A stretch of DNA of 64,000 nucleotides, from NCBI GenBank assembly GCA_964016885.1, contig OZ024744.1:89466001-89530000 (forward strand), written 5' to 3'. This document shows, one piece after another, positions 1 through 64,000 of this stretch. How positions within the stretch are numbered: position 1 is the stretch's first letter; every line of letters starts with the position of its first letter. Source of the DNA: Eledone cirrhosa (taxonomy: Eukaryota). The notes under the pieces are model-generated. The model searched no databases, was not told where the DNA came from, and was given only the letters and a program-made list of their open reading frames with translations. Position numbers and translations under genes: made by a program.

Positions 1-773
1 ATCCTTTCTGTCGTTTTTTGTTATCCCCCTCTCTTTTTCTCTTCTCTCTTTTTCTCTCTTTCTCTCTTTCTCGCTCTCTGTCTCTCTCGGTTTTCTCCCC
101 CTCCCTCTCTCTCTTTCTCTAACTCATTATTAGCAATTTTTCTTCACTGCCTCTATCTCACTCCCTCTTTCGCCCCCCTCTCTCTCTCTTTCTCTCACTC
201 TCACTCCTTCTCTCTGTTTTTCCCTCTCCCTCTCTCTTTACTCACTACACAGGTACACACAGTCACATAAATACACACATACACACACACACAGATATAC
301 ACATATATATACACATATACACACGCACATGTCTCACACATTTTATTTATTTTATTTTATTATATATTTTTGTTACTATCTTTGTTCCTTTTGATGCAGC
401 GTTTGTGACAACATAGCCAGATAGGAACGATGTCGGATTTAGCTGAACAAACAAGTCGCCATATTTAAAACCATTGACTCTGTGAGAGAGAGGAGGCGGA
501 GAGAGAGAGCGTGAGAGAGAGGAAGAGAGAGGGGAGAACAGGGAGAGAGAGTTGAGTTAGAGAGAGAGAGGGAGGGAGAGGGGTGAGAGAGAGAGAGTGG
601 AATGTGAGAGAGAGTAGAGTTAGAGAGAGAGAGAGGGGCGAGAGAAGGAGAGAGAGTGAGAGAAAGAGAGAGAGAGAGAGAGAGAGGGGGTGACATAGAG
701 GGGGAGAAAGAGAAAGAGAGTTTGTGTGCGTGAGAGAGAGAGGGAGTGAAAGAGAGGGGCGTGAGAGATAGTT

Positions 774-809
<36 letters not shown>

Positions 810-985
810 GGGAGTGAAAGAAAGAGAGTGTGTATGTGAGTGAGTGCCTGTGTGAGAGAGAGGTAGAAAGTGAGTTTGTGTGTGAGCCTGGTTGTGTTTG
901 TGAGAGAGAGAGAGAGGGGGGGCAGAGAGAGAGAGAGACAGACAGAGAGAGGTGGAGAGAGGGGGAGAGGGGAGAGTATGTGTGC

Positions 986-1017
<32 letters not shown>

Positions 1018-1058
1018 TGGAGTGAAGGAGAGAGGGGGAGAGGGGAGAGTATGTATGC

Positions 1059-1093
<35 letters not shown>

Positions 1094-1095
1094 GA
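1..1095. repeat. Compound (CT)n, (CA)n and (GA/GT)n low-complexity microsatellite region
   Basis: Directly visible dinucleotide tracts; ORFs 439..1140 and 830..1132 are translations of them. Confidence 0.95.
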
Positions 1096-1682
1096 ACAGG
1101 CGTCTAATTCTGGAAATCTACCTGCAATGTAATTGGCCAATACTCAAGAGTCAAACTTTTCTTCAAAGAACAGACATGATGTTTCACAGAATATACACTA
1201 CAATGAGACAAGGCTGATGTCATTTTGTTTGTTTTGGTTTTTTTCAATCTATATATAAATTTCTGCGATTCTGTCACAACACGTAAAGAGAGAGAGGAGT
1301 TGTTTGACTACCTCATACTACTCCTCTCTCTTTACGTCTTACATCTGCTATCTGCATGAATGCATGTGTGTGTGTGTGTAAAAGGAAGGCAGTGGGTGGT
1401 GAATGTGTAAATATATGTCTGTTAGCGCGTATTTTTGTAAGTGTGTCTGTGTTTGCACGTTTATATTTATAAACTCTTACATATAAATGTCTGCATATGC
1501 ACATACATAAATACACACACATATACACATACGCGTCTGCGTATGGAAAAAAAAATTCTAGTATATAATATAACAACGAAAAATATGTTGCAGGCAAATC
1601 ATCTGGTAGTGTCAATCAACCATGCTGAATGAGGTAAGAAAGTGACTGACTGACATAGAAAAGAAAAGAGCTAAACAGTATA

Positions 1683-1862
1683 ATTGTTTATACTTTTGGC
1701 ACAAGGCCAACAATTATCCACTACATTACTGGTACTTTATTTTATCGCCACCGTATGGATGAAAGCCAAAGTTAACCTCTGCAGGATTTGAACTCAGACC
1801 AAAAAGGGCCGTAACTCTTTGCTGCAAAGCATGGCGTCAGACCCTCTACCGATACTGCCAAT
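1683..1862 (-). mobile_element. tRNA-derived SINE (family 1)
   Basis: Minus strand has A box TGGCAGTATCGG and B box GAGTTCAAATCC; matches copies at 8.6, 9.2-10.3, 40.6, 46.0, 52.5-52.9 and 55.3 kb. Confidence 0.85.
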
Positions 1863-1869
1863 CAATAAA

Positions 1870-1990
1870 GATAGGTTATAGGTGGCTGGGTGGTTGGATT
1901 CGGGCTCGGGTTTGAGGAAAAAAAAAAAATAATAAACAGTATGATGGAGATAGGTTATAGGTGGCTGGATGGTCGGATTCGGGCTCCGAA
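1870..1990. repeat. Direct duplication of about 38 bp (GATAGGTTATAGGTGGCTGG..GGATTCGGGCTC), copies about 78 bp apart
   Basis: Two near-identical copies at about 1871 and 1949. Confidence 0.7.
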
Positions 1991-2242
1991 ATGGGGAAAA
2001 AGTTTTTAAAAAAAGGATAAGATAACGAAGTAAGCTGGTGGTCACTCCACGGTTTTAATAAAACCCACCCACCCTCAATATGTTGTGTGAGCTATTGAAA
2101 ATTTGTAGAACTGTGTAACATATATATGTATAAATGTATGCTTGTAGCGGGATGTGTGAGTGTGTGTGTGTGGCAGTTTTTGTGTGTACGTGGTTGAAGT
2201 TTCACAAGTGTTTCATTTAATATATATATATATATATATATA

Positions 2243-2740
2243 TAATTTCGTTTCTGAATTTGTTTTACAAGATTTCTTATCTGAAAACGTGTGTTGAAAC
2301 AGATATTGTTATACTTTGGGGGAAGTCATGTTGCCAATAAAAACACACGCACTTGTTGACTTTCACTTCCTATTTATTATAAATTTCCGGTTGGTTGGTT
2401 CTATAACCGGAAGGTTGTTTATATATCGTCAAAATCTCTTTCGTCACACATTCTGTAACCTCCTCATTGACTAGGTTTTTATTTTGTGTGTTCCTCCTTT
2501 GTTCTGTCCTACACCATCTTGTTTTTGTGATTGTGAACTTTCGGCAATCCAGAAAAAATGCTGGTTTTTATTTCGAAGTTGGTTAAGTAATTGATTTCCT
2601 TAAGTGTGAGGTTATTCTGATACTTTGTTGTCAGGTTACCTACTTGAATCGAAATAGATCTACAAAACGAAATTGTGAAATTATAATATTATAAAATTAA
2701 ATTGTTTAGAATTACAAGTGAAGTCAGTCTTTTCCTTTTT
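2243..2740 (-). mobile_element. Penelope-like element 3'/pLTR remnant with a decayed hammerhead (2428-2471)
   Basis: Minus strand GTCA-ATGAGGA-GGTTACA gaatg TGTGAC-GAA-AGAGATT-T-TGAC (C3 lost). Downstream sequence is similar to 32181-32286 and 44060-44140; flanked by (TA)n. Confidence 0.6.
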
Positions 2741-2741
2741 T

Positions 2742-2850
<109 letters not shown>

Positions 2851-2930
2851 TATATAATATTTATATATTATATATAATATATATATATATATATAATATA
2901 TATATAATATATAATATAATATATATAAAT

Positions 2931-2961
<31 letters not shown>

Positions 2962-3088
2962 ATGTATATATATATATATATAATAAATATATAACTTTGA
3001 ATAACTTTGAATAACTTTGAAATGTTTTGGCCAGTATTGGCCCAGGCCATGTCTAACTTAATAGCACCACCTGGCGAAGTCTTTCAAT

Positions 3089-6000
3089 TCAGGATTTGGG
3101 CACCATGGCCCATTCGAGAAGAGAATTACTGTTTGCGGAGACATATCCGGGTGTGGGTGGTTTGTCCGGGATTACTTGGAGGAATTTGTCCAAAGACTTC
3201 TTGAATCTTGTGTGGTCAGTTTCTGTTTTGACGTGTCCTGGTGTGATGTTGAAGAGAGCAGGGCCGATTGAGGTGAAATAATTGTGCCGTATTGTTGTTA
3301 TGAGTTGCGATTTAGATTTTTGAATGGGACGGATAGCACGGGGCCCAAGCCTTGGGTGTATCTTGAAGGCGATGCCAACATCATTTGGGCAGTGATGATG
3401 GAACATTTTCCACATCATGCAGATAATATAACGCTCACGGCGACGTTGGAGTGAGTAAAGTTTCAGGTTTTCCAATCGACCCCAGTAGTCAAGGTCTGAC
3501 ATGCCATCTATCTTTTTCGTGATTGCCCTTTGAGGAGCTTCAAGTTTCATGATACTTTGTTTCGTGTGGGGAGACCACAGTGGACAACAGTATTCAAGGT
3601 GTGGTCGGGCGAAAGTAGAGAAGAGAAGGATAATGGTGCGGGAATCTCTCGACTGGAAGGTTCTGAGGATCCAGGAACACATTCTGCGGGCCATGTCAAC
3701 TTTGCTGCTTATATGCGTGGTCCAGCTTATGTTGCTGTCCACGGTTACTCCCAAGTCTCTGATGTTGTTAGATGCCACGAGAGTTTCCCCGGAGGGAAGG
3801 GAGTACGGGAGTTTCAGAGCATCCTCTTTTCCAAAGTGGATCAGTTCGAATTTGTCTTCGTTCAGTAACATGTTGTTCTTTTCTGCCCATTGGGTAACAG
3901 CCAGTAGGTCTGACTGAAGGCTTATCCGGTCATCCACGCCATTGATGACCTTTTGGAGCTTGGAATCATCAGCGAAAATTTTAATGTTGCTGTGTTTGAT
4001 GATGTCAGTGATGTCATTAATATAGATGATGAAGAGAAGTGGGCCCAACACAGTGCCTTGTGGGACTCCACTACTGACTTTGGCTGGGCTTGATTTGACT
4101 CCCTCAACTACAACATGTTGGGTTCTGTTTGACAGGAAGCTCTTGATCCACTGCAGCAGCTTTCCAGTGACACCAATATTGGACAGCTTTCTCAGTAGAA
4201 TGTTATGATCAACCCTGTCAAAGGCCTTGCTGAAATCAAGGTAGATAACATCAGTGTTGGAACCCTCTCCCAAGGCTCTCAAAATGTCATCAAAGTGATG
4301 CAGTAGTTGCGTCAGGCAATCCCTTCCATTACGGAATCCATGCTGGTTGGAGTTCAGCATATTGTTACTCTCAAGGAAGTGGGTCATTCGCGATCTCACC
4401 ACTCGCTCAAATACCTTAATGATATGAGAGGTGAGTGAGATTGGACGGTAATTCACGGCAAGGGATTTGTTTCCCTTTTTGAAAACTGGGACAACAGACT
4501 GGGATAGAAGGTTTTCTGGCACATATCCAGCATCCAGTGAGTTCCGCCACAGATTGGCAAGAGGAGAAGCAAGTTGGTGTTGACACGCCTTCAAGACACA
4601 AGCAGGGAACCTATCGGGACCTACTGCTGAATTATGTTTGATTTCCTTTATTGCCGCCAAGACATCAGGGGCGCCAAACGTTATGTCCGATAAGGTGTAA
4701 TGGGGAGTAACATCGCCGATACAGCCCAGATCGGCCATATCAGGATTGCTGAAAACAGAGCAGTATTGTTTCTGCAGTATCTCACCCATGGTTTTAGCAT
4801 TGTCTTGAAGAGTGCCATTTTCATCAATTAGAGGGCCAACAGTAGAGCCAGTGATTTTGTGTTTTTTTGCAAATGAAAAGAACACTTTGGGATTGAGTTT
4901 GATCTTCTCAATGGCCCAGGCCTCTTCAGCTCTTCTCTGATTGTTGATGAGGGACATTATGTTGTTTTGGAGGTTATGTTTTTTAATCTCTAGTGATGAA
5001 ATGGCAGTCAAGTTGATGTGTTGCTGCTGACAGTATTTCAGCTTGTTGATTTTTTTGTTCGTTCTCTTAATTTTTCTGATGAGTGTTTTTCTATTTCTAG
5101 GGATTCTGCTCTTAGATTTGTTTATAGTTCTTAATGGGGTGTGTTTAGCACATATGTTTGTAACAGTGTCCACAAAAGTCTGCCAGGACTTTTTGATGTT
5201 AGTGGGTGTATGAGTGTGCGTGAAGGACCAGTCGACATGTGCAAGATCATGACTGATCGCTTCCCAGTTTGCATTGTGGAAATCCATAGCGTCAAACGGA
5301 TGGACAGGAGAAATGACATTGGGTTTGTATATTGGACGGTGGAATCTCAGATCACAGAGAACCATGTCATGATCAGAGAGTAGAGTTTTCTCCACTGCAA
5401 TATTGTGGATATTGTCAGTGTGATTGCTGAAAATTAAGTCTAGGACGTTTTTGTGGCACCTCGTTGGTTCGAGCACTAGTTGGGATAGGAAGAAATCATC
5501 CATGAAGTCAAGAAGCGATTCCACAGCTTCCCTGTCAGAGGTTGAGGCAGAAGAACCTGGTGGCAGGGTGTTTGTGGACCAGTCAACTCCGGGGAGGTTG
5601 AAGTCCCCCATCATTAAGATGTTGTCAGGGTGACACTCTTGGATGAAACACTTTATGCTGTTGAGGCATTCCTTGAAGCATGGTACAGGCGTTTGGGGTG
5701 GCCTATAGAGCCCAACTACTAATAGGTTGTTGGTTTGACTGAATACAGTGACTGCCTCACAGTATCCATTAGTGAATATGTTCATAGCCTCTGTTGAGAA
5801 AGAATTATGGACATAAATGGCAGTTCCGCCCTTTCTTCTGCCAGCGCGATCAGCACGGATGGCTTTGAAATTTTTCACTTTCACCTCGGCTTCCAAGTGG
5901 AGGTTACTGAGATGGGTTTCAGTGAGGACGAAGAAAGGGATGTGGTTTGGATGGACATCAATCCAGTCCTCCAGGAATTTGATCTTCCATTTTTGAGTAT

Positions 6001-6109
6001 TGGTGGAAGGGCTGATGCCTTGGGCGTTAAGCAAAAATGTAGAGGCGAGAGTGGATGGTTTTAATTGTTTTGGTGTGTTGTTAATTTGTTTGTTTGTTAA
6101 TGGCAGCAA
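3089..6109 (-). CDS. LINE ORF2: AP endonuclease plus reverse transcriptase, uninterrupted 1006 aa
   Basis: APE motifs LTETHL, YRPP, GDFN, LDLIF, SDH; RT motifs NYRPISLTS, YLDFSKAFDRVDH, GVPQGTVLGPLLF, FADD; CR1-like C-terminus L.LYSLQRRRER. Track start is TTG. Confidence 0.95.
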   Translation of the reverse strand: MLPLTNKQINNTPKQLKPSTLASTFLLNAQGISPSTNTQKWKIKFLEDWIDVHPNHIPFFVLTETHLSNLHLEAEVKVKNFKAIRADRAGRRKGGTAIYVHNSFSTEAMNIFTNGYCEAVTVFSQTNNLLVVGLYRPPQTPVPCFKECLNSIKCFIQECHPDNILMMGDFNLPGVDWSTNTLPPGSSASTSDREAVESLLDFMDDFFLSQLVLEPTRCHKNVLDLIFSNHTDNIHNIAVEKTLLSDHDMVLCDLRFHRPIYKPNVISPVHPFDAMDFHNANWEAISHDLAHVDWSFTHTHTPTNIKKSWQTFVDTVTNICAKHTPLRTINKSKSRIPRNRKTLIRKIKRTNKKINKLKYCQQQHINLTAISSLEIKKHNLQNNIMSLINNQRRAEEAWAIEKIKLNPKVFFSFAKKHKITGSTVGPLIDENGTLQDNAKTMGEILQKQYCSVFSNPDMADLGCIGDVTPHYTLSDITFGAPDVLAAIKEIKHNSAVGPDRFPACVLKACQHQLASPLANLWRNSLDAGYVPENLLSQSVVPVFKKGNKSLAVNYRPISLTSHIIKVFERVVRSRMTHFLESNNMLNSNQHGFRNGRDCLTQLLHHFDDILRALGEGSNTDVIYLDFSKAFDRVDHNILLRKLSNIGVTGKLLQWIKSFLSNRTQHVVVEGVKSSPAKVSSGVPQGTVLGPLLFIIYINDITDIIKHSNIKIFADDSKLQKVINGVDDRISLQSDLLAVTQWAEKNNMLLNEDKFELIHFGKEDALKLPYSLPSGETLVASNNIRDLGVTVDSNISWTTHISSKVDMARRMCSWILRTFQSRDSRTIILLFSTFARPHLEYCCPLWSPHTKQSIMKLEAPQRAITKKIDGMSDLDYWGRLENLKLYSLQRRRERYIICMMWKMFHHHCPNDVGIAFKIHPRLGPRAIRPIQKSKSQLITTIRHNYFTSIGPALFNITPGHVKTETDHTRFKKSLDKFLQVIPDKPPTPGYVSANSNSLLEWAMVPKS

Positions 6110-7062
6110 TGGGAGTTTGTGCAGTGGGGTGATAGTGGAGGGTGGTGCTGGGTGATAGCTCGAATGTTTTTTTCCAGTTCTTTTGCCAGATTCATTATGG
6201 CTAAAAAAGAGGAAGAAGTTTCCTGTTTAGAAGACTGTTGGTGACTGTGGTAGTGGTTATTTTTATGTAGGTTATGGTTTTTGTTTTTGCTTTTATTTTT
6301 AATTTTATTTTCATTTATCCGACGGGTCCCCGGGAGATGGGTAAAGGGACAATCCCGGTCTAAACACAATCTGTCTCGCAGGGAAAAACGGCAGATTTGT
6401 GGATTCCTTGTTTGAGTTATTGGTGGTTGTGTTGGTGTTAAATTAGAGTATGTATTATGGTGGTGGCTGTTTGTGGGGATAGATCGTTTTGTCCTAGGTA
6501 AATGGGTGAATTTGCAGCCACTATCCGTACATATTCTATAGCGTAGAGAGTAGCGGCAAATGATGGGGTTTCGAGTGGGTGGGTATGTGGGTGTGGGTGT
6601 TGTGAGAGGTGTAGATGATGGTTTGGGTAGGATTTGATGACCTTTGTGGACTGTGGGAGGGAGAGTTCTTGTTCTGGTATTAGAAGGTAAATTCCTTGAC
6701 ATAGCAGTAGACAAAAATGTTGTAGTAGTAGTAGTAGTAGTAGGCAGAGATGTTGGCAGTGGTGATGATTGGACTGCTGGGCCAGAGAAAGGATGTGGCG
6801 TTTCATGCTGTGAGACAGAGGCTACTGGGGGGTCAATAGTTTCATTTAGTAGATCGGCCATTGTTGATGAATCAAGGAGTGGTTCACACTGTTGTTGTCG
6901 TTGTTGTTGTTGTTGTTGCTGTTGTTGTTGTTGTAGCTGTTGTTGTTGTTGTTGTTGTTGCTGTTGTAGCTGCTGTTGTTGTTGTTGCTGTTGTAGCTGC
7001 TGTTGTTGTTGTTGCTGCTGCTGGACAGCATTCAAAGAGAAAACACACCGTAGTTTATCCAA
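6097..7062 (-). CDS. LINE ORF1, 3' part: poly-Q, Pro/Thr-rich linker, two CCCH zinc fingers
   Basis: CRYSLRYRICTDSGCKFTH and CRFSLRDRLCLDRDCPFTH (C-x8-C-x4-C-x3-H); directly upstream of ORF2; true start lies in or beyond the gap. Confidence 0.7.
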   Translation of the reverse strand: MDKLRCVFSLNAVQQQQQQQQQLQQQQQQQQLQQQQQQQQQQLQQQQQQQQQQQRQQQCEPLLDSSTMADLLNETIDPPVASVSQHETPHPFSGPAVQSSPLPTSLPTTTTTTTTFLSTAMSRNLPSNTRTRTLPPTVHKGHQILPKPSSTPLTTPTPTYPPTRNPIICRYSLRYRICTDSGCKFTHLPRTKRSIPTNSHHHNTYSNLTPTQPPITQTRNPQICRFSLRDRLCLDRDCPFTHLPGTRRINENKIKNKSKNKNHNLHKNNHYHSHQQSSKQETSSSFLAIMNLAKELEKNIRAITQHHPPLSPHCTNSHCCH

Positions 7063-7067
7063 ATGTT

Positions 7068-7267
7068 NNNNNNNNNNNNNNNNNNNNNNNNNNNNNNNNN
7101 NNNNNNNNNNNNNNNNNNNNNNNNNNNNNNNNNNNNNNNNNNNNNNNNNNNNNNNNNNNNNNNNNNNNNNNNNNNNNNNNNNNNNNNNNNNNNNNNNNNN
7201 NNNNNNNNNNNNNNNNNNNNNNNNNNNNNNNNNNNNNNNNNNNNNNNNNNNNNNNNNNNNNNNNNNN
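7068..7267. other. Assembly gap (200 N)
   Basis: Run of N. Confidence 1.
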
Positions 7268-7457
7268 GCTTAAACTTTAATCTGTTATTTTAATAAATAT
7301 TATATATATATATATATATTATATATATATATATTATATATATGTATATAACCTTATATATATATATATATAATATATATATATATTTTATATATATATA
7401 TATATATTATATATAACCTTACATATATATATATTATATATATATATATTATCATTA

Positions 7458-8452
7458 TCTATAAAAGGCAGATTGTTGTGTGTGTGTGTGTGCATGTTCC
7501 ATGTTTATACATTTGCACAATTTCAAAGCGATTTGACTCAAAGTCTGTAAGAATGTTGTAAATGGTCGAAATTAAGTCAACGACTATTTATTTCATTCAA
7601 TTTCACCTACAATTGCGGAAATAATCGATAAAAATAAATACATGACGCTTTACTCCTCTAATACAATCAGTTTACCTCTCTCTGCTTCTCTTAAAATTCG
7701 ATAAAACTACATACATGCTGTAACTTTCTCTGATATACGATTAAACTTACAAACTTTAAGAGAGAGAGAGTGTGAGAGGGAGAGAGAGAGACCGTTTGTT
7801 TTTGAGTGTCGAACAGTCAAACATTTATTTACTTCAATGACAAAAAGAACTTATTACATTTCATACGAAACAACAATTATTCAAAAGTAACAGATAAATT
7901 TATTCAACAACAAAAAAAATAGCGATAAATCTTTTTTAAAACATCTATCAACGAACGTGGAAGAAAGAAGTATCAGTTCATTTACTATATACAATAATAT
8001 CCTCTATGAGGTCACTAAACCTGCTAGAAACAGCAGCTAACTCTCCTCCATATTACACCACTCCCTACTGTCTTAAATTTAGAAAACATATCCTCTATGA
8101 GGTCACTAAACCTGCTAGAAACAGCAGCTAACTCTCCCCCATATCACACCCCTCCCTACTGTCTTAAATTTAGAAAACACACATTAGACAACCATGCAGA
8201 ACAACTCCATCGCAGCTCTGTTGTTCGGCTGGCATCGTCTACTGTGAAACAATAAATTTCAACACTTCTTTGCACAGAGATAATATCCATAGGCGAAACT
8301 ACAATTGTCACTGCTGGCGCAGCTCCTGCTTCCAGGTCTGCAATTCATTCACCCAGTGCCTGGCAGACAAAAAAGTGCTGCCATAAAATGGGTGGTGCAA
8401 CCCAACTTTGGTAACTTACTGACCCCGATGCAACGCCGGGCTTTAATGCTAG
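7458..8452 (+). mobile_element. Non-autonomous Helitron-like element
   Basis: 5' a|TCTATAAAAGG; 3' hairpin CCCGATGCAACGCCGGG followed 8 nt later by CTAG|t, the typical Helitron terminus. Internal 91-bp tandem duplication at 8001-8180. Confidence 0.65.
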
Positions 8453-8460
8453 TATATATA

Positions 8461-9096
8461 TCTATCTTAACTATAATACAGAAAGGAGTGCAGAATTGCG
8501 TCCAGAATATATTTTTTTACCCTGTTTGTAAAATAAGTTAGATTACTTTGAATAAATAATTGTTTCTACTTTTGGCACAAGGCCAGCAAATACCCAGTAC
8601 ATTACTGGTACTTTATTTTATCGACCCCGTAAGGATGACAGGCAAAGTTAACCTCAGCGGGATTTGAACTCAGAATGGCAATGGCCGTAATTCTATGCGT
8701 CAAAGCGTGACGTCCGACCCTCTACCGATACTATATTGAATGAATATTACATAAATTATGTGCTAAATTTCGTGGCTGTTTATTAAATATATTTTATAAC
8801 TTATTTAAAGACCTTTAAAATTCACTTCTTTAAAATTTTCAAATGTCAACACTTCCGGTTAGCGGCCGTTATATTATAACACTTATAATCGCATATATTT
8901 CCGTCGCTAATTTTCTCCTAATGCAGTTTATATATAATATCGTCTTTTTTTAATGTATCATGGATTACGTTACTGATTACATAAGACAGTGTAACACAGA
9001 CTTCGTTCAATTTCTGTGTATATTGTCAATTATGATTTTATATGATGTATCATATCAATATACACACTACACCCGTAGGGTGGTTTTTCTGCTAAG
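8461..9096 (+). mobile_element. Second possible Helitron-like element, interrupted by a SINE
   Basis: 5' a|TCTATCTTAACTATAATAC; 3' hairpin CACCCGTAGGGTG then CTGCTAAG|t (imperfect CTAG). Confidence 0.4.
8557..8732 (-). mobile_element. tRNA-derived SINE (family 1)
   Basis: Same sequence as other family 1 copies; B box GAGTTCAAATCC on the minus strand. Confidence 0.85.
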
Positions 9097-9097
9097 T

Positions 9098-9130
<33 letters not shown>

Positions 9131-9189
9131 ACCTTATATATATATTTATATATAATATATATATATATAAATTATATATATATATATAA

Positions 9190-10262
<1,073 letters not shown>

Positions 10263-10429
10263 ATATATATAACCTTACATATATACAAGACAGCTTGTAT
10301 ACACGAGTGTAATCCTACTCAAACACATTCACATACATGTACATGCTTAAACACAAACGAACATACAATGAAAGTACCATACACGTACACACTCACACAG
10401 GCGCCATTCAATTTCTTATAAGTTTTCTT

Positions 10430-10451
10430 CGTTGTTATTGTGCTGTTACTG

Positions 10452-10483
<32 letters not shown>

Positions 10484-10694
10484 GGTGTTTGTGTTCTTCT
10501 TCTTCTTCTTCTTCTTCTTCTTCTTCTTCTTCTTCTTCTTCTTCTTCTTCTTTCTGTGAAGGAGAAGGGATTGTTTTGTTATATTTTATTTTTTTCAATA
10601 ATTGGAGGTATTTTAGCTGGATTTGCCGAGATTTCCAACGGAAAATGAGGATAAATCCATGTCACATAAAAAAAACATTTCTGGAGAGAGAGAA

Positions 10695-10755
<61 letters not shown>

Positions 10756-10758
10756 GAG

Positions 10759-10816
<58 letters not shown>

Positions 10817-11125
10817 TGTGGGTGCGGAGGCTAGAGACAACAATTTGGACATGATACACTAACAAAGGCCGGCACTTTTCCATGTTCTTAGTTTCTCTTA
10901 GTCGCCGTTGCTGCCAACCCTGAACAAATATAATATCTTTAAGACATTATCCTCCTTCTGTCCTTCTGTATATATTATATCTCCAAGATCCTGATCGGAA
11001 ATTGTCTCTTGCAAGTCGTTAATCACCAACGATTAAGCCAGCAGACACACAATTGATTGGAACATCACACACGTTGACGATACAAATACAAAAGCAAACA
11101 TACAAGCATACACAGGCATACACAA

Positions 11126-11157
<32 letters not shown>

Positions 11158-11518
11158 ATGCACATACACACACACACACACACATACGCGCGCGCACATA
11201 CACACACGCACACACCCACACAGACAGACACATGCACATACACGTACGAACACGCACGAACACTCACATACATGCGCGCGCACACACACACACACACACA
11301 TACATACAAGCGCACGCGCGCACACACACACACACACACACGTGCACAAACGTAGAGGTATACATTTATACACACTCATACATATACGCGCATGCACACA
11401 CACTCACTAACACACACACACTTACACTTATATAGTGCATGTGCGTATATATATATACATATATATCTTTGTGTGTGTTTGTGTGTGTGTATACGAACAT
11501 ATATATATAATGTATATG

Positions 11519-11567
<49 letters not shown>
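10430..11567. repeat. Microsatellites (GTT)n, (GGT)n, (CTT)n, (GA)n, (GAAA)n, (CA)n, (TA)n
   Basis: Directly visible. Confidence 0.95.
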
Positions 11568-11569
<2 letters not shown>

Positions 11570-11919
11570 CAGGAGGTTGGACTGGTGTAAATCCTTGAAA
11601 GGTTTATTATACTATGATCATTTCAATGACCGGGTTCCATATGGATCCGGTGATATCATCAGGTATTCGAAATATAACAAAGGAATATATAATTATATTT
11701 CGAATACCTGATGATATCACCGGATTCATATGGAACCCGGTCATTGAAATGATCATAGTATAATAAACTTTTCAAGGATTTACACCAGTCCAGCCTCCTG
11801 TTATTTTATTTATAATAATTAACTCCGTATTAGCACCACCAACTACACAAACGAAGACGGGTGAACTGCACTACGTTGAGTACTCTCCATAATATTACAT
11901 CCAGATTGACCATACACAA
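11566..11919 (+). mobile_element. PLE pLTR fold-back 1: inverted arms 11566-11677 and 11693-11804, hammerhead on both strands
   Basis: Plus-strand motif 11704-11761: ATAC-CTGATGA-[stem II ACCGG..CCGGT, imperfect base]-GAA-ATGATCAT-A-GTAT; mirror copy on the left arm. Confidence 0.75.
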
Positions 11920-12845
11920 TTCTTCACTTAAAGAAGGAGAAGCAGCCTCATCTGTCGGTGAATAATCATCGTCAGGCGTGTGGGGTAGGGGTATGTTATG
12001 CGGTGGTAATGTTTCGGTGTGTGTGTTTGTGGTAGTGTTTGATGGAGTGGGATGGGATGGGGCTGTGTTCTTCAGGGGTGTTGTCTGTGTTTCTTCTGTT
12101 GTTGTTGGTTGAGTGGCTGTTTGTTTTGGTGTGTTTGCTCGTTTCGTCTGTTGTTGTACTTGTGGTGGTGGATGTTTTGGTGTTGGTGTTGGTAATAGTG
12201 TTGTTTTAATGATGTTGTTGTGGTGTGTTTGTGAATGACAGGAGACCTTTAGGTGTGTTGTGCTACCACAGCGAAAGCAATGAGGTTTACGCCCCTCCAC
12301 CAAAATGTTTATTTTGTTGTTGTCGTCGATGACGACTCTTTCGGGTATTTTGGAGATTCTCTCTGGCCTCATCTGTATCAGAATCCCCAAATCAGTACCC
12401 GCCCACCTTTGTCTAATAGACTTCCGTATCGAAAGAATAGCATCAGTCTCTGGCTCCACGAAGTCAGCCAAGATCCACCAGATGTTAATGTTTGGTGGTA
12501 TATTTTTTATTTTTATTTTTGTGTCCTTTTTCCCATGTACGTAGGGAAAAAGGTGAATGCTTTTGAGACCATTGGTGTCACAGAATGTTTTGGGGCGCGT
12601 GCCTCGCTTTTAAACAGTACGGAAATACTTCCGTACTGTCTTCCTCGTTGAAGAAAGTCAATATTTTCTAGAGTCTCCTTCAAGGTGGCTTCTATGTCTC
12701 CTTGACTCACAAATATTGGCTTTCTTGTTGTGTTTGAGACAGTCCTGAAGGTCACTGTCCTTCGAACCGTCTCTTCCTTTATTTCGAAGGGTGAGTTGAT
12801 TCTAAACCCACCCTTATCTTCGAAAGTTACAAATGTTCTCCCTTT
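11920..12845 (-). pseudogene. Tx1 copy A: internal ORF1 fragment of the same family as copy D
   Basis: Frameshifted ORF1 (TFRTVSN, PTYMGKRTQK, CFRCGSTTHLKVSC knuckle) closely similar to 26677..28272. Confidence 0.85.
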
Positions 12846-15800
12846 CGATGGTCGGCCCTATCGAATGCCTTTGACTGATCCAAATTTATCAGTGCCCCAC
12901 CGAAGCCGAGTTCACACCCCACCCTCTCTGCGATATATTGCATGAGGTGGAGGTTGTCGTGTATGGACCTGGTCGGGATTGCGAATGTCTGCGCTTCTCC
13001 ACCAGGTTTTCAACGACAAGCAGCAGCCTCTTTGCTAACACCTTGGCCAAAATCTGTGTTTAGCAGAGTTATGGGCCTGAAGTTATCTATGTCGTCCCCC
13101 TTGTTCTCGTCCTTCCTGACCAGCGTGACTACGCCCTTGGTCACAGAACTGGGAATTCTCCCGTTCTGCTGCCAGTTGCTGTAGACCGCTTCGGGGAAAC
13201 CGGAGAACAAGTCCGGCATTGCAACGTAAAATTCGTAGGGTAGACAGTCGAGACCTGGAGATTTGCGTTTTCCGCATTGGCTCAGCCCGTCCCCCATCTC
13301 AGCGGCCGAAATCGGCCTTTCGCAGAAATTCGCCTCCCCGTCCGAGAGTCGCGGCAGGCCGTCGAGGTATGGACTGAAATCCATAGCCCCTCCCGGCGCT
13401 CCACACTGCCCGAACAGTTGTGCAAAGTGCCGCTGGAAGGCCGCGCACATCTGCTTCGGTTCAAGTATCACGCGTCCGCCTTGGTCCTTCAAAGACCGAA
13501 TCGTGGACTTGTTGCCACTTTTTCCCTCCGTCACTCGGGCCCAGCTAACAGCTTTGGCTCCCTCGTTTCTCAGAGCACGTGTTTTACTCCTGACAACGCA
13601 GCCCTCGTGCTTTGCGTCGAAGAACTGGTCTAGGGCCGTTCTTGTCGCTAGCACGTTAGCTACGCTGCCACTCCTAATCGCCTCTTCTACTTTATCTACC
13701 AGTTCCTTTTCAGTCTTATTCCTATCTAACGCTAGTTCTCTAGTAAAGCCTATCAATTCTAATCTAATTACTCTCTTAAGAGAGCACCACCACCTGTTGT
13801 TGACAATTGCACCCGTCAAGTGCTGCTTAACTAAAGTGCTAATCTGACTACTGTATGCTTTACGTGTCGGTAACGACAGGTTCAGCTTCCAGTAGTCGGG
13901 TCCCTGCCTATGAGTTCTATCAAGGTTGACTACGCAGGTCACTAGTTTGTGATCTGAATAGGCAACCATGAACATGTGTGGACAACTTTATATGTCCCTA
14001 TCTCTATCTCTCATTAGAAACCTATCTAAGTACGATCTAGATGTCCCGCTACGGTTCGTCCACGTCCACAGTGGCGCAGTCGGGAAATCTAGTCGGTATA
14101 TATCGGCCATTTGAAATCGGCCGATTAAATATTTGAGACTGTTACACCCCCCTCTATCGGGGCATGCTCCCACATAATCCCAACGTGCATCTAGGATTCC
14201 ATTCCAGTCACCCACTAAAAGCAAGGAGCGGGACGTTTTCCGGATGGGGCATATACGGCCACCAGTCTGAAGGCTCCACCTTCACTACTGCTGACGTGTA
14301 GGACCACCAGTCGACCCTCCGGGTCCAGATGTACCGTCTGTGTCACGAGGTCCAGGTGTTTCCGCAGCAAAACAGCAACCCCGCCCCCACCTCTCAGCTG
14401 ACAGAGGGATACGTAGATCTCAAAGTCGTCGAAAATGGGGGCCAGCTGTCGCTCGCTGTGGATCCTGGACTCGCAAATGACTACCACATCCATAGGGTGC
14501 GACCTGAGATCGTTTAAGTGTTTATCCTGTTTCCCGGGCATCCCCAGGCCGCGCACATTCACACATCCGACTTTTATATTGGCCATGTTGGTGAGGAAGA
14601 GTTAGAAAAGAAGAGAAGAGAATTCACTTACCTCCTCGCTTCCTGAAGACCAGGCTGCACAATGTCCATGGGGGTGTTGGGGGGTTGTTTGGTAGGATGG
14701 TGGTTTCTGGCGGGGTCGGGACGGAGATGTTGGTGGAGAGGGTGTCTCGTGGGGTGGGGGTGTCTGGGGTGATGGTGGGGAAACATTTTAAAAGGACGCG
14801 GTTAATGGGTTTAACGCAAGGATTACCCACGTCCTTAGAAAAGTTTTTTCTTTAAAGATTTATAGGTGTCCGAGTGACCCTAATCATCTTTAAATTGGGT
14901 CTGTGTACACAGTTCGAAAAAGTTTTCCCTTCGGTTTTCACTGAAGGGTCGTTGGAGATGACCTCAATTAAAGTTTTGTTTTAGCTGTTTATGTATGTGT
15001 AATGTTCTTGTTGTGTTGTGTTGATTTTTGTATGTTGTTCTTGTGTGTGTTTTCGTTTTGTTGTAGGTGTTTGTGTTTGGAGTGTTGTTGTTGTTTTGTT
15101 TTCAAGAGAGAGGGTTGTTTGTAATGTTTGTGTTGTTTGTGTTGGTGGTTGTGTGTTTGTTGCCTTTTGTTCTTGTTATGTCTTTTTTTTTCTTTTGGAG
15201 CGGAGGGGTTCTCCCTCATCACTGAGTGATTATGAGGGGGGGGTCTCGTCCGTTGTGGTGTCTGTGTGATTGGAAATGGGTACGTTTTGGTGAGCGATTT
15301 TTTTTAGTTGTTTTAGGTGGGGAGGGGTGGGTTGAACTGTACTTGCAGTTTGGTTGTTTTGGTTATTTTTGTGTGTTGTTGTTGTTGTGGTGGTGGTGGT
15401 GGTGGTGGTGGTGGTGGTGGTGGTGGTGGTGGTGGTGGTGGTGGTGGTGGTGGTGGTGGTTGTGTTGCTGTCTTAGGTGTTGGCAGTAGTGCCTTTTCTT
15501 TTAAAACAGTTAGCTGAGGACAGGAAGCCGTCAGGTGACCACTGCTTAATCAGTGGTAACATGATGGCCGCCTACCCTCAACAGAAATGTTTATGTGAGA
15601 ATTTCCGTCTAGAGGCACACGTTGTGGTATTCTAGCTATCCGTTCTGGTCTCATTTGGACCAGAACTTCTAAGCTTGTACCGTTAAATATACCCCTGGAG
15701 GACTTTCTTACCGAAATCACTGAGTCTTCATCAAAATTGATGAAACCAGCTAATATCCACCAGATGTTTACATTTGGTGTGATATTTGTTATTTTTATTT

Positions 15801-16721
15801 TTTGCGTCCTTTTTCCCATATATGTGGGGGAAAAGGTGTAGAGAGTTGACACAATTGGTGACACAGAATATTTCTGTGCTGTCAATTGGTCTTTCATTAT
15901 TACCGATAAATTCCCGAAGAGTTTTCCCTTCTGTATGAAGGTAATAACATTCATGGAGTTTCTTAGAACCAGCTCAGTTTCATTTTGCGTTAATTGAGCT
16001 GGTTTTCTGGTGGTGTTTGAGATTGTCCTGAAAAATACAGTTTTTCAACGCAATTCTTGGGGAGAAGTGATGCTAAAAGCGCCATTCTGCCCCAAAGTTA
16101 CGTACTGCTTGGCATCTCTTAGTAGTTCTCTAGCATTAGAGATGTGAATTTGTTTATACAGTTCTGTCTTTTGGACAGTTTGTGCGAACGAAATTGTTTC
16201 TTTTTTTTTTTAGTTATTTTTGTTGGTGTTGTTGTCATCATTGTTGCTGTTGTTGGTGTTGGTGTTGTTGTCATCATTGTTGCTGTTGTTGTTGTTGCTG
16301 GTGCCGTTGGTTGTGTTGTTTTTGTTCATTGTTTCACACTTTTGTTTTTGATTTGTTGCCATGGCAACGTCAAGTTGTTGGTCAGCAAGTGAACAAAATC
16401 CTTCCTCTGGCTGACGTTTGTCTGAGACATCTGCTACTATGAGAGAGGAAAGGGGAAGCTGTAAGCATATCTTCCCCTTTCCTCCTTCGAATGTTGGTGA
16501 AGAAGCTTCAGCCATTTTTTTTTATGTTATCTTTTCCAAAAAAACTTTTTGTGAACTATTTCGCCTAAAGGCGTAGAATATTTTGAGAGACTGACCAGAT
16601 CAAAATATGACCGGGCAGTCCCTCTACAAATTGGTATAAAATTGAAGGTTTACAGTTAGGAATTTCTATAGAAATTTAGGCAGAACATACCCAGCAAATT
16701 TCACGCGTGTGTTCATCCCAA

Positions 16722-16723
<2 letters not shown>
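12846..16723 (-). mobile_element. Tx1 copy B: 5'-complete, decayed; ORF2 deleted downstream of the KAFDR motif
   Basis: ORF1 pieces 14.6-16.5 kb; ORF2 pieces 14215..14586, 13988..14224 and 13010..13975 (NVRGL, GDWN, YLDRF, SDH, NFRPITLLN) ending at GALINLDQSKAFDRADHR, fused to copy A. Confidence 0.9.

Positions 16724-16783
<60 letters not shown>
16724..16783. repeat. (GATA)n tract between Tx1 copies B and C
   Basis: About 15 units. Confidence 0.98.
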
Positions 16784-16997
16784 TTCTTTATTTACCATAA
16801 AGGCATAAAAAGAAGGGACAAATACAAAGGGGGAGTTTACATATAATCGAGTAAAAAGGGTGTAACATGAAAATAATCGAAAATAACCTCAAAAGGGAGG
16901 GGACGTGATGGGGGTTGCACACACCCCCGAAAAAGTGTGCAATCCTTTGCCCGGGGAGCACATGGAGAAGGTGCTCCCCTCTCCTTCACTTCTTTAC

Positions 16998-19900
16998 CTA
17001 CAGGATGATATACAGAGAAGGCCCATTTACACGAGCCATTCTCGCCACTATCACCCACCTTTCATAAAACTGCCTGTGGCCAAGCACCTCTCTCTCCATT
17101 CTTATCCTTCTTCCGAAGTGATATCGGAAGAAGTAGACCAGACTATGGCCAGAGAGGAAGTTGCCTGACCTCAGACCTTTCAATCGTGTCCACCAAACAA
17201 CCTCTTTCAACATGGCTATTACGCACAGAAAAACCGCCTTTGCTTCCTTTGTGAAGAGGGGAGGCGGTTTGATTGTCATCACGGACTCGGCGGTCAATTT
17301 AATCGGCGCCACCCGCGACAGCAGTTGTTCGGCGTAGCCCCACAGATCAGCCACGCCCGGACATTGCACCAATGCGTGCGCCACGGTTTCTTCGTGACGC
17401 ACGCATCTAGGGCAAATCTTTTTTGAGGGATCCCTGCCCGGGCGCCCGTGTCTGTAGAGCCTCTCTCGAACGGGTAGAGCCCCTCGGTAGCACTGCCAGG
17501 CCAGTGACTTCTGGAAGTTGTCCATTGGTCCTGGGCCGAAAGTCCTACCGAACAGGCTGGCCAGTTCGTCTTCTTCCATGTCCAGCGACTCTCCAAGGGT
17601 GTCATCGCCCCTGCTAGCCACCAGCCCTCTATAGAATGATGAGGTGGATTCTCCACCGATGGCCCGGCCCGCTTGCCAGAGAGCCCTGAGCGCCTGAGCA
17701 CACTCAGTGTGCCAGTCTCCCAGTTTTCCGGATCTTTGCTTGACCCAGGACTGTAGCTCGGTGAGTGAGACGAGTCTCGGAAAGGCTCGTTTCACGAACG
17801 GAGCCCACACCGGTTGACCAGTGAGGAATACCTGTAGGTGCCGTAGCCTTAATGCGTGCCTACGCATCATCAACCACGGCATCCCCAGCCCTCCTTTCGA
17901 AGGTTGTTGGCAGCAGATGGATCTTCTCACCATAGGAGGACGCTTCTTCCAAAGAAATTGGAAGAGCATGCGTTCCATGGTGGTGAGTGTTTCCTTAGGG
18001 CAAGGCACGACAGTCAGGCGGTAGTAAGTGACGGACGCTATGTAAATGTTCGCCACCTCCGCCCGGCCTTTTAGGGACAGCTTACACTTGGCCCATTTCT
18101 GGGTTAGTGCAAACACCTTGTTCGTAACCTCGTTCCAGTTCTTTTCCACCTGGAGGTCCGGTCCAAACCAGACCCCAAGCAACTTTACCGGGCCCTCCGT
18201 CCAGTGTCCGACGACACCGTCAGGAGGCATCGGTTTGCCTCTCCACGTTCCGAGTTGCAGCCCGATGGATTTTTCCCGGTTCAGTTTCGCTCCTGACAAC
18301 CTTTCGTACTCCTCCAGTAAGGTACCGATCGCCTCGATCTCCGAGTCGGTTGATACCATTACTGTTACGTCATCGGCGTAGGCCGACACCGCTTTGCTCA
18401 ATCCTGGTTCCAGGGGGATACCCTGCAACAACTCCAACTTCCTCAGTAAAGGCTCGAGAGTCAATACGTACAGAAGAGAGGAGAGAGGGCACCCCTGTCG
18501 AATGGATCGTGTGATTTCGAACGGCTTCGAAAGGTAGCCGTTCACCTTGATCCTAGAACAGATGTGGTTGCTATGTAGGGCAGTGATCCAGCCTCTGAAA
18601 ACAGGACCGAACCCAGCCGCCGCTAGCACCGCATCCAGGTAACCATGGTCGACCCTATCGAAGGCCTTAGACTGATCCAAGTTGATCAGGGCCCCACCGA
18701 AGCCGGGTTTGTTGCCAACCCTCTCTATGATGTATCGCATGAGGTGGAGGTTATCGTGAATGGACCTGGATGGGATAGCACATGTCTGCGCATCTCCCAC
18801 CAGGCCACCCACGACAAGCGCCAACCTCTTTGCTAACACCTTGGCCAAAATCTTTAACTCTGTGTTTAGCAGGGTTATGGGCCGGAAATTATTTATACTA
18901 TCCCCCTTGTTCTCGTCCTTCCTCACCAGCGTGACTACGCCCTTGGCTACAGAACAAGGAATTCTCCCGTTCTGCTGCCAATTGCAGTAGACCGCTTCGA
19001 GGAGTTCGGAGAAGAAGACCGGCATTGCTAAATAAAGTTCGTAAGGTATACCATCGAGACCTGGAGATTTGCGTCTGCTGCATTGGCTCAGCGCATCTCC
19101 GATCTCATCAGCCGAGATTGGTCCCTCGCAGGACTCTGCCTCTTTGTTCGAGAGACGCGGCAGGCCGTCGAGGTATGGACCGAAATCCACGCCCCGGCCC
19201 GGACCCTCGCCTCCCCCGAACAATCGGGCAAAGTGCTTTTGAAAGGCCTCGCACATCTGCTTAGGCTCCCGGATCACTCGTCCATCTTCGTCTTGCAACG
19301 ACCGGATGGTGGATCGATTTCCACTTTTAGCTTCTGTCACGCGGGCCCATCCAACGGCTTTGGCCCCCTCATTACCTAGAGCACGTATTTTACTTCGAAT
19401 GACGCAGCCTTCATGCTTTGCATCGAAAAACTGGTTCAAGGCCGTCCTCGATGCCAGCACTCTGGCCACATCTTCGCTCTTGATTGCCTCTTCTAATTTA
19501 CCTGTTAATTCTTTCTCGTTTCTATTCCTATTGGCAGCTAACATCTTGCTATAACTTATTGATTCTGTTCTAATCTCTCTTTTGAGAGATGCCCACCATC
19601 GGTTGTTGACGATTGCACCCGTCAACCTCTCCTTAACTAATCTGCTAATCCGGTTTCTGTAAGTCTCTTTTGCCGGTAAAGACAAATTAAGTTTCCAGTA
19701 ACCGGGACCCTGTCTATGTGTTTTCTCGAGATTGACCACGCAGGTCACTAATTTGTGATCCGTGTAGCCAACCGTGCGCATTTCTGGACAGCTTAATATG
19801 TCCCTATCCTTACTTCTAACTAAGAATCTATCTAAGTACGATCTAGATTGACCACTGTGGTTTCTCCAAGTCCAGGTAGGCACAGTTGGAAAATCTAGTC

Positions 19901-20435
19901 GATATCTATCGACCAAGTTAAAACGGTCGAGTAACCCCTTGAGGCTGTTACACCCCCCTCTATTAGGACATGCTCCTGCATAGTCCCAACGTGCATCCAG
20001 GATGTCATTCCAATCCCCCGCTAGAAGCAGGGAACGCGACGTTCCCAGAAAAGTCTCCAAACGCTGGAAGAAGTCGGGCCGTTCAGCTCCGAAAGGGGAG
20101 TAGACGGCGACCAGTCTCAAGGCCGCACTTTCACTACTGCCAACGTCTAGCACCAACAAACGACCCTCCGGGTCCGAGTGCACAACCTGTACGGCAAGAC
20201 CCAGGTGTTTTTGCAGCAGCACGACAACCCCACCCCCACCTCCAGGTTGACAGAGAGATGCATGCACTTCAAAGTCATCGAAGGTGGGGGCCAGCTGCCG
20301 CATGACGCTGATTCGAGTCTCACAGATAACCATTACATTTATACTACATGACCTGAGGTCATTTAGAAGCTTTGCTTGCTTCCAAGTTGAGCCCAGGCCA
20401 CGTGCATTCAAACATCCTACTCTTAACACATCCAT
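16998..20435 (-). CDS. Tx1/L1-clade ORF2: APE, RT and C-terminal CCHC, 1145 aa
   Basis: LNARGL, ICETR, GDWN, YLDRF, TDH, GPGYWKLN, NFRPITLLN, LDQSKAFDRVDH, IRQGCPLS, YADD, CPRC-x8-H-x4-C. Confidence 0.96.
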   Translation of the reverse strand: MDVLRVGCLNARGLGSTWKQAKLLNDLRSCSINVMVICETRISVMRQLAPTFDDFEVHASLCQPGGGGGVVVLLQKHLGLAVQVVHSDPEGRLLVLDVGSSESAALRLVAVYSPFGAERPDFFQRLETFLGTSRSLLLAGDWNDILDARWDYAGACPNRGGCNSLKGLLDRFNLVDRYRLDFPTVPTWTWRNHSGQSRSYLDRFLVRSKDRDILSCPEMRTVGYTDHKLVTCVVNLEKTHRQGPGYWKLNLSLPAKETYRNRISRLVKERLTGAIVNNRWWASLKREIRTESISYSKMLAANRNRNEKELTGKLEEAIKSEDVARVLASRTALNQFFDAKHEGCVIRSKIRALGNEGAKAVGWARVTEAKSGNRSTIRSLQDEDGRVIREPKQMCEAFQKHFARLFGGGEGPGRGVDFGPYLDGLPRLSNKEAESCEGPISADEIGDALSQCSRRKSPGLDGIPYELYLAMPVFFSELLEAVYCNWQQNGRIPCSVAKGVVTLVRKDENKGDSINNFRPITLLNTELKILAKVLAKRLALVVGGLVGDAQTCAIPSRSIHDNLHLMRYIIERVGNKPGFGGALINLDQSKAFDRVDHGYLDAVLAAAGFGPVFRGWITALHSNHICSRIKVNGYLSKPFEITRSIRQGCPLSSLLYVLTLEPLLRKLELLQGIPLEPGLSKAVSAYADDVTVMVSTDSEIEAIGTLLEEYERLSGAKLNREKSIGLQLGTWRGKPMPPDGVVGHWTEGPVKLLGVWFGPDLQVEKNWNEVTNKVFALTQKWAKCKLSLKGRAEVANIYIASVTYYRLTVVPCPKETLTTMERMLFQFLWKKRPPMVRRSICCQQPSKGGLGMPWLMMRRHALRLRHLQVFLTGQPVWAPFVKRAFPRLVSLTELQSWVKQRSGKLGDWHTECAQALRALWQAGRAIGGESTSSFYRGLVASRGDDTLGESLDMEEDELASLFGRTFGPGPMDNFQKSLAWQCYRGALPVRERLYRHGRPGRDPSKKICPRCVRHEETVAHALVQCPGVADLWGYAEQLLSRVAPIKLTAESVMTIKPPPLFTKEAKAVFLCVIAMLKEVVWWTRLKGLRSGNFLSGHSLVYFFRYHFGRRIRMEREVLGHRQFYERWVIVARMARVNGPSLYIIL

Positions 20436-20468
20436 GTGGGCGGCAGAGCCAAAGGAGAGTGTAGAGAC

Positions 20469-22350
20469 CTACCTTTCCGCTTCCCGGGGTTCGGGTTGCA
20501 CGACTTCCATGGGGTCGGGGGTGTTGGGTGAAGGGGTGTCTTGTGGTGGTGTGGGGTCGTCGGTGTGTGGTGGGGTTGGGGTGTTTGGAGTTGTGTTGGG
20601 GAGGGGAAGGGGAGGGGGAAAGCTTTTTAGTAGGACGCGGTTTATGGGTTTGACAGAGGGTGGTCCTACGTCCTCCTTAAAATCCTTTTTTAGTTTTTGG
20701 TAGAGGTTCATTGGGATTTTTATTAGTTTTAAATGTGGGTGGTTTTCTGATGAAACAAAGTTTACACCTTCGGTTTGTACCGAAGGATTATTGTATATGA
20801 GTTCATTTAATTTATTATTGTTTCTGTTGATGTAAGTATAGTGTAATGTCTTTTTTTCCGATGGTGTGAGTGTTTCGAAGAGGGGAGGGGCAGGTTTGGT
20901 TTTGTTTGTTGCTGGAGGGGTGTTTTCTGTTTTGTTAGATTGTGTTGCGATTTGGGTGGGGGTTGTTTGTCCTTGTGTGTTTTGCACATGTTTTCTTTTT
21001 TTTCCTTTTAATCTGTCTGAAGGACTCCGTTTCTTCCTCCGAATTCGTTGGGTTATCTTCAGTGTTGGAGGGAAGAGGTATGTTTGCTGGTAATGTTTCC
21101 GTGTTGGATTTCTTTGTGGGGGAGATGGATGTCACTATGTTAGACTGTGTTGTGTGTTGTGTCTGCGGTGGTTGTGTTGTTTTATTGAGTGAGAGGTTGG
21201 GTGGGCCTGTATTTTGTTTTGGGGTAATGTGTTGTGACTGTTTGTGTTGTGGTGGTGTTGTGGTGTTACTGAGGGACGGGTTGGGTGGGACTGAGTTTTG
21301 TTGTTTGTTTATCTGTTGTGGTGGTGGTGGTGGAGCTGGTGTTGGTAGCAGAGTTTTCTTTTTGTTGAGTTGTGGACAAGCGGCCTTCAGGTGCCCTCTG
21401 CCTGCACAGATATGGCAGGACGGCCTTCTCCCCTCCACGCTAATGTTTATATACCCGTGGTCCTCTAATAGGATTCTGTCGGGTATTTGGGCGATGCGTT
21501 CAGGCTTCATTTGTACTACCAGCTCTATACCTGTTCCACTGAACGCATTGCCTGTGGTTTTCCCAATGGAAATCACGTTGTCATTCACTGGATCGATGAA
21601 GCCAGCTATGAGCCAGCAGTAGTCCACATCTGGCATCATTGCATCCAGCCATATGCGTTGAGTTTTTTTTCCCATATAAGATGGATAAAAGGTGAAATTT
21701 TTCGAACGAATCGGTGACAAAGCACATTTTTTTGCCGCCGATTCGTTCTTCATGATAATTGCTAGGCTTCCATACAGTCTGTCTTTTCTTATGAAAGTTG
21801 TTTCATTCAGTACTTCTGCGAGTACTGTTTTGATATCTGCTTGAGAAGGCTGTTCAGGTTTTTTTGTACTGTTGTTGATGGTCCGAAACTTGACCGTTCG
21901 GCTTTCAATGTCTTTCGTGAATTCTTGAGGCATTTTTACCAATAAAATACCATTCTCACCTTCACTTATGTATTGTTTTGCGTCCGTGATCCTTCGTACC
22001 ACATCTGAAATGTTTTCCGCTATATAAGTCAAAGATTTCTTTGTTTTCTGTGCAAAAGAAATCTTGTCGTCTGCTTTGTTTTCTGATATGATGTTATTTT
22101 CAACTGTTATTTTTTTGTTTGTTGTGTCTTTGTTTGTGTTATTAGTATTGTCATGCAATTTTTCAAATTTTTTTTTTTCGTTGTTTTCGTCATTTAATTT
22201 TTTTTCCTCCGCAGATTCGTCCGTTTTTATTTTCATTTTTCCTTCCTTCTCTATGACGTTAGTTGGGAAGGAAGGGAGGACTAAAGCGTGCGAGCTTACA
22301 ACTCTTACCGCTGTCCCCCCACCACTATTTTCGTTCGCTGCGTTTAACAT
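20469..22350 (-). CDS. Tx1 ORF1 (gag-like, CCHC knuckle), split by a one-base slip in an A8 run near 21000
   Basis: 20935..22350 (CHICAGRGHLKAAC) plus 20469..20987, whose VKPINRVLLKxFP motif is shared with copies B and D. Confidence 0.85.
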
Positions 22351-22583
22351 TTCTGTTAGACGATTGAAATTTTTTACACAAAATTTTTTAAAACAGGTTT
22401 TTCACCTCTATGAGGGGTAAAGATGAGCTAACCCACCGCCTGACAGTTCAGACGGAGGGTCAAGCTACACAATTGTATCAAAATTAAGTTTGAACTCACA
22501 AAATTTCCTCAATAAATTTGAACAAAACTTCTGTGCGAAGTGAATGACATCCACACTGTAGAACAGACGACAGCTAGATTATA

Positions 22584-22605
22584 TAGATAGATAGATAGAT
22601 AGATG

Positions 22606-22692
<87 letters not shown>
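22584..22692. repeat. (GATA)n tract between Tx1 copies C and D
   Basis: About 27 units. Confidence 0.98.
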
Positions 22693-25600
22693 TTCTTTAT
22701 TATCCACAAGGGCGCAACAAGAAAAGGGGACAATACAAAGACATGCCGGGGATTTTACATACAGTCGTGTAAAAAATATAAAAACAAACAATTACAACAA
22801 TCGAAATCCCCAATAGGGGGGAGGCGCCACAAATGGGTTGTTTAATACCCCGTCGATAGAACAACCCTCAACTCCAGGAGCGTGTTGTGCAAGTGCTCCT
22901 TTCTTCCTTTTGCTCACTTCCTCAACCTACAGGCTTATAAAAAGAGAAGGCCCAATCACTCGGGCCATTTTTGCTTCATTCACCCACCTTTCAGTAAATT
23001 TACTGGGGTGCAGTGCCTCTCTCTCCAACCTGATTCTCCTTCTAAAGTGATACTTAAAGAAGGGAATCAATTGTTGTCCGGAGAGAAAGGCATCTGTCTT
23101 CAGTCCTCTCAACCTCGTCCACCATATAACTTCTTTCACCATAGCCACCGTACAGAGGAAAACCGCCTCTCTTTCGTTTTTGAAAGAGGCTGGCGGTTTG
23201 ATCCTTACTATGGACTCGGCAGTCAACTGAATTTGTCCCATACGCGACAGCAGTTGTTCTGCATAGTTCCACAGGTCAGTTACGCCCGGGCAGTGTACAA
23301 TTGCATGCAGGAGGTTTCAATGTCCTGCCCGCATCTTGGACACGTCCTATTGGAAGGATCCCTGCCGGGGCGTCCGTGCCTGTAGATCTTGTCACGAACC
23401 GGTAGAGCTCCTCGGTAGCACTGCCAGGCCAGGGACCTCTGGAAGTTGTCCATAGATCCCGGGCGGAAAGTCCTACCAAATAGACTGGTGAGCTCATCGT
23501 CTTCGACGCCCAGAGTCTCTCCGAGCACGTCGTCGCCCTTGTAACGTACAATCCCTCTATAGAATGTCGAAGTGGAGTCGCCACTGATTGCTGCGCCCAC
23601 TTGCCAGAAGACTGTGAGCGCCTGAGCGCATTCAATGTGCCAGGCGCCCATCGTTTTCGGTCTTTTCTTGACCCAGGACTGCAGCTCCGCCAGCGAGACG
23701 AGCTGTGGGAAAGCCTGTCTCACAAACGGTGCCCACACCGGTTGGGGGTCGGTGAGGAATACCTGGAGATGCCGCAGCCTCAGCGCATGTTTGCGCATCA
23801 TCAGCCACGGCATTCCCAGCTCTCCGTTTGAAGAGTGCTGACAGCAGACGGATCTCCTCACCAGCGGAGCCTGCTTCTTCCACAGAAACTGGAAGAGCAT
23901 GCGTTCCATGTTGGCGAGGTGTTGACGGGGACAAGGCACGACAGTCGAGCGGTAGTAGATGACGGACTCTATGAAAGTGTTCGCCACCTCCGCTCGTCCT
24001 TTCAAGGACAGTTTGCACTCTGCCCACTTCTGGGTGAGTGCAAACATCTTGGCCGTGACCTCGTTCCAGTTTTTCTCCACCTGGAGGTCTGGACCGAACC
24101 AGACCCCGAGCAATTTCACCGGTCCGTCCGTCCAGCGTCCAACGACGCTGTCGGACGTCATCTGTTTGCCTCTCCACGTACCGAGTTGCAAACCGACAGA
24201 CTTGTCCGGGTTTAGTTTTGCTCCCGTCAGCGTTTCGTATTCTTTCAGTCAGTTGCCGATCACCCCGATTTCCCAGGTGCTCGACACCATTACTGTCACG
24301 TCGTCGGCATTAGCCGACGCCGCTTTGCACAGTCCCGGTTCTAGAGGGATTACCTGCAACAGCTCCAATTTCCGCAGTAGTGGCTCTACAGTCAATACAT
24401 ACAGAATGGAGGAGAGAGGGCACCCCTGTCGAATGGAATGCGTGATTGCGAACGGCTCCGATAGGTAGCCGTTCACTTTGACCCTCGAGCAGATGCTGGT
24501 GTGCATCGCCTCGATCCATCCTCTGAACACGGGACTGAAACCGGCCGCCTTGAGAACCGCTTCCAAGTATCGATGGTCGTCCCTATCGAATGCCTTAGAC
24601 TGATCCAAGTTGATCAGAGCCCCCACCTCTCTATGATGTATCGCATGAGGTGGAGGTTGTCGTGTATGGACCTGGTCGGGATTGCACACGTTTGCGCTTT
24701 CCCTACCAGGTTCTCAACGACAAGCGCAAACCTCGTCGCTAGCACCTTGGCCAAAATCTGGCCAAACTCTGTGTTGAGCAGAGTTATGGGCCTGAAGTTG
24801 TTATTCCGTCCCCCTTGTTCTCGTCTTTCCTGATCAGCGTTACTACGCCCTTGCCTGCAGAACTAGGAATTATCCCGTTCTGCTGCCAATTGCAGTAGAC
24901 GGCTTCGAGGGCGCCAGAGAACAAGTCCGTCATGCCTATGTAAAACTCGTAGGGTAGACCATCTAGACCGGGTGACTTGCGTTTCCCGCAGCGGCCCAGA
25001 GCGTCCCGTATCTCAGCGTCCGTGATCGGTCTTTCGCCGAACTCGGCGTCCGTGTTCGAGAGACGCGGCAGGCCGTCGAGGTATGAACTAAAGTCCATTT
25101 CCCCGTTCGGCTCACCGTCGTTCTGCTCAAACAGACGCGCAAAGAGCCACTGAAAGGCCGCGCACATTTGCTTGGGGTCAAGTAGCACGCGTCCGTTTTG
25201 GTCTTTCAAAGACCGAATCGTGGACTTGTTGCCACTTTTTGCCTCCGCCACTCGGGCTCAGCTGACAGCTTTCGCTCCTTCGTTTCCTAGAGCACGTGTT
25301 TTGCTTCTGACCACGCAGCCTTCGTGGTTCGCATCGAAGAACTGGTCCAGTGCCGTTCTCGACGCTAACACTCTAGCCGCGTTTCCACATCTAAGTGCCT
25401 CCTCTACCTTGGCTATTAGTTCTCATTCTATTCTGTTTTTCTCTAAGGCTAACTCTCTGCTATACCCTATCGATTCTATTCTAATTGCTTTCTTGAGAGA
25501 GTACCACCATCTATTGTTGACGATGGCTCCCGTTAACTGTTGCTTGACTAGTCTACTTATCCGTTCACTGTAAGCTTTACGTGCCAGCAACGACACGTTC

Positions 25601-28483
25601 AGCTTCCAGTATCCGGGACCCTGTCTATGTATTCTATCACGGTTGACTAAGCAGACGACTAACTTGTGATCTGAATAGGCAACCATGTGCATTCGTGGAC
25701 AGCTTAACATCTCCTTGTCCCTTTCTCTGATGAAGAACCTATCTAAATACGATCTAGATGTCCCACTGCGGTTTGCCCACGTCCACTGTGGTGCAGTTGG
25801 GAAATCCAGTCGATACCTATCGGCCAGTTGGAATTGGCCGATTAAAGTTTTGAGGCTGTTGCACCCCGCTCTACTGGGACATGCTCCCACATAGTCCCAT
25901 CGTGCATCTAGGATACCATTCCAGTCCCCCACTAAAAGTAAAGAGCGAGACGTTCCCAGAAAAGATTTTAGACGCTTAAAGAAGTCTGACCGTGATTGCG
26001 ATTGCCCAGTCGAGGCATAAACGTCCACCAGTCTGAAGGCTCCACCTCCAATACTGTTCACGTCTAGGACTACCAGTCTACCCTCCGGGTCCAAGTTTAC
26101 TTGCTGTACTTCGACGTCCAGGTTCTTCCGAAACATGACAGCCACTCCACCTCCACCTCCTGGCTGACAGAGAGATGCGTAGATCTCAAAGTCGTCGAAG
26201 ATGGGGGTTAGTTGCTGCCTGTTGTGGATCCTGGACTCGGTGATGGCTATCACATCCATACTGTGTGACCTAAGGTCGTTTAAAAGTTGGCCCTGTTTCC
26301 AGGGCATCCCTAGGCCACGCACATTCACAGTTCCAACTCGTAAACTAGCCATGTTGGTGACGAAAGGTGCACTTACCTTTTCGTTTCCTAGAGATCGGGT
26401 TGTTCAATCTCCATTTGGGTGCTGGATGGGGTGTTGGGTGGGGTGGGGAAGCATTTTAACAGGACGCGGTTGATGGGTTTGTGGCAGGGGTTGCCCACGT
26501 TCTGTGAAAATTTATTTTTTAGGTCATTATAGGTTTCCATAGAAACCCTTATAAGTTTAAGGTGTGGAGACGATTCTGCCTTGACGAAAGTTTTGCCCTC
26601 CATCTCCACCTTGGGGTTTTGGGAGATGACCTCCATCAAACTCTTGTTGTTTGTGTTGATGTATGCGTATTGTTGTTTACGTTTTTTGTTGTGTTGTTTT
26701 AGTTTGTTGTTCGTCCGGGAGTTTTCTTTTTATGGTGGGTGTTTGTGTTTGGGGTGGTGTTGGTGCTGGTTTTGCTGATAGGGGGATGTTTGACTGTGGT
26801 GTTGTTTGTGTTGTTTGTGTCTGTGGTTGTGTGTTGGTGTTGGTGATTGGAGTTTTGGGTGTTTTGAGGTGTCTCTTTTTTTGTTTTTTAGATTTCCGCG
26901 GTTCTCCCTCTTCTTCACTTAAAGAAAGAGAAGCAGCTTCATCCGTCCATGAAGAATCATCGTCAGGTGTGTGGGGTAGAGGTATGTTGTGTGGTGGTGG
27001 TGTTTCGGTGTGTGTGTTTGTGGTAGTGTTTGATGGAATGGGATGGAGTGGGGCTGTGTTCTTCAGGGGTGTTGTCTCCGTTTTTTCTGTTGTTGTTGGT
27101 TGAGTGTCTGTTTGTTTTGGTGTGGTTGCTCGTTTCGTCTGTCGTTGTACTTGTGGTGGTTGTTTTGGTGTTGGTGTTGGTAGTAATGTTTTTTTAATGA
27201 TGTTGTTGTTGTGTGTTTGTGGACAAGAGGCTTTTAGGTGTGCTGTGCTACCACAGCGAAAGCAATGAAATTTTCGTCCTTCTACCGAAATGTTTATTTT
27301 GTTGTTATTAACGACTCTTTCGGGTATTTTGGAGATTCTCTCCGGTTTCATTTGCAACAGAATCTCCAAATCTGTACCCGCCCACCTTTGTCGAATAGAT
27401 TTTCGTATCGAAAGAATCATATCAGTTTCTTGCTCTACGAAGCCAGCCAAGATCCACCAGATGTTAATGTTTGGAGGTATGTTTTTTATTTTTATTTTCT
27501 GTGTCCTTTTTCCCATGTATGTAGGGAAAAAGGTGTATGCTTTTGACACCATTGGTGTCACAGAATGTTTTTGTGTGAGTGCCTCGCTTTTAAACAGTAC
27601 GGAAACACTTCCGTACTGTTTTCCTCGCTGGAGAAAATTGACATTTGCTAGAATTTCCTTGAAAGTATCTTCTATATCTGCTTGGTTAACAAATGTCGGC
27701 TTTCTTGGGGAATTTGACACAGTCCTAAAGGTGACTGATCTGCTAATTGTGTCTTCCTTTATTTCAAGGGGTGAGTTAATTCTAAACCCACCTCTTTCTT
27801 CGAAAGTTACAAATTTTCTCCCTTGCTGGAGCATATCTCTTGCGTTGGAGATATCAAGATTTATAAAATCTTGTTTTTTGTTCACTGTTTCAGCGAAAGA
27901 CATTTTCTTTTTTTTGTGTAGTGTTGCTGTTGTTGTTGTTGTTATCGTTGTTAGCCTCGGTGTTGGAAATCTCAGTTCCTTGTCGAGGTGAAACATTATG
28001 TGTAGATGTATCTGTAGAGTTGTTGATGTCTTTTTCATGTGTATGTATGTTAATGGGTTTAATTCCTGTGTTTTCCTGTGTGTTATTGTTATTTTTCTCC
28101 ACTTTGACGGTAGAAATTTTAAAATCTTCAAGTGGTAATACTTTTTTTTTTCTTTGTTGACAGTCGTATCTATGGCGACGTCCATAGTAGCAGAAGCAGA
28201 TATAACGTTAATATCTGCCTCTTTCTCTCTCTTTTCTCTATTAACGTTCTCCAGTGTTCTTGTGTTGCTCAAGTTATTTAGTTTGTAAAATCTGATATTT
28301 TAAAACAAATTTTTAAAATAAAATGTTCGCCCCTGCAGGGGCGAAAAATGGGATTACCACCCAGCTGACAATTCGGCTTGGGGGTTGATCTACAAAATGC
28401 TGTTTTTTCAAACAATTAGTTCGTTTTTTTTTTTGTATAGAAATTAACAAAAAAGCTTACCGGCGATGTTCCACGCGTCAGAC
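22693..28483 (-). mobile_element. Tx1 copy D: full-length, multiply disrupted
   Basis: ORF1 26677..28272 plus 26388..26639; ORF2 pieces 25423..26352, 24784..25251, 24249..24689, 23280..24191 and 22927..23241; AATAAAGAAA(TCTA)n end. Confidence 0.93.
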
Positions 28484-28495
28484 AGAAAGAGAGAG

Positions 28496-28599
<104 letters not shown>

Positions 28600-28880
28600 T
28601 TATTTGTCACTAGGGCGTCAAAGAGTGGGACAGGTACAATGGGGGAGTTTACATAAAAAGACGTCCTCAATAAGGAGGAGGCAATAACAAAATATAAAAA
28701 TATAAGATATAAAATAAATTGAATAACAAAATCCTCAATAGGGAGGAGGCGCCTTGGGTGCAACCCTTCTCCTCAGGAGCACAGAGAGAGGATGCTCCCT
28801 TGATCTTTCATCTTTCTCACCTACAGTCTGATGTAGAGTGAAGGCCCATTCACACGGGCCATTCTCGCCACTTTCATAAA
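28600..28880 (-). mobile_element. Tx1 copy E: heavily 5'-truncated 3' end, same family as F
   Basis: Last ORF2 codons (KVARMARVNGPSLYIRL*) and a 3' UTR similar to 28927-29240; (GATA)n on both sides. Confidence 0.9.
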
Positions 28881-28923
<43 letters not shown>

Positions 28924-28926
28924 TAT

Positions 28927-30379
28927 TTCTTTTATTTGCCACTAGGGCATCAAAAGTGGGACAAGTACAAAGGGGGGAGTTTACACAAAAAGGCGTCCTC
29001 AATAAGGAGGAGGCAATAACAAAATATAAAAATAAAATAAGATATAACAAAAAATAAAATTTTTAACAAAATCCTCAATAGAGAGGAGGCGCCTTGGGGG
29101 GTCGCACACACCCCCGAAAAAAGTGTGCAACCCTTCTCCTCAGGAGCACAGAGAAGGGGTGCTCCCTTGGTCTTTCATCTTCCTCACCTATAGTCTGATG
29201 TAGAGTGAAGGCCCATTCACACGGGCCATTCTCGCCACTTTCACCCATCTTTCATAGAAACGGCTGGGGTGCAGCACCTCTCTCTCCATCCTGATCCTTC
29301 TTCCGAAATGATATCGGAAGAAACGGACCAGTTGTTGGCCAGAGAGAAAGGTGCCCGACCTCAGTCCTTTCAGACGCGTCCACCATACAACCTCTTTCGC
29401 CATGGCTATTACGCACAGAAACACCGCCTCTGCTTCATCTTTGAAGGGGGGAGGCGGCTTGATCATTACAATAGACTCGGTGGTCAACCGGATCGGTCCC
29501 ACCCTTGACAGCAGTTGTTCGACATAGCCCCACAGATCGGCTACGCCCGAGCAGTGTACTAATGCGTGTGCAACGGTTTCCTCGTCGCACACGCATCTGG
29601 GACAGATCTTTTTGGCGGGGTCCCTACCCGGGCGCCCGTGTCTGTAGAGCCTTTCTCGAACGGGTAAAGCCCCTCGGTAGCACTGCCAGGCCAGGGACTT
29701 CTGGAAGTTGTCCATAGGTCCCGGGCTGAATGTCCTACCGAACAGGCTGGCCAGTTCGTCCTCCTCCATGTCTAGGGCTTCTCCGAGGGCGTCGTCGCAC
29801 CTGCTGCGTACCAGCCCTCTATAGAATGTTGCGGTGGAGTCTCCACTGATAACCGGATCCGCCTGCCAGAGGGCGGTGAGCGCCTGGGCACACTCAGTGT
29901 GCCAGGAGCCCAGTTTTCTCGGTCTTTGCTTGACCCAGGATTGCAGCTCGGTGAGTGAGACGAGTCTGGGAAAGGTTCGTCTCACAAACGAGGCCCACAC
30001 CGGTTGTCCGGTGAGGAATACGTAGAGGTGCCGTAGCCTTAATGCGTGTTTATGCATCATTAGCCACGGCATCCCCAGCCCTCCTTTCGAAGGGTGTTGA
30101 CAGCAGATGGATCTCCTCACCATAGGAGCCCGCCTCTTCCAAAGGAATTGGAAGAGCGCGCGCTCCATCTTGGTGAGGGTTTCCCTTGGGCAGGGCACTA
30201 CGGTCAGGCGGTAGTAGATGACGGACGCTATGTAGGTGTTCGCCACCTCCGCCCGACCTTTCAGGGATAGTTTGCAACTGGCCCACTTCTGGGTCAGTGC
30301 AAACACCCTGTTCGTAACCTCAGCCCAGTTTTTCTCCACCTGGAGGTCCGGTCCGAACCAGACCCCGAGCAACTTCACC
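28927..30379 (-). mobile_element. Tx1 copy F: 5'-truncated, ORF2 C-terminal 396 aa open (29188..30378)
   Basis: VKLLGVWFGPDLQVEKNW...CPRC; (GATA)n at 28881-28922 and 30380-30405. Confidence 0.93.
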
Positions 30380-30548
30380 TAGATAGATAGATAGATAGAT
30401 AGATAGGGCGAATTTCAGAATACGTGCGTTTATATCAAATTCGTGCACATACCTAACCCTAATTATAAACATACAATTACATATTCCCGCCACCGTATCT
30501 GTTAATATATATTTTTACTATATATGTATATATGTGGTTATCTTTATC

Positions 30549-31880
<1,332 letters not shown>

Positions 31881-32129
31881 TAGCGTCTTACAAGTTTTAT
31901 CCTCTGCCAAAAACAAACAAAATAAAAACCTCCATCTCTAAGTACGAGGTGTTTTTAAGGATGTTTACACCTCAAAAGCGAATTGCTTTCAAATTGGATA
32001 AACTGAACAACTTCATGAGATCTTCGACTACCTCCACATTGATTTCTCTAATTCTACATAAATATTTTTCTTTTCCACACCTACATACCACACACACACA
32101 CACACATATGTATATATATATATATATAT

Positions 32130-32282
32130 ATATTGTTATACTTTGGGAGGGTCATGTTGCCAATAAGAAACACACGCAAAGCGTGTGTTTCTTATTGGCA
32201 ACATGACCCTCCCAAAGTATAACAATATCGGTTTCAACACACGATTTCAGATAAAGAATCTTGCTAAACAAATTCAGAAACG

Positions 32283-32286
<4 letters not shown>
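32130..32286 (+). mobile_element. PLE fold-back 3: perfect arms of about 48 bp with a 3-nt loop (32178-32180), truncated 3' of the ribozyme
   Basis: Homologous to 2243-2350; (TA)n on both sides. Confidence 0.7.
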
Positions 32287-32319
<33 letters not shown>

Positions 32320-32326
<7 letters not shown>

Positions 32327-32692
32327 GTGAGGTTTTTTTTACAAAATGAAAAATAACCGAGGTGTCCTACATGAGTGGAAGTATAAAGAAAAAGGGATGA
32401 AATCGAAAATGCAACTGAAGTCTTATTTTTTTTTTAAATATATATCTTTATTTGGTTCCATTACCGGTTTCGCAGTTCTTCTGCTTTTCAAAAGGTGAGT
32501 TGAGATGGAGGGTCTGTGGTTTTTCTCACATCTGTGGTTTTTCTCACAGATGTGAGAAAAACCACAGACCCTCCATCTCAACTCACCTTTTGAAAAGCAG
32601 AAGAACTGCGAAACCGGTAAAGGAACCAAATAAATATATATATTTTTTTAAAAAATAAGACTTCAGTTGCATTTTCGATTTCATCACTTTTT

Positions 32693-32699
<7 letters not shown>
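32320..32699. mobile_element. PLE fold-back 4: arms of about 150 bp (32382-32533 and 32548-32699), U3-A8 hammerhead
   Basis: 32586-32623 CCTT-TTGAAAA-GCAG aagaa CTGC-GAA-ACCGGT-A-AAGG; mirror at 32458-32495. Confidence 0.75.
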
Positions 32700-32739
<40 letters not shown>

Positions 32740-32824
32740 CATACTCACAGATATATAGATATATATATGATGGCTGCCCCCTCGTTATCGAATATGGCCA
32801 TTGCACGAGAAAGAGAAAAAAAAA

Positions 32825-32895
<71 letters not shown>

Positions 32896-35800
32896 GAGGA
32901 AGGCATCAAAATATATAGATAGACTCAAAAGAAAAAAGAAAAAACAAACAACAAAACCAAAGCAGCACAGCAACAACAGCAAAAAACGAGAAAAACAAAC
33001 AGAGAAAAACAAAAACAAAAACAAAAAAAAAAAAACGTAAAGAAAATAAGAATGAAGAGAGAAGCAGGCGGACGGACAGAGAAGAGGGGGGAAAAACTAA
33101 AACTAAAAAAACAAAAACTAAGTCAGACATTCGAACACTACATTACAATGAAACTTATGCTTATTCATTTTTGGGGCCCTTTCTGTCTGTGTGTTTGTTT
33201 GTTTATGTGTGTTCGTATACAGCGTGGTGATAATGCCACACAAGGGCCAAGTGGAACGGCGAATCCACAGATGGCTATGTAACCATACATTCGCCAATCC
33301 TCGATAAGAGTGTTTAAATATCGAACATAAACAGTTCGAATAACGGTGAAATGGAGACTAGAACGTCATGTGACAGACTCTCACCCAACAGGTGCCCCCT
33401 GGCTCAGCAGCAGGAACCTGACTGTCAACCAAATACTGCTGATGTTGGAGGAAGAAGAAGAAGGAAAGGGGCCAGAACCAACTGGACGAAAGAATTGAAT
33501 AGAACTGTTATGCAATGTTACCTAAAAAGTAACCCCAAGGAGAGGGCTACAGGAGACGGATGCATAACATCTGGAACGAGATTGGTCTATTTAAATTAGA
33601 TGAACAAAAATTGGCCGGGCAGGCTCGAGTAATAAGAACTAATGGGTGGATAAGCGAGCTGGAACTGGAGGAACTGAGCAGAGAGAATGGCTTGGAGATG
33701 GCGGGTGTAGTATGCCAGACAAGCGAGCCAGTGGGAAATGAAGGTGAAGAGGTCCTGAGAACGGAGGAACCACCCGAAGCAGACAATGATCTGAATACTG
33801 AGATAAATAATACCTGGAACAGAGATACGGCCACTGAGGAGATGAATGCTGACGGGCTAGGACAAGATTCGGTTGACATCCTAAATTTAGTGGTAGATGA
33901 ATTGAACAATGATAGTGGGAGACCTATGAACCTAAGATTTGTAGACAGGAAAAAGTTAAAAGAAACAACAGCTAAGGTAAACAAAGTCATCCCATACCTT
34001 GAGGCGAGGAGCCTTCACCAGTGCAACAATATCCTCAAAGCAACAGCAAATACGGTGAGGAAACTACTTGGTATAAAAGCGAGAGGAAACAACAGACAAG
34101 AAAGAGCAGAGCCGTGGTGGAAGAAACGACTGAGTGGTCAAATCGGGGAAATGAGAAATGACATAGGAAAGCTTGAGTCACTACTGCATGGGACACTAAA
34201 AAACATAGGCACTAAAAATAGACTGGAAATAAAGTACAAAACTAGGAGGAAAAAGCAAAATATTATCATAGAGGAACTGAAGCAACGCATTGTAGCAAAG
34301 AGTGCAAAAATCAGGCGATACGAGAACAGAGTCAGTCAGTATAAACAGAACCGCATGTTCGACAACAACCAGAAGATGCTGTTTGGACAGCTTGAGGGGA
34401 AAGAAAGAGGCAACGACTTGATCCCTGGGGCGGAGCAAACTAAAACATTCTGGAGAGGAATATGGGAGCAGGATGTTAGACATAATGTCCAGGCAGGGTG
34501 GATTGAGACAGTACAGAGGGAGATCGGTGAGCAGGCACACCAACAAACTGATTTGAGTATCACAGTTGAAACTCTTAAGGGGCAGGCCAAAAAACTAACC
34601 AACTGGAAATCACCAGGCCCAGATGGTGTGCAGGGGTATTGGATTAAAAATTTAACATCCCTCCACCCGAAGCTGACGGCCATGTTCAATGACTGCTTGG
34701 TGTCGGGTGAGGTGCCAGAGTGGTTGACAAAAGGTACCACAGTTCTGATAATGAAAGACCGAATCAAGGGTAATGATGTTACCAACTATAGACCTATCAC
34801 ATGTCTGTCCGTAATGTGGAAACTGTTGACGAGCATTGTGTCTGAGGAAATCTACCATCACCTCCACACAAACAACTTGTTACCGGACGAACAGAAAGGA
34901 TGCCGAAAGAAGTCACGTGGTACAAAGGACCAGTTACTTATTGATAAGATGGTAATGGGGAATTGCAGGAGGAGATACACTGATCTTGCCATGGGATGGA
35001 TAGACTACAGAAAGGCATTTGACATGGTGCCTCATTCTTGGATCACCAAAAGCCTGGAGATCTTCAGGGTGGCAGATAACATCAGACAGTTGCTGGGCAG
35101 GAGTATGGGGTCCTGGGAGACAGAGTTGACATCAACTGGAGTATCCTTGGGAAGCGTGAAGATCAAGAGAGGTATCTTCCAGGGAGATAGCCTGTCCCCT
35201 CTGTTGTTTGTCCTTGCCCTGATGCCCTTGACCATTATGCTGCGAAAAGTGAGAGCAGGATACAAGTTGGGAAAGGGAGAGCTTACCATCAATCACCTCC
35301 TCTTCATGGACGATCTTAAGCTCTTCGGGAAAAGTGAGAAGGAGTTGGATGTGCTTGTTGACACTGTCCGTATTTTCAGCAGTGATATATGTATGCAGTT
35401 TGGTATTAGTAAATGTGGAGTCATTGTGATGAGGAGGGGTAGGTTGAGCAGAAGTAACGGGATCCAGATACCAACAGGTGAGATGATAAAGGAAATTGAC
35501 TCTGAGGAAGGATACAAGTATTTGGGCGTTCTGGAGGCTGATGGCATAAAGAACAAAAAAATGAAGGAATTGTTAAGAATTGAATACATTCGGAGAGTAA
35601 GGAGCGTATGAAGTCACATCTGAACAGCAGAAATGCCATAAGCGCAGTAAATTCCCGAGCTGTGTCTATTATTAGGTACAGTGCGGGAATTCTGAGATGG
35701 AATGTTGCTGAACAAAAAGAAATGGATAGGAAGACTAGGAAGCTATTGACTATCTACAACATGTTCCACAAGAGGAGTGATGTCGATAGACTCTACCTAA

Positions 35801-36810
35801 GGAGATCTGAGGGTGGAAGAGGTCTTATCAGCATAGAGGACTGTGTTCAGATGGAGAAAAACAACCTGTACAAATACGTGACCTATAGTAAGGAGCCAAT
35901 GCTCAGAACTGTACTGAAGAAGGGGACAGTAGGCCAGGGGATGTCCAAGGAGGAAATAACATCAAGGAGGAAGAGCAGCCTTAAGGGAAAATCCCTTCAT
36001 AGTACCTTCTTTGAGAAAACTGAATTTAGAGATCCACAGACACGGAAATGGTTGAGAAGAGGAGACCTCAAAAAGGCTACAGAAGGAATGCTAATGGCTG
36101 CGCAGGAGCAGGCCCTCAAAACGAAGTGGTTGAAGCACCATATTTACAAGGAGGAGGCTAGCCCACTGTGCAGGATCTGTGGGGAGAGAGAGGAGACTGT
36201 GGCTCACATTGTGTCCGAGTGTAAACACCTAGCCCAGACCCACTATAAGGGCTGGAGACACGATGTGATGGGCAGGGTGATCCACTGGCACCTGTGCAAA
36301 GTAAACAATTTACCACATTCTGAGAAATGGTATGAGCATAGGCCAGAGGCGGTGATGGAGAACAATCAGGTGAAGGTGCTGTGGGATTTTAGGATACAGA
36401 CAGACAAAAAACTGGAACACAATAGACCTGACCTGGTGGTTGTGGACAAAGAAAAAAGATCGTGTCTGATTGTGGATGCCCTTTCGACACGAGAGTGCAA
36501 GAGAAGGAGAGGGAGAAAATTAACCGATACCAGGACCTAAAGTGGGAGGTGAAAAGGATTTGGAACTGCCATCAAGTCAAAGTGATCCCGATTTTCATAG
36601 GCGCACTGGGGACTATCTCCAAAAGTTTCCAGGGATGGTTAAAGAAAATCGGCCCCTTCACGCTTTTTGGAACGCTTCAAAAGGCATGCTTGCTGGGAAC
36701 AGCAAGAACCCTCCGATACGTCCTGAATATCTGAGGCTGCAGGTAGTGGCTTGATATTCATTCCAACGGACTTTCCAGTTAACCAACATCAATGACTGAG
36801 ATTCAAGGAA
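32896..36810 (+). mobile_element. Dong/R4-clade RLE non-LTR retrotransposon copy 1, near full length, three frameshifts
   Basis: (TAA)n at 32827-32895 and 36811-36909. The assignment of 32896-33350 as 5' UTR is uncertain. Confidence 0.88.
33351..36734 (+). pseudogene. Dong/R4 ORF: Myb-like N-terminus, RT, CCHC finger, restriction-like endonuclease
   Basis: WTKELNR..CY, NYRPITCL, WIDYRKAFDMVPH, GIFQGDSLSP, FMDD, CRIC-x8-H-x4-C, RHD, RPDLV..D..KY; frameshifts near 33545, 35608 and 36478. Confidence 0.92.
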
Positions 36811-36820
36811 TAACAACAAC

Positions 36821-36908
<88 letters not shown>

Positions 36909-36909
<1 letters not shown>

Positions 36910-37990
36910 GGAAGCTATTGACTATCTACAACATGTTCCACAAGAGGAGTGATGTCGATAGACTCTACCTAAGGAGATCTGAGGGTGGAAGAGGTCTTAT
37001 CAGCATAGAGGACTGTGTTCAGATGGAGAAAAACAACCTATACAAATACGTGACCTATAGTAAGGAGCCAATGCTCAGAGCTGTACTGAAGGAGGGGACA
37101 GTAGGCCAGGGGATACCCAAGGAGGAAATAACATCAAGGAGGAAGAGCAGCCTTAAGGGAAAATCCCTTCATAGTACCTTCTTTGAGAAAACTGAATTTA
37201 GAGATCCACAGACATGGAACTGGTTGAGAAGAGGAGACCTCAAAAAGGCTACAGAAGGAATGCTAATGGCTGCGCAGGAGCAGGCCCTCAAAACGAAGTG
37301 GTTGAAGCACCATATCTACAAGGAGGAGGCTAGCCCACTGTGCAGGATCTGTGGAGAGAGAGAGGAGACTGTGGCTCACATTGTGTCCGAGTGTAAACAC
37401 CTAGCCCAGACCCACTATAAGGGCTGGAGACACGATGTGATGGGCAGGGTGATCCACTGGCACCTGTGCAAAGTAAACAATCTACCACATTCTGAGAAAT
37501 GGTATGAGCATAGGCCAGAGGCGGTGATGGAGAACAGTCAGGTGAAGGTGCTGTGGGATTTTAGGATACAGACGGACAAAAAACTGGAACACAATAGACC
37601 TGACCTGGTGGTTGTGGACAAAGAAAAAAGATCGTGCCTGATTGTGGATGTGGCCTGCCCGTTCGACACGAGAGTGCAAGAGAAGGAGAGGGAGAAAATT
37701 AACCGATACCAGGACCTAAAGTGGGAGGTGAAAAGGATTTGGAACTGCCATGAAGTCAAAGTGATCCCGATTGTCATAGGCGCACTGGGGACTATCTCCA
37801 AAGGTTTCCAGGGATGGTTAAAGAAAATCGGCCCCTTCACGCTTTTTGGAACGCTTCAAAAGGCATGCTTGCTTGGAACGGCAAGAACCCTCCGATACGT
37901 CCTGAATATCTGAGGCTGCAGGTAGTGGCTTGATATTCAATCCAACGGACTTTCCAGTTAACCAACATCAATGACTGAGATTCAAGGAAT
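36909..37990 (+). mobile_element. Dong/R4 copy 2, 5'-truncated, nearly identical to the 3' end of copy 1, endonuclease open
   Basis: RKLLTIYN...RYVLNI* ending at 37913; same 3' UTR; (TAA)n flanks. Confidence 0.93.
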
Positions 37991-37999
37991 AAGAATAAC

Positions 38000-38035
<36 letters not shown>

Positions 38036-38036
<1 letters not shown>

Positions 38037-39983
38037 GAGATTTTCAAAGTATCCCCCGTTGTCAGGAGGTTTTTGTCATTCAGTATGAAGACATGGAAAA
38101 CGACACTCCTTTTGAATAGTGAAACAAAATCACTGGAAGCTGGAGAAGTTAATATTAATTGTGGAATTTTTCAGGGTGACTCTTTATCACCGCTTTTATT
38201 CTGCATCGCACTTATACCATTAAGTAAAATGCTCAATGAAACAAAACATGGATATAAAGTCTATGACAAAACCATTAATCACCTGTTCTACATAGATGAC
38301 CTGAAACTATTTGCAAAAAATGATGAACAATTGCAAGGGCTATTATCCACTGTGAAGCAGTTCAGTGATGACATTAAAATGGAGTTTGGACTAGATAAAT
38401 GCGCCAAAGCAACGTTCACCAGAGGAAAGCTGCTGAAGAGTTCAGACATTAATCTTGATCGGGGGAACGAGATAAGAGAACTTGATCAAGAAAAAACTTA
38501 CAAATATCTAGGTGTTTGTGAAGGAGACGGAATCAAGCACTCGACAATGAGGGAAAGGATAAGGAAGGAATGTTACTGCAGAGTAAGAGCAATCTTAAGA
38601 ACGGAATTGAATGCAAGGAATAGGATCGATGCCATAAACACGCTTGCCATACCAGTAGTAACCTACAGTTACAATGTCATCAACTGGTCAAGCACAGAGA
38701 TCCGTAGGCTCGATACAAAAATTCGAAAATTCTTAACCATGCACAGAATGCATCACTCTAAGGCAGATATAGATAGAATATATCTCCCTAGGAAAGAAGG
38801 AGGACGTGGGTTAATCCAGTTAGACATTGCGTTGAAAACTGCAACAATTGGATTATCTACATATCTAAGGGAATCACATGATTGGATGATCAAACTCGTT
38901 TTGAAACACGAAAGCATCAAAAGATCATATTCCATTACAAAAGATGCACAAAGATACAGTAATGGACTACAAATTTCAGAAGTTCCATTTACTGCTGAAA
39001 TGGAAAACACAGAAAAAGCAAAGCAGGTAAAAGTAACTGCAAAGAAAGAACTGCTACAGAAACTGGCTAAGAAATGGCAAGAAAAGCCTCTCTATGGAAA
39101 ATACCCAGAGCGAGCTAACAATCCTGATGTTGACAAAACTTTAAACCATCAGTGGTTGGCATCCTCTGGACTGAAATCGGAGACTGAAGGACTGATTATA
39201 TCGGCACAAGATCAGTGTCTGCCAACAAAAAATTACCAAGCCAACATAATAAAAAATGGGTGCAGCCCATTATGCCGTGTATGCAAAAAACAACCAGAGA
39301 CCATTGACCATATAATTTCAATGTACAGTCCTATAGCTCCAACCGAATATCTAAACAGGCATCACAGAGCTGCACAATACATACATTGGATAATATGTAA
39401 GCATTTTGACCTGCCCCATCAAAAGAATTGGTGGGAGCATCAACCACCTCCCATACTTGAAAAAGATCACATCTCAATCTTGTGGAACTTTAGCATCCAA
39501 ACAGACCGAAAAATAGATGCAAACAGACCTGATATAATATTGAAAGACTTTCAAAAGAGGGTATGCCTGCTAATTGATATGTCTGTTCCAATAGACAAGA
39601 ATGTATCTATAAAAACATTTGAAAAATTGAGCAAGTATAAGGACCTGGAGATAGAAATTGGAAAAATGTGGAAATTGAGAACTAAAACAATACCAGTGGT
39701 TGTAGGCGCTCTGGGAATGATACCTAAGGGGTCTAATGATTACATATCGCAAATCCCAGGAAACCCGCGTATAGGAGAAATACAAAAGATAGTACTAATG
39801 GGAACTGCCCATATACTAAGGAAGATTCTGTCAATATAAGTACATCACAAGTCTAAACACTAAAGATGCATGTGTGAATATGTATGTTCTTTCTTGAACA
39901 TGGCGGACCTTGTTGTCTCTTGAGGTCACTGGTTGTGACTTGGTGATAACTCGTATGAACATAAAGCAAGATAAATGCAACTG
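38036..39983 (+). mobile_element. Dong/R4 copy 3, different family, 5'-truncated
   Basis: GIFQGDSLSP, YIDD, CRVC, RPDII..IDMSVP..KY; stop at 39839; different 3' UTR; (TAA)n at 37988-38035 and 39984-40011. Confidence 0.92.
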
Positions 39984-40012
39984 TAATAATAATAATAATA
40001 ATAATAATAATA

Positions 40013-40300
40013 GTACACTATTAATGATTATTAATGCACTCGTGCAATGCCTGTGCGTGACGAATATTTTTAAAGTGAGGAAAGACTGTGCACTGAGCCA
40101 ATCCCACTCTCTGAGCGACAGTAGCTATAACCCGAAAAGAAGAAAAGATCAACATCATCGGTAACTACTGAGCCGCAGGTTTTATGTCGGAGTTAACCCA
40201 GCTTCCTGAGATGCCTTCTCCTAGAAGAATGCCCTGACAAGGGCTAGGGGTTCTTCACTCCCAGTGGTTTAACTGCGCGATCGGGCATCCAGCCCGATTA
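40013..40300 (-). mobile_element. Possible RTE-clade 5' UTR fragment
   Basis: Minus-strand CCTTG..GGCA..CTAGGAGAAGG resembles RTE 5' UTR motifs as I recall them; not verified. Confidence 0.3.
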
Positions 40301-40439
40301 TTTCTATGTCCCCGCCCGCAAAAATAAAAATAAAAAATCACTTATTGACACTTATACGTACGACACACACACACGCATACATATGCGCGCACACAGCAAC
40401 ACTCATACATACAAACAAACACAGACACGCTACTCACTT

Positions 40440-40471
<32 letters not shown>

Positions 40472-40579
40472 TACCGTCATTACTGATACAAGATTACAAG
40501 ATTATGTCAACTGTTGACTTTCAAGAGTTTGTATAGTTGAAGCCGATCGTATTACAGTTCAGTATTACTATAATTGCTT

Positions 40580-40725
40580 TACAGCATAGAGTCATGGCCC
40601 TCCACGCTCTGAGCTCAAATCCCGCCGAGGTCAACCTTGCCTTTCATCCCCACGGAGTCAACAAAAGAGAGTACCAGTGATGCGCTGCGCCAGTCGCTGG
40701 ATCCGTGCCAAAAGCAGAAAAATTA
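40580..40725 (+). mobile_element. Diverged SINE family 1 fragment
   Basis: CTGAGCTCAAATCCCGCCGAGGTCAACCTTGCCTTTCATCC. Confidence 0.75.
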
Positions 40726-41077
40726 TTATTAAAGTTGTTTTCTTAAGGCCCGGTCGCTGGTGATGGTAATGGCGGCGGTGGTAGTGGTGGTGGTGGCAGT
40801 TGATGTTGTTGTTGTGTTGTGTGCGTGTGTGTGTGTGTTTTGTTATTTTGAGTTGTTTTTTTTTCCTTTTTTTTTCCTTTTTTTTCCCTTACCTTTCTTT
40901 TTTTTTATCTTTTGATGCCGCTGTTGTTGTTGTTGTTGTAAATGTTCATTTCAGTTCATTCTGAAGCTGTTGTTGCTGTAAACATTAGTGCCGGTGTTGT
41001 TGTTGTAGATGTTGGGGTTGAAAACTGGAGTATACATAATATATAAGAACAAAAGATGGTTAAAAGAGTTCCATGTA

Positions 41078-41144
41078 TTTTATTATGCGCATTTCAAAAA
41101 CAAATATCATCATGTAATAATATTTGTGTTTTCATCAGATAAAA
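41078..41144 (-). ncRNA. Type I minimal hammerhead ribozyme (mirror copy)
   Basis: Reverse complement of 42213-42279 with one loop II substitution. Confidence 0.85.
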
Positions 41145-42212
41145 CAGGAAGACATATGAAGGTTAAAAAATACTTGTGGATAGTGCAGTTTTAAATCAAC
41201 ATATGAAAAGTAGTTTTAGATTGATGCGTGATATTGGGAAAAATATTTTATTTTGAGGTGGGGGGATGAAAAAGAGGAGGAGATGAGACTAAAAAGTGGA
41301 GAGGGAAGAGTATAATGAGGAAGGATGAGATAGGAGGAGAGATGGGTGATAGAGAGAGAGAGATAGCTTTTATAACTGAGAAAGATATTGTTTTACATAG
41401 AGAGGTTGAAAACCGTTGGAAGATAATGTATAAATTAAAAGAATTTGAAAATTAACGAAGAGAAAAATAATGTAAAGTTAAGGTTTGTATATTGAGGGGT
41501 TTAATAATATGTGCGATGAAAAGAAAATGTTAATATGTATTAAGAATGATATTTAAGGGTTTAATAACATGTGCGATGAAAAAAATTAATATGTATTAAG
41601 AATGATATTTAAGGGTTTAATAATATGTGCGATGGAAAGAAAATGTTGATATGTATTATTAAAAAGAACAACAGGTAATTTAAGTAAGGATATATTGTGA
41701 GATGAGCATGAATGCTCATCGCACATATTATTAAACCCTTAAATATCATTCTTAATACATATTAATTTTTTCCATCGCACATGTTATTAAACCCTTAAAT
41801 ATCATTCTTAATACATATTAACATTTTCTTTTCATCGCACATATTATTAAACCCCTCAATATACAAACCTTAACTTTACATTATTTTTCTCTTCGTTAAT
41901 TTTCAAATTCTTTTAATTTATACATTATCTTCCAACGATTTTCAACCTCTCTATGTAAAACAATATCTTTCTCAGTTATAAAAGCTATCTCTCTCTCTCT
42001 ATCACCCATCTCTCCTCCTATCCCATCCTTTCTCATTATACTCCTCCCTCTCCACTTTTTACTCTCATCTCCTCCTCTTTTTCATCCCCCCCCCCCCTCA
42101 AAATAAAATATTTTTCCCAATATCACACATCAATCTAAAAATACTTTTCATATGTTGATTTAAAACTGCACTATCCACAAGTGTTTTTTAACCTTCATAT
42201 CATGTCTTCCTG

Positions 42213-42279
42213 TTTTATCTGATGAAAACACAAATATTATTGCATGATGATATTTGTTTTTGAAATGCGCATAATAAAA
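42213..42279 (+). ncRNA. Type I minimal hammerhead ribozyme
   Basis: TTTTAT-CTGATGA-[long stem II]-GAA-ATGCGCAT-A-ATAAAA: full core, 6-bp stem I, palindromic stem III, AUA cleavage triplet. Confidence 0.88.
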
Positions 42280-42404
42280 TACATGGAACTCTTTTAACCA
42301 TCTTTTGTTCTTATATATTATGTATACTCCAGTCCTACAAACTGTAGAGTGCTTCTTATCTGATATCTGCATTGCTTTATTGTACTACAATAAAACTCAC
42401 CTCC

Positions 42405-42457
<53 letters not shown>

Positions 42458-42467
42458 TTAAACTAAC

Positions 42468-42765
42468 ATATATGTTTATATACTCACAAATATAAACGCA
42501 CATTCACACATACACATCATACAGATACACACACACACACACACACATATATACGTTTATATACTCACAAATATAAACCCACACTCACACATACACATCA
42601 TACAGATACACACTCACACATATATGTTTATATACTCACAAATATAAACTCACACTCACACATACACATCATTCAGATACACACACAGACACACACACAC
42701 ACACACAAATATAAACGCACACTCACACATACACATCATACAGATACATACACACACACATATAT
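42468..42765. repeat. Tandem repeat of 65-80 bp with embedded (CA)n, about 4 units
   Basis: CACAAATATAAACNCACAYTCACACATACACATCATACAGATACA repeated. Confidence 0.8.
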
Positions 42766-43022
42766 ATATATATACACACACATACATACATACTCACACG
42801 TATAGATACACACATAGATACACACATAGATACACACCACCACATAACACTCCACACTTCCTAAACTATTCATTTCGCACAGGTTCATACTCCAACACAT
42901 AAAGACAGATTTCTATATCGCATACTTACGATAGCGCAAACACACAGATACAAACATATACCTTTCAATTTTCCTTCATCAGTTATTTCCCCTTGTTATG
43001 GTAACGTAAATAAATGAATGAA

Positions 43023-43065
<43 letters not shown>

Positions 43066-43299
43066 ATACATAAAAAAATATTTAGCAAAGGAACACTAGG
43101 CACTCTATACATTGATTATTAGATCTCGTTTCTGATCGTTCCCTCACATGTTCTGCATGATTATGTACATTTCTAGTTTGGGTTGTGGTGGTGGCGGCGG
43201 CAGGGGGGGGGCAGTGGGGGTGCAGATGGGTCAATGGTGCTGTATGGTGGTGGTGGGGAACACTCCCGGCCTGCGACCACAGTGGAATAAGGAGGAGGG

Positions 43300-43933
43300 G
43301 GCTCAATGTATTGTGGGAACTCTATAATGTAGTCTATAGCATAAGATGTACAGAGGGTACTTGCAGAAACATGACGACATATAAACGAGAGACAGCCCGG
43401 AGCATAAAGGAGAGATTAGACCAACACTGGGGTGAACTAAAGGGACAAAAAGACGGTTCGACACTATATGAACACACTAGGCTAAGACATGAGGGTAATA
43501 TAAAAATATAGTAATTAAAATAATATCTAAACATAGAAATGACTCAACTAGTAGACAAATTAGGGAAGCAACTGAAATTGAACTAAGAAAACCGAAGCTG
43601 AACAGAAAACATGAATGGAATAACAACAACAACAATACACAAACATACTATAGTGACCTAAGATAAATATAAATAAATATACACAGATAAAATAACAACA
43701 ACCACACATAAACACACACTAGTGAACAAAGATAGAATACAAACACACAGACTCAGACACGAACACACGAACACGCGCAAAACAGAAAACACGCAGAAAA
43801 ACGCATGCGCAAACAGAGACACCAATAAATAAATAAATAAAACAGAATAAGTAAACATTACAGCAATGCTACAGAAGGAAACATAATATATCACTGATGA
43901 AGTCACAGGGTTGTGACGAAAGAACTCTGAGAG

Positions 43934-43979
<46 letters not shown>

Positions 43980-44150
43980 ACCATTGGCCAATCAATGATA
44001 AACATTGATTGCCAGCTTAATTAACTATTGGGATATAAAATATACAGAAGCGAAAACCAATCCAAACCAAACAGAGAGTGTGTTTTATTATTATTTCTGG
44101 CAATATTATAACAATATGACCCTCCCCAAATATAACAAAATTCATCACCG
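43300..44150 (+). mobile_element. PLE 3' remnant: decayed GIY-YIG endonuclease, 3' UTR and hammerhead (43891-43930)
   Basis: NVVYSIRC...C...TYKRETARSIKERLDQH...LYEH...H, later RQIREATEIELRKPKLNRKHEW; TCA-CTGATGA-A-GTCACA gggt TGTGAC-GAA-AGAACT-C-TGA. Confidence 0.82.
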
Positions 44151-44169
44151 TATATATATACATATATAT

Positions 44170-44495
44170 CGTAAGCCCCCAATGGTCATTAATGACCTTG
44201 GTTTTGCATCAAGAAAGAGCTCCCCTCCGTGGCACAAGTCGGGACAAGGTTGTTTGTGGAAGACAGGCGGTCTCGCCTCTCCACACCACCGATGTTGTCC
44301 AAGAGAAAAGCAATGGCCGATACAGCTTGGCACCAGTGACGTCGCAACTCATTTCTACAGCTGAGTGAACTGGAGCAACATGAAATAAAGTGTCTTGTCT
44401 TGCTTAAGGACAGAACGCCTCACCTAGTCTGAGAATCGAACTCACAACCTATTAATTGCTAGCCCAACACTCTAACCACTAAACCATGCACCTTC
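44170..44495 (-). mobile_element. tRNA-derived SINE (family 2)
   Basis: Minus strand TGGTTTAGTGG (A box), GAGTTCGATTC (B box) and central GTCCTTAAGCAAGACA..CACTCAGCTG shared with 49802-50046. Confidence 0.8.
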
Positions 44496-45192
44496 ACACT
44501 CACACACACATACACACACACACACACACACGCTCATACACACTCACTCACACATGCATACATATATGTGTGTGTGTATGTAAGTATTACCATAGAAAAG
44601 GTATTGGATAAAGAGTGCTCTCTCTCTATATATATGTATACAGTATATATATGTGTGTGTGTGTAAAAGGTAAACAGAAATAACAACACAATCGGTACAG
44701 TATATGGAAGGAATATATTAGGTTAACACTTGATATATCAGGAAGAGGGTCTTAACGTTTCAGACGCTAGTCCTTCACCAGAAGAAAGAATGAGACATAA
44801 GATAGATTGAGAGGACGGGCGGGTTGGAATTGGAAAAAATACAATCTATCTTATTTCTCATTCATTCTTCTGATGAAGGACTAGTGTCTGAAACGTTAAA
44901 AGCCTCTTCCTGATATATCAAGCGTTAACCTAATATATTCCTTCCATATACTGTACCGATTGTGTTGTTATTTCTGTTTACCTTTTACACACACACACAT
45001 ATATATATACTGTATATATATATAGAGAGAGAGATCACTCTTTATCCAATACCTTTTCTATGGTAATACTTACATACACACACACAAATATGTATGTATG
45101 TGTGAGTGAGTGTGTATGTGCGTATGTGTGTGAGTGTGAAGGCGCATGGTTTAGTGGTTAGAGTGTTGGGTTAGCAATTAATAGGTTGTGAG
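44441..45192. mobile_element. PLE fold-back 6: arms of about 360 bp with hammerheads at 44750-44785 (-) and 44866-44901 (+); arms include a SINE head
   Basis: TCTT-CTGATGA-AGGAC tagt GTCT-GAA-ACGT-T-AA(G)A; arms 44441-44809 and 44842-45192. Confidence 0.8.
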
Positions 45193-45267
45193 ATAAAAAT
45201 AAGTCTTTAGATAAAAATAACAGGTCCATTCATGTTGACAGCTCTTTATATATATATATATTTATAT

Positions 45268-45583
45268 ATGCAGAGGTTATATTTAATTTGTTGGGATTCA
45301 ACAAGCTTTAAAATTTTTATAACTGATATAAAGCACTCAACAATTTAGTGGAGTAAATATACAATATATTAACAAATGGAAACTATATTTATAAAACCAT
45401 ATTTATTTTATTATACATATTTCAAGGGCCACCAAGGCAAATTATGTTGCGCTTTCATCAGATAAAATACAATACAGATTTGTTTTATAAATAAATATTG
45501 ACATACCCTGAAAAAAGACAACCTTAACGGTTGGAGCTTCCTGTCCAGATATAAATATAGTTTCCATTTGTTAATATATTGTA

Positions 45584-45585
<2 letters not shown>
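45268..45585 (-). mobile_element. PLE pLTR (family H) with hammerhead at 45404-45469
   Basis: TATTTTAT-CTGATGA-AAG..CTT-GAA-ATATGTAT-A-ATAAAATA; homologous to 58923-59180 and 56160-56455. Confidence 0.82.
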
Positions 45586-45638
<53 letters not shown>

Positions 45639-45670
45639 TGTTGTTGTTGTCGTTGCTGTTGTTGTCGTCG

Positions 45671-45711
<41 letters not shown>

Positions 45712-45944
45712 GCTGCTGCTGCTGTTGTTATCGTTGTTGTTGCTGCTGCTGTTGTTGTCGTTGTTGTTGCTGCTGTTGTTGCTGTTGTTGTTGCTGTTGT
45801 TGTTGCTGTTGTTGTTTATACGCGATTGAGCCAAGATCGAGCTGTCCTATAGTCAAAAGAGCTCCTGTCATGACCAACGCATGAAAAAGAGATATAGTGG
45901 GGGGGGGGGGGATCGACCTCAGGACTAGACTGGACATTTTTTTA

Positions 45945-46075
45945 TCAACCTCGAAAAGATGAAAGGCAAAGTTGACCTCGGCGAGATTTGAACTCTAAAA
46001 GCAGAGAGCTGGAATGAATATCATAAAGCATTCTATCTGACGTTCTAACGTCTAACGACTCGGCCAAATCACCGT
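45945..46075 (-). mobile_element. SINE family 1-related fragment
   Basis: GATGAAAGGCAAAGTTGACCTCGGCGAGATTTGAACTC. Confidence 0.7.
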
Positions 46076-46087
46076 CTCTCTCTCTCC

Positions 46088-46152
<65 letters not shown>

Positions 46153-46181
46153 TCTCTCTCTCTCTCTGTCACACTCTGTCA

Positions 46182-46253
<72 letters not shown>

Positions 46254-46286
46254 TTCTCTCTCCATATATATATATATGTATATATA

Positions 46287-46634
46287 TATATAAAATCAAG
46301 GTCTAGCAAATAGAGAAAAAGTTTTAAAATAATTTTTTTAAAATTCGTTGTACTTACTATATGTACCTTTACCGCGGTTTCAAGCTCCAGAATAAACGGA
46401 AAATCCAAGCGGAATTTCCGTTTATTCTGGAGCTTGAAACCGCGGTAAAGGCACATATAGTAAGTACAGCGAATTTTTTAAAATTTATTTTAAAACTTTT
46501 TCTCTATTTGCTAGACCTTGATTTTATATGTTGTGGCTTGTTAATTTATTAACCCGCCATAGAACCACATTGGTATACGGTTGGATAATACTTGTTTCCC
46601 TATATGTATTTTTTACGCGTAGGAATTCATACTT

Positions 46635-46637
<3 letters not shown>
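46287..46637 (+). mobile_element. PLE fold-back 7: arms of about 120 bp with a 4-nt loop (46407-46410); only the 3' half of a hammerhead is retained
   Basis: GAA-ACCGCGGT-A-AAGG at 46436-46451 with no CTGANGA upstream; (TA)n flanks. Confidence 0.65.
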
Positions 46638-46718
<81 letters not shown>

Positions 46719-46920
46719 ATTATCCTGGATATGACATTAAACTGCATCCAGTGTCAAGGCTCCAGTTCGGGAGCTGTGGAGAATGTGGATTTACTCCTTA
46801 GTTGTTATCACCTTACTTGTTATTTACCTTACCCAAGTGGCACTGGTAAGATTATCAGCCATTGAAAAGAACAATCTCGGGAATTTTACCCGTCCTAGAT
46901 AGATAGATATGTAAAGATTC

Positions 46921-46982
46921 AGCTCCGGCCATTTCGACAGCTAGATCCGAGTTCGGATCTAGCTGTCGAAACGGCCGGAGCT
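46921..46982. repeat. GC-rich inverted repeat, 30-bp arms, one mismatch, 2-nt loop
   Basis: AGCTCCGGCCATTTCGACAGCTAGATCCGA gt TCGGATCTAGCTGTCGAAACGGCCGGAGCT. Confidence 0.9.
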
Positions 46983-47087
46983 CAGACTAATGTTATAGTA
47001 AGCCATACCTATAACCGAATACGCAGCCATCATGATAGAGTCAATAACTATAGAGAATCGCGCTAAGAAACACGGCTGTAGCGTTAA

Positions 47088-47574
47088 CTACATGGTGGGG
47101 GCGTAGAAGACCTACCGCATAATAAGGGTCATGATACGGGCAACGGTAGCTGCTGTAGCCTGCTAGAATTATTCCCTACCTATAAGATTAACAATAGCGA
47201 TGGCCTATTACCTACACCCTCCAACCGGCGTTTAGCTAAACGTAAACATAACGGAAGGAAGGCGCGTGCACCCGAGCATAAAGCGAAGGGGACGCGCAGT
47301 AGGCTTCAGCACAGTAGCAACAATAAGAATGGTTACCTAGCCAACACGTCCCGTAGTAAGACCACGGCTACGCGTAACCGCCAACGTAGTGTCCTATGGT
47401 ACCATCCTCCCTACTCTTGGAGTGTGGCCTCTGACTTACCCAATATATTCTTCGAAGCCCTAGAGAAGAACTTCCCACTTAACCATAAGTACAGGAAAAT
47501 CCTCAATAAGAACAATATTAAAATATCCTTCTCCACTACACCTAATCTAGCAGACATCATAGGGATAACTAATT
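47088..47574 (+). pseudogene. PLE RT-endonuclease linker remnant (absent from the ORF track)
   Basis: Manual translation RNRQRSVLWYHPPYSWSVASDLPNIFFEALEKNFPLNHKYRKILNKNNIKISFSTTPNLADII aligns with [18 protein letters not shown]...[30 protein letters not shown] at 61.3 kb. Confidence 0.8.
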
Positions 47575-47949
47575 AGAGTAAGGTCACAAAAGCACGGCAC
47601 CATAACAGCGATAAGTCTAGACTTGACAGCAACCCTAATAGCCTTAACGTTTTCCTAACAGCACCCGACAGTGTTGGCGGCAGCTCCAACAGAAGCAAGC
47701 GACATAACCGCGGCGAGACTGGGGAGCATACTGGTGACCTGTACGGGTCACGAGGCGGCAACAGAAGGCGCTGTGGCGTGCGGAGTGATAATGGTACTAC
47801 CCCGCATGCTACAGGATATAATAGTACTAATTACGGTGATAGTGGCGGTGGCGTTGATAATAACATAGGTAGCGATAGTAACAGAACTCTGACCTCTCCA
47901 AGTACAGGTCGCTCTCCGACAGGTTTGTGGTCGTGCCCTTGACAGTGCA

Positions 47950-49182
47950 AACTTCTGGTGTCCTTGGCTCTAGGCCTACCTCCCACCACAGGCGTTGAGC
48001 TGGCTACCCCTAGCAATGGAGACTTCTGGTGTCCTTGGCCTTTGTGCTACCTCCCTACTCACCACCATAGGCGTTGAGCTGGCTACCCCTAGCAATGGAG
48101 ACTTCTGGTTTCCTTGGCCTTTGTGCTACCTCCCTACTCACCACCACAGGCGTTGAGCTGGCTACCCCTAGCAATGGAGACTTCTGGTGTCCTTGGCCTT
48201 TGTGCTACCTCCCTACTCACCACCACAGGCGTTGAGCTGGCTACCCCTAGCAGTGGAGACTTCTGGTGTCCTTGGCCCTAGGGTTACCTCCCACCATAGG
48301 CGTTGAACTGGCTACCCCTAGCAGTGGAGACTTCTGGTTTCCTTGGCCTTTGTGCTACCTCCCTACTTACCACCATAGGCGTTGAGCTGGCTACCCCTAG
48401 CAATGGAGACTTCTGGTGTCCTTGGCCTTTGTGCTACCTCCCTACTCACCACCACAGGCGTTGAGCTGGCTACCCCTAACAGTGGAGACTTCTGGTGTCC
48501 TTGGCCTTTGTGCTACCTCCCTACTTACCACCATAGGCGTTGAGCTGGCTACCCCTAGCAGTGGAGACGTCTGGTGTCCTTGGCCTTTGTGCTACCTCCC
48601 TACTCACCACCATAGGCGTTGAGCTGGCTACCCCTAGCAATGGAGACTTCTGGTGTCCTTGGCCTTTGTGCTACCTCCCTACTCACCACCATAGGCGTTG
48701 AGCTGGCTACCCCTAGCAATGGAGACTTCTGGTGTCCTTGGCCTTTGTGCTACCTCCCTACTCACCACCATAGGCGTTGAGCTGGCTACCCCTAGCAATG
48801 GAGACTTCTGGTGTCCTTGGCCTTTGTGCTACCTCCCTACTTACCACCATAGGCGTTGAGCTGGCTACCCCTAGCAATGGAGACTTCTGGTGTCCTTGGC
48901 CTTTGTGCTACCTCCCTACTCACCACCATAGGCGTTGAGCTGGCTACCCCTAGCAATGGAGACTTCTGGTGTCCTTGGCCTTTGTGCTACCTCCCTACTT
49001 ACCACCATAGGCGTTGAGCTGGCTACCCCTAGCAGTGGAGACGTCTGGTGGGCTTAGCCCTAGAGCTACCTCCCTACTCACCACCATAGGCGTTGAGCTG
49101 GCTACCCCTAGTAGTGCAGACTTCTGGGGTCCTTGGCCCTAGGGCTACCTCCCTACTTACCACCATAGGCGCCGAGCTGGCA
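47950..49182 (+). repeat. 79-bp minisatellite, about 15-16 units, derived from RLE retrotransposon coding sequence
   Basis: GCGTTGAGCTGG recurs at 47992, 48071, 48150, 48229, 48300 (short unit), 48379 and onward to 49090. Confidence 0.95.
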
Positions 49183-49497
49183 AACCGCATTTGTGAGCCT
49201 CACGAGATGGAATGGTTCTTCCAGCGCATCTCCCTTACCATCCTCCGGGGAAATGCCTTTTCCATTCTGTCCGCCAGAGCTGTGCGGCTGTTGGCCAGCA
49301 CGTGGGACCCCATTTGCTCATAATAGAGAGAAACGGGGAAGGCGAGAGAGTGAGAGGGAGGCGATGACAGTGGGAGTTCGACTCTTCCGTGTTCGAACAC
49401 ATTGCACCTGTCATGTGGATACTGTAAAGAGCCGGAATGAATGCCACGACACCCTCTATCTAAAGTTCTAACGTCACTACCAATTCGTTGTGGGTAT
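49093..49497 (+). pseudogene. 3' end of a CRE-like RLE non-LTR retrotransposon
   Basis: PLVVQTSGVLGPRATSLLTTIGAELA...EPHEMEWFFQRISLTILRGNAFSIL fits the P...ET.G / FQRLS....RGNA C-terminus of CRE-type elements; followed by (TG)n. Confidence 0.7.
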
Positions 49498-49694
49498 CTA
49501 TGTGCGTGTGTGTGTGTGTGTGTGTGTCTGTGTATATGTGCGCGTGTGTGTGTGTGTGTATGTGTGTTTGTGCACGCGCCTGTATGTGTGAATGTGTGTG
49601 TGTATGTACGTGTGTGTGTATGCGTGTATGTGTGTGTGCGCGTGTGTGTGTGCGTGTGTGTGTGTGTGCGTGTGTGTGTGTGCGTTTGTGCATA

Positions 49695-49736
<42 letters not shown>

Positions 49737-49801
49737 TGTGTATGCGTGTGAGTGTGTATGTGTGTGTGTGTGTATGTGTGTGTATGTGTATGTGTGTGTC
49801 T

Positions 49802-50046
49802 GAAAGCGTGTATCTTAGAGGGTCGGGCGTGTTCGGCTAACTATCGTAAGGTTGTGAGTTCGAGTCCCTGCAGTATGTTGAGTCCTTCAGCATGCCACTT
49901 TACTTCACGTTGTTTCTATTCACTCAGCTGGTAAAAACGAATGGAGACGTTGAATCTCCCTAAGAACAATTTTAAGGGTACACGTGCTTGTGGAATGTTC
50001 AACCACTTGAACGTTCATTTCACAAGAAGTGACGGAGGGCCAACGA
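49802..50046 (+). mobile_element. tRNA-derived SINE (family 2 head and core, different tail)
   Basis: B box GAGTTCGAGTCC; core CACTTTACTTCACGTTG..CACTCAGCTG. Confidence 0.7.
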
Positions 50047-50318
50047 CACACACACACACATACACACACATACACCCACCCACACACACATCCACACACA
50101 TATATATATATATATATATATACAAGAAAGTAGTACAGCATGATCGAAGCTCTATATATACACAAACATACACACATACACATATATACATACAAACATA
50201 CTCACTCACTCACTTACATATATGTATATATATATATGTATATATATGTATATATGTATATGTATATATGTATATATGTATATATGTATATATATATATA
50301 TGTTTATATATATATATG

Positions 50319-50405
<87 letters not shown>

Positions 50406-51656
50406 CCTGTTACAAAGTTTTAAATCAATTTAAAAATACATTATATTGCTACTATAACTAATATATTTGTATCAAATCCATGCACTATAACCATATTAAC
50501 TATTTTTCAGAACATTACTCCATTAACAATTTGCAATGTCCATAGAATTGAAAAGAAAGTTCATAATAGCGAAGCATGAAAAAGGCCTGACTCCACTCAA
50601 GATATTTAAACTGGCGAAAATTCTTAAGATCAATAGAATGTTGATCAAAAGGACAATCGATCGATTTAAGGAAACTTCCTCGACCAAAGACAGACCTAGA
50701 TCCGGACACCCTCGCACCTAAAGAACGCCAAAACTCGTTAAAAGTGCGAGGGAAAAAATAAGGCGTAATCCAAGAAGGTCCATAAGAAAAATGGCAGAAG
50801 AAGCAGAAACATCGCCGAGAACTATGCGGAGGATATGTCGAGATGATCTGGGGATGTCACCCTATAAGTTCCAAAAGAGGCAGCTTCTTTCTGCAGCCAC
50901 AAGTGAAAAGAGGCTCTCCAGAAGTAAACTGTTATTGAACCATATCAAGGATGGCACGCTGCTAAACATCATCTTTACAGCTGAGAATTTATTCACTGTG
51001 CAGCAGTCTCAAATCAATTCCTTCAAGTGTAGGAAAAGTGTTCAGAACACAGAAACCAGCATCAGTGATGGTTTGGGCAGCCATTTCTGAAAGAGGGAAG
51101 TCTCCTCTGATTTTTGTGTCTCAAGGAGTTAAAATTAACAAAGAACATTACATAAAGGATATTTTGGAAGGAGCACTGATGCCATGGTGCACATCTGTTT
51201 ATGGCGATGACATTTGGATTCTCCAACAAGATGGAGCGACGAGCCTTACTGCTCGCGTAACACAACAGTGGTGTAGAGACTATTGTCCTGCATGGATCAG
51301 TAAGGAAGAGTGGCCTCTCACATCACCAGATCTCAACCCTCTCGAGTTTTCTTTTTGGTCAATTCTTGAGAGTGAAGCCTGCTCTACTCCTAGCCAAAAT
51401 ATTGAAACTCTAAATTCAAAACTGAATAATGTATGGGAGAAAATAGCCATGGAAACTGTTCGTGCAGCCATCAAAGACTTTCCTAGAAGTCTTCGAGCGA
51501 TAGTGAGAGCTAGAGGAAAGCATTTCGAATAAATTTGTGTGCAGTTGTTTAATAGTATATTACTTACTATTTGTTGGAGTCAGATCTTGAAATAAATGTT
51601 TTTTTCAAGAACTATTTGCATTTTATTTTGTAACAGTGTTTTTGCCCCACCCTGTA
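50406..51656 (+). mobile_element. Decayed Tc1/mariner-superfamily transposon with 37-residue D-to-acid spacing (maT/DD37D-like)
   Basis: Transposase pieces 50536-51532: DRPRSGHPRT, IIFTAE, VMVWAAIS, QQDGA-...-SPDLNPLE. Right TIR ...CTGTTACAAA..GCCCCACCCTG|TA type; left TIR keeps only the inner CTGTTACAAA next to (TA)n. Confidence 0.88.
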
Positions 51657-51694
51657 CATACAAACCTACACACTCACTCACATACATATATGTT

Positions 51695-51726
<32 letters not shown>

Positions 51727-51849
51727 CATATATATATACATATACGCGTGTGTGCATGTGTATATACATATACATACACACACACATATATATATATATA
51801 TATACTTACACACACACACACATATATATATATATACACACACACACAC

Positions 51850-51891
<42 letters not shown>

Positions 51892-52163
51892 ATATATTTA
51901 GCTGTGTAGGCGTTTTCTTTCAGTTCATTCTAAAATGATAGTATTTTCCTTACAGTTCTTAGTAACTGTAGATGTGTCCGCCACACCTGTAAGCAAGGTA
52001 GATGGAAAATAATACTTTGCTTCATAATTGTTGGTGTATATAAGACGAAAGAGATATGCACGATTCCCGTAGTGTTTGGTTACATACACATACGAATAAA
52101 CCTTTCATTCTAACACCTGAGTCAGGATAAAGATATCATGTAGAGACTTGCACATACCAAATG

Positions 52164-52200
52164 AACCTTGATGAAGTGACAATGTCGTGAAATATCTGTT
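52164..52200 (+). ncRNA. Possible decayed hammerhead
   Basis: AACC-TTGATGA-A-GTGAC aat GTCGT-GAA-ATAT-C-TGTT; C3U without compensation and a stem I mismatch. Confidence 0.35.
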
Positions 52201-52527
52201 ACACGGACAAAGGGAATAATTAAATAGAAATTATATAGCCAAAAAGAGGAAGAAAGAAGCAAAGATACAAATAGAATATAAGTAATGGCATCAAGGAGGG
52301 TAGTTCAGGTGAATTAAATAACCATGACTCGGCAGTTCGAGATGAATGTCCAATGTATTCAAATTTAAATTGGTCCACACAGCTGACAAGCTACGAAAAC
52401 GTATCGATATTGCTAAACAAGGAATGAAGGACATCATACGGTGAAAGAGAGTGTCTATCATACAAACTGACTACGCCGTGAGGTTTCGATACTGGATTGA
52501 TGTCATCTCATTTTTTTCTTCCCACTA

Positions 52528-52942
52528 ACAATGGTTTCTTATATAGGCACAAAGCCAACAATTTTAGGGGAGGGGAAAGTCGATTAAATCGAAACCAGTG
52601 CGTGACTGGTACTTTATTTTACCGACCTCGTAAGCATGAAAGGCAATGTTAGCCTCGGCGAGATTTGAACTCAGACCATAAAGGGTCGTAACTCTATGCT
52701 GCAAAGCATGTTGTCCGACGCCCTACCGATACTGTCAATCCGTTACCCTTTTTCCCACTAATAATTGTTTCTACTTTTGGCACAAGGCCAGCAATTAACC
52801 AGTACATTACTGGTACTTTATTTTATCGACCCCGTAAGGATGAAATGCAAAGTTAACCTCGGCGGGATTTGAACTCAGAATGGCAAGGGCCGTAACTCTA
52901 TGTGTCAAAGCATGGCGTCCGACCCTCTACCGATGCTGCCAC
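52528..52942 (-). mobile_element. Two tandem SINE family 1 copies (52528-52745 and 52762-52942)
   Basis: A and B boxes on the minus strand; both preceded by TTCCCACTAA. Confidence 0.85.
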
Positions 52943-53829
52943 TAATAATAGTGTCACAATACCAAAAGTTATAATCGAGTGATTAAGTCGATAATATCGA
53001 CTCTGGTACTCTCAGGTCTTGAATAATCGACCCCCCCCCACACACACACACACCCTTTCGCTTATTAAATTATGCTAATCTATCTCCGGCGAAATATTAT
53101 TGTAAGTGATTTATATTGATACAGTAGCTGGAGAATCTAATAATAATTTTACGTAAAAAGAAACATAAATTACAAACAAAAGAACATTACAAGAAATCCC
53201 ATATTTACGAACGTACGCTATACAATTACCGCTAATAAAGAAGTGGATGATTTCCTCTTGGAGTTCGAGAATGAGCATTTATGGTTCGCAAATCTGGCTT
53301 TAAATGTAGAAGAAGTCGATCCTATTTAGTTGTATGTGTTGTGATCAGATTTTACGGTGCATTTATAAACCAAATTACTATCTAGATAATTATTTTGCAA
53401 AGGGCAGAGGAAATCATCCACGTCTTTATCACAGCTCATATGGTCATTAAAAGAGAGGAATTTAAAATACTCCATTCTTTGGACAAAACTTCGGAATTGT
53501 GGAATTTACCGCAACTCTAGTATATCAAATAACTGCGCGCTCTGTATAATGGGGACTCTGTTGATTATTAATAACTATGAGACCCTAATTAACAAAAAAA
53601 GTGAATTATTCTCTAGTTGCCTTCATAAAACTACGTCTACATTCTTAGCCTCCCACAAAACTAGAAAAAAAGAGAAAGAAACACTAAACCATTAAAAACT
53701 TGGTTTTCGGACATTTATAATCAACAGGGAAAAACATTAATGGCCTTTAATATTGCATTATCTTATAACTGTCCATAGAACGCTCGAATGAATGACACTT
53801 GTTCAATAACACGCTGACACGTTGATATA

Positions 53830-55265
53830 CATAACATAATATTATTAACTTTGATCCATACCATTATTTCTCTATCTGTATTTTCCTATCTAAGTTTTAA
53901 ATTTTAGTTTAAATATCCAACACGTATATTTTTACGGACCTTATTTTTAACTGTGAATCATTCATGTGTTTACATTTTTTATTTGTTTATTTATAATATG
54001 TATGTAATTATCTTTTGTAAGTTTTTTAATATACCTACCGTATTTTTATATCCATGATTCAAATATAGAGCAAATATCCAAACTATAAATTATTACGGAC
54101 CTTATTTTGAACTCTGAATTATCCATGCATTTATTATTATTTTTCTTATATATATATATGTATTTAACTGTAACACGTTGAAATCTATTATATAAGATTA
54201 TAATCGTTATCATTTACCTAAAGTATATTGTATTACTAATACCTAATATGTATCTATATATACCTCCCTGTATCTCTCTATACATAATTTTTACATAACT
54301 TCTAAATTTTTAGATTATTATTTATTTTGAACTGTGAATAATTCATGCATTTACACCCTTTTATATATAGGTATATATTTAACTTTAGCATGCTTCAATC
54401 TATTATTCTATATTCGTTATCATTTACCTAAAATATACTGGCTCATTAATATATCTCTATATACATAATCGTTATTTAAATATTTCTAACAATAAGTACT
54501 TCATAAGCGTTACATACCGAAAATGTTGACATTTTTATAGGTAATCTTCGTTAAAGTTTACATTTATGAAAATATTCAACAGTGTAAATTTTCCTTTCGC
54601 TGGCCAGGTAAATCCTTTAAATTTTAGCCTCATAAAATTCTGAATTTATAAAATTAATAAATATAAATAACCAGCAACTTTTAAAAAACCTAAAATCTTG
54701 ATTCTTCACCCTAAAATAACATAAATTAAATATTTTGAAACTTAATCATTTAGCTTTTGGGAAAAAATCTCTTTCTGCATATATTACTCCCCTTTATCTT
54801 TCCCTCTCTTTAAATCCTCTTTCAGCGGCCCTCATGGACAGTTATATTTCATGAGATGTTTTCCTAGATAACCATAACTTGTAGTATCCTACATTTTAAA
54901 ATCTCTATAGCTGTCACATTAACCAACGTTTTTCTTACTCACACATTCTCTATTGAATTTATTACGTTTTCGCATTTTCTCATTATTAGGGTATAAATGT
55001 TAAATTTTCTCTTAGGTTAATCACTACCTTGATTAAATCTTAACCATTTAACATCTCAGGGTATGTCATGTATCATTATATTTTGTCTGATGAGGACGTA
55101 CTATTGTACCTCCGAAATATGTATAATAAAATTTAATTGATCAAAAGAACATCTATTTTATTAATATTTGTATTTTAATATTAATAACTCTGGAAAATTA
55201 TTTTACTGTTGAGTGCTTCCAATTTACTGTAAAACTCGATGTACTCATTGAATCTTGTTTAACTC

Positions 55266-55270
<5 letters not shown>
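53830..55270 (+). mobile_element. AT-rich PLE 3' region with degenerate subrepeats, ending in a hammerhead (55080-55132) and (TA)n
   Basis: ATTTTGT-CTGATGA-GGA c GTAC tatt GTAC c TCC-GAA-ATATGTAT-A-ATAAAAT; TTATTTT(G)AACT(G)TGAAT recurs near 53940, 54100 and 54320. 5' boundary uncertain. Confidence 0.65.
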
Positions 55271-55320
<50 letters not shown>

Positions 55321-55342
55321 ATCTGAGTTTTTCGAATATTAA

Positions 55343-55438
55343 TAATTGTTTCTACTTTTGGCACAAGGCCAGCAATTACCCAGTGTATTACTGGTACTTT
55401 ATTTTATCGACCCCGTAAGGATGAAAGGCAAAGTTAAT
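55343..55438 (-). mobile_element. SINE family 1, 3' half
   Basis: Near identity to other copies. Confidence 0.8.
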
Positions 55439-56159
55439 AATGGTATTCGATTCGTTTGCAATTATGCAAACAGCCTCTTTTTTTAAAGCTATATATATAT
55501 ATAGCAGTGATTAAGAGAAATCATTTACGTTTTGTATGGCTATATTGTTGGCTTGAGTAAACATAATTTCTATTTTCAGGACGTGCGTATCTATATGTAT
55601 GTATATATACATATATATTTGTATGTCTTTGCATAAAATACTAATCTCTATAGCAAGGGTACATTTTGAACTCAGATTTTGGTATATTGATCTCAAGTTT
55701 CTAAACTAAACATATGGTCATTATTGAACAATGTTTAATTTCTCATATTATATATCTATGTCCCATTCATGAATATTGATACTTATATTTATATTTTTAT
55801 TATTCATTTCATATAAATTGTTAACTCAACTTAATATGACATGACGTAAAGTTGTCACTGTCCCCCCTCTCTCTATATAGTATTTCTCTCTCTTGAGTTG
55901 TTGTTTCTGTATGATGACTTGATATCTCTCTGTTGCTTTCCTTTGTTTTTCTTATTCCTTCCTTTTCTTTCTTTTTTATTTTTTATTTCCTCCTATCTTT
56001 ATTTATCTCTTTCTTTTCTCCATACATTTCTCTCTCTCTCCGATATTTCTCCAGGTTTTCTTTCTCTCTCTCCGTCTTTGTTCTTTTCTCTCTCTCCGTC
56101 TTTTTTCTTTTTCTTTTTCTTTCTCTCCGTCTTTTTCTAATTATGCTTAACACTATGAC

Positions 56160-56455
56160 TTATTATATAAACAAATCACTATCCAGACAGCCTCCAAAAG
56201 TAATGGTTGTATTTTAAAAGGGTACGTCAAAGCTATTTGTAAAACTATTATATATTGTATTTTGTCTGATGAAGGCATACCATAATTTAATGTGGTATCC
56301 CTGAAATATGTATAATGAAATAAATATGGTTTTATAAATATAGTTTCCATTTATTAATATCGTATATCTACTCCAAAAATTTGTCGAGTGCTTTATATCA
56401 GTTATAAAAATATTTACTTGTTGTATCCCAACAACTTTAAATAGAACTTTTGCAT
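56160..56455 (+). mobile_element. PLE pLTR (family H) with hammerhead at 56258-56322
   Basis: TATTTTGT-CTGATGA-AGG c ATACCATA..TGTGGTAT c CCT-GAA-ATATGTAT-A-ATGAAATA. Confidence 0.8.
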
Positions 56456-56471
56456 ATATATATATATATAT

Positions 56472-56678
56472 CAAGTAAGAATATTTTCGAAACAGCGAGT
56501 TGGTTTGAAATTATTAGAAATGTAAGCTATCGCCGTATTTTGACTAAAGAAATTAAAGAAATTATTTAGCCTGATAGTGGGGTTAAGAACCCTCGGAGAA
56601 ATGGAAAACGATGAGTATTGACTATCAGGCTAAATAATTTCTTTAATTTCTTTAGTCAAAATACAGTGATAGCTTACA

Positions 56679-56687
<9 letters not shown>
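56472..56687. repeat. Fold-back 8: arms of about 67 bp (56512-56578 and 56621-56687), 42-bp spacer, (TA)n flanks
   Basis: Inverted match visible; no ribozyme core seen. Confidence 0.8.
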
Positions 56688-56758
<71 letters not shown>

Positions 56759-57054
56759 TATATATTAGGTAAGAAGTGGATTAACACAGATAAACGATGT
56801 AATAGGGTTTATTCTAAGCATTAACATATGTTTCATCTCTAGTGTTAAATCGATTTTTGTCTTGAAACCGCTATTCTAAATAATCAATCCTCAATTGTGA
56901 AAACTCGATTTTAAATACATAAAATAATACTATATGGCTGGTGAATTTTCAAAACAGAATACCAAAAATTTACCGTCACAGCAGTCTTATAAGCACAAAG
57001 AAAGAAAAAGTATATACAAAATTGCACTAAATTCGCAAAAATACACAAAAACAT

Positions 57055-57111
<57 letters not shown>

Positions 57112-57186
57112 TATATATGTATATATATATATATTATATACGTATATATATATATATATTATATATGTATATATATATTATATATG

Positions 57187-58873
57187 TATGCCACGGAACA
57201 CCCGCCAATCGCCTTAGAGTCGAACAAAGAACTATCTTCATCTTACAGATCCACACTACCCCCGGCCTGAACTCCCCACCCTTATTCCTTTAGCCTTCGA
57301 TCGCCCCCTCCCCCCACACTTATCCCCCACTAACACCACTAACACACCCCTCCTTTTCACCGCCCACCCCACAACTAACAATACTAACACCTCCACTCCA
57401 CCCCTCATCCGACAACCCTTCCCCAACTAACATACTAACATCCCTCCCTTCTTCTCCTCCTCCCCCTCCTTATCACACGCACACACCCACCGGCACATAT
57501 ATACACGCGCTCACACTAAACACACACCCTACTACCACCACTATCCCTCACCCCCACACCTCCATCCCACCACCCCGCAACTAACCTCACTAACACCCTC
57601 TGACCCCAAGCACACGAACACACGCACCCACTTACACCACCCACCCCAAACGCAACTAACATCACTAACACCCCCAACTCCACGCACACGTACCCACACA
57701 CCCTCATACACCACCAACTCTACACACCCTACCCCCACTAACCCCCACTCACACCTGCATTCAACCCTTCCCCACCTCCCGTATACTAACACCCACTAAC
57801 ACCCCTTCATCAAACTACACACACACCAGTACACCACACTCCCTCCATAGAACTACACACACCCTTCTCTCCCCGCTCCACCCACACCCTCGCTCCACAC
57901 TCACTCATCCCACTAACACCTCTACTAATATACACACACACCCTCCTCACTCCAACTTTCACACCTACCCACCCTCGCCCCTTTACCATTCCACCGACTG
58001 CTGCTATGCCCTCTGACCACCTCCCAGCACAAACAGACACACAGCACTCCCACCGCTTGACCACTTCCTGTTGCGCGCGCACCCCACATCTCTCCTCTTC
58101 CGACCATCTCTTCATGGAATACTCGTATGTGCAACTTGACCACCACAGAATCCACTAAACATCATAGGAATTTACCAACTTTTCAACCATCCTCTTACGG
58201 AATCACCTATATAACTCACCCACACACACACACAAAAAAATTTTTTTCTCCCACACACACCTACACCCACAACACGCTTAAACCCCACACACACGTGCTT
58301 TCCACCACATATTTACACCCTCAGCCTCCTGATTCCTCTCCCCCCACCCCTCTATCCACACACGCACAGACACTCCGCCCCCCCCCCCCCCACGCACACC
58401 TCTTCCTGAACATGCAATCCCGTTCTTCCCCCAACCCTTACTTTCACATACACACACACGTACACTTACACACACACACCACCTTCAGCCCTCCCCGCTC
58501 GGACACCCCGTCTCCCTCTCCCCACTCCACCCGCCACCACCCCTACACACCCCACACCCTTCCACCACCTGTTTTACCCCTTTTTAATTTCAGATTATTT
58601 TGATCATGCTTTTATATTTAATTTTATTTCATTCCTTGTATTTTGATCATGCTTTATTTTTATTTTTCATTTCATTCGCACCGTTTCCTTTCGCTATATG
58701 TCTCTCCACCACTCCCCAACACACCCTTTGAACTCTGTTCCCACACACTTCTCACCTGAGGAAGGGCTTATGCTCGAAACGTCGTTCCCCACCACCACCC
58801 CACTCTCCAGAGCGTGAAATTAATAAACATTCGTTGTACTGCCTCTCTGTTTTGTTCCTGTTCAAATTTTTCC

Positions 58874-58875
<2 letters not shown>
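57187..58875 (+). mobile_element. PLE 3' remnant: GIY-YIG C-terminal tip, long C/A-rich UTR, hammerhead at 58753-58786
   Basis: RLRVEQRTIFILQIHTTPGLNS resembles the PLE endonuclease C-terminus (E..I..L.T..P.GLN); AC-CTGAGGA-A-GGGC ttat GCTC-GAA-ACGT-C-GT; (TA)n at both ends. Confidence 0.65.
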
Positions 58876-58922
<47 letters not shown>

Positions 58923-58927
<5 letters not shown>

Positions 58928-59180
58928 GAGGTTATATTTAATTTGTTGGGATTCAACAAGCTTAAATATTTTTTATAACTGATATAAAGCACTCAACAGT
59001 TTAGTGGAGTAAATATACAATATATTAATAAATGGAAACATAATTATTTTATTATATATATTTCAAGGGCAACCAAGGTAAATTATGGTGCGCTTTCATC
59101 AGATAAAATACAGATTTGTTTTATAAATAAATATTGACATACCCGGAAAAAAGACAACCTCAACGGTTCAAATTCGCTGG
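58923..59180 (-). mobile_element. PLE pLTR (family H) with hammerhead at 59045-59110
   Basis: TATTTTAT-CTGATGA-AAG..CTT-GAA-ATATATAT-A-ATAAAATA. Confidence 0.82.
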
Positions 59181-61212
<2,032 letters not shown>

Positions 61213-61975
61213 TAAAAATCACGATACAACCTATAAAAATAATAAAAATAATAAACAACATAGAAACCGTAATAGACGGGTTACTTGGTATAATGCTCCT
61301 TTTAATTTACAAGTTAAGGATAATATTGCTAAAAAATTTTTTTATATCCTTGAGAAAAACTTCCCGCCAAACCACAAATACCATCAAATCTTAAATAGGT
61401 CTACAGTTAAATTCTCATACTCTACAACAAATAACATAAAACAAAATATAAGTGCATATAATGCATATAAATGTAAGAAAACCATAAGTATACCACCAGT
61501 ACATCAAATTAACCATAATATCTCCTCAAATACAGAATTAACGAAAGGATGTAACTGTAGAAACAAAGCAAACTGCCCATTAAAAGGGAATTGTCTTGTT
61601 AACAACATAGTCTATAAATGTAATGTTAAAACTAAAGATTCTATTTGCTCATATATAGGAGCTACCTCTAACAATTTTAAGACAAGGTTTAATACCCACA
61701 AGCATAGTTTTAAAAATGCCGCACTGGCTAATACAACATCTCTAGCAGAAAAAATCAATAGTTATAAAAATAAGAATATAAAATATGATTTGACCTGGAG
61801 TGTGCTCAAAAGAGCCACCCCTTATCAAAATAATAGAAATGAATGTAGATTATGTTCCCAAGAACTATTTGAAATAATGAAGTCTAAGGATATCTTATTA
61901 AATAAACGACAGGAATTAATTATATCGTGTAATCATAAATTAAAAAAAACATTTAAATATTATAAACCTAATTAA
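61213..61975 (+). CDS. 5'-truncated PLE ORF: linker, CxC-x5-C motif and GIY-YIG endonuclease, open to the stop
   Basis: [24 protein letters not shown]...[26 protein letters not shown]...C.H; followed by a long AT-rich 3' region. Resembles the Hydra PLE clade as I recall it. Confidence 0.85.
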
Positions 61976-62493
61976 TAACATTATTTTAGAAATTAATTTA
62001 ATTTAATTGTTAGTTAACCTATAAATTTAATTTAATTAATATTTTATTACAGATGAGAATATAAAATATTATGTAATCATAAATTGTGAAAAACCTTTAA
62101 ATATTACTAATATATACTTAGTAATTTAATTTATAGATTAATTTTAACTTATTTAAACCTTTTATTATAATTCTTTTACAGATAAAATATAACAAAATAA
62201 TATCGTGTATCCAATGACAGAGTAATAATTTTTAGTATTATAGACCTAATTAATATACATTTTAGAAATACATTTATTATTTGGTTTTAGTTTTAATCAA
62301 CCTAAAATTTTAATTTTAATTTGCTTAAAATTAGTATCCTTATACAGACGAATTGCAGAATGTCATGTAATCATAGAATGGGATGTGTTTTGGATATATA
62401 CCTAGTTAATATATTCTATGCAATTTTTTGAAAAAGATATGTATATGTATATGTGTATGTGTATGTGTGTGTGTGTATGTATATGTGTATGTA

Positions 62494-62544
<51 letters not shown>

Positions 62545-63269
62545 ATATATATGTATATATATATGTGTATGTTTATGTATATGTATGCGTATTAATTTTG
62601 ATTTCTATTTGCATATAATTATATTATACTATTGATGAAATACAATATCTGCTTTATGTATTGTATACCTAACTAACATATACTATTGAAATAAATATAT
62701 AATTTTTAATTTAGTTAACATATAATTTATATTCTACTACCGATGTAATACTTTATTTTATTTTTATTTGTGCTTTTTTTTCCCTATTACTAAATTCATT
62801 TCCTAATATTGATACCATAACGTTATTAACTTTAATTTAATTATACTGTAATTAATAATCTACTACTGTTTAACTTCAAAATTCTGCTTCAAATATTATA
62901 AACCTAACTAATTTACACCTTAGAAGTCAATATGTTGACTATTTTTGGTTTAGTTAACATATGATTAATGGTATACTTATATATTTTGAGATGCATAGAT
63001 TTTGCCTTAGTTCTTGTTGGTTATGTTTCCTAACACTGAAAATATATAGGAACATACATTGGATAAAGATACGGAAAATATTTTATGTTTCTTGAAACAT
63101 ATATTTACTTTGATCCCCTTCTCCAAACCCCCCCTTTCCCCCATACTATTATCATCTGTATTTGTAAGCGTCTATGTATGAATATATATGTAGGTAGGTG
63201 TCTATATAGGTTTGGGTATTTATATCTAAATATAAAAATACATATATGCGCATGCAAATATGAATGTAA

Positions 63270-63662
63270 GATTGCGTGTGTATATATGAGTGTGTATATG
63301 TATGTATATATGTGTATATATGCATTATATATGTATGTGTATGTGAATGTGTGTACGTATATGTGTATGTATGTGTATATATGTGTATATATGTGTATGT
63401 ATGTATATATAGGAATATATATATGTATATATATATGTATATGTATATGCGTGTGTATGTATGTGTGTGTATGTGTGTTGTATATATATGTATGTCTCTC
63501 TATTTATATGTTTATCTTCGTATCTATGTGATATATGTGTGTGTGTGTGCATGTATGCATATGTATGTGTTTATGTGTATTTGTGTGTGTGTGTGTATAT
63601 ATGTGTATGTACACACACACACATATATATATATGTGAGTGTGTATATGTGTCTGTGTATAT

Positions 63663-63723
<61 letters not shown>

Positions 63724-63825
63724 TGTCTATGTGTGAATATATGTCTATATTCGTATGTGTGTATTTATGTATGTATATGTTTATATGTATGTATGTATGT
63801 GTATGTATGTATGTATATATATATA

Positions 63826-63864
<39 letters not shown>

Positions 63865-64000
63865 CTTCATTATTATAATATAACTTATGTGTATGTGTGT
63901 ATAAGTGAGGTTGTGTATGTGTATATAATATGTATATATATAAGTGTAAAAAAATATATATATATGTGCATGTCTGTTTTTTATGTGTGTGTGTATATAT
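63270..64000. repeat. (TA/TG)n low-complexity tract
   Basis: Directly visible. Confidence 0.95.

Follow-up and report, generated by a model that had tools for sequence, protein, structure and literature searches.

A segment of 67 to 71 nt lies close to the 5′ end of three neighboring non-LTR retrotransposons in a 64,000-nt window of the Eledone cirrhosa genome (contig OZ024744.1), which is the whole stretch of DNA analysed here. It is real sequence, and these elements probably have a working splice donor at its start, its 3′ end and its excision being putative. We lean towards reading it as a 5′-proximal spliceosomal intron that is partly used and is retained in the genomic copies of a group of Tx1-type LINEs (the families of elements B and D). 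Use of the exact acceptor named in an initial annotation of this DNA has a little less than an even chance. That annotation also held that an intron surviving in a retrotransposed copy implies unspliced RNA as the template, an argument that presupposes splicing of the segment. LINEs are regarded as intronless because they are copied through RNA, and intron retention has so far been described as a peculiarity of Penelope-like elements (PMC8557442; here and below, citations refer to the available parts of each paper).

Tandem elements and their classification

Elements B to F form a head-to-tail run of non-LTR retrotransposons on the minus strand, between 11.9 and 30.4 kb of the window, with (GATA)n arrays between the copies. 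The members are E (5′-truncated), F (a short 3′ fragment), D, C, and B. Element C (16783..22585, minus strand) is full length, with an intact ORF2 and an ORF1 that contains a CCHC knuckle and is split by one frameshift. Element D (22692..28496, minus strand) is full length with degraded ORFs. Element B (12845..16724, minus strand) is a degraded copy with stops and frameshifts; it breaks off inside ORF2, at 12845, and so does not reach the ORF2-end acceptor described below. Joined to the cut end of B is a D-like piece of ORF1 (11920-12844, minus strand), 87% identical to 26911-27824. Elements E, F, D, and C, as well as B at its 5′ end, border on (GATA)n arrays, of which this single locus has five. 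The arrays lie at 16724..16783 (between C and B), 22583-22692, 28480-28599, 28881-28923, and 30380-30406, and the repeat is the presumed insertion target.

The intact ORF2 of element C (16998..20435, minus strand) encodes 1145 aa with APE endonuclease, reverse transcriptase (RT), and zf-RVT domains. A Pfam search identified PF03372 and PF00078, with PF13966 slightly below its cut-off (26.9 vs 27.5 bits). The best match among solved structures is L1 ORF2p (E = 1.5e-50), and the nearest named relative is a protein of Argonauta hians (63%). The ORF1 translation has, by reading, a CCHC knuckle of the form C-x2-C-x4-H-x4-C; it has no Pfam match, and a homologue search returned nothing at E ≤ 0.001 among 5779 candidates. 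Judged by an ORF2 with APE, RT, and zinc-binding domains and by a separate CCHC ORF1, these elements are L1/Tx1-type non-LTR retrotransposons. They are labelled Tx1 on account of their domains, their microsatellite target, and the initial annotation, as the tree was built without named Tx1 references. Membership among Penelope-like elements was ruled out by the APE endonuclease and the two ORFs, leaving a likeness that is analogous in design only. A search of viral contigs gave 84 pattern matches with no relative of these elements among them, and an Rfam search over 11000-31000 gave 18 matches, all below the gathering score, with none on the 5′ UTRs and no ribozyme.

Candidate splice signals at the 5′ ends and at the ORF ends

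In element B, the candidate 5′ UTR intron (16624..16690, minus strand) is 67 nt long, with a GG|GTATGT donor and TTTGTAG as the proximal acceptor. It follows a putative first exon of 34 nt (16691..16724, minus strand) that adjoins the GATA array. The homologous segment of element D (28390..28460, minus strand) is 71 nt long, reads CG|GTAAGC..TTTTGTAG, and is purine-rich before the AG. That of element C (22465..22531, minus strand) has 67 nt, begins CA|GAAGT, and ends in TGTGTAG. On re-reading the sequence, the positions, lengths, and motifs that the initial annotation gave for all three segments were correct, including the missing T in C, which has no GT at the 5′ end of its segment; a GTGAGT lies inside it, starting at 22499. 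The GTATGT of B matches the donor consensus at 5 of 6 intronic positions, and that of D is GTAAGC. The segments had been placed about 25 to 45 nt from each 5′ end, and this agrees with B (34 nt) and D (36 nt) but not with C (54 nt), as measured from the set ends of the GATA arrays. All three segments are AT-rich, with a GC content of 0.23-0.28 vs 0.45-0.57 in the following 60 nt.

TGTAG at the 3′ end is invariant across B, C, and D. To this extent the acceptor does persist, as had been claimed, but it is not unique, since each copy has a second YAG at 126, 124, and 128 nt from the donor (B, C, and D; the AG ends at 16565, 22408, and 28333). Pyrimidines fill 10, 9, and 6 of the 17 positions before the proximal AG, which is TAG in all three copies, and 10, 14, and 14 of 17 before the second; element D has an additional CAG at −12. 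The branch-like motif, said to persist as well, does not: the candidates are CCTAAC at −37 in B, CTTAAT at −24 in C, and ACTAAT at −31 in D, three different motifs in different alignment columns.

Contigs from four of five sequence runs of unrecorded kind, which come from two studies, were placed on element C only (16786-22582). Among the 15 of 227 joints listed on C, none falls at either candidate intron, and among the 12 of 50 indels listed, none lies at 22530 and none restores the GT of C. One contig of run X5 covers 22291-22552 with three gaps, and run X2 gives zero cover of C across 22412-22582.

We scanned genome contigs for relatives and obtained 46 loci, 40 of them from one assembly (G001), of which 37 stretches were fetched (687 kb including overlaps). 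G001 contains eukaryote-type tandem arrays with 84 ORF2 matches. Its ORF2s are ~40% identical to that of C, and a tree made by a quick method places the window clade and the G001 families together, with a long branch between them and the relatives at 25-30%. The flanking DNA of the G001 copies has only microsatellite-like and ORF2 matches in common with the window. Contigs C3-C19 of this assembly (L056-L093, L097, and L101-L138) contain long head-to-tail arrays of intact Tx1-like elements. The assembly is titled a bacterial MAG yet holds eukaryote-type DNA, that is, mis-binned host DNA.

GTAAG(T/A) occurs within 170 nt after 55 of the 64 element 3′ ends in G001; of the other nine, seven are, by reading, ends of arrays or junctions with internal sequence, and two are cut by contig ends. 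The same donor is found upstream of all 51 ORF1 starts that have 420 nt of upstream sequence. It spans two dissimilar 5′ UTR types, though the ORF2s are 92-98% identical: AAAA|GTAAGT in 39 copies of the first type and GTAAGA in 16 of the second. Two copies have an identical truncation point, so some copies arose by DNA duplication and not by independent retrotransposition. As G001 is a recent radiation with some such duplicates, its donors count as a few lineages and not as 55 cases.

The acceptor side in G001 is less uniform. Second-type copies have TTTTYAG|GG 175-197 nt downstream of the donor (16/16). In the first type, an AG is found at +63 to +66 in 25 of the 39 copies, near the lengths seen in the window; these proximal AGs are mostly weak AAG (19 of 25, the other six being TAG). 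Fourteen of the 39 lack any AG before +104, and 19 have a distal CCTAG at +220 to +263. The distal TAG swaps with TGG in a hairpin arm, where pairing alone accounts for the swap. Precisely spliced genomic copies, which the initial annotation had suggested looking for, gave no match with five junction patterns in the 687 kb of G001; a sixth, looser pattern gave four matches, all in unrelated DNA.

The main alternative, which we consider unlikely while still giving it real weight, is that the donor is genuine but serves mainly as a landing site for U1 snRNP or as a promoter element, the AG being incidental and the 67-71 nt rarely or never excised. Its roles would then lie in elongation, in protection from early termination, and in read-through past the upstream polyadenylation signal in arrays. 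A donor that is invariant in G001 while the acceptors vary fits this explanation, as do the unaligned branch motifs of B, C, and D and the position of the array donor, 50-129 nt downstream of the AATAAA of the preceding copy. There are also precedents: the human L1 donor is kept within a RUNX3 site (PMC5860796), U1 stops premature termination of unspliced EVD RNA (PMC5580714), and Restrictor is blocked by a 5′ splice site (PMC12211998). An incidental AG is harder to reconcile with the textbook pyrimidine-rich acceptor in every second-type copy, with the invariance of TGTAG in B, C, and D, and with the presence of a proximal or distal AG candidate in all 39 first-type copies.

A second strong donor is found at the end of ORF1. 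AG|GTAAGT in B (14626..14631, minus strand) and AG|GTAGGT in C (20467..20472, minus strand) overlap the ORF1 stop codon, and D has AG|GTAAGT at its ORF1 end (26371..26376, minus strand). The ORF2 stop TAG of C (16998) is at the same time a potential acceptor, CTGTAG|G, preceded by a run rich in pyrimidines. Elements D (22927) and E (29188) and the fragment F (28821) end in this motif as well. By reading, splicing the ORF1-end donor of C to this acceptor would keep the Arg-stop ending of ORF1. In G001, AG|GTAAGT is present at 63 of 64 ORF1 ends, as in B and D. A further donor lies ~15 nt past the ORF2 stop (62/62 sites), with 55 pyrimidine-rich acceptors ~250 nt beyond it. The ORF2-spanning donor and acceptor on which the initial annotation leaned are also conserved, and so many well-placed splice signals in one lineage raise the odds that the 5′ signal is real. 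The G001 3′ UTR contains a second intron-like segment of ~250 nt (e.g. L061:8477-8726), and the C13 family of this assembly has one too.

Chance, shared descent and RNA structure

We compared the best donor-like 9-mer of each UTR with 1000 dinucleotide shuffles. Single donors in the window were not above the shuffles, of which 25% (B), 23% (C), and 18% (D) scored as high, and in B the top-scoring 9-mer is a site other than the donor of the segment. The first-type AAAA|GTAAGT donors of G001 beat their shuffles in the six UTRs tested (1.2-4.3%); the second-type GTAAGA donors alone did not (75-80%, five UTRs tested). We also scored a full pattern, namely a donor matching at least 5/6 positions in the first 60 nt with a pyrimidine-rich YAG 60-75 nt on, against 3000 shuffles. 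It occurred in 2.7% of B shuffles and 1.5% of D shuffles, figures that flatter the pattern because it was defined after the sequences had been seen. Element C itself lacks the full pattern, which is present in 9.5% of its shuffles.

The initial annotation described most other sequence as different between the copies. The segment interiors are, in fact, 61-66% identical in pairwise comparisons (53-56% in shuffles), which is equal to or above the compared flanks (56-69% for exon 1 and 48-58% for the next 69 nt). The persisting length is confirmed at 67, 67, and 71 nt, but since the interiors are homologous, it is partly a matter of common descent.

Hairpins follow the proximal acceptor in each copy, in a region that includes the second candidate acceptor (16565..16623 in B, 22408..22464 in C, and 28333..28389 in D, all minus strand). 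Over the slightly longer stretches 16520-16623, 22355-22464, and 28285-28389 (minus strand), two or three hairpins form a conserved structure. Among the three sequences, 7 of 18 stem pairs show two-sided changes; these 18 include the lowest pair of the first stem, to which the G of the proximal AG belongs. Stems resembling these are also present in G001 UTRs. At 22430 in C, the common family letter converts a G-U pair of the first stem to G-C (45741 of 45773 in depth, run X1), which is in line with selection on the first hairpin. A general structural occlusion of the donor was rejected, as it is seen neither in B, C, or D nor in any of the five first-type G001 families tested. Four of the five second-type families have the whole donor paired within a hairpin (P = 1.00, a value reached in 0 of 100 shuffles).

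More distant relatives set a boundary to the feature. The C13 family of G001, 48% identical to the other families there, lacks the 5′ donor, in the three UTRs read, as well as the one at the ORF1 end, and keeps only the donor/acceptor pair of the 3′ UTR. In the 22 relatives at 25-31% identity, AG|GT is absent from the ORF1 stop throughout, and a strong donor-like site immediately precedes ORF1 in two; many of these UTRs are incomplete. By this comparison of sequences, the 5′ donor is a property of the window/G001 lineage and not of all such elements. In one of the contigs examined (L094, ~3040-3330), a sequence that we take to resemble a U1 snRNA gene stands directly upstream of a Tx1-like element and is followed by a short piece resembling the start of a histone gene; L001 has a piece similar to that of L094 at its 5′ end (1-150).

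Chance, descent, and structure together bear on a second alternative, in which the segment has no splice function and is a homologous AT-rich UTR linker whose GT and AG are kept by descent and by RNA hairpins. The missing GT of C, the non-significant donor scores of single window UTRs, the homologous interiors, the donorless C13 family, and the two-sided changes in stems that include the acceptor G would all be expected of such a linker. We nevertheless find it improbable, for GTAAG recurs at a similar position in a lineage 40% identical in ORF2, and does so in two UTR types unlike each other; the donor is unpaired or weakly paired in most of those UTRs, and in both lineages the ORF1 stop is marked by strong donors. 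A role in trans-splicing, or in read-in from a host or element promoter further upstream, would need the acceptor alone and so would explain why C keeps TGTAG, as B and D do, behind an AT-rich stretch and without a GT, but it is very improbable given that the constant feature in G001 is the donor.

Proposed use of splicing, precedents and significance

Against a retained intron stand the missing GT of C, the unaligned branch motifs, the variable first-type acceptors of G001, and the donorless C13 family. The retained intron remains the reading we prefer, given a layout that is shared by the window and G001: GTAAG or GTATG ~35-130 nt beyond the repeat or polyadenylation signal that lies upstream, a stretch rich in T and A, at least one AG candidate, hairpins, and ORF1, and then another strong donor where ORF1 stops and an acceptor that coincides with the ORF2 stop or follows it. 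An internal Pol II promoter would produce a full-length RNA, whose 5′ donor would be recognised by U1 in support of transcription, export, and translation. Part of this RNA may be spliced, with either the proximal AG (67-71 nt) or the distal AG (124-128 nt) as acceptor, and in a further fraction, ORF2 may be removed as well, giving an ORF1-only mRNA. That the two introns are removed jointly, as the initial annotation supposed, is a tentative suggestion on the doubtful side. Only unspliced RNA would rebuild a complete, promoter-bearing copy, and the intron would therefore persist. Element C may have lost its donor or may use the GTGAGT at 22499 instead, and B would be a dead copy still showing the design of its family. 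It is possible, although we would not expect it, that the whole lineage (to 40% ORF2 identity) is built around host splicing, with a retained 5′ UTR intron, an ORF2-wide intron from the ORF1-stop donor, some 3′ UTR introns, and unspliced RNA as the genome.

The closest known parallel in design is Penelope of Drosophila virilis, whose 75-bp intron begins 46 bp from the start site and lies within the promoter region; this intron is conserved (67% identity), and reporter expression depends on it (PMC2377424). Intron retention has been called highly unusual among retroelements and is known in Penelope-like elements such as Chlamys-3_cRei (PMC8557442). As is proposed here for the window elements, Penelope has a short 5′-proximal intron in its genomic copies; a tandem arrangement is common to both, and splice sites are conserved between diverged elements (PMC2377424; PMC8557442). 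Penelope-like elements differ in having a GIY-YIG nuclease and pseudo-LTRs, where the window elements have an APE endonuclease, an L1-type RT, and two ORFs. Splicing of Penelope has been shown experimentally, whereas the window introns are candidates read from the sequence.

Human L1 is likewise an L1-type element with a donor near its 5′ end. That donor (G98U99) is seldom used, with occlusion by structure suggested as a cause; splicing reduces promoter activity, and the presence of the donor has been explained by overlap with a RUNX3 site (PMC5860796). Spliced copies of human L1 (SpIREs) make up ~2% of full-length genomic copies (PMC5860796). In the elements described here, unlike human L1, the donor recurs across dissimilar UTRs, another donor accompanies it where ORF1 stops, and spliced genomic copies were not found in the sequence examined.

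For the ORF2-spanning intron, the models are LTR elements. The Ty1/Copia element EVD makes a spliced mRNA for the structural protein only (shGAG), and its unspliced RNA is the genome (PMC5580714); BARE has a spliced gag RNA (PMC3520747). Besides being LTR elements, they differ in the placement of the EVD intron, which is not in the 5′ UTR but internal, and in its coupling to premature termination.

TART is a telomeric element of another clade. This Drosophila non-LTR element forms tandem arrays and has transcripts that are spliced, as proposed here, but its introns are in antisense transcripts (PMC1636488). Insertion into microsatellites is known for the Tx1 families Kibi, (TC)n; Koshi, (TTC)n; and crocodilian Tx1, (TTCC/TTTC)n (PMC4494074); the window elements share this habit and differ in the unit, (GATA)n. 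No report of introns in Tx1 elements was found in the openly available literature covered. The available part of PMC4494074 describes no intron for microsatellite-targeting Tx1 families, that of PMC13282606 does not mention introns or splicing for L1-Tx1 elements, and those of PMC9341512 and PMC12477816 contain no description of Tx1 introns.

If both the retained intron and the ORF2-spanning one are real, the strategy of two RNA pools known from retroviruses and Copia would extend to target-primed LINEs. The ratio of ORF1p to ORF2p would be set by splicing, as Copia does for Gag, offering a route to an excess of ORF1 protein. Introns can shield retro-copies from silencing, and a 5′ intron could let a retro-copy pass for an intron-containing gene. 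If only the donor matters, this would still be a mobile element that uses U1 recognition for gene-like transcription. A published table gives 13 L1-Tx1 families with recent activity in Octopus vulgaris (PMC13282606), which would therefore be a system in which the retained-intron reading can be tested.

Several other features of the window were recorded. An intact endonuclease-RT frame of 1045 aa lies within 3089-6226 (minus strand). Other retrotransposons, ending in (AAT)n, occupy 33533-39839 (plus strand) and include a duplicated 3′ part of 1.1 kb (35737-36857 vs 36909-38036, 97%). Long, near-perfect inverted repeats at 30720-30960, 32400-32700, and 11580-11780 are fold-back or MITE-like and are the source of weak matches to miRNA families. 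Finally, a 79-bp tandem repeat at 47943-49181 has 15.4 copies with 93% matches.

Follow-up and report, generated by a model that had tools for sequence, protein, structure and literature searches.

Splicing that separates a structural mRNA from the genomic RNA is described for LTR retrotransposons of the Ty1/copia type. In Arabidopsis EVD and in Drosophila copia, the spliced RNA makes the structural protein only and the unspliced RNA serves as the genome, and for EVD the donor has been found to be of greater importance than the acceptor, with U1 additionally preventing premature termination (available text of PMC5580714). The RNA of human L1 is not simply unspliced either. The available text of two reports describes a conserved 5′UTR donor as well as common spliced and prematurely polyadenylated forms, in which the 5′UTR is joined to the 5′UTR or to ORF1 and ORF2 is left in place, the products being dead ends or ORF2-only RNA (PMC2896524, PMC5860796).

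L1-Tx1 families are found among the recent LINEs of octopus, and the available main text of this report contains none of the strings "splic", "intron" or "orf1" (PMC13282606). No description of ORF2 excision in a LINE was found in titles and beginnings of abstracts of the full-text literature, a scope that lies outside Repbase-type reports, subscription journals and supplements. Here, a window of 64,000 nucleotides from Eledone cirrhosa (contig OZ024744.1, positions 89,466,001 to 89,530,000) was analyzed, for which a preliminary description had proposed that ORF2 of several LINEs is a retained intron with its donor on the ORF1 stop and its acceptor on the ORF2 stop. Positions are counted from the first letter of this window, and a slash marks a candidate splice junction.

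LINE elements of the window

The elements B to F are all located on the minus strand (Table 1). The N-terminal AP endonuclease domain of ORF2 matched PF03372 with 33.2 bits (cut-off 24.5) and the reverse transcriptase domain PF00078 with 95.2 bits; a candidate C-terminal cysteine-rich domain reached 26.9 bits for PF13966 (zf-RVT, E 7.9e-6), which is below the cut-off of 27.5. The best match of solved structure was human L1 ORF2p (E 1.5e-50, residues 8–855), R2 proteins following at E 2e-20 or weaker, and judged by these matches ORF2 is nearer to L1 ORF2p than to R2-type reverse transcriptases. Further traits of the L1 clade are a separate ORF1, simple-repeat 3′ tails of (TCTA)n or (ATT)n and the 5′-truncated copies E and F. 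The closest named protein stems from Argonauta hians (63% identity). Their assignment to the Tx1 subgroup, taken over from the preliminary description, is putative, no named Tx1 element being among the returned relatives.

This group of LINEs is young and active. The families comprise thousands of copies, many of them with an intact ORF2, and at least 1,418 3′ ends of the family of element C are present in the genome. ORF1 encodes 633–695 amino acids with a single CCHC knuckle across the elements, and ORF2 of C is an intact endonuclease/reverse transcriptase frame. With regard to a possible target preference for repeats, as in the Tx1 subgroup, the 5′ ends of C adjoin TCTA-type repeats in nearly all of the 21 shown, and those of the G/H lineage adjoin ATT runs, tail and target being indistinguishable in this position. 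B, C and D, which had been presented as three diverged families, are not three independent lineages (identity at four-fold degenerate sites 0.69 between D and B); E/F is also close to C (0.70 between C and F). A search for deeper lineages in the same genome with a 40%-identical relative gave only G/H and D types (30 of 150 listed loci).

Table 1. Features of the LINE elements in the window (positions of the window; GT and AG positions as given)
Feature	Position	Strand	Remarks
Element C, full-length L1-clade (Tx1-like) LINE, ~5.8 kb	16781..22579	−	98.4% identity to copy L031 over 5,804 nt
Putative 5′UTR intron of C	GT at 22499, AG ending 22408	−	weak donor; strong acceptor inside hairpin
ORF1 of C, CCHC knuckle	20469..22350	−	frameshifted in the window copy; open over ~633 aa in other, intact C copies
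5′ splice-site (U1) match across the final Arg codon and the stop of C ORF1	20467..20474, GT at 20472	−	rank 2/299 GTs
Inter-ORF spacer of C, pyrimidine-rich	20436..20468	−	33 nt past stop; sequence poorly conserved
ORF2 of C, 1,145 aa, AP endonuclease, RT and zf-RVT-like; candidate intron body	16998..20435	−	
YAG/G at ORF2 codons 27–28 of C	20353..20355	−	invariant in 8/8 aligned full-length ORF2s; no pyrimidine tract
Candidate acceptor on C ORF2 stop, TAG/G at 16998	16997..17020	−	rank 5/254 downstream AGs; 43 AG-free nt upstream (copy L033)
3′UTR of C	16786..16997	−	purine-rich start; hairpin 16979–16953; U-rich tract; AATAAA at 16791
(TCTA)n tail or target microsatellite, between C and B	16724..16783	−	
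Element B, without 3′ part	12848..16719	−	ORF1 ATG 16515; ORF1-stop donor 14631; ORF2 from 14586
5′UTR pair of B	donor GT 16690, acceptor 16565	−	
Element D	22696..28481	−	ORF2 26352–22927, broken by frameshifts; ORF1-stop donor 26376
5′UTR pair of D	donor GT 28460, acceptor 28333	−	
Element E, 5′-truncated	28600..28880	−	~60 nt of ORF2 and 3′UTR; TAG/G at 28821
Element F, 5′-truncated	28925..30378	−	TAG/G at 29188; competing CAG 7 nt upstream

The donor on the ORF1 stop

All three proposed donors, of C at 20472, of D at 26376 and of B at 14631, are present in the sequence letter for letter. In D, the in-frame TAG that interrupts ORF1 four codons ahead of its stop, and which had been read as a probable mutation, is indeed private to the window copy, since 29 of 29 other D copies carry CAG. 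Conservation of the donor, proposed as a check, was confirmed: all nine subfamilies share the same base at −1 (G), +1 (G), +2 (T), +5 (G) and +6 (T), and among the remaining 56 columns between −30 and +31 only a single one (−14) is invariant as well. Position +1 is the wobble base of the arginine codon, and +5 and +6 are non-coding. With four-fold degenerate sites of ORF2 invariant at only 74 of 275 positions, the chance of conserving the three free donor positions is about 0.02. Position +4 is A or G (one imperfect B2 copy reads GTGGGT), and because it alternates, the ORF1 stop is either TAA or TAG. Ranked by its duplex with U1, the donor takes first or second place among 259–311 GTs in each of the six full elements. 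The ORF1-stop donor is a genuine feature whose conservation exceeds chance, and we judge it to be a selected site, putatively for U1.

That donor and TAG/G are a general feature of Tx1/L1 elements is not supported: G-stop-GT was found at 0 of 21 outgroup LINE ORF1 ends, which were called automatically, and of 41 ORF2 ends from outgroups 1 had a TAG with G next to it, in a set of 46 distinct usable ORF2s of 80 loci.

The motif might also be kept for a reason other than U1, e.g., because it signals termination and reinitiation for ORF2, is bound by a DNA-binding protein or makes a contact at the RNA level, its likeness to a donor being accidental. Its location 24–41 nt upstream of the ORF2 ATG would suit such a role, as would the G at +7, which is nearly invariant too (8 of 9 subfamilies), and in human L1 the donor at +97 owes its conservation to its location in a RUNX3 site (available text of PMC5860796). 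The frame from ORF1 to ORF2 however varies, C being in frame, D overlapping in −1 and B closed, and for the same reason readthrough or frameshifting between the ORFs, which was considered as well, is not a conserved feature. Both the invariant positions and the tolerated changes of the motif (purines at +3 and +4, a variable −2) follow the donor consensus. A role unrelated to U1 is judged to be unlikely.

Another explanation is that U1 snRNP binds the site but seldom or never leads to cleavage. Bound there and at a second, 5′-proximal donor, U1 would prevent premature polyadenylation within the A-rich ORF1 and aid the nuclear processing of an intronless RNA, and TAG/G would be inherited without function. 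For EVD, U1 at the donor has been shown to keep the unspliced RNA from terminating prematurely (available text of PMC5580714). The 5′UTR and ORF1 together hold one to six AATAAA per element and ORF2 holds none, and one AATAAA lies 315–348 nt upstream of the donor in five of six reference copies. Furthermore, the inter-ORF gap is the sole non-coding place for such a site, where any stop codon gives +2 to +4 for free. The AATAAA counts, however, fit the base composition (2.2–4.3 expected) and the motifs encode Asn-Lys or Ile-Asn; the upstream AATAAA of G, one of the five, is part of an insertion that only that copy has.

Candidate acceptors and predicted products

The ORF2 stops at 16998, 22927, 28821 and 29188 read TAG followed by G, exactly as had been noted. 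As a candidate acceptor, TAG/G is present in eight of ten types of 3′ end, and it is missing in G/H-type ends, which read TAA. The free use of other ORF2 stops, named beforehand as an argument against splicing, is therefore found in part: the large, young G/H lineage uses TAA (38 of 136 classed ends, from a non-random sample with some places counted twice), whereas conservation of the donor is unaffected (9/9). TAG/G lies on both sides of the deepest split of the tree, i.e., in C/D and in H2, which is the sister of G/H (99/99), so that TAA arose once. Neutral retention of TAG and of the +1 G over C, D, H2, K and F was estimated at ~0.47 × 0.30 = 0.14. The conservation of TAG/G is not significant at this value, and descent alone could give the pattern.

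Acceptors were ranked by a simple pyrimidine score made for this analysis rather than by a trained model. Among the downstream AGs the stop acceptor takes rank 1/262 in K, 5/254 in C, 6/274 in D and 20/257 in F; it is a good site in K, C and D and a weak one in F, and on the whole the case for it is weaker than that for the donor. A second AG lies 7 nt upstream of it in D and E/F. For the G/H lineage a strong, T-rich CAG acceptor is predicted 160–190 nt into the 3′UTR (rank 2/262, 64–84 AG-free nt), its relocation being a single event. Some O and N copies contain YAGs within U-rich 3′UTR sequence, too. The ORF2 stop was also considered as a further donor or as a site of recursive splicing, which was rejected as a general feature, as the positions +3 to +6 vary.

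In addition, an intron-like pair of donor and acceptor, which the preliminary description had missed, was identified in the 5′UTR. The acceptors take rank 1 of 369–390 AGs in C, D and K (1/369 in C, copy L033, by the same score), with donors ~90–130 nt upstream. The pair is intact in 21 of 21 C 5′ends; among 19 sampled D copies it is intact in 13, five copies being truncated and one unclear. The acceptors sit in conserved hairpins, and the counterpart hairpin of the H family has no AG in its loop, which speaks for a motif kept for reasons other than U1. As a ribozyme or other known RNA, the UTR hairpins gave no match near threshold in Rfam.

The acceptors also bear on U1 binding without cleavage. 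It is in line with a donor conserved in every lineage next to a stop acceptor that is not, but leaves unexplained the top-ranked acceptors in the 5′UTR and at the stops of K, C and D as well as the new 3′UTR acceptor of G/H.

It had been claimed that ORF1p would be the same whether spliced or not. This can be upheld for C, E/F and K only, with 0 added codons predicted, and not for D and G/H. The addition of LRK and a stop in D rests on the private mutation of the window copy; for a complete D copy a gain of 27 codons is predicted. In G/H the spliced form would add ~19 residues to ORF1p (read by eye).

A different partner of the donor could be the YAG/G at ORF2 codon 28, by which ~120 nt would be removed and ORF1 fused in frame to an ORF2 without its first 27 residues. 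This YAG is invariant in all eight full-length ORF2s and its phase fits the donor, and one genomic copy, L210, is deleted from the donor to the codon-28 site, minus one G. However, the YAG lacks a pyrimidine tract and 28 YAGs are equally invariant, and in L210 further deletions are present and AGGT is common to the two ends. From the product, the first strand of the endonuclease would be missing together with its conserved asparagine, the role of which is presumed from human L1. No exact copy was found among ~1,131, though this RNA would encode reverse transcriptase in cis. Such a fusion is highly improbable.

Processed copies and comparison with known systems

Processed ORF1-only copies, the search for which had been suggested earlier, did not turn up among 1,131 donor-bearing or 1,418 3′-end copies. 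For C 3′ ends with the purine-rich exon side the count was 0 against 1,418 ends. Eight of about 1,131 B2/C/D donors deviate, as do 13 and 8 matches for the G/H donors (G/H total uncounted), and none of these is joined to the 3′UTR. None of 60 deletions of at least 40 nt in 213 loci of the same genome has exact GT..AG ends, 25 of the 60 being one artefact caused by an insertion in the G reference copy. These searches used exact patterns, by which diverged copies are missed; junctions that have a G at +5 or a T at +6 escape the B2/C/D donor pattern, and the genome-wide patterns covered, on the donor side, B2/C/D and G/H. Contigs of four sequencing runs of unrecorded kind were compared with 16800–22450 as well; among 15 of their 156 joints none links 20473 to 16997, a result that counts neither for nor against splicing.

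Copies spliced in the 5′UTR numbered 0 as well, against an estimated 220 D 5′ ends (1,131 × 62/100 × 6/19), seven deviating matches being point changes or a small duplication. In human L1, ~2% of full-length copies are spliced in the 5′UTR manner (available text of PMC5860796). As an RNA spliced in the 5′UTR would still make ORF2 in cis, this result counts against splicing. The spliced RNA of C, D, F and K would retain the 3′UTR hairpins, which may be the recognition site of the reverse transcriptase, so that some copying in trans would be expected for these types. On the other hand, the spliced RNA of Drosophila copia is ~10-fold more abundant than the full-length RNA, and the available text of that report found no genomic read matching the spliced form (10.1101/2023.05.27.542554); missing processed copies thus do not exclude splicing. 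The lack of any kind of processed copy in these searches also agrees with U1 binding without cleavage, which we regard as possible, although clearly below an even chance.

Tentatively, and with a probability only somewhat short of even, ORF2 excision is the best explanation: the donor would let a fraction of the transcripts splice ORF2 out to give an ORF1-only mRNA. U1 would bind the conserved 5′ splice site over the ORF1 stop, and these transcripts would be spliced to TAG/G at the ORF2 stop or, in the G/H lineage, to the predicted 3′UTR acceptor. The spliced mRNA would raise ORF1p over ORF2p, the unspliced RNA would be the transposing form, and strict cis-preference or low abundance may keep the spliced RNA out of the genome. 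On the unspliced RNA, U1 would probably also guard against premature polyadenylation, as in the plant copia element EVD. With the putative 5′UTR pair, the ORF1 mRNA would consist of three exons, ORF1 being the middle one. In its widest form, the clade would represent a three-exon ORF1 gene, from which a short 5′UTR intron and an ORF2-sized intron are removed together to give an ORF1-only mRNA, while ORF2p and transposition would come from fully unspliced RNA alone. Selection would have kept this arrangement, including the relocation of the acceptor to the 3′UTR at the loss of TAG in G/H, as an independently evolved version of the copia and retroviral switch between spliced and genomic RNA. This extended reading appears less likely than not.

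The excess of ORF1p over ORF2p made from one LINE RNA is usually put down to inefficient translation of ORF2. If true, ORF2 excision would be a second solution to this ratio, convergent with copia elements, and a point open to host regulation. Should ORF2 not be excised, a U1 site under selection in a highly active element without introns would still bear on the escape of such elements from premature polyadenylation and silencing.

The octopus L1-Tx1 families are the nearest described by host, the subfamilies found here not being matched to named ones. Human L1 belongs to the same clade but differs in that neither a donor on the ORF1 stop nor an excision of ORF2 is described in the available text of its reports (PMC2896524, PMC5860796). 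Ty1/copia elements such as Arabidopsis EVD and Drosophila copia are alike in having a conserved donor of the U1 type where the structural gene ends. As LTR elements they carry a single gag-pol frame, and in EVD the removal of a short intron is followed by early termination (available text of PMC5580714), whereas the elements described here are LINEs with two ORFs, in which the donor lies on the stop of ORF1 itself, the candidate intron is the whole 3.5 kb ORF2 and the spliced RNA is predicted.

Array of LINE copies and neighbouring features

The related elements F, E, D, C and B lie head-to-tail on the minus strand with (TCTA)n between them, and all seven splice-site positions of the preliminary description were confirmed in the window sequence. 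By the features tested, the elements are L1-clade LINEs, which we take to belong to the Tx1 subgroup. ORF2 of copy C is intact (1,145 amino acids) and contains an AP endonuclease and a reverse transcriptase (RT). Its nearest solved structure is human L1 ORF2p, and its closest named match is an Argonauta hians protein (63% identity). Family C comprises 1,418 3′ ends by exact-pattern count; its ORF2 ends show 99–100% identity in 150 of 150 scored matches, many with full open frames, and the family is young.

At window 11,900–30,400 and at two outside loci (L047, L050), the families sit head-to-tail inside one another's microsatellite tails. The tail and target repeat is (TCTA)n in B, C, D, F and K and (ATT)n in the subfamilies G, H and H2, which suggests that it changed within one clade. 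The abutting of B ORF2 on a D-like ORF1 fragment probably stems from a deletion spanning two tandem elements. Mosaic elements occur at the loci L195 and L196: in J a G-type 3′ end follows a 5′ part peculiar to J, and in H2 a distinct 3′ end follows a 5′ part of H type.

Coordinates of candidate splice sites and other features in the window and at outside loci (L numbers)
Feature	Position	Strand	Remark
Donor GT on ORF1 stop	C 20472; D 26376; B 14631	minus	
TAG-G at ORF2 stop	C 16998; D 22927; E 28821; F 29188	minus	
5′UTR donor/acceptor pair	D 28460–28333; B 16690–16565; C 22499–22408	minus	acceptor AG within conserved hairpin
3′UTR hairpins	16979–16953 and homologues	minus	stems still pair despite sequence differences between families
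B ORF2/D-like ORF1 junction	12848–12854	minus	ORF1 fragment 12854–11920
Separate LINE	3089–6226	minus	open 1,045-codon endonuclease/RT frame; 10-bp repeat tail; 23% like C ORF2
Another LINE type	33533–39839	plus	RT-bearing frames, repeated, broken up by (AAT)n runs
GC-rich 79-bp tandem repeat	47975–49181		15.4 copies, 93% matches
Two short frames	50722–51532	plus	translations presumably resemble Tc1/mariner transposase
G-family element	L192:540–840		in ATT run, directly after apparent host-exon donor (transporter-like coding, by eye)
Deletion in D copy	L210:1500–1530		donor to YAG at ORF2 codon 28

Donor on the ORF1 stop

The donor at the end of ORF1, previously described for three families, is conserved in all nine subfamilies (C, D, B, B2, F, K, G, H and J, labels specific to this analysis) recovered through further copies and by searching with the Argonauta protein. 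When the sequences are aligned at the site, 9/9 subfamilies share −1 G, +1 G, +2 T, +5 G and +6 T, +3 and +4 are always purines and −2 is variable; apart from the five shared positions, one of 56 aligned columns is invariant. The donor overlaps the last arginine codon and the stop wherever the ORF1 end is readable (C, D, H, H2, F), and by eye the ORF1 C-termini of G/H have no apparent relation to those of C/D. The fourfold degenerate sites of ORF2 are 49–55% identical between G/H/J and C/D/F/K. Across eight ORF2s 74 of 275 such sites are invariant, so that chance fixation of the three free donor positions is put at about 2%.

Scored by duplex energy with the U1 5′ end, the donor is the best of the 259–311 GTs per element in four cases (D, G, K, F) and the second best in two (C, H). 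Antisense strands also hold a few sites of similar strength, and the evidence is therefore position combined with conservation, not strength alone. U1 would be expected to bind here; that the conserved site serves a non-U1 function is unlikely. Distant L1/Tx1-like relatives from metagenomes provided 80 loci with 46 distinct usable ORF2s; G-stop-GT was seen at 0 of the 21 ORF1 ends that could be called automatically, and the feature is hence specific to this clade within the sampling. The donor-consensus site on the ORF1 stop is real and under selection.

The additional in-frame TAG of D, suspected to be a mutation, is indeed read as CAG in 29 of 29 other D copies. The early stop behind the proposed extension of D by LRK is likewise private to the window copy; a full D copy lacks it and would add 27 codons. 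Splicing is predicted to leave the ORF1 protein the same in C, E/F and K and to lengthen it in D and G/H.

Candidate acceptors in the untranslated regions and at the ORF2 stop

Intron-like donor/acceptor pairs, which the preliminary description had not noticed, occur in the 5′UTR. Their donor is located about 30 nt into the element in D and B/F and at about +70 to +80 in C and K, and a pyrimidine tract ends in YAG 90–130 nt downstream. This AG ranks first among 369–390 AGs in C, D and K by a simple in-house pyrimidine score. ORF1 is thereby bracketed like an internal exon. The loop of the hairpin that holds this AG is variable but YAG-ended in the TCTA-tailed types shown, the corresponding loop in H is without AG, and an Rfam search with the hairpin gave no match; the hairpin, rather than the acceptor, may be the selected feature.

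The expected TAG-G at the ORF2 stop was found in 8 of 10 3′-end types (C, D, F/E, K, M, N, O, H2), whereas G and H use TAA. The G/H type accounts for 28 of 30 loci examined from one search of the own genome, many copies carry full ORF2s, and the lineage is abundant and young. In the protein tree H2, which has TAG-G, is sister to G/H (99/99) with C/D on the other side, and TAG-G is thus probably ancestral and was lost once. Among C, D, H2, K and F, third positions of Lys/Glu/Gln codons are invariant in 32/68 and fourfold sites in 87/291 cases, which gives neutral retention of TAG-G a probability of about 0.14, not above chance. The stop AG ranks 1/262 in K, 5/254 in C, 6/274 in D and 20/257 in F by the same score, and D and F have a further AG 7 nt upstream. 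The stop acceptor is uncertain.

In G/H the first AG past the stop scores poorly (rank 50–55). A T-rich CAG 160–191 nt into the 3′UTR, preceded by 64–84 AG-free bases (seen at the loci L191, L193 and L194), ranks 2/262, which looks like acceptor relocation, though as a single event. No YAG was found in the 3′UTRs of C, K, F and M; D has one weak YAG, single copies of N and O carry YAGs of moderate strength, and H2 has one at +49. Splicing to the G/H CAG would also remove the 3′UTR hairpins, which are a candidate RT recognition element.

Processed copies and comparison with known systems

The ORF1-only processed copies anticipated from splicing were absent from every pattern search and deletion scan. 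Genome pattern searches found 0 cases of the C-type 3′UTR after the purine-rich exon end and 0 of the C donor exon side followed by the 3′UTR start. Among about 1,131 B2/C/D exon ends (donor intact in 92 of the first 100 listed), eight deviate at both +5 and +6. They comprise small indels, one copy that breaks off into unrelated sequence, and the D copy at L210, whose deletion misses an exact splice by one G and which carries other deletions too. A short in-frame splice from the donor to ORF2 codon 28 is very improbable. In G/H, the 13 and 8 deviating matches reflect small indels or, in one case, a microhomology deletion that reaches into ORF2. An unbiased scan of 213 own-genome loci gave 60 deletions of at least 40 nt, of which 25 trace to an artefact in a single reference copy; no deletion had exact GT..AG ends or exceeded 2.5 kb. 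In the 5′UTR, D gave seven deviating matches against an estimated 220 ends, which are explained by point changes or by a small duplication, and C is intact at all 21 of its 5′ ends.

These results exclude an abundant spliced RNA that is copied in trans with appreciable frequency, but not splicing itself. In Drosophila, spliced copia RNA is about 10 times as abundant as the full-length form, yet no genomic read matching the spliced RNA was found (10.1101/2023.05.27.542554), so splicing is compatible with absent processed copies. The 5′UTR result weighs more, because RNA spliced in the 5′UTR would still have ORF2 in cis, and about 2% of human L1 copies are of this type (PMC5860796); the 5′UTR intron is either rarely removed or removed together with ORF2.

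Loss of ORF2 by splicing from a fraction of transcripts is quite possible, though short of probable. That U1 binds the donor without productive excision is a somewhat more doubtful reading; AATAAA occurs 1–6 times per element in the 5′UTR and ORF1 part and never in ORF2, but at the frequency predicted by composition. Arabidopsis EVD has a conserved donor that outweighs the acceptor, serves splicing and also keeps the unspliced RNA from terminating prematurely (PMC5580714), and ORF2 excision and U1 protection can therefore coexist.

The premise that L1 RNAs are unspliced was too strong, since splicing and premature polyadenylation of human L1 RNA are widespread (PMC2896524). The human splices described there leave ORF2 in, unlike the candidate excision here, and among the papers listed by a literature search, judged mostly from title and abstract, none describes a LINE that loses ORF2 by splicing. 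The element itself is not copia, but its predicted spliced RNA would work like the subgenomic gag RNA of copia.
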